Assembly: GCA_964247055.1 (NCBI GenBank)
Contig: OZ176056.1
Coordinates: 2,790,001-2,854,000 of the forward strand
Direction: 5' to 3'
From: Paragordius varius
Taxonomy: Eukaryota > Animalia > Nematomorpha
Length of the DNA: 64,000 nucleotides
Below, piece after piece: positions 1 through 64,000 of this stretch (the stretch's first letter is position 1; every line of letters starts with the position of its first letter). A program made the position numbers and the translations under genes. Below the pieces are notes generated by a model that saw only the letters and a list, made by a program, of their open reading frames with translations, made no database searches and was not told where the DNA came from.

Positions 1-81
1 ATATAAGAATTTAAAGCAAAACAGTTATCAGAAAATTTGTTTAATTATGTTTATATATATATTATATATATATATATATAG

Positions 82-126
82 ATCTAGTACCTTCTAGCGG
101 TGATGTTTCTTCCAGATCAATCGACG
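82..126 (+). CDS. Micro-exon (D)LVPSSGDVSSRSID
   Basis: (TA)nG acceptor, GTATTA donor, 45 nt, open in phase 1-1; identical copy at 51332-51376. Confidence 0.6.
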
Positions 127-3100
127 GTATTATAAATTAAATTAACATATAAACTGAAAATATCTCTTCTTAATCTTTTAATTGGTTTTCAATGCCAGAC
201 CAATTTTTTTTATTTAATAACCGGTGGTATTGTATTAAAATTAAAACACGTGTATTTCAATTTTTTGAAGAAAAATGATTATATATGAAAATAATTATTT
301 TACACATATAGAACATGTTTGATTTTACTTGAAAATTTATAGGAATTAAGATAACTTATTTGTAAAATATAAAAATACATCAATTATATTTTTCCTTATC
401 AGAAAATAAATTGTGAAAAATTTTTAAACTGCAATTATCGCCTTTTAAAATTTTATCCGCATATTTTTCAAAATGACTAATATTTAATTCTAACTATAAT
501 TTATGATTAAAAAAATTTGATCCCTTAAATCAAATTAAAATAAGCACTCAGTTTCAGAAGCATAAATTAATACAATTCAATTCTAAACCTAAATATTAGG
601 TTTTATCAAACAATTAAAGAATGAATATTTTATCATTTTAAAACATTATGTTTATATATCTCCATCTCTACTACAAACAGAGGTTTATTAATGTTAAATT
701 ATTTTTCATATTACCTATACACCCGTATCAGGTCCTGAACTAAAACGTTTCCCATTAAGATGTAATATAAAATAAAAATAACCACATTTTTCCCTAATAG
801 CATAATTGAATTCCGCGTATAAACCGTAAATCTATTTTTACAATTGCATCATGTTATAATAAAAAGACATTAGGTTTAATGCATATTTTTTTAATATACT
901 AACAAAAATTTTATATTTTTAATTAAACAGGAATTTGAGTTACTAAAACATATTTTGCTAAAATTGACGTGTTTTATATCAACTACATTCATTCAATCTG
1001 TATTTGTGTAATGAGTACTAAACGTGAAATTATCAAATAAATGGGCGGTTTCTTACCAACTTGTATTGTGAGGATTCGACACTATAAAAATTAATTTCTT
1101 ATATCGAATTGGCCGTGGGAAAATATTTTCTAATAAATAAGGAATGCTGAATTTATATGCATATATGTTTTTGAAACTATTTATCCAATTTACCAAAAGA
1201 TTGAATTATGTTTTCAAGGTTATTGCAAAATTTTTTTTTAATATATCATGACATAATTATGGCAAAAATATAGGGTGTTACAGATCCCTCAGATAAGTAA
1301 AAATATTTAATATGGTTAGTTGTCGTTTTTTATCAATCACTATCTAACCAATTTTGATAGCTATGATAGTTATATATGTAATATTTAAGATGCTCCATGA
1401 TATACCTTTGCAAATCTGTTAAAATGTATATTAACTTAGTTCCAAATATCTTTCTTTAAAGAAACAATAATTTTTTAATGCGAATTAAAAATGACCTCTT
1501 TTGTCAAATTATAGATAATATCTTTGAAGAAAAGTCAAAAAATCAGATATTAAATATTGGGGAATATTTAAGTATATGGGTCAAGCTAGTGGAAAACTTT
1601 TCTAATGATAATAAATGTCAATGGATATTGAATGGTAAAGAAATCACGACAGTTTATAGACAAAAATCAAAAACTTATTCTTACACAAAAGACATGATCA
1701 ACTTAACAGATGGTGGAAATTATACCTTTAGCTGTGGTTCAAAATCAATAAATATCTCAGTGAGAATCATTGGTAAATATGTTAATATATATTAAGTTGT
1801 AGTTTTTAATATATAAATATAAATATTTCAAAACAAGATACATTTTATTTTATTTAGAACCAGTACCAATGACTTATAGCCATAATCAAGTTAATATTGA
1901 TTTTTCTCGAGTCATACAAAAAAATGAATTGTACAATGTTACTATATTGGAAGACTATCATATGCATGATGACAAAAAGAATTTCTCAGAACTAAGCCCA
2001 TACATACATCATTCACCTAAATTTGAAATTATATGCATTTCAAATTTGATAGAAGAATACTGTTCTCCTCTAATTCCAAGTTATTTTATGATAATTTTAA
2101 TTTAATAATATATATACAGCGTCCTAAAAATTTATTGATGAAAAATTTATAATCTGATTTGAAAAATTCAGAATCGTGTGGTATTTTTGATTTTGGTTCT
2201 AAAGAGTGATATAAGGAAGTTTTCACATTGTGGTAACTAATCAATATCAGAAAATATAAATTAAGGCACTTTTTTATAAATGAAATTTTTTGGTCAATGC
2301 TAAATGCCTTATGCCAAAAAATACTAAAATATGTCAAAAACAGATGAAAGCAAAACAATATTTTTAAAATAAATTATTTGTTGGCTCCACCAAATTTTTT
2401 CGCTATTCTAAAATGGGTTACTATTAAAATAAATACAAAAATGCCGAGATTGCGCGATAAAAATTTTGATAATATGCTAAAAATTTAAAAAAAAAATTAA
2501 AAATTATTTTTCAAAGAAATTAGATAGAAAAAGTAACATTTTGCTAGAAATTGAATTGTTAACCAGCGGGACTTATAATAAAATTTTAAATTATCAAAAA
2601 AAAATTTAATACACTATGACAAAACATATTATTTGGAACAATTTACAATAAGGGGTATTTTATGTAGAAATTTACCGGGTCTATAATTTGCAATATGAAT
2701 ATCTGCCTAATTTGGATATAAAGTTGTGTTGGTCATCAACTTACAGCCCAAAAGTTAAAATATATGAAGGATACAATTGTGAGAATTTTATAAACGAAAC
2801 AACCGAGCACGCTTACATTCTAAAATACACAACTATTATCAAGAAAAATCAAACTTATTGCTTACAAACTGTGAATCAAAGCGCAAATTTGTTTGAAAGG
2901 ATAGCCGTAACAATACCAACAAGTATTATTTAGTTATAATTGTGAGACAATTAAAACATGTAAAAAGATGATATAAAACTTGTTTTGTAAACTTCGGTCA
3001 AATTAGGATTAAAAATTCAAAGTTTTTCTTATAAAATCATGTTTTTGTTTCTTTTAAACATATTCTGCGGCTGGGGCCGGCACGGTCCAATGTAAGCCCT

Positions 3101-6100
3101 TACGCGGACAATAATCTATAAAAATTAAAAATAAAGTTTAGAGCCTTCATATGCTATTATTAATTTTCTATAGTCATACTAACATGTAGAAATAAAACAG
3201 TTGTTAAAACATAAGTCATCGTTGTACTTTCAATTTATATAAGAATTTAAAGAAAAACAGTTATCAAAAAATTTGTTTAATTATGTTTATTTAAACGTCA
3301 TGTTCCCAAAATTACCTAGCTTAAAAAAAGTATATACATTATATATAATATATCGTATTTAATTGCAAATTTCTACAATAGATATATTTTTACAAACATC
3401 CAAAAAAATTGTTAAGAATGTTGGGCAAGATTTTGAACTTTTTGTCAGACTACCAATCAAAATTCGAAATTTCACAGGAATCTGGCAAATAAATGGTACC
3501 GAAATTAAAGATGGTTTTAAGAAAAAATCCTGGGATACTTACACACATGTAAGAGCGAATGTTAGCAAAAATGATACTGGAACATACACATTTGTGGTTG
3601 GACCCAAATCAATAAGCATTAATGTGAAAGTCATAGGTAAATCTATTTTTTAATAATCTATTTATTTTTTTATAATTTTAATATACTATAATATTTCCAA
3701 TATCATTTACATTTCAAATTCACCCTTGAACAATTCGAATTTAGTTTTTCAAGAAAATATTAACTATATTTTATATTTCATATAATTAAATATTTTTTAT
3801 AATTGAAATATGAAAATAAAACCTAAGTTATAAAAATATATTTCCAAATGAATAATATTAGCCTGAAAACACATGTTTTTTTAGGGTGAATATGATTTGT
3901 AAATGGTATATATTCTAATAAAAAATCTATCTGGATACTATAATGGCTGTGGTATATAATCTTAGGAGTTATTTAATAAAATAACTTTCGTAAGTAAATA
4001 TATTCGGAAAGGGAAATGCCTGAAAATTATCATGATTGCCAAAAATGATGTTTACAATTATGCTTCATAATCAAATATATCACTAAAATATATTTATTAC
4101 ATATATAAAAATAATACTTTAAATATTTTTAAAAGTTTTTATTTTTTCGCTAAATAGTGTAGTTCTCTTAACACTTGGATACAACACATTCATTTTGGTC
4201 CTTCGATTCAAATTGGGGTAGTTGAACCATGCCTGTTAAAAATTAAATTATTTAACACTTTGATTCAAATTGGGGTATCTAAATACCCCAGACTAAATTT
4301 AAATTAAGATTTTTAAAAAACAACTGAATGAAACGGTCCCATTTAAATTTATGCTTCTATCCTTATAAAAATTACATAAATATGCCATAATATGTAAATA
4401 AAATTTTGTTTTGAAAAAAAAGTTCCATCTCAAACTACTTCGACGCCATTTTTATTTTAAATTTTTTTTTGCAAAATATCGTCTTCATTTAACATTTCGA
4501 TTCAAATTGGGGTATCTAAATACCCCAGGCTAAATTTAAATTAATATTTTAACAAACTATTAAAGGAAACGGTCCCAATTTAAATTTATGCTTCTATCAT
4601 AATAAAAATATAAATATGCCAAAATATCTTGATAAATTGTTTTGAAAAAAAAGTTCCATGTCAAACTACTTCGACGCCATTTTTATTTTGCAAAATTTTT
4701 GCAATATATCGTCTTATAATAATTTTAAGGGTAAAATTAAAGGTTATTTTTTTTTTGATTTACATCTAACATTGATTAAAAAAGAAAATGCGGTTTATTT
4801 TGTATTATTTTTTAATTTTACCATTTCACACATGTCACGTTGACTAAATTTTAACCTTTCGGTTTTGGCTTAAAATAAGTAATATCAAGTATTTTTGAAT
4901 AAATTTTTTTAAATATTTGGTTTTATTAATGTTATATAAGTGCAAAATTTTGCAATGGTTTTGATTCCTTCCATATTTTTTAAATAATTTAATTTTAAAC
5001 AGGTCTGGGGTATTTAACCACCCCAATTTGAATCGAAGGACTAAAATGAATGTGTTGTATCCAAGTGTTAAGAATTATGGAAGGAATATAAACCATAACA
5101 AAATTTTGCACTTATATAACATTAATAAACCGGAGTATATAAAAAAAAATTTCAAAAATACTTGATATTACTTATTTTAAGGTAAAACCTAAAGGTAAAA
5201 ATTTAGTCAACGTGGCATATCATTGATTAAATTAAAGAATAATACAAAAAAACCACTTTTTTTATTAATATCAATTTATATGATTTAAATAAAAAATTAG
5301 TTTTACTATACCTTGAAAATAAATGAACACGATATTTTGAAAAAAATTTGCAAAATAAAATTGCATCCAAGTAGTTGGACATGAAAATTTTTTTTAAATT
5401 AAATTTTATTTAGATATTTTAGATTATTTATATAATTTTTATTGGTATAGAAGCATAAATTTTAATTAGGACTGTTTCCTTCAGTAGTTTTTTTTAAATT
5501 TAATTAGGTCTGGGGTGTTTAGATATCCAATTTGAATCAAAGTGTTTAAATGACACAAAGATGCTGAGCGCGCTGAAAAATTTAATTTTATCCTAAATTA
5601 TAACTTAAAATATTATTTAAAACTGCAGTTTTAAATTTTTAAAAATTAACTATTATATTATGTTAATATTCTGTCCCATATATATACTATTTTTTGGTAT
5701 GATAACGGGATAAAAACACTTAGAATATATATTGAAAAATATTGTTAATATAATAATGATAAACATTTTTAATATCTCAAACTTTAAATATTCGTTAATT
5801 TATGATTTATCTTAAATATTTTTTTACAAAATTACATCTAAATTTTAAGCAAAGGCTTTTAATTGAAATTTTGCGTAAGTATGTTCAGCATCATCAAATT
5901 ATATAGAATTAAAGTAAAGTGTTTTTATGCGGTTTCTATTATAAAATTGTACGAAATACGTTCCAACAATGTTAAAAATAAATTTTTTAAAAAAAAGGAT
6001 GCATTTTTTAAATAATTTTAGTTAATAAAATTTAGCTTAATTTATCATATTTATTGCGCCTCGGCATTTTTGCCTTTATTGTAAGAGAACAGCCCATTAT

Positions 6101-8125
6101 AAAAGAACCAAACAGTTTGGGACTTTTGGAGCCCTAATCCTATAACTAATTCTTTTAAAATAATTGTTTGGCTTTTTATTAATAGTTTATTATATATTAT
6201 ATATTTAAAATGAAGCTTATAGCTTTCAAAAAAAATTATCTGAAAAAATGTGTGCAGATTTTGTCAATTCTATATTAGTATAATAAAAAAGTGTTCTATA
6301 TTGCTCGTAAGTAAAAGGAAATGCACTAAGATATTCCCAATATAAATCCTTATCGAAATATTATTATATCAGGGTATCTTTTTGTTACCCCCCATAGGAA
6401 GCAGTGTGATACTGAGCATCTTTATTTTAGGCTAAATGCTTTATTTCAAAAATATTGTAGTATTACATACTATAATTTAAAGCAGAACAATATCTTAATA
6501 TTTTAATTTAAAAAACGTGGTCCAAGTCTCAAAATATTTAAACCGTTAAATGGTCTAGTTATCTTAAAAAACGCAATGCGGATGAGATAACAACATTTTT
6601 AATATATAATTGTTTCGCAATATGTTGAACATATTTTTAGATGCAATGTAAAAAACACTTTAAGGAATTCGAAAATATTTGAATGCCAAATGTTAGAATA
6701 GGGTTCGAGGTTTAATTAAGTTCAACATCAACGATATATATATAGAAAAGGGGTATATATACAAAGGTTTGTTTTACCGTTTCACCTTACTCCAAAACAT
6801 CTTAAAATACGCATCAAAATTTTATAAAATTATAACTTTTAACCAAACTAGGCTTTTAATATAATTTTATTTGATGTTATATCCCATATATGCAAATTCT
6901 TATCGCAAAATTTAGTTTATTTTAGAAGGCGTCAAATATATATGACGTTCGAGACTCACATCTTATAATTAGAATTAATGAAGCTTTCTTTCTTTTAATA
7001 CTCCTGACATTTTGGGGTAATATACCCTATCCTTTTACCTTTTATAGACGCTTGCAAAAAAAATTTATTTAAAATTCCTTATTTAATACTTTTTACACGC
7101 CATTTTTTCAATTATTTAAATCGCTAGTACAACATGCAATAAATAAATATGTTGGTTGAACAACGTAAGCAATTAACTTTCGAAGGCTCTAATTACGACC
7201 AAATTTTCGTAATTGATTTCGATATCAGTTGTGCTTTTGAATCGTGTTCTGGAGCTATCTATATTTAGGGCTCTGGAAAAAATTAAAATTTTAAGTTGTT
7301 TACACCCTGTGTCCTGCGTAAAAATTTTTTTCTTAGATAGCCCAGCGAATTCATTTGGCGAAAAAAATTAATTTATAGATGACCTGGTTGACATAAGAGA
7401 AAATTTAAATTTAGCATCAAAACTTTATCATTTAATTTAACACAATAAAATACATATAAGATTAATAAATTATTTTTTTGAGTAATACTGTTTTATTTTG
7501 GAATCCTACCTGAGCGGGAAGTGGAATTCAACAATCTGCATACAGGTTTACATATAATATTTTTACTGAGATTTACGGATATTGGTGGAAATTACATTTA
7601 AATCCTATTTTGCATTAATTTATATAGATTATGATTCCTGCTCATATAAATTCCAAAATAAAACAGTTATTTTATTAGACACTCGCTCATAGTGGCAATA
7701 AATGAAAATTAAAACAATATTTTATTAATTTTATTTAATATATGCGTTTTTAGTATAAATTATAAAAGTTAAAAAATTTTTAAGTTCATAACATTTTAAT
7801 TGTGTAAGAAATATGTTAAAGGTTTAAACAGGATTTTTGATCTGAGTTTTAATAAAACCATTATATGATTTTAAGCTATTAAATATGTAAATATCTGATA
7901 TCTATAAATAATTAAATATCTCAAGTTTAGATTATTTTTTCCTTGAATAGATTTAATTTCCCGATTTTTGCCCAACTTTGATTTTTCAAATTTAATAAAA
8001 AACAAATTACAATTTTTGTGGCATCGCTGGTTATAGGCTATCATATAATAATCGACTCTTTTTGCTTGCAAACAGGGTGCAACATAAGATGCGATAATTT
8101 AGTATACAATCTTAAAATGAAGATT

Positions 8126-8164
<39 letters not shown>

Positions 8165-11100
8165 CATTACTTATACAAAAATTGCTTATGATTATTATTA
8201 ATAATACGTGAAATAGATCAATTCAATGACAACGTTTTTTTAGTTGTTACTTATTAAGCAGAATTTTCTTAATATATGAAAGCGACTGTTATAGTTATTA
8301 CGACCATTTATACTAATAATTTGTTTTATTTATAAAGATCCTTTAGTATCCAAACTCTATCCCGATCAGGTTACAACTGATTTTTCACCAGTTGTGGAAC
8401 AAAATCAAACTTATTATGTTAGTATTTATGAAAATGAATTTGAAGTTAACGAAGAATATATAAGGAATAATACCCAACTAACACCCTACACATATGAAAT
8501 ACCTCCAAATTTTGAGGGATCATATACTTTTTGTATCACCGCTTCTTTCGAGGAATATTGTGCGGAGGAGATTGATATTCCAGGTTAATATTTTTAGTAT
8601 AATCTTATAAGTTTATGCGGATCATTATGCAATTTTTAAATTTTATCTAAAACCTCATCGTGTTAAGTGAAAACGAGTTTAGGTGGTTTCAAAGCCACGC
8701 GAGACAAAAATATGGAATTCAAAATTTTATATTTTTAAAACTCTATAAAGATCATAATTTGGCTGGTTTAATTTATTTTTTTCCATGAACATTTATGAAG
8801 TGGATATTGAGCCATGTTTTTCCCGAGAGTTATGACGGAAGAGGCCACTAAGCATATATGATCATAATTCATAATTTTACGTTTAAAATTAATTGTTAAA
8901 TCCCTCATATAATTGTAAAATTGTCAAACCTGTATTCTCGCTAATATTTATTCCGGATGACTATATTTTAAATTCTGAAATGTTAATATATATAAGATAA
9001 ATGATAAAAGGTTTATTAACTTTTATATATTATTACAAAAGGAATTATGCTAGATAAATTTATTAAATGACTAGGGAAGCCATGGTCAAAACCACTGGCA
9101 ACAAAACGGGGTTTAATAATTGATGCTATGAAAAATATATCGCCAATACCTAAAAGTTTTAAGATACGTATAAATTGACTGAGAATACGGTTAAGCTAGA
9201 AAAAGTTTTTGGTAATTTATAATTGACTAAAGTAAATCGCATCTCATCCTACACCAGGGCAAAAAAATAAAAAACAAGGTACCATCAGCAAAAATTTATT
9301 CGTTAATATGATGTGGAAACATAAATTTAAAAGCTAAATGTTATTCAATCTGTCGTATTTCAGCAGGGTCTTGGGGGCCTAAATATTAGCTTAAACATTA
9401 CGATTTGCTTCAAATATGAATAAAATTTATGTGCGGATAAAATTCTATTTATTTTACCATACACTTACTAGATATTAAGAACGTACCCAATATATAACTC
9501 AAAAATAGCAGCAAGATAATAAATATTAACAGTCCTCGAATATTTTCATATTATAAATATTTTTGATGTGATAAAATAATTTTGGCACCATTTTCGCTTT
9601 GGGTTTTATGTATAACAATCCATGTATAAAAATAAAGTCAATTCTTTTTCTACATAAGATTTTACAGAATAAATATAAATATTGGAAATTAATTATACTC
9701 AATTTCCAATGCATATTATCTAAATCTATATAATGTATATCATATATATCATATATAAAGGTGTAGTCATAAGTTTTTATTGTTTTTTGGTTAAACAAAT
9801 AGATAAATTAGAGAATCATTTATTGTTTAATATGTACACGGCTTCACATTTCGCCCTTGAAGGTTTTGTTGAATCATTTATCAATGTTCTCCAAATTAAT
9901 GAAGTAGTGCTTTATTAGGTTGAGCTTCATTGATGTAAAGATGTAGTAATCAGATAGAGTCAGTTGAGCAGGGCGGATGCAAAATTTTTTTTTCATCATA
10001 CAGATTTTAAGGCGTGAATCAGCTGTGTGAGACGAAAAATTGTTACGTAGCGAATCACTTTGTCATTTCTGGCTGGGAGGTTTTTCGAGTAATGCATCGT
10101 TTAAATTAATCGAGTTGCTTATTAATGGTCTCCATAGCTTTAAACATAATAAAAATACCAGTAACACATGTTATTTCTAAAGCGATTCAGGTATTTGTGT
10201 TAATGGACCCTTGGCAAAGTAAAGACGATTATTTTCGTTTTGCATTTATAATGAAGCTTTTTTCATCATCAGTCACATTTAGTGCAAAAACACCTCATGA
10301 CGCTTAAGCAGGTTTCGGAAGTCACTTAATAATTTTCATGTTTATTTAAATTGTGTAGGCCTTTTTTTTACCAAGTTTGGCCAATCCCATTGCTAGACGC
10401 CTGCTGAATATCCAAACATGGAATGCTATTGCCAACTGTTGATTTCGAATTGGGTCCTATATCCAATAACTATTGTACCTGATCGTCTATGTGGTCAACC
10501 AGAAAGACCACGGTTCTTGAACACAATTTTTGAAACCATTTAACGTGATTTAATTGGGATAGCATGTGTTAAAATGACGTTTTTTTAAACCTTTTTTGAT
10601 GAAACAAAACATTCTTAGCGTTCCGAAAATGTTCTTCGAAGTCAGAAAATTTGATATAATTACCGAGTGATAAAATAAAACGCTACCTTTTTGCGAAATC
10701 GAAATGCTTATATAGTTTAATATCAAATGAAAAGTTCTATATAAAATCGATCGTTTGCCCACTTTTTGCTCATGTCTTCTCTTAGTTAGGTAATTACATA
10801 AATTTATATCACAATGTGAGTTTGTGGGAAGGTGTTTTCAATAAGCAATTTTAACTTACTTCCATTTAAAAATCAGAAGATTGCAAGGTAATTAGCATCA
10901 GTTATTATTAAAATATTGATTATATAGTTTATTATAGGGAAGTTTACTTTCACTATGGTTGCCCTAATTTTTTACCGCATTGTTCTCTTTAAAATCCAAA
11001 ATTATAAAATATAACATTAGAAAATATGATAAAGGAGCCTAAATTAAGTATTTTAATTTTATACCTGTTTTAATATTAAAACAGTATAAAATTTGTACTA

Positions 11101-14100
11101 AATAATCTCAAATTAAATATAACAAATCTAAAAATCATGATTTTAACTTAGACTCACTTAAAATTAATTCATTTTCCCTTTATGCAAAGATTAAATTAAA
11201 AAATTGTAATATTTTCAAATTATTATCATTAACATTAGTATCTTTTTCATGTTAGTTATTCAGTATAAAAGGAAGGTGAATATATTTAACTAAAATAAAT
11301 GTATATCTATTTACTTTTTTTTCCTTTAGCCATGCCGAGTGTCAATATACATTTTACGACGCAAAAAAATGGTGTAAACCTATCTTGGACAGAATATAAC
11401 GGGGTATCGTATTCACTAACCGCTAATGGAAAAATGTTTAAGAATAATATTAAACCAAAATATTTCATTACATATGAGCTGCTTCAATCAAATAAATTAA
11501 TTTTTACTGCATACAACAAGAGAGGAGAAACCAATTTTACTATACCTGAAAGTAAATTTTAAATGAAAATAACATTAAATATGCATCGTTATTTATTTAT
11601 TATTAATTGTAATTATAATTAAATTCTATCAATTATATTAAAATTTAAAAATGATTCGGATGGATAGTCCCAGATTTTTCTCTTAAAAAATATTAATGGT
11701 TTTTGTTTGTAATGGGTCGCGTTCATACTAATACAATTATTATTGAGTAAAAATTAATTTTAATTTCTTATGGCACTGCTATACATAATATACCTATATT
11801 TTTATAACATAGCACCTATAATAACCGAAATAATACCGCTAAGAAAACTACATGACATTGAAGCTACGGATAAGGATCAAAAAATAATTTTTATACGCTC
11901 CAATGCCAAATATTTTAATATTTCTAAAGACGAAAACTGCGAAACTTGGTTTAAATCCGAACCTTTAATGTCTTTAAATGCGTCGACCACGAAAATATGT
12001 ATTAGGGCTTACAATGGAGACTTCTTTGGCCCAATTGAAACTCATGTCCTTGAACGAACAGGTATGTGCAATATATGTATTAACATGTTTTATATCACAT
12101 GTTAGTATATTATTTACAGTTCAAATTCACCCTTGAATTCAACCTCTTCAATTCACCCTAAACTGAATTATGTGCTTTTTAAGATTAAAACTTACCTTAT
12201 TTTTTAATATTTTTAAAATATGAAACTTTGTTTAAAATTAATATAATGCTGAAAAAATAATAAACTATATCGTAAAAATATATCCCATATTACTGATAAG
12301 TTATGTTAGAACTAGGGTTGTGCTGACCAAGTTATGACCCGGTCAATTGACCGAGTCATGACCAGGTCAGTGAATATTTATTTTTTAACCATGGTCATTT
12401 AAAAAAAACAACTGTTTTTGAAAAATTGAATTTTTTTTGGAAGAAAGCTATAAAGATTGTATTGTTTTTTAATATATTTTCTAAAAAATATATTTTAAAT
12501 ATGCATGTTTAACAATATGATATTGTTAAACATGCATTTTTATAACATTAGGATTTAATATCCAGTTATTTCGAAAAACAAAACAATCAAGAGCTTTTCA
12601 AAATATGGAATTATTCCATATCTGTGAACCAATAAAATGAATAACATTATATAATTGGATATTTTAATGATGAAAGAAATCAAACAAACTAGGTAAAATT
12701 TAATTTGAAATATCCAGTATAAGCTATGTATTAGAAGCTTCAGAAGGCCACAAACATGTGGCAAAATTCAATTTTATACAAATTTCTTGATTAAATTTGG
12801 TTAATATTTGTAAATAAATATTAAAAAAATGTATACTACAATCTTTAAAAAAATATGATATTATTAGTGAAACGCAAGTGTAATTCGAACTTTATTTTGA
12901 CAATCCAAAATCGCATGATACTTAATTAATTAAAAAGTAATCATGACCCTGACTGGGTGTGACCGGACTTTTTTGAAAAAGCAGTCAAATGCACAACCCT
13001 AATTAGAACACATAATATATTTGTAGGGTAGATTCGAATTGTTGAAGAGCGAATTTGAATTGTTCGTTAGTGAATTTGAATTGTTTAAGGGTGAATTAAT
13101 TGTATATGGTATATAATAAAAAAAATATGCCATTTTTTCATTTTGACTAATTATAAAATATGCAGTAAATTTTTGAATTCTTCATATAACCTCTCTTAAA
13201 AACAACCGCAAAATCTTATAAATTATTAATATATGATTATGAAATTTCAATAAATTTGGTAAAAAAAAAGTTTAAAGTTATATTGCCTAACACTTCATGT
13301 TTCAATTTTTTCCCGAGTGACATATTGGGATAGTTGTATATCTAAGAGATCCATTATAAGTTAAACTACTGTTTTGAAAGTTATTTTAGTTAAAAATTAT
13401 CAAACATTGTTCTCAGGTAAGATAAAAAAGCATATATTTTTTTACAGATTTGTGACTACTAGAGTCCAAAAAAAATAGGAACAGCTCTATCGCGATTTAA
13501 ACGAACAGCTCATATAAAAAATATATATCATGTTTTCGCTGATGTTTGCAAAGCTAATTATTTACCTTTTTTAATCATAAAATACACTTTATTAGCCTTG
13601 TTGCATTGGCGATTTAATAAAAATTATAGAAAAAATGGCGGTGAAAAGTTAGAGATGAAAATTGTTTTAAAAAAAATTTGTATAATGCGCCAAAGCACTA
13701 AAGAATATACCTTAAATCAGGGGTATCTAACACAAATGGCTTAAAGAGCTACATTTAAATTAATATATTTCAAGACAAAAGTATCAAATAAATATATTCC
13801 TCAAACTTTTATGTGTTAAAAACACTTTTTCGCTTAACAAATTCTTAGCTGCTAACCAGCTTTTCTCATGTTTCTCAGTCCAATACCATCTCGTATTTTT
13901 ACTAGTTAATTCATGTAAGGGACCGACTATCATTTGTAATTTTGGTATAAAGCGTTCATGAAATGTCAAAAAACCTAAAAAGCTACGTAACGACTTTTTA
14001 TCTACCGGCCTTTTTAGTTCCTTGATTGCTTTAATTTTGCTTTCACAGGGACTTATACCCTTTTTCGATATTTCAAACCCTAAATAGTTTACTGATTCTG

Positions 14101-17100
14101 CCCCTATCACTATTTTATCTTGTCTTAATTTAAATCCGGCCTTATCGAGACGACTTAATACGTTATTTAAATTGTTAATGTGCTCATTTTCCGTCCTACC
14201 AGTCACTAGGACGTCATCTAAATATACGCAAGTTCCCGGACTTTCGGCCAGCACTTGTTCCATCACTCTTTGGAAGATGATAGGTGCCGTGGCCAGTCCA
14301 AACGGCATGCGTTTGTATCTAAAAAAACCCTTATGTGTTGAGATCGTTAACAATTCTTGACACTCCTCTGCCACTGGCATCTGGAGGTAAGCATCTTTTA
14401 AATCAATTTTCGTGAATGTGATACCTTCACCTATTTTCGACACCAACTCATCAAACGTGGGAATTATGTGGGAGTCTTCTTGCAACCACTTATTAATCGT
14501 TACCCGAAAATCACTACATATTCTTAATTCGCCATTCGGTTTAAGTACATTGACCGTAGGCGTGGCCCATGTCACAGGTGTGGTGTTAGGATCAACCGGT
14601 TCTAAAATGCCTAACTTTTCTAGCCTCGTCAGCTCTTTCTCCACCTTTTCTCTTGATGGAAAAGGCACCCTGCGACATGGCCATACTTTCGGGATCGCAT
14701 TCGCTGCAATGCGAATTTTTACAGGGTCCTTATAACACCCTAACTTATTTTCGAATAAATTTTTAAAATTTTCACAAATCTCATTCAATTTAAGATAATT
14801 AACTTTAACCTGTGGCATCTCAATCTGGAATTTCGACATCCAGTCCAGTCCACAGATTAGCGGGGCCATTCCCATCGTTTTGCATAGGACACATATGTCC
14901 CCGACCATTTGTTTACCATTTAATTGGACTTTGACACTTGCCGTCCCCATCATTGGCACTGTGGTATTGTTGTACGATTTTACTGGGGGTGTCGGATGCA
15001 GCCTGGGTTTACCGATTTGCTCCCATGTGGCAAAGTTTATTACGCTGATGTCCGAACCGGTATCATATATAAAATCTTTTTTTACCCCGTTTATTACTAA
15101 TGTTATCAGTAAGGGGCTTAGCGCCTTATGACCCACGTTAACTTCCTTCGACAATTGCCTATTGAAGTGCGGTCTTTGTTTTTTGGCTACACACATTCTC
15201 GCAAAATGGTTTAGCTTTCCGCATTTGTTGCAGGATCGTCTCCAGGCAGGACACTTGTTGGGTGGGTGTGTGGTGCCGCAATATTTACATGTGGTAGAAG
15301 GTTTTATTATTGTTTGTCGATTGGATTTATTGTGTTGTAACCGATTGATATTATTATTGCTACTATATCGATTGCTATTGTTATTACTATTATTGTTATT
15401 CTGTAATCCAGCCTTAGCAGACTCATGTGCTAGTGCGAGATCTACGATTGTTTCTAGTGGAACAGGAATACCGTTTATCAAAGCATCTGGATACCTGGAA
15501 TGGATATCCATCTCTAGTTGAGGCTGTCGCAGTCCTATTACGAATGCATAACGAATACGTTGTTCTATCGCTTCAGTAAATTGAGCTTCTTCAGCTCCTA
15601 TCTTGACACGCTCAAGGAATTGGGTAAAACTTTCACCCTCGTTGCGTACCAGCCTATAAAATTCAAAACGACTTTGGAATTTTGATTTTGTCGGATTGAA
15701 TATTTTTTTGCCTGTTTCCGTGATCTCCGCCCATGTGGCGTCTTTTATTTTCTTGGGATAAAGGTGTTGGTTAATCTTTCTTACTATCATAAATCCGCCA
15801 TATGCCAATATCGTTGATTTAAGCGTTCTTTCGGTTACTGGAATATCCTTTGCCTCGAGTACGTTGCTAATGTACTCGAGGTACTCTTCAAATTTATTAT
15901 TATCGTTATATACCTTAAATCAGGGGTATCTAACACAAATGGCTTAAAGAGCTACATTTAAATTAATATATTTCAAGACAAAAGTATCAAATAAATATAT
16001 TCCTCAAACTTTATAGATGTGTTAATTTTTATATTAAATTAAAAAAAACAACCATAGAGTGAGACGCGTATCGTCCTTGTTAAGGACTTATTCATAATGA
16101 ACACAAGCGTACTCTGTCAGTATTTTAAGATTTTAAGACGAGTGATAACGAAAGAGAAAACAGAGAACTTAAGGCCTGGAGAGGGCAACCAATTGTAGTT
16201 TGATCAAGCTAATTAGCATAACTCCTTCTTATCCATCAGCCAGGATAGGGAATTTATAATTAAAATTCACAAATTTTTTGGTGGCCATTTTTATATTTAA
16301 GGGTAGGCTAATATTTACGATCTCCATATTATGTTGTTATTAAATATAAAAATGGCTTTTTCCGCCAAGATTTTTGTGAATTTTAACTAATAAATATATA
16401 AAATTTTGCTGTTAAATTGTACTTGAATGGAAAATTAAACTTTAATTTTTATAAAGATCTGCTAATGAAAGCACAATTATATAATATAGCATGATGTATA
16501 TTTTTCACAAGGACAATAAACCACCTTACTTAATCCTGCTGTACTATGTTTAGCATGCAATATTTATATATATAAGATATTAGAAAAAAATGTATGGACT
16601 ACCGAATCTTTTATAATTGTATTAAAATAAATCCGACATTCTAATATAGATCAATATTAACAATGAGCTGCTTGTTTCACCGATTTGAACATATTCTTTA
16701 CAATGACCCATGTAATGAAATGTAGTTATTTTTATATAATAATCTGCTTTATAGCACAATTCAAAAATATGGCTTTCACTACATAAATAAAAAACATTTA
16801 CCAATTCTAAATATTTTCCAATACATAATTTATAATTCCAATAATATGGGTAGTTGTAAAAGGTAACAAAGGTATGAAACCTAAAACTGAAAAGATATAT
16901 ATTCGGTTTTTTGTGTTTATATATACTATAGTGAACATAATTTGCATGATAACAATAAAATTTTCGAGTAACAAAGGATATGATATTTACATAGTACAAA
17001 AAAATATAAAAATAAGACATTGCAAATCTCACTAAAGATTATAGTATATAAACAAAACATATATTCATATGTTAAGTATTGCATTTTAAAAATGGGACTG

Positions 17101-18313
17101 GGGTTTTGAATATGGCTTTTTTACAAAATAATTAACAAAAAGTTTAGCAGTGGAAGTTTCTAAAGATTCTCAGATTGTAAAGGAAATAAATGATTCAATG
17201 AATGTGATGAAAAATAATAAAAAATATTATGAAAATTTTTGTGTAAATCAATAAAAAATTTTCAATTCCTTTTCAACACCCCTTCTTGAATGCTCGTTTT
17301 TGAGTTTTTATTTCAAATCGCTCAGAGATATACAACTCCCCCAAAATGTCATAGACTATATAAATACCACCTTTATATTATAGTTTTTTCGACAAATATA
17401 TGAATATATAAATCCTAATTCTCTATCAAAAATTAATGCGTTTACATAATTGCATCTAAAGCAATTTAACCATTCAATTTAGCTAAGGCTTGACTAAAAA
17501 CTAGGAAAAAATTTAATAACTATGAAATTATGTGAATCATTGTAGATCCAAAATTTTTGTTTAATATTAGTAATATTTATTTATATACAATTAGTTTATT
17601 CTGGCTCTGGTACAAAGGACCCTGGTTTCCAATCAAGTTATAAAAGAAAAGGTATTTGCATTTAAATGAAACAAAAGTTGCGTTTGGATTGCGTTTTTGG
17701 TTAAAAAAAGTTTTATTAAAAAAATAGTGCGGTATATGCCTATTATTATTTTGCTTTCCTCTATAACTTAGGTCAAGATGATGGGTCTGGATTACGGCGT
17801 TCTGGTTATAAGGGAAAAGGTATGTTTTTTATATAATTATGTTTTCTAAAACTAGAATATGATTTGACTGGCATACACAAAAGTTAGCATTCAAAGTTCC
17901 TTTAAAATCCTTCATAATACTCTAATGATTTAAGTCCTTATCAATAGTTTGCAGATTTTTGCTGGAAATCTTTTAGTTTATTGTTTTTAAAATGTGTAAG
18001 ACATGATATTTCCTCGTCACATATTATCTTTTAATAAAAAAATAAGATTGTAATTTCACGTGAAAGAATTTAAAAAGTTGTATGATGGCCGTTTTAAAAA
18101 ATAATTTTAATTTTAAAAACTGGGTCTTGACCTTAAATGAACAGAATAAGTGAGGGCATATTTATGATATTATAATAACATCTACGAAATGTATCATAAT
18201 GTGATTCATTAATATTAATTATTTTAACGTTTATTGATTTAAGTAGAGTTTTTTTTATATTAAAATTTTTTAACTATTTAGGTTTGTTAGATGACGAAGA
18301 TACATGGAAATGA
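82..18313 (+). CDS. Multi-exon Ig/FN3-like extracellular glycoprotein gene, copy 1 (signal-peptide exon lies upstream of the window)
   Basis: Exons 82-126, 1515-1772, 1858-2079, 2668-2922, 3382-3636, 8338-8583, 11330-11551 and 11813-12061 all have AG/GT boundaries, phase 1-1 and lengths divisible by 3, and join in frame. Tail exons 17595-17651, 17772-17819 and 18282-18313 are less certainly linked. Confidence 0.8.
1515..1772 (+). CDS. Exon: Ig-like domain 1
   Basis: ATTATAG acceptor, GTAAAT donor; W-x-LNG (CQWILNGKEI) and D-x-G-x-Y-x-F (TDGGNYTFSC) Ig motifs. Confidence 0.85.
1858..2079 (+). CDS. Exon: divergent FN3-like domain A1
   Basis: TATTTAG acceptor, GTTATT donor; clearly paralogous to exon 8338-8583 (QVNIDFS/QVTTDFS, CISNLIEEYC/CITASFEEYC). 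The FN3 fold is an inference. Confidence 0.75.
2668..2922 (+). CDS. Exon: divergent FN3-like domain B1
   Basis: TATGTAG acceptor, GTATTA donor; I-x-L-x-W (IKLCWSS) and TYCLQTVN resemble FN3 strands B and F. Confidence 0.7.
3382..3636 (+). CDS. Exon: Ig-like domain 2
   Basis: CAATAG acceptor, GTAAAT donor; WQINGTEI and NDTGTYTFVV motifs; paralogous to Ig domain 1 (KSINISVRII vs KSISINVKVI). Confidence 0.85.
3710..3899. mobile_element. Short Tc1/mariner-type MITE (same family as 12117-13102)
   Basis: TA-CATTTCAAATTCACCCTT at left, AGGGTGAATATGATTTG-TA at right. Confidence 0.5.
4172..5544. mobile_element. piggyBac-like TTAA MITE complex with internal tandem duplication and inverted partial copy (foldback)
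   Basis: TTAA-CACTTGGATACAACACATTCATTTTGGTCCTTCGATTCAAATTGGGG at 4172 is inverted at about 5020-5067, followed by TTAA. A second terminus (CACTTTGATTCAAATTGG, 4256) is inverted at about 5525-5544. About 4260-4490 repeats at about 4500-4720. Family fragments also occur near 33320 and 47380-47430. Confidence 0.75.
8129..8162. repeat. (AT)17 microsatellite
   Basis: Direct reading; (AT)34 at the duplicated site 59386-59453. Confidence 0.95.
8338..8583 (+). CDS. Exon: divergent FN3-like domain A2
   Basis: TATAAAG acceptor, GTTAAT donor; DPLVSKLYPDQVTTDFSPVVEQNQTYYVSIYEN; paralog of exon 1858-2079. Confidence 0.8.
9758..10780 (-). mobile_element. Degenerate mariner transposon remnant
   Basis: TIR-like GGTGTAGTCATAAGT at about 9760. 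The minus strand carries ATTAATTTAAACGATGCATTA...CAAAGTGATT, shared with the 21.2 kb mariner, and a decayed HPPYSPDLAPSDY motif. Confidence 0.7.
11330..11551 (+). CDS. Exon: FN3 domain
   Basis: Polypyrimidine CCTTTAG acceptor, GTAAAT donor; VNLSW...YSL...FTAYNKRG is a canonical FN3 pattern. Confidence 0.85.
11813..12061 (+). CDS. Exon: FN3-like domain
   Basis: AACATAG acceptor, GTATGT donor; ICIRAYNGDFFGP FN3 C-terminal motif. Confidence 0.8.
12117..13102. mobile_element. Tc1/mariner-type MITE (TA TSD) hosting a nested hAT MITE
   Basis: TA-CAGTTCAAATTCACCCTT at left and AAGGGTGAATTAATTG-TA at right; repeated AATTCACCC subterminal motifs. Confidence 0.65.
12313..13001. mobile_element. hAT MITE
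   Basis: TIR TAGGGTTGTGC / GCACAACCCTA; 8-bp TSD GTTAGAAC / ATTAGAAC; subterminal TGACC repeats. Confidence 0.85.
13705..13809 (+). repeat. 105-bp direct repeat, left copy (5' end of a Buster-type hAT MITE)
   Basis: Identical by eye to 15908-16012; contains the hAT-like terminus CAGGGGTATCTAACAC. Confidence 0.9.
13784..15919 (-). mobile_element. Ty3/gypsy gag-protease-RT fragment, uninterrupted ORF, truncated at both ends, no LTRs
   Basis: The frame is open from 15919 to the stop at 13784. It has zinc knuckles CKYCGTTHPPNKC and CNKCGKLNHFARMC, protease YDTGSD and RT YLDD, and stops at the RT/RNase H boundary (LSEKVFLTH); there is no RNase H or integrase. Confidence 0.95.
15908..16012 (+). 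repeat. 105-bp direct repeat, right copy
   Basis: Identical by eye to 13705-13809. Confidence 0.9.
17595..17651 (+). CDS. Micro-exon YSGSGTKDPGFQSSYKRK
   Basis: CAATTAG acceptor, AAAAG/GTATTT donor, 57 nt phase 1-1, GC-richer than its flanks. Confidence 0.65.
17772..17819 (+). CDS. Micro-exon GQDDGSGLRRSGYKGK
   Basis: AACTTAG acceptor, AAAAG/GTATGT donor, 48 nt phase 1-1. Confidence 0.7.
18282..18313 (+). CDS. Putative terminal exon GLLDDEDTWK-stop
   Basis: Long T-rich tract then TATTTAG acceptor, phase 1, TGA at 18311-18313; AATAAA at 18394 (weak evidence in AT-rich DNA). Confidence 0.55.
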
Positions 18314-19763
18314 TCAATGATAGATTCATTCGAACAAAACATTATCAATATTTAATCTAAAAATTCAATGTGATTAAATTTTATTTTATTACAAATAAAT
18401 ATGATGGGCAATTCGTTAATTATATGTAAAAAATGGTATATTTTGGGGTAAAAATATTTTTATATCAAACCGTTTATTTAACATTCGCTGACTTAAAACA
18501 TTCAAAATATTACGAGTCAAAATATATCATTTCAATTATTTTTTTGGATAAAACATATAAGGTTTTTTAAAAAAAAATTAAACATGCTTATGCGTAAAAA
18601 TTGGAAAAATACTTTGCACAGGGCCCTACCCATCGGATAATTAAAAAACCGTTTGGTTATTAAATATTTGTCTATATACAAGACATATAATCATTATCTA
18701 TTTACATTATACACAATTTATACGTTTTCCGAAACTATGCTTCAAACCCACTTCTATGCGTGATTGTTGTTAGATCATTACTCACTTGGTTTATGAAGGT
18801 ATTTGACTAAATATTTTGCCTTTATACGAAAACTTTATAAAATCTGTAAATCACTTTCCGGGTGCTTTATTGACACGTTTTTCTTAAAAAATTAATTTTA
18901 TATCGTAGAGTGCCACTACATGAAAATTAATTTTATATTTACCCATAAAGGACTTTTTTAATTTATGTGTTCTTATGTATGTTTTACATTAAATTGGTTT
19001 AAAGAATATCTTCTGGGTTTAGATAAGTAAGGGATGATATTTTACAGGATGAGGGATCAAACACTAGAGTTCTTAAAGTATTTTGTGTGAATATCTCTTC
19101 AACGTAATAAATGGCAAGATTTTTTCGTATTTTTATTACCATTTTTACGTGGCATCTAGCGGAACATAGGGTCAATTTCGAATAAGTTACAAATTAATGA
19201 GCTAAATATTATTTAAAGAATTTATGATGTAGGTCTAATATCATTTTTTTTCGATTGTAAAATATTTATTAAGTAATACTTGCGATATATTTACAAAAAT
19301 TATTTATCGACATTGGAAAGTATTAGATTATCATCACCAAGTATTGATAATTTCACACAGTCTAAATACATAAAATGTATAAATAACAACAAAAATGCAT
19401 TTTTAAAAAAATGGATTAAAACGATTTTTTATAAAACATAATATAAATTAATATAAAATTATTTTAAATAAGTAATGTCTAATTATATAGTCGATCTGCA
19501 TTCGACTTTATTCTGCGGCGGCGTTGATTTATATATAGTTTAAAAAAATTTGCATCAATCATTTTATACAATAAAAAATATTTTTTTGTCCTATAATTCC
19601 TATTGTAAAATCATTTACTAAAGCACATCTAATTCTATATCTATACCTTTGAATTATAATATTATTTTAAATGTGCACAAAATATCACATATTGGTTTAA
19701 TAAATTGGGAAAATACTTTATAACTTATCCCATAAGTTTATTACATGGTTTTACTTTTTTAGT

Positions 19764-20033
19764 CAGGGGTGTCCAATACGACCGCAAAAAGCGGCTTCTG
19801 TTTAAATTTTAATTTATATGAACAAAACTTTAATTATCTCCTGTTAATTTTTAAAACTTTGGATAAAAGTGTTATATAATAATAAACCAGAAAAGAAAGT
19901 AATGTTGATACTTTTATTAAATTTTAACCTAATCAAATAACAAATTTGTTGATTTGTATAATCAAATTTTTTACGGTCGTTTCGCTAAGTCTTAAATGCG
20001 ACCTAAAAGCCACTTGTGTTAGACACACCTCTG
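19764..20033. mobile_element. Short hAT-like MITE
   Basis: CAGGGGTGTCCAA at left, TTAGACACACCTCTG at right; no clear TSD. Confidence 0.5.
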
Positions 20034-20491
20034 ATAAAATATGTAATTATCAAATATTATATTTTTGATTTTCGAAATCTTACCTATCGGCATAACAAGT
20101 GACGAGGAAATGTGACACTTGAAACAACGTTTGAAATTCAAAAAAATTTTCGACTTGTATTACATTCCCCTTTGTATTATTAAATGTGATCTGGAGACTT
20201 GGGACATCATACGCTCCAACGGATGACATTAGGATATAATGAATTTCTCGTCCATACCAATTTAAAGCCCGTATACGATTACTAATACTCAACACAGAAT
20301 TGTTATATGGGTAATTTTGAGAAGCGTGGTGGTTTTGTTTGGTAAACATTTCGTTATTTTTTGAAACTTTGCGTCGGATGGAATGCCCGCTAAAAGTTGG
20401 GCCGCATTCTCCGTACAAACTACGCGTGGAATATAATCTACCACTTCATCACAACTATAATATATTTTGAAACAATTTTGTATCCTATATA

Positions 20492-21636
20492 CCAGATGCA
20501 GTCATAAGTTATAACCGGTTAACTAGGAGAAAATGTCGGGAAAAAGTACGCAGTCGATTAATTTAACACAGACACCATTTTGTTCATCTGACATTAAACG
20601 GTAAATGCAAACAAGTCGGGTCCGCTAAAAGCTAGTGTGTTCTTTTTATTATCATTCAGTAAATCATTCCTAATTTTGTTCCTAAAAACATTTGCGACAC
20701 ACATCGCTTTTATTTAAAGAATAAACTGTTAAAGGTTATCGTTTACTTGTTGAAACATATGGTAATGTTCCATCGATTACATGATGCGAGGTTGAGAAAA
20801 TATGATTTCAATATTGAAGAGACAACGAGCTTTGGTAGACTACAGATGTCGATAAATTACAAGAGTTATTGGATTACCCAACCCAATCTCAACGGCAATA
20901 GACAAAAGCATTTTATCAAAAAAAACTTTAAAGGCCTGCGGGCAGCGGAAAGACCAACACACTAAGTTAATGGGTCCCCCACAATTTGGATTAAGGTCAA
21001 ATCTAAAATGGCAAAAATGTCATGAAAAAGAAATTATATTTGGATTGATTTATGTAATGAAAAGTGACTTTACATTATAAATCTAAAGTCAAAGAATTGG
21101 GGCTTGCAAAGCCGGTCCATCACGCATCCAGGCCAAATCACTTGGGCAAGAAGACCATGCTCTGTGTCTGGGAGAGCGGTATTATCTATTAAGTATTGAT
21201 TCTCAGGAAACGGTTGATATACGTACAACTCTATCGCCAACAAATGATTAATTTAAACGATGCATTATGCAAAAAACGTCTGATATGGGCCAGCAGACAT
21301 GGCAAAGTGATTTTGACACATGACAATGTTGCATATCACACAGCAAAACCAGTAAACGACCCCTCAAAATCGCTTCGATAGGGTTTTCCACATCCGTCGC
21401 ACTTCCCTGACGTGTACCAATTAGCAACTACCTTTGTGTATTAATTGGGGATACGCTCAACAGGGAAGTACTTCAATAATTTGGATAAAGATAATCAATT
21501 TTTCCGACATAACATTCTTTAAATTTTGAGAGATGGGTGATATGAGAAACCGATGGACATTAGATTGAATAAAATAAATCACTTTCAATACGCATTTTTT
21601 ACCAAAAATCCGATAAAGACTTATGACCACACCAGG
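20492..21636 (+). mobile_element. Degenerate mariner (Mos1-like) transposon
   Basis: TA-flanked imperfect TIRs (CCAGATGCAGTCATAAGT / ACTTATGACCACACCAGG). Transposase fragments YRLLVETYG, RPNHLGKKTMLCVW and LYRQQMINLNDAL...ILTHDN. Confidence 0.85.
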
Positions 21637-23395
21637 TATATATCCTAGTAGGAGCTCCCTCTACGATTGATAAAGTAAAAAAGGATTCAAAAATTAAATT
21701 CTGCGGGTGTGTTCCCTCCCCCTCAGTGATTAATCCAATTGTGGCGTAAGAGACATGCTTTTTATAAGCCTCATCACCCCGAAAATAAATGTTATTTACT
21801 TAAATATTCAAAACGGGGGGATCCACTAAAGTTTATTTCATTAGATCGAAATCTTATATAAGAGCTTTAAAATAAAGTTGCACAATATCCATTATCTATT
21901 ATTATAAAAAATGTAAAATTTTAATTTTCTAAAATTATTTTTTAATTTTTTGAATATAATACCCACATGGCAAATTTCCACGCACCTCATAAGCCTCCCA
22001 TAGAGATTCATTTTGTTCGCGCAAACAGAGCTGGTTCTAATCATTATAGCAATTAGCAGAAGATCATAATTTTTGGATGCAAAAATCGAACAAAAAAATA
22101 CTTTATTTGAGAATGAGGATACTTCTTTTGTTATATGAATATTTTACGTTGATTATTTAGCGTCTTAACACGATTATTATTGACATTATTAAAATTATTA
22201 TTGCTATTAATATTTTTATTAATGTTATTTTCATTGTGACGGGTCTCACACTGATTGTAACATTGTTTCGTTTTTTCATAAACACCATCTCGTGTCAAAT
22301 TTTGTTTAACAGCCCAAAGGCCATAACAAGCGTGACAATAAGCTTGACATTTCTAAAAAAATCAAATTATTCATTTGGCCAGCTTCATAGATGCAGGAAA
22401 ATATATTATCACCTCATATTCATCCTTAAACATGTCATGTACACCCTTGGACATATCGAATCGACCCTCAAACATTTCAAATTCACACTCGAACTTAAAA
22501 ACTAAATATATTTTTATTTACAACTGGAGAGGCGTACCGAGCATTTGCGGCGCCGGGGCATAAAACTCTTATGGAGCCGCCGCTCCCCTTCTCTTTTTGA
22601 AAGCCAATAAAACAATTTATTAAAAAAATACAAACGATGCTACCTAAACACTATAGATATGACAACACAGTCAAATTAATTTAAATTTTTTGAATGACCT
22701 TTCACAGCTAGCGACAGACGTTGAAATATTTAAAAGTATTAGAAAAGCAAACCCTTAAATTGGGTAACACATCTTTGCCGTTTGAAATCATAAAAGTTAA
22801 AAGTTCTAACGGAGTTGTAGGTTTGACACCTTTTCGACTTAGGAGTAACATCCTACAATCAGAAACATCGATAAAAATATCTGTTCCATTAAAATCTTTA
22901 TTATAAAATTGCTTATAGATTTACAATTATTTTAAAATCCTTATTTTTATTGTTATTTTTATTACGTGTCAATAAATTTTTATCTTACAAAAATCCAAAT
23001 AGAATTTACACCTTTCAGCCTAAAGAATCGCTTTTCCATTTCATGTTGCAATTTATCCAATACCTGTTTCATAACACAATTAATTTCCCTTTCTGCAGAA
23101 AGAATCACTCAATCTGATTCTCCTAGGAATTTTTTGGCTTTCTAGCACGGGTTGATATAGATAAAGAAACATCCGAGTTTTCACATACTATTTTAGCTTT
23201 TTTATGGCTTCCTCGCAAAGTTGATTCCGAATATCTATAATTTAATAGTTAAGGTTTCAAAGTCCTTAAATGCTCCATTAAAATAATTTTAGAATCTTGC
23301 AATCTATATTGAACCCTATCGATTAAAAATCAAAATGAGCTACAAATTTTAGTAAAAATAATAGTTTCCAGGATTTGGTGCTGAGTCATCTAGAT

Positions 23396-24996
23396 CAGGG
23401 CTTCTTAAACTTTTGTAGTCCCGACCCTATTTATGATTGCGAGTTTCTTAACGAACCCAAATATAAAAGAAAAATATTACTTCGGAATAACACTTAGATA
23501 TTTTGTTGATAATATTAATCGGGATTATTTCGGTTTTGAGAGATTGACAAAAATTAATCTACCATTTTCTGATCCATAGTAAATTTATGCAAAATACTAG
23601 CAGGCCCGGTCACGCTTCGGTGTGGATTAGTCTCACCGATAAATATTCTTAATAATTTGCAATAAATAGAGTTAATGGAGATAAAAAATAATAATAAACA
23701 TATTTAAAAAGAATGTCTTTAATTATTACAGGTTTTTGCATAGGCTGAAATATTGTTTACTCGAAATTGACCATATTTAATCTGTCCCTTATTAAAGTTA
23801 ATATTCAACTATCATTGGATTTATTTTAAAATTTTCGTTCGAAATCATGGTTAAAAGTTCTAATTTGAAATTGTGTTCATACAGCTGGGATCAAGGGATA
23901 TAAAAAGTAAATCATTTGTAATCCCTTCTTAAAGGAAAAAATGATATTATACACAAATTCCCTAGAAAAGTGTTTAACTGAACTCGTATGGCTTTTAAGT
24001 TTTTAGAAAATTAGCTCCAAAACTACGCCTATTTTCTATGGCATCTCAGTTTTAAGCTGGTAGACCCCTACCCATGGACCTATGGAAAAAGCGCTGAGTT
24101 AAATTCCTTGACTCTGTAAGGCAAATATTTGGAATCATTTTTGATACCATCATCTCATGGTTATTCGAAAAAATACCTCAACACTAAATAATCGTTATAT
24201 GATGGCGTTTACGGTATAAAGGTCCCAAAATAAAGACCCGACCTTAATTACCTAGTTAAGGGTAATATTTTGAGCGTTTAATCTCATATGGCTTCATAAA
24301 TTTTCTGTAAATTAGCTCCAAAACAACGCAATTTCTATATGGCGCAGCTTAAGCGGCTATCTGTTTACTTAGTAGCCAATATTAAAACACGCAAGACTAA
24401 AATTTTTGCCTTTTAACAGAGAATTCGAATCTTCACTAAATTTTATCGGTCACACCCTGGGCAAAAAAATATTTAGTTTTTTTGAAAAAAATGGCATTTT
24501 ACGGGGGGAACGGGTAAAAAGCGAGCCTAAATTAAAAAAGTAAGCAGACTAGGTTCAGCGCAATCAATTAGTAAAAATAATCATATTTGAAATCGAAAGG
24601 TACAACAGGTTTTCCGGAAAATTGTCTCAAGACACGATTTTTCTGGACCTGTTTTCAAAAAAACCCGTTTTTTATACGGGGTGGCCCGAACTGAGAGCCT
24701 AATTCAAAAAAAGGGCGAAGCTATTGTCGGGGCATTCATTAATGAAATATTTTTTTGACATTTGGATTTGAATGGGTCCACCGGTTTTCCCGAAACAGAT
24801 CATAAAGGCAAATGCTAATATAAACCCTTCTGAACCAGAAGATTTTATGATAATTATCTACAATGTTATTTTTCTTTATAACAATAATTTTACAAGTTAA
24901 AAAACATTTTTTGTTAAATTGTATTATCACTCGCGACCCTATAATTTTGCTACGCGACCCCAAATGGGGTCGCGACCCATAGTTTAAGAAGCCTGG
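23396..24996. mobile_element. Nested non-autonomous hAT (Buster-type) element
   Basis: TIR CAGGGCTTCTTAAAC / GTTTAAGAAGCCTGG; perfect 8-bp TSD ATCTAGAT; the empty site is present in element B at about 39170. Confidence 0.9.
23595..24740 (+). mobile_element. Possible non-autonomous Helitron-like insert inside the nested hAT
   Basis: Starts TACTAGCAGGCCCGGTCACGCTTCG and ends near GCGAAGC...CGGGG, with an internal subrepeat (about 23960-24060 vs 24250-24360). Family assignment is by resemblance only. Confidence 0.3.
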
Positions 24997-25530
24997 ATCT
25001 AGATACATTAAACTTTTAACATGTCCTGGAAAAGGAAGATTTTGGGTGATAAAAATTTCATGCTGGCCAAATTCGATGTAAAACATTTTGCCATCGATCT
25101 TTTTCCGATTGTAAGTAAGCTTCTAGAGCAGAATCCCTGTTTTATTTATCAATCTTCTTGCTGCCTCTTTCCAAGTAAATGCTTTCCGATGATTGCTATT
25201 TTCATGATGGATTAATTTATATTTTTTCCTCCATTCATTTAAACCATGCGTAGTATAAAATATGATGGTAAAGAATAATATCGATTAAAAAGAAGGAAAA
25301 CCATACGCAGATTTGTTTTTTGGTGAATATAAAATCTATGACCTCTCAACTTTCTTTTTTACCGACACGTTGGAAAAACCAAGATTGAGGGATAGAACGA
25401 TGATTTTTTGTTTCAAAGAGATTGCATTTATTTTGAAATCCTTGACCACGAATAATCATTTCTGGTTGAGATATTACGGGGACATTTTTATTAGAACATT
25501 TTAAAAAGGCGAAATCATTAAACTCTATAG

Positions 25531-28256
25531 CAGGGGTGGCCAACGAGGTGACCGCGGTCACTTTCGTGACCGCGACAACTCAAAAAGTGACCGCCTGAAA
25601 ATATTTTTTTTTAAATTTTATTGATTTTTTTCGGATAGTTGGCTACTTCTGAGCTAATTTAAATTTAAAATACAAAAAAATACGGTTTAAATTAAAAAAA
25701 ACGTCTAAGAAAAGGGTGTAAAAAAATTATTTTATTAATTATAATTCATATGTTTTGGAGCATTTGCATTAAAACTTAAAATCAGTCATTTCCCTTGAAT
25801 ATATCAAAACTTTGAGCAAAGCTTATTCATAAATCAGAAGCATAATCGTGAAGTTAGATTTGATTTGATACACCAAAAGTAGGTTTTTAAAACTTATATT
25901 TTAGAATGAGCCAAAAAAAGTTGTACAGATACAAGAAAGATTGGGAGCATGAATACTTTTTTATTATGATAAATGAAACATGCACCTATCTAATATGCAA
26001 TAGTACTGTTGCTTTGCCCAAAAAGTCAAATATTGAAAGACATTATAGATCTCTGCATCCACATTACTCCAAAAACTACCCCTTACAAACTCAAGAACGC
26101 AACATTAAAGTAAAGGAATTAAAAGAACAATTATCCGCCTCACAAAATAGCATACTTAAATACAACAAAGGCTATAAAAATGCTACGATTGCTTCATTCA
26201 AGGTAGCGGAAATACTCATTCGGAACAATAAGCCATTCCAAGATGGTGAAATATTTAAAGAAGCCTTTATTAGCGCTTGTGATATTTTATTTGAAAATTT
26301 TGATAACAAAAATAATATTATGACAGCTATTAAAAGCATAAGCTTATCGAGAAATACCGTTATGCGCAGGGCTGAAGATATTAGTAATAATCTTGATGAA
26401 ATTTTACATGAAAATATTAATAACTGTATTTTTTTCCTTGCAACTCGATGAGTCCACCGATTATGTTGGAATCGCCCAATTATGCATTTTTATTCGTATG
26501 ATATTTAGTGATTTATCTGCAAAGGAGGAATTATTAACTATAATACCTCTCCACGAACGAACCAGAGGGCAGGATATTTTTGATTCTTTTTATAAATTTA
26601 TCACAGATAAACTTCTCATCGTAAAACTCGCATCTATAACTACTGATGGAGCTCCAGCTATGATTGGCGTTAACAACGGCTTTATCGCTTTATGTAAAAA
26701 TCACAGTGCATTTCCCAAGTTCATTGATTACCATTGTATAATCCATAATCAAGTTTTATGTTCAAAAGTTTTAAAATACCATCATGTAATGAACCCCTGT
26801 TTTAAAATTGTTAACGCCATTCGAACAAAAAGCTTGTCCCGCCGCCAATTTCGAATTTTGTTAAATGAGTGCGGCGTGGAATATGGAGAACTTTTATTAC
26901 ATACTGATGTAAGGTGGTTGAGTCGTGCCGCATTTTTAATTAGATTTAGGCAACTTTTACCACAAATAGAAATTTTTTTAGAGAATTCTAAATTTTCATA
27001 CCCTGAATTGAAAGATCAAGATTGGCTGCTTGATCTTGCATTTTTATGCGATATCACGGAAAAATTGCATAAATTAAACATCCAATTACAAGGAAAAGAT
27101 AAAACAATAATGGATATGATGGGTGCTTTAAAATCTTTTAAGGAAACACTAACAGTAGTAGAAACACAATTAAAAAACCGAGATTTAAAACATTTTTTTA
27201 ATCTGGCAGCGGTGTCTGAAAAAATAGAGAATCTCTCTTTTGAAAAATATGCAGATGATATTGGTCTGCTTATTAATGATTTTGAAAAACGATTTTCATC
27301 TATAAATAAACTTGAAGACATCGCTATTTTTTTATCATGCCCATTTAATAATAATAATAATAATGTTGAATATATTGCTCAAAAACTCAGCCACTTTCTT
27401 GGTGTACCAAATTTAGCAGAGTTGGAAGAGGAATTAATAAATGTTAAATGCGATATCCATCTAAAATCATTAGGATCAGATATATATAAATTTATAAATA
27501 AAGATAAATACCCCCATATTTGGAAAACCGCTGCATTATTCAATTCTTTTTTTGGATCCACATATTTATGTGAATCGGCTTTTTCAATTATGAATGCTAT
27601 CAAAACTAAACAGAGGTCACAATTAACTAATAAACATTTAGAATCATGTTTGAGAATTGCTTTGACTTAATTTGAACCTAATTTAGATAAACTTTCTGAA
27701 TTTTTTCGCAGTCGGGCGTTTTAAATATTTTTTTCTTTATTAAATATGGATGTTTATCGAGTTGTATTTTCGCTTAGGAAAAAGCCGATTTACTAAAAAA
27801 TATGTGGATAGAATTAAAACTGATACAATTTTAATGTACTCTTATTTATGTTCAAATTATGGTTCTAAATTGGAATGCTATTTTTTCTTTCTTTTATTTT
27901 TTGTATCATAATGTATTCTCCCCTGTAATTTCAAATGCATTGTTTAAATTTTTATATTGTAAAATTTCATATAATAGAAATTTAATAAATAAATATTTTG
28001 AAGTGTTTTATGTTGGTTAAAAAATTAAGGTAGTTAATAACCCGTTGTCTTTTAATTAAAATTATTTTTGTATTTGGTTGATAGATAAAAAAATTACAAT
28101 TTTAAAATGGTTTAAACAAGTCACACTCTAATCTGTAAAGCAGGTATATACATCATTTAAAGTGTTGATTGAGTTTTTTTGATAAATATTTCTGGGTGAC
28201 CGCGAACTCTTTTTTTAACAAAAAAGCTCGCGACAAAAAAAGTGTGGCCACCCCTG
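25531..28256 (+). mobile_element. Full-length hAT element, GTF2IRD2/SPIN-like (Buster group), nested in element A
   Basis: TIR CAGGGGTGGCCA / TGGCCACCCCTG; perfect TSD CTCTATAG; the empty site is visible in element B at about 38840. Confidence 0.93.
25906..27670 (+). pseudogene. hAT transposase (about 590 aa) split by a single frameshift in a T7 run at 26429-26435
   Basis: The first frame has a BED-like N-terminus (YKKDWEHEYFF...LIC...SNIERHY). The second frame has SLQLDESTD, ITTDGAPAM, HCIIH, VRWLS and FGSTYLCESAFS (DDE core and dimerisation domain). Confidence 0.9.
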
Positions 28257-28799
28257 CTCTATAGGTATTGCGCTTGGAATCACAAATGGTATATTTGTAG
28301 TTTTCTCATCTCTTTATTGGATTAATAACTAGGATTTAAGGTGTAGTTCTTAATATTAAGGGGTACCGTTATGTTTATGTCGCATACACTTTTTTCAATG
28401 TTATGGGATATTTTGGTTAAAAAAGATTTACTCATTCGTTTTATTTGTTTTATTCTCTTCCTGGATCTTTCGTTTCCTATTTGCGTAACCGCTGAGTTTT
28501 GGCAATATCTGATAATAATGAAAATAATTATAACAAATACAAAGCTATATTACCTACTTTGTTAGAGATGAATAGAAATAAGTTTGTACATGTAGAAGGG
28601 AATACCTGCATCAAAGTTGTTTTTTGCATAATGTCTCTTAGTCTCATTTATAAAAATTTTATATTTTTTAGGGATTATTACGTAAGTTGCTGAAATCCTA
28701 CTAGAAAGTTGTTATAATATTTGCATAAATTAAATTTAATTAAGAAAAATTATTTTGGCGCCCCTAAAAACAGCGCCCGGGGCATGATGCACCCCCTTG

Positions 28800-28818
28800 C
28801 CCCCCCCCCCCCCCCCCC
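28800..28818. repeat. C19 homopolymer in the hAT subterminal region
   Basis: Direct reading; the paralogous site in element B is only G7 (about 38050). Confidence 0.9.
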
Positions 28819-29470
28819 TTGGTACGCCACTGCAACTGGGTTAAAATTAACAAGATACAGAAAAGGTTGATAAACAATTGTTTTAACAAAAATATTATAC
28901 TAATAATGAGTTAGTTGAGCCCAAATATTAGGGTAAATTTAACATGTTCAAGGGTAGAAATATTTTATAATATGAAATGCTTAAGGATGGAATTTATGGG
29001 ATGTTCAACACGGTTTTTGCGATACGCAAAAATGCTCTAAAAAATTGGAATTAAATCAAAAATATACGATTATTTCGAAGATATATTATCCAAAATTGAG
29101 GTCAAGAAAACCAAAATATATCAAAGCAGCCACGAAGATGTTTATGTTGAACATTAATGATTTAAGGCTCAATGGTATATTTTATCCTTTGAATATATCA
29201 ATTTACATCCACAACCATAATTTTTCCAATACAACGAGTTATTTTTTAAAAATCTATATAGTGGTCTTAATTACCATATTTTTAATTTTAAGCAATCAGT
29301 TAATTTATAGTTTATTAATTACCCAGAAGTAAGAAAAAAATAGGGCGTAAGTAAACAAACAATTTGCAGTCTATGTGCGTCTGTTTACAAATTCTAAAAA
29401 TAATTTGTTTACTAAATTCGATTCGCAAAATTTAACCTATATCTTTGTTATCGATTAAAAAATTGAAAAT

Positions 29471-29478
29471 TATATAAA
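29471..29478 (+). promoter_or_regulatory. Candidate TATA box of serpin 1
   Basis: TATATAAA about 70 nt before the ATG, mirrored by the same motif upstream of serpin 2; weak in AT-rich DNA. Confidence 0.35.
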
Positions 29479-29549
29479 GTAGGATGTATTGCTAAAATTT
29501 ATTTTAATATTTTTTTTTGTTAAAAACTTTGACAATCCTTACCCATAAA

Positions 29550-30948
29550 ATGAAACTGATATTAATTGTAATACTTTTTGCCTCTACACTATCATGTTTT
29601 TGGAGTCAACCTTTGGAAACAAGCGAGAGATCAAACTCAACTGCATATCTATGGAAGGGTCAAACATTGAAGAAAATTGTATCATATCACCCATTACAGT
29701 AAAAGCAAGTCTTGCTTTGGTAGAAGCCGCTAGTTCCTGTAAAAACAAAATTATCTCTCCCTGATTTAGCCAATGATGCTAAATCCTTCATAGTCGCCAA
29801 CAATGTTAAATTATCATCAGGATTGGCCAACAATACGGATACCACAATAAGTTTAGTAAACGCCGTGTATGTGGATAAACGATCTAAGCTAAATCCTAAA
29901 TTTGAATCTATCGTCAAAGATTTCGGAGCACCCAAAGCAATAAATATGTCAGACTCTCAACAATCTATAAATGAAATCAATAGGGATGTTACGAATTGGA
30001 CTCATAATAAAACCACGAAAATCATTGAGAGTGTTTCATCGAATACTGCAAATTTTCATATCTTCCATGTACTTCAAAGCTTTGTGGCTTAAACCATTTC
30101 AAAAGTAAATTATTAAACAAAAAAGCAACTAATGTTAAAAATATTTTTCTTTGAATTAATTGTCAGTATTGATGAATATGTGTAATAAATTATTGAAATT
30201 TAGAGTCAAGAAAAGCCTATTCAAAGAGTACAAAGGGAATGTGACCTTGGTTGATTCATTGAGCACAAATGACGATATTACAGTATACAATGCAAGCGAA
30301 ATCAATTCAACCATAGTAGTTTTGCCATACAAAAATGATAACTTTACATTTACTGCCATTGTCCCTGGAACTAAAGAAAATATGCACCGCATTCAAAACA
30401 TATTGAATAATAAGGTTGTTGAGAATAGAGTCATGTCTCAAATCTCTAGTTGGATAAATGCATCAAGCAATACCACAAAGCGTGGATTAAAAATTCCCTT
30501 AATCAATATAACAGCTGAACATGATCTACTTTCCAAACTTGACAAAGCACTCCAGTGCCATTAAGAGTAACAATTTTTTTGTATAGTTTTCATATTATTA
30601 TGCTTGTTTGTAACTCAAAACTGGCAAATTTTAGAAAAAAATTCTTAGATTATGCCATATTTTTTGTATTGAATGATAATTTATCTTTCTCTCTTTAGTA
30701 AATTGGACAATATATTTGACACAGAAGTTTCAATTACACGCATGGTTCAAAAAATTAGATTAGAGACGGGAATAAATGGTACAGAAGGGGCGAGCGTTGT
30801 GGCAACTGAAATGATGTATAGATCTGCCGATCTTAATTACAGAATCAATCGACCTTTCCTCTATTTTATTTCCCATTCAGATGGTGACATCCTTTTTGCT
30901 GGGCGATATGCCATATCCCCATCTTCTAACAGTGGACTCTCAAATTAA
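29550..30948 (+). pseudogene. Serpin 1 (secreted-type serine protease inhibitor), disrupted
   Basis: Signal peptide MKLILIVILFASTLSC; exons 29550-30104, 30204-30566 and 30699-30948 (phase 2 introns). Motifs NCIISP, SMYFKALWLKPF, GTEGASVVATEMMYRS and INRPFLYFI. Frame shifts near 29650, 29740 and 30045, and an in-frame TAA at 30562-30564 where serpin 2 has AAA. Confidence 0.88.
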
Positions 30949-33699
30949 AGCCCTCTTTAAATCACAACATTAATATATTAAATAAATATATGAAAAAATA
31001 TTATAGATATCCATGTGGAGGAATTCTTAGAATAGGTTCTTATTAGTACATTTTAATTATATAAACTATTATGCATATTATTGGTTGCAATGTATGATAT
31101 AGTCTAAAGCTTTTGTTCATTTCTTTACAGATTATGGTAATCTCATCCCTTTGTAAATATAAAGTGACAACACAAAAATTATTAAATTAACTTAAGTAAG
31201 TATGCAAAAATAATTCTGATATAATTTTAATCAAAAAGTTTAACAGATTTTGCGTAGTAGGTTTGGAGGAAGCCATTTAACAATGTGTTTGGTGATATCA
31301 TATCGAAAGATCACAAAATTAGCGCACTTTTATCAAAATCTAAATTCAATATTCCAAAAATATCATAAAAATATAGTTAAATTGTATTCTTTAATATAAT
31401 GTTGACAAATAAGTAATTTAAACCCCTTAATATCAGAGAAATATATATAGATGAAAAAAGTTAAAGCCTGTTTTAAATATTATAGTACATATAGTACTTA
31501 ATTAATCGATGAAAAAACGGAGAGAATTAGAAGCTAAGAAATTTTAAACCACAACATGTTAAGACTTTATGACCTTTTGAGTTTAAAGAGCGATATTAAA
31601 TTCAAATATCTTAAAAAGTATTTAATAGGCGGAATTTATAAATATGCTTTCTTTAGCCTTCGGGGGCATGATACAAGATAGTTTTTATAAAAATCAAAAT
31701 TTGTAAGTAAATAAGCTCATCTCCAACTGTTACCTGCCATTTTTTTTAAATTTTTTAAATGGGTAATATCACTTGGATACAAAACATTTATTCCCCGTTT
31801 CGCAACCCAAAAAGATGATTAAATTCATAAAAATACAAGAAAATATAAGGTTTTTTTTAAAAATATCATTTACATTTTTAATAAATTACTGTAAGTTCCG
31901 TTTAGAAAAATATCATCTCATAGAAACTACCAAAAAAATAAAATATTAAAGATAGTAAACTCATGAAAGGTTTAATTTTAAAGATATTTAACTAAATCTA
32001 CTTTTTGTATGAATCTATCGAGAGTTTAATAAACCAATTCAATATTCTATTTCATATAATCGCCTATATAATTCTGATTACCTGCGTTAAATATAGGTGG
32101 CTATAAAAAATACATGAAAATCATATGTTCTGATAGAAAATAGTATCAGTTATTTTGGTTATATCTTTTACAAGTGATATAAGAAAGTTATTTACATTTT
32201 TCCGGTAATTGCTCCATATCAGAAAATGGCATTTGTGCAAATTTTTCTGATAAATATTTTGATGATTTAAGCAAAATCTGCCAAAATTTTTGTACTTAAC
32301 GTCATTCCGAGAAACATCTTTTAAAATATATCTTAAACTGCATAAAAAGTAAAGCAATATTTAAATTTTTTATATGTGGCCCCCAAAAGTCCTATTTTTT
32401 CTATCTGAAAACGGGCGCTTTATCATAAACGCAAAACATAAAATTTTGCCCTCTTTGAAGATATATAAAATCCTAATAAGCACATCAAAAAATACAAAAT
32501 TGGAACTTAGAGCCGCATGCGACCCGTGTTGCGCGAAGTATCAATGTTTTAAAATCTAACCAATTTTATAATATTAGTTTATCTTATTATTTGTGTTAAC
32601 CCAAATATTCACCCAAAATTAAAGCTAACAAATCTTTAAATTAAAATCTTAGTGACATTATTCAGAATAATTTTATAATGCAAAAATGTTTTTTACCGTT
32701 TCAACCATGCCATACCATTTCATAAAACTAGCTTCACCAAAATGTCGCTATAATATGAAAATTTAACACTTATGACAATTTCACTTTTTGTCCGCGATGA
32801 CATATTGTGGTAGAGGTTTATCCAAGAGCTTAATCTAAACTCTTTGAAAGTTATTTAAGTTAAATTCAAATATCAACATTACTCTCCTAAATTAAAAAAG
32901 CTTATAAATTATTTTTTAACTTCTCCAAAACACGATCAATCATTTGATAACTAAAACAAGAACCTTAAGTTATTGATGATAAAATGTGTTAGGATAACTA
33001 AACTTAATTATTTCAATTTTCTAACCATGATATAATTAATTATTTGCCTATTGTATCAATTTAAAATAAGTCGGCGAAAAAGTGTAAGATAGGGATTTTC
33101 GTATTTCACATTTTTTTTAAATATTGCAGCATATACCTTTAGTATGAATATTGCAAATTCGACTTAATACTATAAATATTTTTAGAGATATTTAATGTTA
33201 ATTCGCCATAAGATATATAACTGCTGCACAAGGTCATGATTGTTAAGAATATTTTAAATATCTGAATTTCATTTTCAAAATATTGCGGCAATCAAAATGT
33301 AAAGTACATGATTAACACTTCGATTCGAAGTATCTTAATATCCCAGACCATTTTTAAATTGGTGTTCTTAACAAACTACCTAATAGAATTGTAATTTAAA
33401 TTTATGCTTCTATTCCATAAATTATATAGTTAAATCAAAATATCTTAATAAATTTACCTTTTGAAAAAATTCTCATCTCGAATTGGTTTGCACCAAAATT
33501 ATTTTTGAATTTTACCAGAATACATCTTATTTTTTAATTTTGCATAATCCCACTTCTTGTAAAGATATCCATTAAAATATTTCCCATTACAAAGCATTTA
33601 TTTTATTAATTTTCAGGTAATTTTGATAGTAGCAGAGATTCGAGCGATATGGTTAATGTCATCTTCGGAATCAGTCATAAAAAATTTTATTCAGATTTG

Positions 33700-33900
33700 A
33701 ATATAACGGAAAATATGGCTTATTCCAAATCAATTGTTTGGATTATAAATAAACTCAAAAATCCAATATAATTCATTTTATCCCCAGGGCCAAATCAATT
33801 ATCCAGGACCACTATAATATTTAATTCTTTCATTAATGACATAAAATATTTGATTATGAAATACACATATGCCTAGGCTCAATCAGAAAATTGGATTACA
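33700..33900 (+). mobile_element. Decayed CR1/L2-type LINE RT fragment
   Basis: Frame-broken match to the GVPQGS-LGP-LF-IFINDI motif (CCCCAGGGC...GGACCACTA...TTCATTAATGACATA). Confidence 0.35.
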
Positions 33901-34399
33901 AAGCTTGCCTCAAGTCTGCAGGATAGATAAAAATTATCAAAATAACTTTCCTGGCTTTAGAAAAGTTGAGAATTTCGAAACGCAATAATATTAATTTGAG
34001 GTATATACATTTATATATTATACAAAGTGCTGTTTGTGGCCAAGATCTGTTGATAAAAAATCCGTAATATCAAGTGTGCCAAAATCCGGTGTGCGAAAAC
34101 CACAAAAAAACCACCATTTATTGCATTAATTGCTAAATATTTATTATTGTTTTTTTTGTATATTATGTAAACCTTTAAAAATGAATATTCACAGAATAAC
34201 ATGTTTCCTAATTTAGTATTTTGGCCTAATTTGAAAAACGATCTCACTTAATGGGTAGAGAATTGCAGGGCCTGACAATCCAACTGAACCAATCCTGAAA
34301 CTTAACCCTATCTGTGGAGTTTTAGGAGCGGCTTGGTATATATATATATATATTTATTGGCCCACCGCGGTTACTAGTCGTTAGTACTTATCGATAACG

Positions 34400-35200
34400 C
34401 CAAAGGGATTTCGATTTAGAGTATTCTTAATTGCCTGGGAAAACTTATTGCTAGTTTTGGATTTCCTTGTCAATTGTAACTGACAATGCCAGCTGTCGGT
34501 ATAAAAGAATTTGATAAAGCACATCTGCACCAAACCCTATTATCAAAGATCAACGTGATGGTAAAAGGAAAAACCTTGAAAATAAATATTTTTATACCAA
34601 AGCTAAATTAATGCATGTATATGAAGCATTATTCATATTTCTAGAGAACGGGTTTACATGCGCCAGAAATTCCTTCCGCTTTATTCATAAAACGTCAAGT
34701 TAAAAACCCTCTCTCATAAGTAAAGTCGACCCCAGTCGAATTTATGAACCATATATAGAACCGCACCGCGATTTTAGACTAACTTTTCTGTATAAAAAAT
34801 GAGTCGAGTAAGGGGTGGAGGCAGGGCATCATAGAAAAAGGATGACTTTTATCGTACGAAGATAAGGACAAGGAGGTAGTTAACCGAAAAACGCGTATCA
34901 GCTACCAAAAAGATAACATTATCTAAATGCGGATAGAGTTCCGGGTTACATAATGCATGTCTACGGGCAAATTCCTAGACCAATATCTGCAGTTGAAATC
35001 ACCCTTACCCGAAATACCCCAGGAAACTCAATGCAATTAAACCTGATATTGGGTCATACGACTGCTAGGCAATGTATTGTTAAGAAAAACCCCAAAACCG
35101 GAAAGAAAATCCCCTTTACGCAAGTGTCCCGATAGAATAAACGGGGGAAAATATAAGATTAATACCCACATGCGTTTGTAGATAGATATAATGGTGTTCG
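34400..35200 (+). mobile_element. Decayed gypsy integrase / 3' region remnant
   Basis: FGFPCQ-VTDN integrase motif across a frameshift; downstream region resembles the post-integrase tail at 46170-46270. Confidence 0.55.
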
Positions 35201-35734
35201 CTAGATCAGGCAAACTCAATTGTTTTTATGTTTTACTTTTTATTCTTTTTGGATTGAGACGATTATGATTATTTTTTTAAGGATGTATTCGTATTTTTAT
35301 GTTATTTTTATATAACTATTGATTCGTGTTGTATAATTAATAATGCAATACTATGATACATTAAAACCATATTCTAAGATCTATCGGAGTCAAAAACTCA
35401 GGTGATGATATAAATAATAGGGGATTTGTGAAATATCGGTTGGTTTTAAACGTGCTGAATCAACATCTAATCAGAAATCAGAAAAACAGAACAATAGGTT
35501 TATATCCAGCACATCTAACCGAACAAACTGGCGAAAATACAACCAAATAACAACAGATCGACATGATCTGTGCTATAGCAACACAAACATCCTTTTTTCT
35601 CTATAATAATTCAAATGAATATATTATAATTTATTTCATGATTTTTATCTATAGATGATTATATATTATGAAAGATGCGTTAACAAAATAAGTCAGGAAT
35701 AAATTGATGTAAAGATATAAACATTAAATTAAAA

Positions 35735-37090
35735 TTAAGCTGCATTAGGCTTGACATAGCGTCCAACAAACAAAGGAGTATCTTCATAAGCTATAACATA
35801 GATGAAAGGTCTATTGAATACAAATTGACTGGAAACACCAAATCTGTTTCCCAATTCAGAAACTGTAACACTTGCTCCTTCGGTACCGTTAACCGTGGTT
35901 TTCAATACATTGTGATGGATAATGGAGCTTATCTCAAGAGCCTTGCCTGACTTTCTTACTTTATCCATTTTGCTACATTGAGAAATCAAAAAAGTTATAG
36001 ATAATAGAACCAAAATAGGGAATAAATTTTTATAATAAAACAAAAATTACTCTTTATGGCATTTCAATTGATTGGACAATAGTTTAAGCATGTCATATCT
36101 GCTCTGCTCGTCTAAAGCCGGTATTTTTACACCTTCAGAATTCAGTTTGGTGGCTTCTTTCACCCATTCTTTGATTTGAGGTATTATGTTTTGGTTAAGT
36201 TTGGCCTGTACATCAGTAAAATTAGTGGTCTCTGGTTGAATCGCATAAAATTTATATTTGGGATCAGTGTATGGCAATTCTAATATGATGGAATCGTGTT
36301 TCGTTGCATTGTATAATGTTGTATTCCTTTCTGTCGACAACATTTTGACCTGGGTTTTCGTTTTATCCAATGATGTAAAAAGTTCATATGTTCTAATATA
36401 AAAATCATATAATTAAACGCAAAAAGAAAGAGTAAAAAGTATAATATTTATATGTAATATGTATTTACATCTCATTAAAGGGATTGAGCCAGGTAGCATT
36501 GAAATACATGGCAGAGATTAGGAGGGCTTTCGCATCTCCACTCAAGTTTTCCACAACTTTTTCGATTTTACCGTGAGTTAGATTTGAAACTTTCCAATTA
36601 ATTTGGCTTACAGTATTAGGGGTACTGAACGAAACCTTTTCTACCGAACCATTTAAACTTTTAACATCCATCTCATAATTAGAGCTTAATTCTTCTTGAC
36701 TATCAACATACAGAAGATTAGCTAATTCCATTGTTGCGGATTTACTGCTTGTGGTTGTCGGTGAGCCCATAGACCTTAAAAAAGTTTGAACATCCTCACT
36801 AAATTTGGTTTGTTGGCTAAAATTGGATTCGGACATGAACTTCCTTTGGTTAGCAAAGCTAGATTTGCATATAACGTGATTGGAGACTTTAAAACATTAG
36901 TTTGAGTAGAGTCATCAAAGTATTTTAAACCATCTTCCAAATTTTTCAACTCTGAATTTTCTGTTTCAGGAGTCAAATGCGACGGATTTGATGATAAGGA
37001 TGATGGTAAAGCATTATAATGATAAATTAAGCAAGTAAGAAATAAAAGAGATTGGATAAAGGAAAGGGCTTGCATAGAGTATTTAATCAT
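35735..37090 (-). CDS. Serpin 2 (secreted-type), one apparent frameshift near 36833
   Basis: Exons 37090-36469, 36392-36051 and 35972-35735 (GT-AG introns of 76 and 78 nt, phase 2, same positions as serpin 1). Motifs NVLKSP, AMYFNATWLNPF, GTEGASVTVSELGNRF and FNRPFIYVI; about 395 aa if the frame is restored. Confidence 0.85.
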
Positions 37091-37154
37091 TTTGAGATAG
37101 GTAAGTTGATGGATGAAAAATAAATTTGTGTTAATTGTTAGATTTTTTAGGGGG

Positions 37155-37162
37155 TTTATATA
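37155..37162 (-). promoter_or_regulatory. Candidate TATA box of serpin 2
   Basis: TATATAAA on the minus strand 65-80 nt upstream of the two candidate ATGs. Confidence 0.35.
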
Positions 37163-38034
37163 GTTTTAAATTAGCAAAGTCATATGTAAGTATTTACGTT
37201 GTTTAAAATTACAAGAATTTTGCTTATGTAAAACGTTCGTTTAATATTACTAATAAGATAGTCTTGTTATTTATTTACATAAGCGAGTGATTTACTGATA
37301 AAATTTCAACTAACGTATAAATTTGTATTATTTTTAAATGTAAATGATTTAGCAATTCTGGGTATTTTTATTACGAACAACAAAAACATGGATATTCTGC
37401 GAATAATCATACTAAATTTGCGTCAATCAGTAATAATAATAAAATAATTTAACATGTAGTATTAATGAGTCATTTAAAACAACATAAGGACCATTTTATG
37501 CATTTATTCGTAAATTGGAAATTTGCGCCGATTTGAGAAGTATAATAATAATTTATACTGTTTGTTGATTAATTTGCAATTCTAATATATTATGAAGGAA
37601 TTGGACAAATAACCAAAATATGCTATCAAATTAAAATGATATATGAACCATCCCTTATTTTAAACTCTATGCAAAATGTGTTGGTTAAAAACACTCTGTT
37701 AGTACTACTTGACTCTGGATTTTAGAGTTGTATGCTTTATGTTATTAAAAAATTCAATAGGAAGCATATTTAAGTATACGATTTTGATGCCTTTGAATTT
37801 ATTAATTCGAAAAAACGGTTTCCTGCAAACTTATTTTATATAAAAAAAAGTCAATGCTTTCAGGGGTGCCCATACAAATCACTTCGTGGGGTGCACTCAT
37901 TATATATTGTAAAAACATATTTTTATGATTTCATACATAATACAATATTATCATTGTTTTTTATTAGTGCCAATATTTTAGAATGTCAGTAAACTTGTTA
38001 AAGTTATAAGATTTTAAAAATAGCATGTTATGTA

Positions 38035-40190
38035 CAGGGGCGTACCGATGGGGGGGCAAGGGGATGCATCATGCCCCGGGCGCCGTTATTTAGGGGCGCC
38101 TAAATGATTTTTTTAAATTAAATTTAAATTATGCAAAAATAATAACAACTTTCAAGTAAAATTCTTCAGCAACATAGGTAATCTGTAAAATAATATCAAA
38201 ATTATATAAATGAGATCAAGATCAAGCAAAAAACAACTTTCATTATTCCCTTCAACATTTGCAAACTTATTTTTTCGCTTTAAAAACGTTTCTTTCTCAC
38301 GCCCATATTGTTAATTCTTTTATTGCCTTTAATTAAATTATTTTAACTTGTCGCTCTGTTGTACACTTGCTGGCTTAAGTAAACTTACTCAATTTCGTTT
38401 AGCTTACAAGTCAACTGCGACTTTTTTATCACCCCACCCCTTATCTCTTTATAATTTATGATTGCATTTCCATTTTACAAATACCCAATTTCATTTATTT
38501 AAATCCCCAAGATCAATCCATCTCTAAGGTAGGTTTTATTACTAACATAGCCTTGTTTTTTTTATAATTACATTTACTTTCATCATATATTATCTATGTC
38601 TAAACTCAGCGGTTACGCAAATAGGAAACGAAAAATCAAGGAAGAGAATAAAACAAATAAAATGCGAATGCGTATGAATTCTTATTTAACGAAAATATCT
38701 GACCCTAACATTGAAAAAGTGTATGCGACACAAACATAACGGTAATAACTTAAATACACCTGAAACCCTAGTTATTGATCCAATAAATAGATATAAAACT
38801 ACAAATATATCATTGTAATTCCAAGCGCTATACCTACAGAGTTTAATGATGTCGCCTTTTTGTAATAATAATGTCCCTCCCGTAATATTTAATCAGCTTC
38901 ACACAATAATGATTCTTCGTGGATCTCAAGTATATCAAAATAAATGCCATCTCTTTGAAATCATCGTTCAATGCCTCAATCTTGGTTTTTTCGACGTGTA
39001 AAAAAAGGATTTGAAGTTGAGAAGTCTTGGCTTTTATATTTACCAAAGAACAGATCTGAGTATTGTTATAAATGCCTACTTTTTGATCGATCTTATTATA
39101 TGAAATATTGGCCTGCATAAAATATCTAATCAACCAAAATCTCCCTGAGGCCGTGTTGCAAGTTTAATGTATCTAGATGACTCAGCACCAAATCCTGGAA
39201 ATCTCTATCTTTACTAAAATTGCTCATTTTGACACAAATAATGGGAGAACACATGAGAAATATTGAATTTTTTAACGCTTTATCCTATGTTTTATTCAAA
39301 AAACGAGTTTATACATCTTTTAGCTTCAGGAGTTAAAGCAAAATTGATTAATGACATAAGCAAAGTAAATATTTTGAACTAATATTTGATTCAACGCCAG
39401 ATATAGGGCACCGAGAACAAACTCAAGTTGCCAGATAGGTGTTAATTGATTATGAGAAAAAGAAAGTTGTCATAAAGGAATCCTTTATGGGTTTTTTTCC
39501 AGTTATTCAACAAAGTTGCATTGTCGATTGAAAATGTAATTTTAGAAAATTTAAATATGGATAATATTCAGTTATCAAATTGTAGATCTCCAATGCTATG
39601 ATAATGCAGCTGTGATGTCGGGTCACATTTCAGGCGTTTAACAAAGAATTAGGAAATAAAGCAATATTTGTCAATTGTTACAATCATTCCTTAAATTTAG
39701 TAGGAGTCACGGTAGCAAAAAGATGTTATTGTTGTAACGTGTTTGGGACTAATTAAAAATATCCATCTTTTTTATTCAACTATTAGATGAGACCTATTAA
39801 AAAATAAACTAAAAAACTATTAAGCGTGAGTCTGAAAGCCCGATGGATTGCTAGAATTCAAGCACTCAATGCCATTGAGGGAAGAGATGATTTGATAGAG
39901 CTCTTAAAGAATTAAGTAAAAATATTTCAAATACTAGTATAACAAGAAGTGAGGCATCCATTTTACTTCAATGTGTTTTAAATTTTAATTTTTATCATTT
40001 TTCTGGCATCAAATATTTGTAATCGATAGGGTTCAACATAGATTGCAAGATCTTAAAATTAATTTTGATAAAGCATTTAAGGGCGATATTTTTTTACTAA
40101 ATTGTTTTATTGATTTTCAAAAAGAGAAGGGGGGAGGGGGCGCCATAAGTGTTTTATGCCCCGGGCGCCGCAAATGCTCGTACGCCACTG
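38035..40190 (+). mobile_element. Tip100/ZMYM1-type hAT element B (defective)
   Basis: TIR CAGGGGCGTACC / CGTACGCCACTG; TSD GTTATGTA / GTTATGTC; broken transposase with FDSTPDIGHREQ, CYDNAAVMSGH and CYNHSLNL. Confidence 0.92.
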
Positions 40191-42699
40191 GTTATGTCAA
40201 TTATGGAAGAAAGCAAGTTTAATCATACTTTTTGGAGCGAAAATTTTTAAACTATTTTGGCACCATGAAAAGTTATAAGCTAGTCTTAAGCCATAATTAA
40301 GACAGAAAAAATGGTTATATTTTTATAGACTAATTTTAAAGCTCATAATCTACAGAACGATCCTTACATTCGAGTTATTTTATATTTTAGAATCATTATT
40401 TTGAAGTGCAATTTTTTATGCGTTTAACACTTAATTACCTTTTAACTTTTTTGTCAAGTTTACTTTTGGTGTGGTTTATAGCGAACAATATCGTAAATAA
40501 ATTACAGCTTTGAAAGTTATTTTAAAAATGTATTTTTCAATTGTTCTCATGTATTAGATAAAAAAGCTATTTTTACAGTTTTGTGACTTATAGAGCCTAA
40601 AATTGGGACAGCTTTAAAACACCATTGAAACGAACAGCTGATATTAAAATCAATAACAAGTTTTTGCTGGTAAAATGTAGCCTGAAAGCCTCTTAAAGTT
40701 AATTATTTTTATTTTGTAATTTATACATTTGTTTATCCGGTTGCATTAGCGATTTAAATAAAATAAAAAGTGGCAAAAAAAAGATAAGTTTTTTACATTT
40801 AAAAAAAATATATGTTCCTACTAAAGAAAGCATATTAATTCATCTTACCTTAAAAACTTTTTACTATAAAATTTCAAACTTCGGGATATGGATACCTTAA
40901 AAGTTAATGGAGTGTTAGCTCATTCTAATTCTACATATTAATACAAAACATATGATATAATTATGCCTGGGATCGTCAACGACAATCCAAGGACATAGCA
41001 TGATTTAGTGTTTTTATACCGCATCTGTTTTTGGCGATTTATATTTTCTAATATTTGTAGCGTAGTAATCCTCTTGTATCAGACCAATGCTATATGCAAA
41101 TCAAAAATTTTTTAATTCGCAAAATTATTTCAGAAATACTAATTGCTTATTTTTTTCAATATCGATTTGTAAAAATATACCCGACTTATTAACATATTTC
41201 ATAGGTTTGACACATAAAAATTGATTTATAATAGTATCTAAGAGCATTGCAATTATTGTCGATTATAATTAATTAAAGACGTTTTAATTTAAATTGTTTT
41301 TTTGGTTATTTTTGGTTTCATTGGGTAATTAATGCTTTTACTGCATTTTAACTAAGTATAAATTAGCAAACCACCGCATAACTTATTTTATACCAAAAAT
41401 TTCATTGGATTTAAACTATTGCCATTATGGTATAAGGGGTATACTAAACAAAGTTTATACAGTAAAAACTGAAATTATACGGTACGTAAAAATATAGACA
41501 AATATTTGGCTCTAAAAAACTAACCATATTTTTTTCACATGATTTATTTAAATTAACTCATTGTTTGAAATGGCAGAGTCTGAAATAGAGATATATATAT
41601 TACTAACTCAGTCAATTCTATATTTTACAATTGTCACTAAATAGCTTTTATAAGAAAAATTAAAGTTTTAAAAAGTAGAGTTGTCATTTAGATAATAATA
41701 CTTGTCTTTATATTTTACCTCCGTATAATTTCAATTTTTACTGTATTTTACACTAAATTAAAAACTATACAATTCGCATATGATACGTAATGATGATTGG
41801 AACGGTATGGAAACGTATTAATAATATATATATATAATTCGATGATGTCTATTACCTCAAAATTTTAAAACAAAAGGTTTGTTTTATAAAAAAATAATTA
41901 TATAACATTTGATGACGAAGTATATTTTAATCCAAATCGAATATAAAATATGTATTTATAATATCTTAGAATGTTTTTATACCGTTTCCATCCGTCAAAA
42001 TAGTATTAAGAACGCATCGACTTATCTCTAAAATTTAAATTTTTGAAAAAATTCAATTGAAAATTTAAGTTGATATTAATAGCACATATTGAATTTATCG
42101 CGCAGTCTTGGCATTTCTTTTATATTAATCTTTTTATGCTTTTATCCAGTTTATTATATATTTTAGGGATATTTTGTAGAATAAAATAAACCATTAAGCT
42201 TTCACCAAAAATCTTTATTTAGCAAAATGAGCTCCAATTTTGTCATTTCTTTATATAATGCATTTACCAAAAAAGTTAACGTTCTTAAATCACTGGCAAG
42301 AACTGAAACAAAATTAACCATGATAATCCTAATACATTTTCTTATCAGAATATATATATTTCATCAGGATATTTTTTTGTCGACACTGTGTATATTTATC
42401 TACATAATGAAAACGTATTAAATGTTAACCTGGGTAATATAACTACCCCCAAAAATAGAGATAAGTGTCATAAAAATAGAATCAGATATTATTAACCAAA
42501 TTTTATACTGATTTAATACACACTTTTTGAGGTAATTTTTTCTACCACAGCCCGATTTATGTTAAACAATTTAAGAGTAGATCCAATGTTTTATACAAGA
42601 ATTCTATGATTAGGTCATGATTCATAGAAAAATTAATTTAGATTTTTTGAAAGTTGAAAATTTAACAGTTATGTATTTTTTTAATTTATTTAGTTTATT

Positions 42700-44800
42700 T
42701 ATCTGGACATCCCCTTGAGGGAAAATTAAAAACCAAATAGATGATTTGATAGGACAACAAAAATGGAAAAGGTTCTTCATAAATGCTAAAACCAAGAAAA
42801 GTTGCGACTGCTCAAGCGATCATATTAATAACAACAATTAAAACGCACATGCTAAAACCCCGAAAGAATAAAAAAGAATACTAATACAATGTGGAACGAA
42901 TCCCTTTAGAATATAGGATAGAAGTAAACAATAGAAATTAATTACTAGGTAAGATAGAAATTATTCAGATAACCAATGGAATAGTATAAAAACAATAATT
43001 CACGAAACAGTACAAAAATATTAACCAAAGAAAAAACATTATATAAAAAAGGGTTATTAGATGACTGCATATTAATAATTGAAGAAAGAAGAAGAGTCAA
43101 GAAAAGTGACTCCAGAGACAGAAAAGGAAGGACCTGGATGAATACTGGAACGAACAATGCATGACTATTGAGGAAGCAAACAGAAAAGGCTTAAGTAATC
43201 CTCTGTTCCAAACCATCAGAAATATAACAAATCAATACCAACTTCCAAACATTAAAATTAAGGATGACGACGGAAATAGAAACTAAAGATGGGAAATTAC
43301 ACTAAACAGCTATATACTGCACGCCCAGGTACAACGATAGACAATATATATGGGGATGATGAGTTATGTATACTTGAAACAGAGGTAGTAAAGGCTTTAA
43401 ACGATACCAATAAAAGCCTGGGGAATAGACAATATTTTCTTGGAATTAAAAAGAGATATACAGATTTGAGTTTTACATAGATTGTGTCAGGATGTATGGG
43501 AGTCAGGTTGGCCAAAAGACTGGCAAACTTTACTGTTTATCCCAGTCTTTAAAAGAGAGATAAATCAAATTGCGAGAACTATAAAAACATAGCTCTCATT
43601 AGTCATGCAATTAAAATTTAATTTTATTAAGGATCATCCAGAACAGACTACACCAAGTGATAGCCAGGGAGATTCCAGATGTTAGGTTTTATGAAGGGAG
43701 TAGCACAAGAGATCACATCTCTAACATGAGACGCATAATTGAAACTTTTAAAAATTTCAAGTAAAGTTACTAATATGTTGTATTGATTATACCCAAGCTT
43801 TTGACTCGATTAACCATGTCCATTTATGGCGAATTTGGAATGGGAGTTATAGCAAAGCTTAAAACCTTGCTCAAAAATTTGTATGAAAACCAAAAAGCCC
43901 TAATACAAACCCCGGTAAGCAGAACCAACGAAATTTTAATACAGAAAGGTGTTAGACAAGGATGTTGCCTATCATCATACTTGTTTAATATTTGTAGAGA
44001 AATGATCATGAGAAAAATAGATGCAGCTACTAAAAGCCTGAGGATAGGAGGGCGAATGATTAACAATCTAAGCCCAGATGACACGACGCTGATCGCAGAT
44101 AATGTAGAATGTTTAGAGATTACGATAAGATTAGTAAGAGAAGAAAGCAAAAGATATGGATTAAACCTCATTCTTAAGAAAACCAAAGTTATGAGTTTAT
44201 TAGAAAATAAACCGAATATAACCATGAAGACACCCGAGAGATGCAGTAAATCAAATTCTATTAGGCTCTTTAATAGATATAAACGGCTCCTCCACGCCAG
44301 ATATTAAACGCCGCATAGCATTAGGGAAGTCAGCTGCAAACAATTTGACTAAACTATGGAAAAATATAGATTTCAATATGAAAACCAAAAAGAGAGTAAT
44401 GAAATGCATGGTTATTCCGGTAGCATCTTATGCTGTTGAAGGTCAGAATGATAAATAAAGGATTGCAGCATTTGAAATGTGAGGAAAGTATTAAATATTA
44501 CATGGTCAGAAAAGGCTAATTATATAACAGTAAGAGAAAAATTAAATATTAGGAGTCACTTAATGGAAGCTATAATAAAAAGAAGGTTAACGTACATTGG
44601 TCACATTTTAAAAAGTACATCTCTTGAGAAGGATTTTGGAAAAGTTGAAGGGTAAAGAAAAAAATAAAGACCAATGTTAAGATGATACTGTCAAGAAGGA
44701 GTCTGGTAGATGTATAAAAGTTGAAAGATATTGCATGGGAAGGAGACAAGTGGAAATAATTTGTCATTTTAATTTCCAAGGTTGAACTCGATTTAGGAAT
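42700..44800 (+). mobile_element. RTE-clade LINE, 5' truncated and degenerate
   Basis: Endonuclease end (WTSP...KNQID...CSSDH) and RT (KGVRQGCCLSSYLFNI, GGRMINNL..DDTTL, GLNL..KKTKVM) with stops and frameshifts. Confidence 0.88.
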
Positions 44801-44910
44801 TAACTACCCAGCTAGTTTATCTATAATACTATTTAAATTATTAGCCTACTAGTTTCGACTTTAATAGAGAAACATATTCCAAAATGGATATCTAAGTTTT
44901 TAAACCTTAA

Positions 44911-46918
44911 ACCAGGGGTTTCCAACACAAATAGCTTTAGGGGACATTGGATCAAAAAATCCAGCGGGCTGCATTCGCAAAATATATATGTGTGTGGATA
45001 GATTTGAATACATCAGTTAGCTAACCTTAGACTAGATAAATTTATATATCAGTTTTGAATACATTTTTGATGACCTTTTATCTTTGAAATAAACTATTGT
45101 ATCAATTTTGTTTTTAACCTGCACACGTTATTTTACTTTGGTTTAACATGTGAATAATATCACAAAAAGTATATAAACATCGCTATATAGTTTAGTTTTT
45201 GTATTTTATCTCAATAAATATTCTTGTTTTACGGTTTCTCGAGTCACCACATTTGGCGCGGTCGTTTTATATCATTACATTCGCGCATGGAGATTCTAAA
45301 GCATATGATCCCGCAACTAGCTTTGATAACTATATCGATTATATAAATAGAATGTTAACTGTGAAATTAAATTAAGGAGATGACGAAACAAAAAAACTTG
45401 TTATTGGCCTACATCAGTCTATCCCATATTGCAAAGTTGAAGAAGTTCTTTCCCGTATTGTTAGAAGTGGGGTGGGATGCTTTGGTAGCAGCTGGAAAAA
45501 AAATATTTGCTCCGACATACAATGTGTTTGCAGCCAGGTTCCAGTTTATGCAAATCCGGAGGAAAGCCACGGAATCAGTGATGGATTATTTGATTCGGAT
45601 AAAGGAATGTGCTGCCCGGTGCAACTTTGGGCAAGATACAATGCTAAGAATCAAGATTGGTTTGTTGGAGGATTTGAACTCAAAAGATTGGAAATAGATC
45701 TGTTCACGAAATTTCCAGATATGTACGATGGGAAACCTATTACGTTGGAGATGGTGGTAGAAATGGCAATGGCGCAGAAAAGGCGGATTGTTTGATTGAA
45801 TAGGGTTTTGACAATAAACAGGTGATGGTAATAAAAAATAAGTGTGAAAAATGTGGGTACGTCCATGCGATCAACTGGTGTCCCGCAAAGTGATAGTTAA
45901 GAAGATAATAATATTCGCATATGTGGTATTTTTAGAGTTATTGTTAACCCAAGTCAGGTTCCTGTCGATCATTTGATTCCAACGTTAGATCATTTAGTGT
46001 TTAAAATCGGGCAGGAAATAGTTTTAACGACCTTAGAAATAAAAGAAGCTTACTGGCAATAGCCCATCCACCTCTTGAGTTAGAAAAACACCCTCATAAC
46101 AATTAGAGGACGACATAATACCCAATCAAGTCTTTACACCGGACGAAGAAGTGAACATAAAGAATGAAATCGATTCGGGGTGGAGCAAAGGTTCAATTTT
46201 GGAGAGAACAGGGGTAGTCTCGTACACGGTTAAAGATGGAAATCGAACCCTTCGCAATCCTGTAGATCAATTACGGCCGACCGGTGTCGAGAACGGCGGA
46301 GAGGGGGATAATAATTTAACGATAAACCAAACAGATGAATGTATTACAACCAATGATCGGGAGGTGGGGGAGGAACAAAACAAAGAAAAAGAAAACGAGA
46401 AAGACACCCAAGTTGAAATGAAAACGGATCGGCTCGGATTCGGATAATGAGATATGATAGATTTGAACATCAGTTAGCTAACCTAAGACTAGATAAATTT
46501 ATATATTAGTTTTAAATTCATTTTTGATGACCGTTTATATTTAAATTAAACTATTTTATCAATTTTGAATTTAACCTGCACACGTTATTTTACCTTGGTT
46601 TAACATGCAAATATTATATCCAAAAAAAGTATATAAACATCGCTTATATAGTTTAGTTTTTGTATTTTATCTCAATAAATATTCTTGTTTTACGGTTTCT
46701 CGAGTCACCACAATGTTTTAACAAATATTATAACAGATTAAAACATATGACATGTGGTACTAACAATTTTTGCTAGTTCAACGCCGAAATTCGGGAAGAT
46801 TTATTCAAAATATTTGTTAGAGAAAATTAATTTACTAAAATCTAGTATTTAAAATTCGCTAGCCGCAGAAATTTTTTGGAAAGCCGCATCGGCTCGCAAG
46901 CGTGTTAAACACCCCTCA
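44911..46918. mobile_element. Buster-type hAT MITE interrupted by the gypsy provirus
   Basis: Left CAGGGGTTTCCAACACAAAT (same family as the 105-bp repeat), right GTGTTAAACACCCCTC; TSD degenerate. Confidence 0.5.
44993..46712 (+). mobile_element. Internally deleted Ty3/gypsy LTR retrotransposon
   Basis: LTRs about 44993-45251 and 46452-46712 ending CACCACA; PBS-like TGGCGCGGTCG at 45254; flanks ATGTG / ATGTT. Fragments of gag (KKIFAPTYNVFAARFQF), RT (DHLIPTLD...KEAYWQ) and post-integrase tail (SYTVKDG...VDQLR). Confidence 0.9.
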
Positions 46919-47905
46919 TTTAATCAGATCGTCTCAGTTTTAATAGATGGTCCGTGTTTATTATGGCAATTTCAACATAGCATTTATTATAAAGTATACG
47001 GAGAAAACTACTATCTCGAAATTATTATCGTTATGATAAAGATAGACTTTGTATTTTAAAAACAAATGTAAATACAGACTGCATGAATTGTGTTTCAAGG
47101 CGTATGACTTCAAGAGTTGAGCAAGTATAAATGGTAAATTATGAGAATTAAATATTATTGGTTTCTATTAATTATTTTCGAATCACCGCAATTTAAGTAC
47201 CGCCGGCGCCCCCTGCAAAAAGCCATCCGCCAAGTTAAATAATTTAGAAAAGTGTATATAACTTATATTAAGTAGACTGCTATCATATTATCTGATTATT
47301 ACGTATTTGAAAATATATAAAAAATAAATTAAATTTTTTATACTTTTTAAATATGGAAATATGTAAATGCAACTAAACTATCCCAATTTGAATCGAACTA
47401 CTGAAATGAATGTGTTGCATCCAAGTGTTAACTATACCAGGTTTATTTAAACAATATAATAAATACAATTGTTTTTTTATTTTTTTATATAATCAATATA
47501 CACAAAACAAGCAATCAATAGGTTATCTAATTTTATGTGTGAGAGGTCTAGTGCCAGCCTTTTTTTCGTAAAACATCCTAATCAAATCATAAAAATTTGT
47601 TATTATATACATTGAAAATAACATTAACTCAAATGATAGCTAAAAATATTTGGTATGGTAATTGAACTCTAAACACGAACTAATTAACAAGAAAAAAGTT
47701 AAGTATTCTTAGTATTTAGATTGTTATATACCAAGGTGTAATAAAAAAATTATCATAAAAGGCAAGATAAAAATAATAACAATATAATTTTTAGAGATAC
47801 AAAATTGAACTGCCCTCATCATTTATTAGATTTCCTATTATATTTGTCAGTTATACCTCCCTTTAACAATTATAACTTGGAATTTTCTTTTTTATTTCAA
47901 TTGAT

Positions 47906-47975
47906 ATGACCAGCATTATGAAATATATTTGGATATTATTATGCTTTACATTGCTATATGGTCAATCAGTTACAG
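47906..47975 (+). CDS. First coding exon: signal peptide MTSIMKYIWILLCFTLLYGQSVT
   Basis: ATG, basic residue, hydrophobic core, small-residue cleavage region, then ACAG/GTAATT phase-1 donor matching the phase of the downstream exons. Confidence 0.7.
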
Positions 47976-50900
47976 GTAATTAAATTTTTATGATATATTT
48001 GATCGGGTAACTGATTCCTATGCTATTTTATCTAATAAGTTAATTTTTGAATGTATCATAATAATAAAAAAGTTGAAATAATTTGACCATTTTATGGCTA
48101 CATTCCTAAAAAAATATTCATAAGGAAATAATCCAAATAATTTTTGTAAATTAAAATAAGTTTAAATATGATCCCTTTTACGATTACCCCTGTCGCCTAT
48201 TCATTATACTAAATTTGGTTGTTAGCGAAATTTTCGGGATGAGTTGGCCTAATTTCAAGCAAATGAAAAAAATCAAGCCAATTTTTATCCATTAATACAA
48301 TTTAGAAAAATTCGACAACTTGTTTGGAATCGAATTACTGCAGCTTTTACAACATATTCTTTAATAGCGTTAAATTCTCATTATATTGATAATATAATGA
48401 TTTATCAATATATATTACAATTTCCTAGTTTTTTGCGTAAGATTATTTAGATAAATCTTACTTTGTTTAGTCGTTGTTGATTTTGAGATTCAAATAAGTT
48501 GTTAAACACTATGGGTTAGTAATTAATTTATGATTGCCAACTTTGTGTTATTTTCCGATTCTCATTAACAATTGTCCAAATTCTTAAAAATATAAGAAAT
48601 CTTTTGGAATATTGACAACAGTTCTTCTTAAATGTCAATTTTTTTATCAAATAATATTGATATAAAATTTAAAATTAATCCTAAACTCAAATGTCTTTAA
48701 TAGGCAACAAAATAATTATTATTTAATCTTTTTGGTTCTATATATTTTTTTGAAAAAATGGGCTAGGAATAATTTGTAATATCTAACATTAACTCAATAT
48801 AATATAAACCATGTTATAAAAGCATGAGTCAAAACGGTTTAAAGCAAGAGTGTCCAACACATGGCCCTCCGAATGCGACCCTTCTAGACATTTTGTGCAA
48901 CCACAAATTTGAAATAAGACTTTAAATAATTAGCAAAAATAGTGCTTTTTATGAAATAAATTTAGGAAGAATGATATTGTTGAATTATCTGCCACGGATG
49001 TGGTTAACTATATCCACAACCGTTTTAATTACTAAATTGAGTTTATCTTTCACACGCGAAACCAAGTTTTGCTGATGAATAAAGCAGTGAAAGGATAAAA
49101 TATTTTGCAAATTATTTTGGTTTTTCAAAAGAGGAATAAATATTTTATTTATTCCAATCATAGAGGGATAGCCATCTGTGCAGATCAAAACCAATTTTTC
49201 ATAGAAATACCATTATTATCGAAAAAAGTGTTAATTATTTCGAGAAAATTACTTCCTTTCGTGGTATTATTCATTGGTAAAAATTTTAAATATTTATCGT
49301 TGATTATGTTGTCGTTGCAAAATCTTACGAAGAGCGTACATTGAGGTGTTGTACCAATATCAATGCTAAAATCAATAGCATTATTAAATTTGCAGCCAAT
49401 AATGTATTTGACATATCTTCAATGCGTCGAGCACATGTTGCAGAAAGTTGAATTTTTTTAATATGCCTCATGATTTGATTTTTATATAGAATTTATCAAA
49501 TGAAAAAGTGCAACCATTTATTAGACATTCTTTTAGTTGGGAATCAGTAAACGGTTTTATATTTTTTGCTAAAATTTAACAAATTTCATACGAAGCTAAT
49601 TATACAACTTTTTCCTGGGAGAAAGCTATGGACATAATAGATTTTCTTTTCTGGTATAATTCCTTAATCTTTTTATATTTTTCGTTTTTCCTCATGATTT
49701 TCTGGTAATTTATAAGAAAAATGGATTGTAAAATTCTTTCAATATTGTATTTTTTTATAATTATGTTGTCCTTACATATAAGGTAGGTAACAACATTTTT
49801 ATTTTAAACGACAAAGAATTTTTCTTCCCATTCTTTTTAAAGGGCGATTTTTATCGAATAATTTACGTTTTTTAGCATTAGATGTCATCCTTTGAATTTA
49901 TGTTTAAATATGTTGTAAATTTTTTCAAAAAATAGAAATATAATTTGAACTACACTATAAAAAACAAATTGAAATTTAATGATGTTTATTAAAAATATTT
50001 TATGGGGGTTATAAAAAATGAGGCAGGATAGCTATGAAAAGATGTTTTGGGTGAAAGACTTGCTTAAATACAAAAAAGGAAAGCATTAAAAATTTCAAAA
50101 TAGAAAAGAAAATATACAGAAACAATGTGTGCCAAATTTTTGAAATTATTTAAATGTAGGGAAATTTTTCTACATTTCAAATTGGGTAAAAAATAAAAAC
50201 TACCAAAAGAAAATAAATTAAAATTAAAATAATCGAAAATTCGTTTATGGATTTGAAAAATGATGTAATCAATATGGTCATAGGGCAATTTTGAAGCACT
50301 CTTAGGGCCGCATGCGGCCCGCAGGCCGCGGTTTGAGGATCACTGTCTTAAGATTTTCATCATGTATCAAAAAATAAACATATTGCTATAAATTTGCATT
50401 CATTGTAAATTTTAGAACGGAAAAAATTAGGACTTTCAAACCACTAAAATTTTAATTTTTATAAAAATATTGTTTGGATTGTTATATGTAATAATATATC
50501 TTGATATTTTTGGAATGAAGCATTTTTTCCCAAAAATTTTATTTATCATGTGTGCAAATTTCCCCCATTTTATAAAAATTTTACCACAAAATTGATGATT
50601 TAATCACATGCAATTAAAACCAAAAGCACCATGATAATATTGATCTATTTTCCTTTCTTAATGTATCTTTTAACAGGATATTTTTGTAACCTAGGAAATT
50701 TATTTTGTGCAAAACTAATGTAATTATTTTGTACCAAAAAAAAATTAAATGGCCTATTTAATTATACAGAAGAACCTGTGAGCGGATCTGGAATTTTTCC
50801 AGTAAAAAAGATATGGCTATTATTCAATTCTTTTATTATTATTTAAGGATAAACTATTTTTATATTCCCGTTACTTCAAGGCGGTTTTCAGAGCTAAAAA

Positions 50901-51291
50901 TTATATATAGAATTTTTTCAACTATAAAAGCGGCATCACTTATAATAAAATTTTAAATTATCAAATTTTTTTAAACCTACGCTATGACGAAAGGTTAAAT
51001 TAGGATTAAAAATTGAAAGTTTTTCTTATAAAATCATGTTTTTAGTTTCCTTTAAACATACTCTGTGGCTGGGGTCGGCACGGTCCAATGTAAGCCCTTG
51101 CGCGGACAAATAATCTATAAAATTATAAAATAAAAATTTAGAGCCTTCATTTGCTATTATTTATTTTCTATCGTCTTACTAACTTGTAAAAATAAAACAG
51201 TTTTTAAAAAATAAGTCATCATCGGACTTTCACTTAATATAAGAATTTAAAGCAAAACAGTTATCAGAAAATTTGTTTAATTATGTTTAAA

Positions 51292-51332
<41 letters not shown>

Positions 51333-54300
51333 TCTAGTACCTTCTAGCGGTGATGTTTCTTCCAGATCAATCGACGGTATTATAAATTAAATTAACAAAT
51401 AAACTGAATATATCTCTTCTTAATCTTTTAATTGGTTTTCAATGTCAGACCAATTTTTTTTATTTAATAACCGGTGGTATTGTATTAAAATTAAAACACG
51501 TGTATTTCAATTTTTTGATGATTATATATGAAAATAATTATTTTACACATATAGAACATGTTTGATTTTACTTGAAAATTTATAGGAATTAAGATAACTT
51601 ATTTGTAAATAAAAATACATCAATTATATTTTTCCTTATCAGAAAAAAATTAAATTGTGAAAAATTTTTTAAACTGCAATTATCGCCTTTTAAAATTTTA
51701 TCCGCATATTTTTCAAAATGACTAATATTTAATTCTAACTATAATTTATGATTAAAAAAATTTGATCCCTTAAATCAAATTAAAATAAGCACTCAGTTTC
51801 AGAAGCATAAATTAATACAATTCAATTCTAAACCTAAATATTAGGTTTTATCAAACAATTAAAGAATGAATATTTTATCATTTTAAAACATTATGTTTAT
51901 ATATCTCCATCTCTACTACAAACAGAGGTTTATTAATGTTAAATTATTTTTCATATTACCTATACACCCGTATCAGGTCCTCAACTAAAACGTTTCCCAT
52001 TAAGATGTAATATAAAATAAAAATAACCACATTTTTCCCTAATAGCATAATTGAATTCCGCGTATAAACCGTAAATCTATTTTTACAATTGCATCATGTT
52101 ATAATAAAAAGACATTAGGTTTAATGCATATTTTTTTAATATACTAACAAAAATTTTATATTTTTAATTAAACAGGAATTTGAGTTACTAAAACATATTT
52201 TGCTAAAATTGACGTGTTTTATATCAACTACATTCATTCAATCTGTATTTGTGTAATGAGTACTAAACGTGAAATTATCAAATAAATGGGCGGTTTCTTA
52301 CCAACTTGTATTGTGAGGATTCGACACTATAAAAATTAATTTCTTATATCGAATTGGCCGTGGGAAAATATTTTCTAATAAATGAGAAAGGCTGGATTTA
52401 TATGCATATATGTTTTTGAAACTATTTATCCAATTTACCAAAAGATTGAATTATGTTTTCAAGGTTATTGCAAAATTTTTTTTTAATATATCATGACATA
52501 ATTATGGCAAAAATATAGGGTGTTACAGATCCCTCAGATAAGTAAAAATATTTAATATGGTTAGTTGTCGTTTTTTATCAATCACTATCTAACCAATTTT
52601 GATAGCTATGATAGTTATATATGTAATATTTAAGATGCTCCATGATATACCTTTGCAAACCTGTTAAAATGTATATTAACTTAGTTCCAAATATCTTTCT
52701 TTAAAGAAACAATAATTTTTTAATGCGAATTAAAAATGACCTCTTTTGTCAAATTATAGATAATATCTTTGAAGAAAAGTCAAAAAATCAGATATTAAAT
52801 ATTGGGGAATATTTAAGTATATGGGTCAAGCTAGTGGAAAACTTTTCTAATGATAATAAATGTCAATGGATATTGAATGGTAAAGAAATCACGACAGTTT
52901 ATAGACAAAAATCAAAAACTTATTCTTACACAAAAGACATGATCAACTTAACAGATGGTGGAAATTATACCTTTAGCTGTGGTTCAAAATCAATAAATAT
53001 CTCAGTGAGAATCATTGGTAAATATGTTAATATATATTAAGTTGTAGTTTTTAATATATAAATATAAATATTTCAAAACAAGATACATTTTATTTTATTT
53101 AGAACCAGTACCAATGACTTATAGCCATAATCAAGTTAATATTGATTTTTCTCGAGTCATACAAAAAAATGAATTGTACAATGTTACTATATTGGAAGAC
53201 TATCATATACATGATGACAAAAAGAATTTCTCAGAACTAAGCCCATACATACATCATTCACCTAAATTTGAAATTATATGCATTTCAAATTTGATAGAAG
53301 AATACTGTTCTCCTCTAATTCCAAGTTATTTTATGATAATTTTAATTTAATAATATATATACAGCGTCCTAAAAATTTATTGATGAAAAATTTATTCTGA
53401 TTTGAAAAATTCAGAATCGTGTGGTATTTTTGATTTTGGTTCTAAAGAGTGATATAAGGAAGTTTTCACATTGTGGTAACTAATCAATATCAGAAAATAT
53501 AAAATTAAGGCACTTTTTTATAAATGAAATTTTTTGGTCAATGCTAAATGCCTTATGCCAAAAAATACTAAAATATGTCAAAAACAGATGAAAGCAAAAC
53601 AATATTTTTAAAATAAATTATTTGTTGGCTCCACCAAATTTTTTCGCTATTCTAAAATGGGTTACTATTAAAATAAATACAAAAATGCCGAGATTGCGCG
53701 ATAAAAATTTTGATAATATGCTAAAAATTTAAAAAAAAAATTAAAAATTATTTTTCAAAGAAATTAGATAGAAAAAGTAACATTTTGCTAGAAATTGAAT
53801 TGTTAACCAGCGGGACTTATAATAAAATTTTAAATTATCAAAAAAAAATTTAATACACTATGACAAAACATATTATTTGGAACAATTTACAATAAGGGGT
53901 ATTTTATGTAGAAATTTACCGGGTCTATAATTTGCAATATGAATATCTGCCTAATTTGGATATAAAGTTGTATTGGTCATCAACTTACAGCCCAAAAGTT
54001 AAAATATATGAAGGATACAATTGTGAGAATTTTATAAACGAAACAACCGAGCACGCTTACATTCTAAAATACACAACTATTATCAAGAAAAATCAAACTT
54101 ATTGCTTACAAACTGTGAATCAAAGCGCAAATTTGTTTGAAAGGATAGCCGTAACAATACCAACAAGTATTATTTAGTTATAATTGTGAGACAATTAAAA
54201 CATGTAAAAAGATGATATAAAACTTGTTTTGTAAACTTCGGTCAAATTAGGATTAAAAATTCAAAGTTTTTCTTATAAAATCATGTTTTTGTTTCTTTTA

Positions 54301-57300
54301 AACATATTCTGCGGCTGGGGCCGGCACGGTCCAATGTAAGCCCTTACGCGGACAATAATCTATAAAAATTAAAAATAAAGTTTAGAGCCTTCATCTGCTA
54401 TTATTAATTTTCTATAGTCATACTAACATGTAGAAATAAAACAGTTGTTAAAACATAAGTCATCGTTGTACTTTCAATTAATATAAGAATTTAAAGAAAA
54501 ACAGTTATCAAAAAATTTGTTTAATTATGTTTATTTAAACGTCATGTTCCCAAAATTACCTAGCTTAAAAAAAGTATATACATTATATATAATATATCGT
54601 ATTTAATTGCAAATTTCTACAATAGATATATTTTTACAAACATCCAAAAAAATTGTTAAGAATGTTGGGCAAGATTTTGAACTTTTTGTCAGACTAGCAA
54701 TCAAAATTCAAAATTTCACAGGAATCTGGCAAATAAATGGTACCGAAATTAAAGATGGTTTTAAGAAAAAATCCTGGGATACTTACACACATGTAAGAGC
54801 GAATGTTAGCAAAAATGATACTGGAACATACACATTTGTGGTTGGACCCAAATCAATAAGCATTAATGTGAAAGTTATAGGTAAATCTATTTTTTAATAA
54901 TCTATTTATTTTTTTATAATTTTAATATACTATAATATTTTTAATATCATTTACATTACAAATTCACCCTTGAACAATTCGAATTTAGTTTTTCAAGAAA
55001 ATATTAACTATATTTTATATTTCATATAATTAAATATTTTTTATAATTGAAATATGAAAATAAAACCTAAGTTATAAAAATATATTTCCAAATGAATAAT
55101 ATTAGCCTGAAAACACATGTTTTTTTAGGGTGAATATGATTTGTAAATGGTATATATTCTAATAAAAAATCTATCTGGATACTATAATGGCTGTGGTATA
55201 TAATCTTAGGAGTTATTTAATAAAATAACTTTCGTAAGTAAATATATTCGGAAAGGGAAATGCCTGAAAATTATCATGATTGCCAAAAATGATGTTTACA
55301 ATTATGCTTCATAATCAAATATATCACTAAAATATATTTATTACATATATAAAAATAATACTTTAAATATTTTTAAAAGTTTTTATTTTTTCGCTAAATA
55401 GTGTAGTTCTCTTAACACTTGGATACAACACATTCATTTTGGTCCTTCGATTCAAATTGGGGTAGTTGAACCATGCCTGTTAAAAATTATATTTAACACT
55501 TTGATTCAAATTGGGGTATCTAAATACCCCAGACTAAATTTAAATTAAGATTTTTAAAAAACAACTGAATGAAACGGTCCCATTTAAATTTATGCTTCTA
55601 TCCTTATAAAAATTACATAAATATGCCATAATATGTAAATAAAATTTTGTTTTGAAAAAAAAGTTCCATCTCAAACTACTTCGACGCCATTTTTATTTTA
55701 AATTTTTTTTTGCAAAATATCGTCTTCATTTAACATTTCGATTCAAATTGGGGTATCTAAATACCCCAGGCTAAATTTAAATTAATATTTTAACAAACTA
55801 CTAAAGGAAACGGTCCCAATTTAAATTTATGCTTCTATCATAATAAAAATATAAATATGCCAAAATATCTTGATAAATTGTTTTGAAAAAAAAGTTCCAT
55901 GTCAAACTACTTCGACGCCATTTTTATTTTGCAAAATTTTTGCAATATATCGTCTTATAATAATTTTAAGGGTAAAATTAAAGGTAATTTTTTATTTGAT
56001 TTACATCTAACATTGATTGAAAAAGAAAATGCGGTTTATTTTGTATTATTTTTTAATTTTACCATTTCACACATGTCACGTTGACTAAATTTTAACCTTT
56101 CGGTTTTGGCTTAAAATAAGTAATATCAAGTATTTTTGAATAAATTTTTTTAAATATTTGGTTTTATTAATGTTATATAAGTGCAAAATTTTGCAATGGT
56201 TTTGATTCCTTCCATATTTTTTAAATAATTTAATTTTAAACAGGCCTGGGGTATTTAACCACCCCAATTTGAATCGAAGGACTAAAATGAATGTGTTGTA
56301 TCCAAGTGTTAAGAATTATGGAAGGAATATAAACCATAACAAAATTTTGCACTTATATAACATTAATAAACCGGAGTATATAAAAAAAAAATTCAAAAAT
56401 ACTTGATATTACTTATTTTAAGGTAAAACCTAAAGGTAAAAATTTAGTCAACGTGGCATATCATTGATTAAATTAAAGAATAATACAAAAAAACCACTTT
56501 TTTTATTAATATCAATTTATATGATTTAAATAAAAAATTAGTTTTACTATACCTTGAAAATAAATGAACACGATATTTTGAAAAAAATTTGCAAAATAAA
56601 ATTGCATCCAAGTAGTTGGACATGAAAATTTTTTTTAAATTAAACTTTATTTAGATATTTTAGATTATTTATATAATTTTTATTGGTATAGAAGCATAAA
56701 TTTTAATTAGGACTGTTTCCTTCAGTAGATTTTTTTAAATTTAATTAGGTCTGGGGTGTTTAGATATCCAATTTGAATCAAAGTGTTTAAATGACACAAA
56801 GATGCTGAGCGCGCTGAAAAATTTAATTTTATCCTAAATTATAACTTAAAATATTATTTAAAACTGCAGTTTTAAATTTTTAAAAATTAACTATTATATT
56901 ATGTTAATATTCTGTCCCATATATATATATTTTTTGGTATGATAACGGGATAAAAACACTTAGAATATATATTGAAAAATATTGTTAATATAATAATGAT
57001 AAACATTTTTAATATCTCAAACTTTAAATATTCGTTAATTTATGATTTATCTTAAATATTTTTTTACAAAATTACATCTAAATTTTAAGCAAAGGCTTTT
57101 AATTGAAATTTTGCGTAAGTAGTGTTCAGCATCATCAAATTATATAGAATTAAAGTAAAGTGTTTTTATGCGGTTTCTATTATAAAATTGTACGAAATAC
57201 GTTCCAACAATGTTAAAAATAAATTTTTTAAAAAAAAGGATGCATTTTTTAAAAAATATTTTTAGTTAATAAAATTTAGCTTAATTTATCATATTTATTG

Positions 57301-59382
57301 CGCCTCGGCATTTTTGCCTTTATTGTAAGAGAACAGCCCATTATAAAAGAACCAAACAGTTTGGGACTTTTGGAGCCCCAATCCTATAACTAATTCTTTT
57401 AAAATAATTGTTTGGCTTTTTATTAATAGTTTATTATATATTATATATTTAAAATGAAGCTTATAGCTTTCAAAAAAAATTATCTGAAAAAATGTGTGCA
57501 GATTTTGTCAATTCTATATTAAGTATAATAAAAAAGTGTTCTATATTGCTCGTAAGTAAAAGGAAATGTACTAAGATATTCCCAATATAAATCCTTATCG
57601 AAATATTATTATATCAGGGTATCTTTTTGTTACCCCCCATAGGAAGCAGTGTGATACTGAGCATCTTTATTTTAGGCTAAATGCTTTATTTCAAAAATAT
57701 TGTAGTATTACATACTATAATTTAAAGCAGAACAATATCTTAATATTTTAATTTAAAAAACGTGGTCCAAGTCTCAAAATATTTAAACCGTTAAATGGTC
57801 TAGTTATCTTAAAAAACGCAATGCGGATGAGATAACAACATTTTTAATATATAATTGTTTCGCAATATGTTGAACATATTTTTAGATGCAATGTAAAAAA
57901 CACTTTAAGGAATTCGAAAATATTTGAATGCCAAATGTTAGAATAGGGTTCGAGGTTTAATTAAGTTCAACATCAACGATATATATATAGAAAAGGGGTA
58001 TATATAGAAAGGTTTGTTTTACCGTTTCACCTTACTCCAAAACATCTTAAAATACGCATCAAAATTTTATAAAATTATAACTTTTAACCAAACTAGGCTT
58101 TTAATATAATTTTATTTGATGTTATATCCCATATATGCAAATTCTTATCGCAAAATTTAGTTTATTTTAGAAGGCGTCAAATATATATGACGTTCGAGAC
58201 TCACATCTTATAATTAGAATTAATGAAGCTTTCTTTCTTTTAATACTCCTGACATTTTGGGGTAATATACCCTATCCTTTTACCTTTTATAGACGCTTGC
58301 AAAAAAAATTTATTTAAAATTCCTTATTTAATACTTTTTACACGCCATTTTTTCAATTATTTAAATCGCTAGTACAACATGCAATAAATAAATATGTTGG
58401 TTGAACAACGTAAGCAATTAACTTTCGAAGGCTCTAATTACGATTTAACACCAAATTTTCGTAATTGATTTCGATATCAGTTGTGCTTTTGAATCGTGTT
58501 CTGGAGCTATCTATATTTAGGGCTCTGGAAAAAATTAAAATTTTAAATTGTTTACACCCTGTGTCCTGCGTAAAAATTTTTTTCTTAGATAGCCCAGCGA
58601 ATTCATTTGGCGAAAAAAATTAATTTATAGATGACCTGGTTGACATAAGAGAAAATTTAAATTTAGCATCAAAATTTTATCATTTAATTTAACACAATAA
58701 AATACATATAAGATTAATAAATTATTTTTTTGAGTAATACTGTCTGAGCGGGAAGTGGAATTCAACAATCTGCATACAGGTTTACATATAATATTTTTAC
58801 TGAGATTTACGGATATTGGTGGAAATTACATTAATTGTAAATCCTATTTTGCATTAATTTATATAGATTATGATTCCTGCTCATATAAATTCCAAAATAA
58901 AACAGTTATTTTATTATACACTCGCTCATAGTGGCAATAAATGAAAATTAAAACAATATTTTATTAATTTTATTTAATATATGCGTTTTTAGTATAAATT
59001 ATAAATGTTAATAAATTTAAAGTTAAAAAATTTTTAAGTTCATAACATTTTAATTGTGTAAGAAATATGTTAAAGGTTTAAACAGGATTTTTGATCTGAG
59101 TTTTAATAAAACCCTAATTATATGATTTTAAGCTATTAGATATGTAAATATCTGATATCTATAAATAATTAAATATCTCAAGTTTAGATTATTTTTTCCT
59201 TGAATAGATTTAATTTCCCGATTTTTGCCCAACTTTGATTTTTCAAATTTAATAAAAAACAAATTACAATTTTTGTGGCATCGCTGGTTATAGGCTATCA
59301 TATAATAATCGACTCTTTTTGCTTGCAAACAGGGTGCAACATAAGATGCGATAATTTAGTATACAATCTTAAAATGAAGATT

Positions 59383-59455
<73 letters not shown>

Positions 59456-61007
59456 CATTACTTATACAAAAATTGCTTATGATTATTATTATTAATACGT
59501 GAAATTAATCAATTCAATGACAACGTTTTTTTAGTTGTTACTTATTAAGCAGAATTTTCTTAATATATGAAAGCGACTGTTATAGTTATTACGACCATTT
59601 ATACTAATAATTTGTTTTATTTATAAAGATCCTTTAGTATCCAAACTCTATCCCGATCAGGTTACAACTGATTTTTCACCAGTTGTGGAACAAAATCAAA
59701 CTTATTATGTTAGTATTTATGAAAATGAATTTGAAGTTAACGAAGAATATATAAGGAATAATACCCAACTAACACCCTACACATATGAAATACCTCCAAA
59801 TTTTGAGGGATCATATACTTTTTGTATCACCGCTTCTTTCGAGGAATATTGTGCGGAGGAGATTGATATTCCAGGTTAATATTTTTAGTATAATCTTATA
59901 AGTTCATGCGGATCATTATGCAATTTTTAAATTTTATCTAAAACCTCATCGTGTTAAGTGAAAACGAGTTTAGGTGGTTTCAAAGCCACGCGAGACAAAA
60001 ATATGGAATTCAAAATTTTATATTTTTAAAACTCTATAAAGATCATAATTTGGCTGGTTTAATTTATTTTTTTCCATGAACATTTATGAAGTGGATATTG
60101 AGCCATGTTTTTCCCGAGAGTTATGACGGAAGAGGCCACTAAGCATATATGATCATAATTCATAATTTTACGTTTAAAATTAATTGTTAAATCCCTCATA
60201 TAATTGTAAAATTGTCAAACCTGTATTCTCGCTAATATTTATTCCGGATGACTATATTTTAAATTCTGAAATGTTAATATATATAAGATAAATGATAAAA
60301 GGTTTATTAACTTTTATATATTATTACAAAAGGAATTATGCTAGATAAATTTATTAAATGACTAGGGAAGCCATGGTCAAAACCACTGGCAACAAAACGG
60401 GGTTTAATAATTGATGCTATGAAAAATATATCGCCAATACCTAAAAGTTTTAAGATACGTATAAATTGACTGAGAATACGGTTAAGCTAGAAAAAGTTTT
60501 TGGTAATTTATAATTGACTAAAGTAAATCGCATCTTCACCCTACACCAGGGCAAAAAAATAAAAAACAAGGTACCATCAGCAAAAATTTATTCGTTAATA
60601 TGATGTGGAAACATAAATTTAAAAGCTAAATGTTATTCAATCTGTCGTATTTCAGCAGGGTCTTGGGGGCCTAAATATTAGCTAAAACATTACGATTTGC
60701 TTCAAATATGAATAAAATTTATGTGCGGATAAAATTCTATTTATTTTACCATACACTTACTAGATATTAAGAACGTACCCAATATATAACTCAATGATAA
60801 TAAATATTAACAGTCCTCGAATATTTTTATATTATAAATATTTTTGATGTGATAAAATAATTTTGGCACCATTTTCGCTTTGGGTTTTATGTATAACAAT
60901 CCATATATAAAAATAAAGTCAATTCTTTTTCTACATAAGATTTTACAGAATAAATATAAATATTGGAAATTAATTATACTCAATTTCCAATGCATATTAT
61001 CTAAATC

Positions 61008-61038
<31 letters not shown>

Positions 61039-63344
61039 AAGGGGTAGTCATAAGTTTTTATTGTTTTTTGGTTAAACAAATAGATAAATTAGAGAATCAT
61101 TTATTGTTTAATATGTACACGGCTTCACATTTCGCCCTTGAAGGTTTTGTTGAATCATTTATCAATGTTCTCCAAATTAATGAAGTAGTGCTTTATTAGG
61201 TTGAGCTTCATTGATGTAAAGATGTAATAATCAGATAGAGTCAGTTGAGCAGGGCGGATGCAAAATTTTTTTTTCATCATACAGATTTTAAGGCGTGAAT
61301 CAGCTGTGTGAGACGAAAAATTGTTACGTAGCGAATCACTTTGTCATTTCTGGCTGGGAGGTTTTTCGAGTAATGCATCGTTTAAATTAATCGAGTTGCT
61401 TATTAATGGTCTCCATAGCTTTAAACATAATAAAAATACCAGTAACACATGTTATTTCTAAAGCGATTCAGGTATTTGTGTTAATGGACCCTTGGCAAAG
61501 TAAAGACGATTATTTTCGTTTTGCATTTATAAGGAAGCTTTTTTCATCATCAGTCACATTTAGTGCAAAAACACCTCATGACGCTTAAGCAGGTTTCGGA
61601 AGTCACTTAATAATTTTCATGTTTATTTAAATTGTGTAGGCCTTTTTTTACCAAGTTTGGCCAATCCCATTGCTAGACGCCTGCTGAATATCCAAACATG
61701 GAATGCTATTGCCAACTGTTGATTTCGAATTGGGTCCTATATCCAATAACTATTGTACCTGATCGTCTATGTGTGGTCAACCAGAAAGACCACGGTTCTT
61801 GAACACAATTTTTGAAACCATTTAACGTGATTTAATTGGGATAGCATGTGTTAAAATGACGTTTTTTTTAAACCTTTTTTTGATGAAACAAAACATTCTT
61901 AGCGTTCCGAAAATGTTCTTCGAAGTCAGAAAATTTGATATAATTACCGAGTGATAAAATAAAACGCTACCTTTTTGCGGAATCGAAATGCTTATATAGT
62001 TTAATATCAAATGAAAAGTTCTATATAAAATCGATCGTTTGCCCACTTTTTGCTCATGTCTTCTCTTAGTTAGGTAATTACATAAATTTATATCACAATG
62101 TGAGTTTGTGGGAAGGTGTTTTCAATAAGCAATTTTAACTTACTTCCATTTAAAAATCAGAAGATTGCAAGGTAATTAGCATCAGTTATTATTAAAATAT
62201 TGATTATATAGTTTATTATAGGGAAGTTTACTTTCACTATGGTTGCCCTAATTTTTTACCGCATTGTTCTCTTTAAAATCCAAAATTATAAAATATAACA
62301 TTAGAAAATATGATAAAGGAGCCTAAATTAAGTATTTTAATTTTATACCTGTTTTAATATTAAAACAGTATAAAATTTGTACTAAATAATCTCAAATTAA
62401 ATATAACAAATCTAAAAATCATGATTTTAACTTAGACTCACTTAAAATTAATTCATTTTCCCTTTATGCAAAAATTAAATTAAAAAATTGTAATATTTTC
62501 AAATTATTATCATTAACATTAGTATCTTTTTCATGTTAGTTATTCAGTATAAAAGGAAGGTGAATATATTTAACTAAAATAAATGTATATCTATTTACTT
62601 TTTTTTCCTTTAGCCATGCCGAGTGTCAATATACATTTTACGACGCAAAAAAATGGTGTAAACCTATCTTGGACAGAATATAACGGGGTATCGTATTCAC
62701 TAACCGCTAATGGAAAAATGTTTAAGAATAATATTAAACCAAAATATTTCATTACATATGAGCTGCTTCAATCAAATAAATTAATTTTTACTGCATACAA
62801 CAAGAGAGGAGAAACCAATTTTACTATACCTGAAAGTAAATTTTAAATGAAAATAACATTAAATATGCATCGTTATTTATTTATTATTAATTGTAATTAT
62901 AATTAAATTCTATCAATTATATTAAAATTTAAAATGATTCGGATGAATAGTCCCAGATTTTTCTCTTAAAAAATATTAATGGTTTTTGTTTGTAATGGGT
63001 CGCGTTCATACTAATACAATTATTATTGAGTAAAAATTAATTTTAATTTCTTATGGCACTGCTATACATAATATACCTATATTTTTATAACATAGCACCT
63101 ATAATAACCGAAATAATACCGCTAAGAAAACTACATGACATTGAAGCTACGGATAAGGATCAAAAAATAATTTTTATACGCTCCAATGCCAAATATTTTA
63201 ATATTTCTAAAGACGAAAACTGCGAAACTTGGTTTAAATCCGAACCTTTAATGTCTTTAAATGCGTCGACCACGAAAATATGTATTAGGGCTTACAATGG
63301 AGACTTCTTTGGCCCAATTGAAACTCATGTCCTTGAACGAACAG
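47906..63344 (+). CDS. Ig/FN3-like glycoprotein gene, copy 2 (3' exons beyond the window)
   Basis: Exons 47906-47975, 51332-51376, 52760-53017, 53103-53324, 53912-54166, 54626-54880, 59629-59874, 62614-62835 and 63096-63344 join in one open frame (607 codons). Confidence 0.82.
48845..50345 (-). mobile_element. Degenerate GTF2IRD2-like hAT remnant in intron 1
   Basis: Minus-strand fragments CTDGYPSMIG...FHCFIHQQNL and CARRIEDMSN; terminal GGTTTGAGGATCACTG with GCGGCCC subterminal repeats. Confidence 0.75.
55416..56785. mobile_element. Duplicate of the piggyBac-like TTAA MITE foldback
   Basis: Copy of 4172-5544. Confidence 0.75.
59386..59453. repeat. (AT)34 microsatellite
   Basis: Direct reading. 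Confidence 0.95.
61039..62060 (-). mobile_element. Duplicate mariner remnant
   Basis: Copy of 9758-10780. Confidence 0.7.
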
Positions 63345-63602
63345 GTATGTGCAATATATGTATTAACATGTTTTATATCACATGTTAGTATATTATTTAC
63401 AGTTCAAATTCACCCTTGAAACTCAAATTCAACCTCTTCAATTCACCCTAAACTGAATTATGTGCTTTTTAAGATTAAAACTTACCTTATTTTTTAATAT
63501 TTTTAAAATATGAAACTCTGTTTAAAATTAATATAATGCTGAAAAAATAATAAATTATATCGTAAAAATATATCCCATATTACTGATAAGTTATGTTAGA
63601 AC

Positions 63603-64000
63603 TAGGGTTGTGCTGACCAAGTTATGACCCGGTCAATTGACCGAGTCATGACCAGGTCAGTGAATATTTATTTTTTAACCATGGTCATTTAAAAAAAACA
63701 ACTTTTGAAAAATTGAATTTTTTTTGGAAGAAAGATATAAAGATTGTATAGTTTTTTAATATATTTTCTAAAAAATATATTTTAAATATGCTTATTTAAC
63801 AATATGATATTGTTAAACATGCATTTTTATAACATTAGGATTTAATATCCAGTTATTTCGAAAAACAAAACAATCAAGAGCTTTTCAAAATATGGAATTA
63901 TTCCATATCTGTGAACCAATAAAATGAATAACATTATATAATTGGATATTTTAATGATGAAAGAAAGTGTCAAACAAACTAGGTAAAATTTAATTTGAAA
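63603..64000. mobile_element. Duplicate hAT MITE (left part) inside a Tc1-type MITE
   Basis: TAGGGTTGTGC TIR after GTTAGAAC, as at 12313. Confidence 0.8.

What the first reader, a model, noticed from the sequence alone, without database searches (positions are those of the whole stretch)
82..18313. Unrecognised modular secreted Ig/FN3 glycoprotein with an (Ig-FN-FN) super-repeat, made only of phase 1-1 exons
Seen: exons from both copies splice into one frame of about 652 aa (signal peptide, S/G linker, Ig, A, B, Ig, A, FN3, FN3, S/G/K tail), with one domain per symmetric exon and no transmembrane exon found. Established: most Ig-superfamily adhesion molecules place Ig domains before FN3 domains, whereas Ig-FN-FN repeats typify intracellular twitchin/projectin/titin. 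Inference: this is a very divergent, lineage-specific secreted or surface protein. Symmetric exons allow any domain to be skipped in frame, and the neighbouring serpins suggest a host-interaction or immune locus. I cannot match it to a named gene.
Basis: partly seen in the sequence, partly recalled or inferred. Interest (0 to 1): 0.75.

Follow-up and report, generated by a model that had tools for sequence, protein, structure and literature searches.

The report
Fast-diversifying secreted Ig/FN3 gene, four tandem copies
This very AT-rich animal genome carries four tandem copies of an apparently lineage-restricted gene for a probably secreted seven-domain binding protein, and its coding pieces have diverged faster than the surrounding non-coding DNA, as seen in genes caught in host-parasite, immune or mating arms races.

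Summary
Twelve exons with canonical AG/GT sites splice into one 1959-nt frame of 652 aa, and every internal exon is phase 1-1. The order is signal peptide, short linker, Ig, A, B, Ig, A, F1, B-type, then a G/S/Y/K tail on three micro-exons, stop at 18311-18313. No transmembrane segment was found.

- **Domains:** The Ig exons match titin and FGFR Ig domains by sequence profile. A and B match nothing by sequence but model confidently as seven-strand FN3-type sandwiches.
- **Copies:** The gene sits in a ~50-kb unit with two serpins, repeated four times, and all four copies are intact. Two more paralogs and related A-F1-B modules lie on the same chromosome.
- **Homologs:** An A-domain profile found no eukaryotic homolog among 1.84 billion representative proteins.
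- **Divergence:** Between recent copies the exons differ more than their introns (8.4% vs 4.5%; last domain 24% vs 3%). Stops and frameshifts are absent. Against an older paralog, only the exons still align.

Best reading: a real, fast-diversifying secreted binding protein. Expression and function are untested. Other first readers of this scan flagged two paralogous loci (s1-267165, s1-248866).

The parts
47906..47975 (+). Signal-peptide exon of copy 2 (ATG, 23 codons plus 1 nt, donor G|gtaatt, phase 1). The identical exon of copy 1 lies 3267 nt upstream of the window start.
   Evidence: The 70 nt are 100% identical at six places in the array, because the exon is duplicated locally in copies 3 and 4. 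It holds the top hydrophobic window of the model.
82..126 (+). Linker micro-exon, 45 nt, phase 1-1 (..LVPSSGDVSSRSID..).
   Evidence: It is 100% identical in all four copies, with an AG acceptor and a GT donor.
1515..1772 (+). Ig1 exon (I-set-like Ig, 86 codons, canonical Cys pair absent).
   Evidence: Splice sites. Ig profile against PDB: titin E=3e-9, FGFR 3e-3. Copy 1 vs copy 3: 13 nonsynonymous against 1 synonymous change.
1858..2079 (+). A1 exon: FN3-type sandwich with a C-x8-C pair near its C-terminus.
   Evidence: AF2 pLDDT 86.6 with seven strands. VIA Z 7.1-6.0, 65-72 of 73 residues aligned, nearly all rows FN3. No PDB or Pfam sequence hit. Copy 1 vs copy 3: 27 nonsynonymous, 2 synonymous.
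2668..2922 (+). B1 exon: FN3 fold with two invariant Cys.
   Evidence: AF2 pLDDT 89.1. VIA Z 9.7-7.8, most rows 76-82 of 84 residues aligned, top 50 almost all FN3 domains including cytokine-receptor ones. Alignment A6.
3382..3636 (+). Ig2 exon, 35% identical to Ig1.
8338..8583 (+). A2 exon, 38% identical to A1.
   Evidence: Identical in all four tandem copies. Only 78% identical to paralog P6, although the flanking introns are 94-96% identical.
11330..11551 (+). F1 exon: FN3-like by sequence pattern. Its fold was not predicted.
   Evidence: Language-model neighbours include fn3 and Ig_J clusters at 0.88-0.90. No Pfam or PDB sequence hit.
11813..12061 (+).
   Evidence: Alignment A6 with invariant C37/C64. 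23.7% substitutions against 3.1% in the flanks between copies 1 and 3. Nucleotide alignment.
17595..17651 (+). Tail micro-exon 1 (57 nt, phase 1-1, ..YSGSGTKDPGFQSSYKRK..).
   Evidence: Present in all four copies and in P6.
17772..17819 (+). Tail micro-exon 2 (48 nt, phase 1-1, ..QDDGSGLRRSGYKGK..).
18282..18313 (+). Last exon (..LLDDEDTWK, stop TGA at 18311-18313).
51237..64000 (+). Copy 2 of the gene from just upstream of the linker exon through B2, running off the window. Linker 51332-51376, Ig1 52760-53017, A1 53103-53324, B1 53912-54166, Ig2 54626-54880, A2 59629-59874, F1 62614-62835, B2 63096-63344.
   Evidence: 98.5-98.8% identity; exon coordinates. Intact 652-aa ORF once the tail beyond the window is added.

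Best explanation
This is a real protein-coding gene for a soluble, secreted, N-glycosylated seven-domain protein. No relative was found outside this genome. The order is signal peptide, linker, Ig, FN3-type A, FN3-type B, Ig, FN3-type A, F1, FN3-type B, then a short G/S/Y/K-rich tail.

Shown:
- The exon structure.
- Intact reading frames in four tandem copies.
- The Ig identity of two exons.
- The FN3-type predicted folds of A and B.
- Family members elsewhere on the chromosome.
- Exon-focused divergence.

Inferred:
- The protein leaves the cell and works as an extracellular binding module.
- Its binding surfaces are under diversifying selection, while unequal crossing-over and gene conversion amplify the ~50-kb unit and keep the introns alike.
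- The most likely arena is an antagonistic interface. Otherwise it means the animal's own innate recognition.
For: **Gene model.** Twelve exons, all AG/GT, with internal exons phase 1-1, give 652 aa. The same model is intact in all four copies: 652, 652, 646 and 646 aa.

**Selection against breakage.** With 136 exon substitutions between copies 1 and 3, 0 of 2000 neutral simulations using the intron mutation spectrum stayed free of stops. All 6 exon indels are multiples of 3, against 16 of 46 in introns.

**Long-term constraint.** Against the older paralog at C7:3.11 Mb, four of the five domain exons compared (A1, B1, A2, part of B2) still align at 75-79% nucleotide identity. F1 aligns only at the protein level, at 51%. 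The introns do not align. pN/pS there is 0.41-0.73.

**Domains.** Ig profile to titin Ig, E=3e-9. A model pLDDT 86.6 with FN3 hits at Z about 7. B model pLDDT 89.1 with FN3 hits up to Z 9.7.

**Extracellular signs.** An N-terminal hydrophobic signal, no other hydrophobic segment, sequons 19 against 8.3 +/- 2.5 in shuffles, and invariant Cys pairs in the B domains.

**Diversification.** Exon against intron substitutions are 8.4% and 4.5% (p=5e-5), and 23.7% and 3.1% for B2 (p=8e-18). Ig1 plus A1 have 40 nonsynonymous against 3 synonymous changes (binomial p=0.023). A1 nonsynonymous rate against intron rate gives p=8e-11.

**Contrast within the unit.** The serpin last exons, which carry the reactive loop, are 91-100% identical in the intact copies across units.
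Against: - There is no transcript evidence of any kind.
- Overall dN/dS between copies is 1.36, not significantly above 1 (p about 0.09).
- For A2 and B2, synonymous sites are also elevated over introns. Part of the pattern may therefore come from intron homogenisation or exon-sized gene conversion rather than point-mutation selection.
- One paralog (C7:4.79 Mb) has in-frame TGA stops.
- The signal peptide was judged by eye and a hydropathy scan, not by a dedicated predictor.
- F1 was not folded.
- The parasite setting rests on an earlier unchecked note.
Confidence: 0.6

Rival explanations
1. It is a reproductive or extracellular-matrix/adhesive protein, for example in gamete recognition, egg-string or cuticle adhesion. 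Fast evolution would then come from sexual selection rather than host or pathogen conflict.
For: Rapid, exon-focused divergence in a secreted multi-domain protein is equally typical of reproductive proteins. The Tyr/Gly/Lys-rich tail (..SGYKGKG..) recalls adhesive or cross-linkable sequences; that comparison is from my own knowledge and is not tested.
Against: Nothing here separates this from the host or immune reading. Co-amplification with two Arg-P1-like serpins fits an anti-protease or immune setting slightly better.
Confidence: 0.2
2. The copies are decaying duplicates under relaxed constraint, and the apparent excess of amino-acid change is simply neutrality.
For: Overall dN/dS of about 1.3-1.4 is not significantly different from 1. 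The expected neutral amino-acid change (about 100 for 136 substitutions) is close to what is seen. Paralog P6 carries TGA stops.
Against: - 0 of 2000 neutral simulations avoid a stop, yet all four copies are open.
- 6 of 6 exon indels are in frame.
- All 44 splice sites are retained.
- Exons diverge faster than introns, which neutrality cannot produce.
- Most exons are conserved and introns are not against the older paralog.
Confidence: 0.08
3. It is a membrane-anchored cell-adhesion or receptor molecule whose transmembrane or GPI-signal exon was missed, or is used in an alternative 3' end.
For: 5.5 kb of intron lies between B2 and the tail exons. I only screened phase-1 open segments there.
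Against: The only hydrophobic candidate (13554-13679) lies in a dispersed repeat. The tail exons travel with the gene in five of five recent copies, and the tail ends in a charged, non-hydrophobic sequence.
Confidence: 0.08
4. It is an intracellular titin/twitchin-like muscle protein fragment. The Ig-Fn-Fn-Ig-Fn-Fn-Fn order equals the titin D-zone super-repeat as I recall it, and that recollection was not tested.
For: The Ig profile's best solved relative is titin. The Ig domains lack the canonical disulfide Cys. The seven-domain order matches.
Against: - A signal-peptide-like first exon is conserved 100% in every copy.
- Sequons are enriched.
- Conserved Cys pairs occur in the A domains (lost in one paralog, L035) and are invariant in the B domains.
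- The best structural matches of A and B are extracellular FN3 domains, with no titin or twitchin among the top 50.
- The protein is small, at 652 aa.
Confidence: 0.04

Closest known systems
Extracellular IgSF/FN3 modular proteins (NCAM, L1, contactin, Dscam, DCC, LAR-type phosphatases)
   Same: They also have a signal peptide, I-set-like Ig plus FN3 modules, one domain per phase 1-1 exon, and N-glycosylation sequons.
   Different: Those proteins put an Ig block before an FN3 block and are membrane-anchored. Here Ig and FN3-type domains alternate (Ig-A-B-Ig-A-F1-B), no anchor was found, the Ig domains lack the canonical Cys pair, and no sequence-level orthology was detected.
Titin / twitchin / projectin Ig-FN3 super-repeats
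   Same: The Ig and FN3 domains are interleaved in the same order. The Ig profile's best solved match is titin. The Ig domains are disulfide-free.
   Different: Those are giant intracellular proteins without signal peptides. Here there is a signal peptide, sequon enrichment, Cys pairs in the FN3-type domains and only 652 aa. A and B have no special structural affinity to titin FN3.
Soluble Ig + two-FN3 cytokine-receptor-like proteins (IL-12 p40, IL-6R-alpha-type ectodomains, poxvirus IFN-gamma-binding protein)
   Same: The unit is Ig followed by two FN3 domains, soluble. Many of the best fold matches of B are cytokine-receptor FN3 domains such as IFNAR1, IL-13R-alpha and TSLPR at Z 9.1-9.5. 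A also matches a poxvirus IFN-gamma-binding protein at Z 6.5.
   Different: There is no sequence similarity and I saw no WSXWS-type motif. The fold hits are generic FN3. The inter-domain geometry was not modelled because the joined protein was not folded.
Gene families with exons evolving faster than introns (snake venom genes, PMC6062510; schistosome host-interface genes with symmetric micro-exons, PMC4350168; MHC peptide-binding exons, from my own knowledge)
   Same: They are tandem multigene families of secreted proteins in which exon divergence exceeds intron divergence. Symmetric exons would permit in-frame skipping.
   Different: The protein folds and lineage are different. Here the variable units are whole Ig/FN3 domain exons, and alternative splicing is not shown.

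Membership tests
Immunoglobulin superfamily, I-set-like domain | Significant sequence-profile match to Ig domains | tested here: met
   A profile of the four Ig exons hits titin Ig at E=3e-9 and FGFR Ig at 3e-3 to 1e-2. Single-sequence Pfam hits are below threshold (Ig_3 and I-set, E about 0.1-0.2).
Immunoglobulin superfamily, I-set-like domain | Canonical B-F strand Cys pair | tested here: not met
   Alignment A3 shows Val or Phe at the expected Cys positions. This is also common in muscle-type I-set domains, so it does not exclude the fold.
Fibronectin type III fold (domains A and B) | Seven-strand beta-sandwich with FN3 topology, matching solved FN3 domains over the whole domain | tested here: met
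   B: pLDDT 89.1; Z 9.7-7.8, most rows 76-82 of 84 residues aligned, rmsd 1.9-3.3, top 50 almost all FN3. A: pLDDT 86.6; Z 7.1-5.9, 65-72 of 73 residues aligned, nearly all FN3. Z below 8 for A is only moderate support.
Fibronectin type III family (Pfam PF00041) by sequence | Match to the fn3 profile at or near the gathering score | tested here: not met
   No fn3 hit at E up to 10 for the A, B, F1 or B2 exons. No PDB sequence hit for the A, B or F1 profiles.
Fibronectin type III fold (domain F1) | Predicted FN3 fold | not tested
Secreted protein | N-terminal signal peptide and no membrane anchor | tested here: inconclusive
   The hydropathy scan finds a single N-terminal hydrophobic segment, and the C-terminus is charged. 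No dedicated signal-peptide or TM predictor was available, and there is no cDNA to rule out other 3' exons.
Class I/II cytokine-receptor homology module | Paired FN3 domains with the conserved Cys pattern and a WSXWS-like motif, forming a ligand-binding elbow | tested here: inconclusive
   Only generic FN3 fold matches to receptor domains. I saw no WSXWS in the exon translations. The elbow could not be modelled because the joined protein was not folded.
Titin-type muscle super-repeat protein | Intracellular giant protein lacking a signal peptide | tested here: not met
   The first exon is signal-peptide-like and conserved in all copies. The protein is 652 aa with enriched sequons.

The most novel reading that the evidence does not exclude
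The locus is a diversity-generating recognition system. A tandem array of secreted Ig/FN3 genes would keep domain-sized, symmetric exons as islands of hypervariability. Introns would be homogenised, and exons exchanged between paralogs by exon-scale gene conversion and possibly mixed by in-frame exon skipping. The product would be a repertoire of binders, for example decoy receptors of the soluble Ig+FN3+FN3 cytokine-receptor type aimed at host immune factors, co-amplified with protease-inhibiting serpins as a parasite 'immune-evasion cassette'.
Probability: 0.15. Interest if true: 0.8.

Novelty: new variant of a known kind. Interest (0 to 1): 0.5.

Why it matters
If expressed, this would be a previously undescribed family of secreted Ig/FN3 proteins in a poorly studied, extremely AT-rich animal.

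Three features stand out:
- The architecture alternates Ig and FN3-type domains, which is normally seen in intracellular muscle proteins.
- Two of the three FN3-type domain classes are invisible to sequence-family searches and are recognised only by predicted fold. The third, F1, was not folded.
- The divergence pattern, with exons faster than introns and no nonsense or frameshift changes, marks molecular arms races.

That makes the gene a concrete candidate for host-parasite or self/non-self recognition work. It is also a clean natural case for separating diversifying selection from intron homogenisation in a young tandem array. The domain types and the general phenomenon are both known, so this is not a new principle.

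Tried and rejected
1. Pfam on single exons gave only sub-threshold Ig hits and nothing for A, B, F1 or B2.

2. PDB sequence profiles for A, B and F1 found nothing significant.

3. An HMM of the A domain against 1.84e9 representative proteins gave four weak hits. Two are bacterial Big_5 or cadherin-like repeat proteins and two are translated tandem repeats. I judged these to be generic beta-sandwich or compositional matches, not homologs.

4. The B-type profile in the word-indexed protein database gave no hit. That search only sees proteins of about 46-147 aa, so it says little.

5. Profile-profile comparisons A vs B, A vs F1 and F1 vs B were not significant. Only B1~B2, A1~A2 and Ig1~Ig2 are demonstrably related.

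6. A screen for a transmembrane exon between B2 and the tail found only 13554-13679, which lies in a dispersed repeat. I rejected it.

The paralogs are known only from ~3.2-kb pieces.

8. The tail micro-exons were not found in the ~1 kb available downstream of paralog P5.

9. Two literature searches found no description of such a family in hairworms.

10. It was used only inside scripts, for length, stops, hydropathy and sequon counts.
Full report
**Setting.** The window is G000:C7:2790001-2854000 of a 110.5-Mb, 44-contig animal genome. GC is 22-40% in 2-kb windows and about 24% over the gene. I did not test that, so every statement about a parasitic lifestyle is conditional on it.

**The observation.**
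- Stop-free segments on the + strand and splice-site inspection give seven domain-sized exons: 1515-1772, 1858-2079, 2668-2922, 3382-3636, 8338-8583, 11330-11551 and 11813-12061.
- Each is a multiple of 3, with an AG acceptor, a GT donor and phase 1 on both sides.
- A 45-nt phase 1-1 linker exon starts at 82.
- Three micro-exons (17595-17651, 17772-17819, 18282-18313) carry a G/S/Y/K-rich tail to a TGA at 18311-18313.
- The first coding exon (ATG, 23 codons plus 1 nt, donor G|gtaatt) is visible for copy 2 at 47906-47975. For copy 1 it lies 3267 nt upstream of the window.
- The only hydrophobic 19-residue window is at the N-terminus, and the C-terminus is charged.
- There are 19 N-X-S/T sequons, against 8.3 +/- 2.5 in composition-preserving shuffles.
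- All searches were exon by exon, by reference.

**Copies and relatives.**
- The second copy in the window (51237-64000) is 98.5-98.8% identical.
- I took 264 kb around the window. It shows a ~50-kb unit repeated four times, plus a partial upstream unit, between about C7:2.773 and 2.981 Mb.
- Each unit carries this gene. Units 1 and 2 also carry a convergent pair of serpin genes. In units 3 and 4 only one serpin last exon each was found, and unit 3's is broken by stops (Pfam Serpin on each exon piece).
- The units also carry transposon fragments (gypsy, hAT).
- All twelve exons are present in all four copies, with all 44 splice dinucleotides intact. The open frames are 652, 652, 646 and 646 aa.
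- Copies 3 and 4 have a full gypsy element in the B1/Ig2 intron, and copy 1 has a gypsy fragment at 13705-16012. The copies are therefore distinct loci, not an assembly duplication.
- Two further paralogs lie at C7:3.107-3.1205 Mb (P5, +) and C7:4.785-4.801 Mb (P6, -). P6 has in-frame TGA codons in two exons.
- Related A-F1-B exon triplets with short introns lie at C7:8.772-8.776 Mb, and an F1-like exon at 5.813 Mb.
- Every paralogous exon I could inspect keeps the phase 1-1 boundaries.
- Other first readers flagged copy 4 (s1-267165) and the P5 locus (s1-248866) independently.

**What the domains are.**
- Ig1 and Ig2 are 35% identical. Their profile hits titin Ig at E=3e-9 and FGFR Ig domains at 3e-3 to 1e-2. 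The canonical Cys pair is absent.
- A1 and A2 are 38% identical.
- A, B and F1 give no Pfam or PDB sequence match and are not significantly related to each other by hhalign.
- AlphaFold2 on eight-sequence paralog alignments gives confident seven-strand models: A pLDDT 86.6 and B pLDDT 89.1.
- Foldseek finds FN3 domains at TM 0.55-0.71 but E >= 4e-3.
- The exhaustive structural aligner gives, for B, Z 9.7-7.8 with most rows aligning 76-82 of 84 residues. The top 50 are almost all FN3 domains, many from cytokine receptors.
- For A it gives Z 7.1-5.9 over 65-72 of 73 residues, again almost all FN3. By the tool's own calibration this is moderate support.
- F1 was not folded. A language-model search puts it near fn3 and Ig_J clusters at 0.88-0.90, which is only a lead.
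- The architecture is therefore Ig-FN3(A)-FN3(B)-Ig-FN3(A)-F1-FN3(B).

**Is it outside this genome?** A profile of five A domains was scored against 1.84 billion representative proteins. It found 4 proteins at E <= 1e-3 and none at 1e-10. Two are bacterial Big_5 or cadherin-like repeat proteins and two are translated tandem repeats. The B profile found nothing in the word-indexed database within its length window. The genome's own prediction is evidently not in those libraries. No named orthologue emerged, but related animal genomes could not be searched directly.

**Is it a working gene?**
- Against the older paralog P5, A1, B1, A2 and part of B2 still align at 75-79% nucleotide identity, while the introns do not align at all. 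F1 aligns only at the protein level, at 51%. pN/pS there is 0.41-0.73. That is ordinary long-term coding constraint.
- Copies 1 and 3 differ by 136 exon substitutions. In 2000 simulations placing that number of changes with the intron mutation spectrum, none stayed free of stop codons, yet all four copies are open.
- All six exon indels are multiples of 3, against 16 of 46 in introns.

**The unexpected part.**
- Between recent copies the exons are more diverged than the introns around them. In 763-3700, exons differ at 8.4% and introns at 4.5% (Fisher p=5e-5). Around B2 the figures are 23.7% and 3.1% (p=8e-18).
- Nei-Gojobori counts give dN/dS of 3.2 for Ig1 (13 nonsynonymous, 1 synonymous), 3.6 for A1 (27, 2), 1.3 for Ig2, 1.7 for B2 and 0.35 for B1. 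A2 and F1 are identical.
- Ig1 plus A1 together depart from neutrality (binomial p=0.023). The nonsynonymous rate of A1 exceeds the neighbouring intron rate with p=8e-11.
- The same holds against P6: A2 is 78% identical with flanking introns at 94-96%, and B2 is 84% against 94-96%.
- There, synonymous sites are elevated too (pS 0.16-0.23). Part of the pattern must therefore reflect exons with a deeper history than their introns, from intron homogenisation or exon-scale exchange between paralogs, rather than point-mutation selection alone.
- Over the whole CDS, dN/dS is 1.36, not significantly above 1.
- In the same repeat units, the serpin last exons, which carry the reactive loop, are 91-100% identical in the intact copies. 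The divergence is therefore gene-specific.

**Interpretation.**
- The best-supported reading is a real, secreted, glycosylated modular binding protein of a family with no relative found outside this genome, amplified in tandem and diversifying in its domain exons.
- The mechanism (extracellular binding, with selection for variant surfaces) is inference.
- The arena (host-parasite, own immunity, reproduction or matrix) is not resolved.
- Resemblances to titin's Ig-Fn-Fn-Ig-Fn-Fn-Fn order and to soluble Ig+2xFN3 cytokine-receptor modules are recalled from knowledge and only weakly touched by the fold matches.
- Symmetric exons would allow in-frame skipping, but nothing here shows that it happens.

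**Novelty and verdict.** The domain types and the phenomenon of exons outrunning introns are known (for example PMC6062510 and PMC4350168, as listed). This is a new variant of a known kind: an interleaved extracellular Ig/FN3 architecture, FN3-type domains invisible to sequence searches, in a young four-copy array. Interest is moderate (0.5), pending any evidence of expression.

Noticed in passing
G000:C7:2773500-2981000 (window plus loci L009-L028): A ~50-kb unit is repeated four times in tandem, with a partial fifth upstream. Identity between units is mosaic, 90-99%, pointing to unequal crossing-over and gene conversion.
   Followed up: partly
window 29549-30945 (+) and 35738-37165 (-): Two convergent serpin genes, each with a GTEGAS hinge and an Arg near the predicted P1 (..MYR|S.. 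and ..GNR|F..). Their last exons are 91-100% identical between the intact copies, and a unit-3 copy (C7:2928144-2928452) has stop codons.
   Followed up: partly
window 13705-16012 (-): A gypsy gag-PR-RT fragment with an open frame of 711 codons, flanked by a ~105-bp direct repeat. It is present only in copy 1 and was already noted by another reader (s1-373838).
   Followed up: no
L015 about 3800-8350 (C7:2897800-2902350): A near full-length Ty3/gypsy element (gag, PR, RT, RNase H, integrase pieces with frame breaks) inserted in the B1/Ig2 intron of copies 3 and 4 only.
   Followed up: no
window 25891-27667 (+): A hAT-family transposase-like open frame (about 186 plus 442 codons) with a C-terminal hAT dimerisation domain. 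A related fragment lies on the minus strand at 48988-49418.
   Followed up: no
window 2136-2531: The A1/B1 intron holds a dispersed repeat with more than 30 copies at about 70% identity on many contigs.
   Followed up: no
C7:2888029-2888098 and 2890693-2890762; C7:2938235-2938304 and 2940895-2940964: The signal-peptide exon is duplicated by a local 2.67-kb duplication in copies 3 and 4, giving two identical candidate first exons per gene.
   Followed up: no
L048 1165-2045 and L047 1174-1719 (C7:8772363-8775805): There are related A-F1-B exon triplets with short introns (95-126 nt) and the same phase 1-1 boundaries. This may be a more compact member of the same family.
   Followed up: partly
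window 2080 and 8584: Two of the eleven donor sites of the gene are GTT (gttatt, gttaat).
   Followed up: no
window 45-81, 8130-8180, 51290-51330 and 59390-59440: (TA)n and (ATATAT)n microsatellites lie directly upstream of the linker exon and about 150 nt upstream of A2. Their lengths differ between copies 1 and 2.
   Followed up: no
window 43774-46444: Fragments of a non-LTR reverse transcriptase and a gag-like open frame lie between the serpins and the signal exon of copy 2.
   Followed up: no
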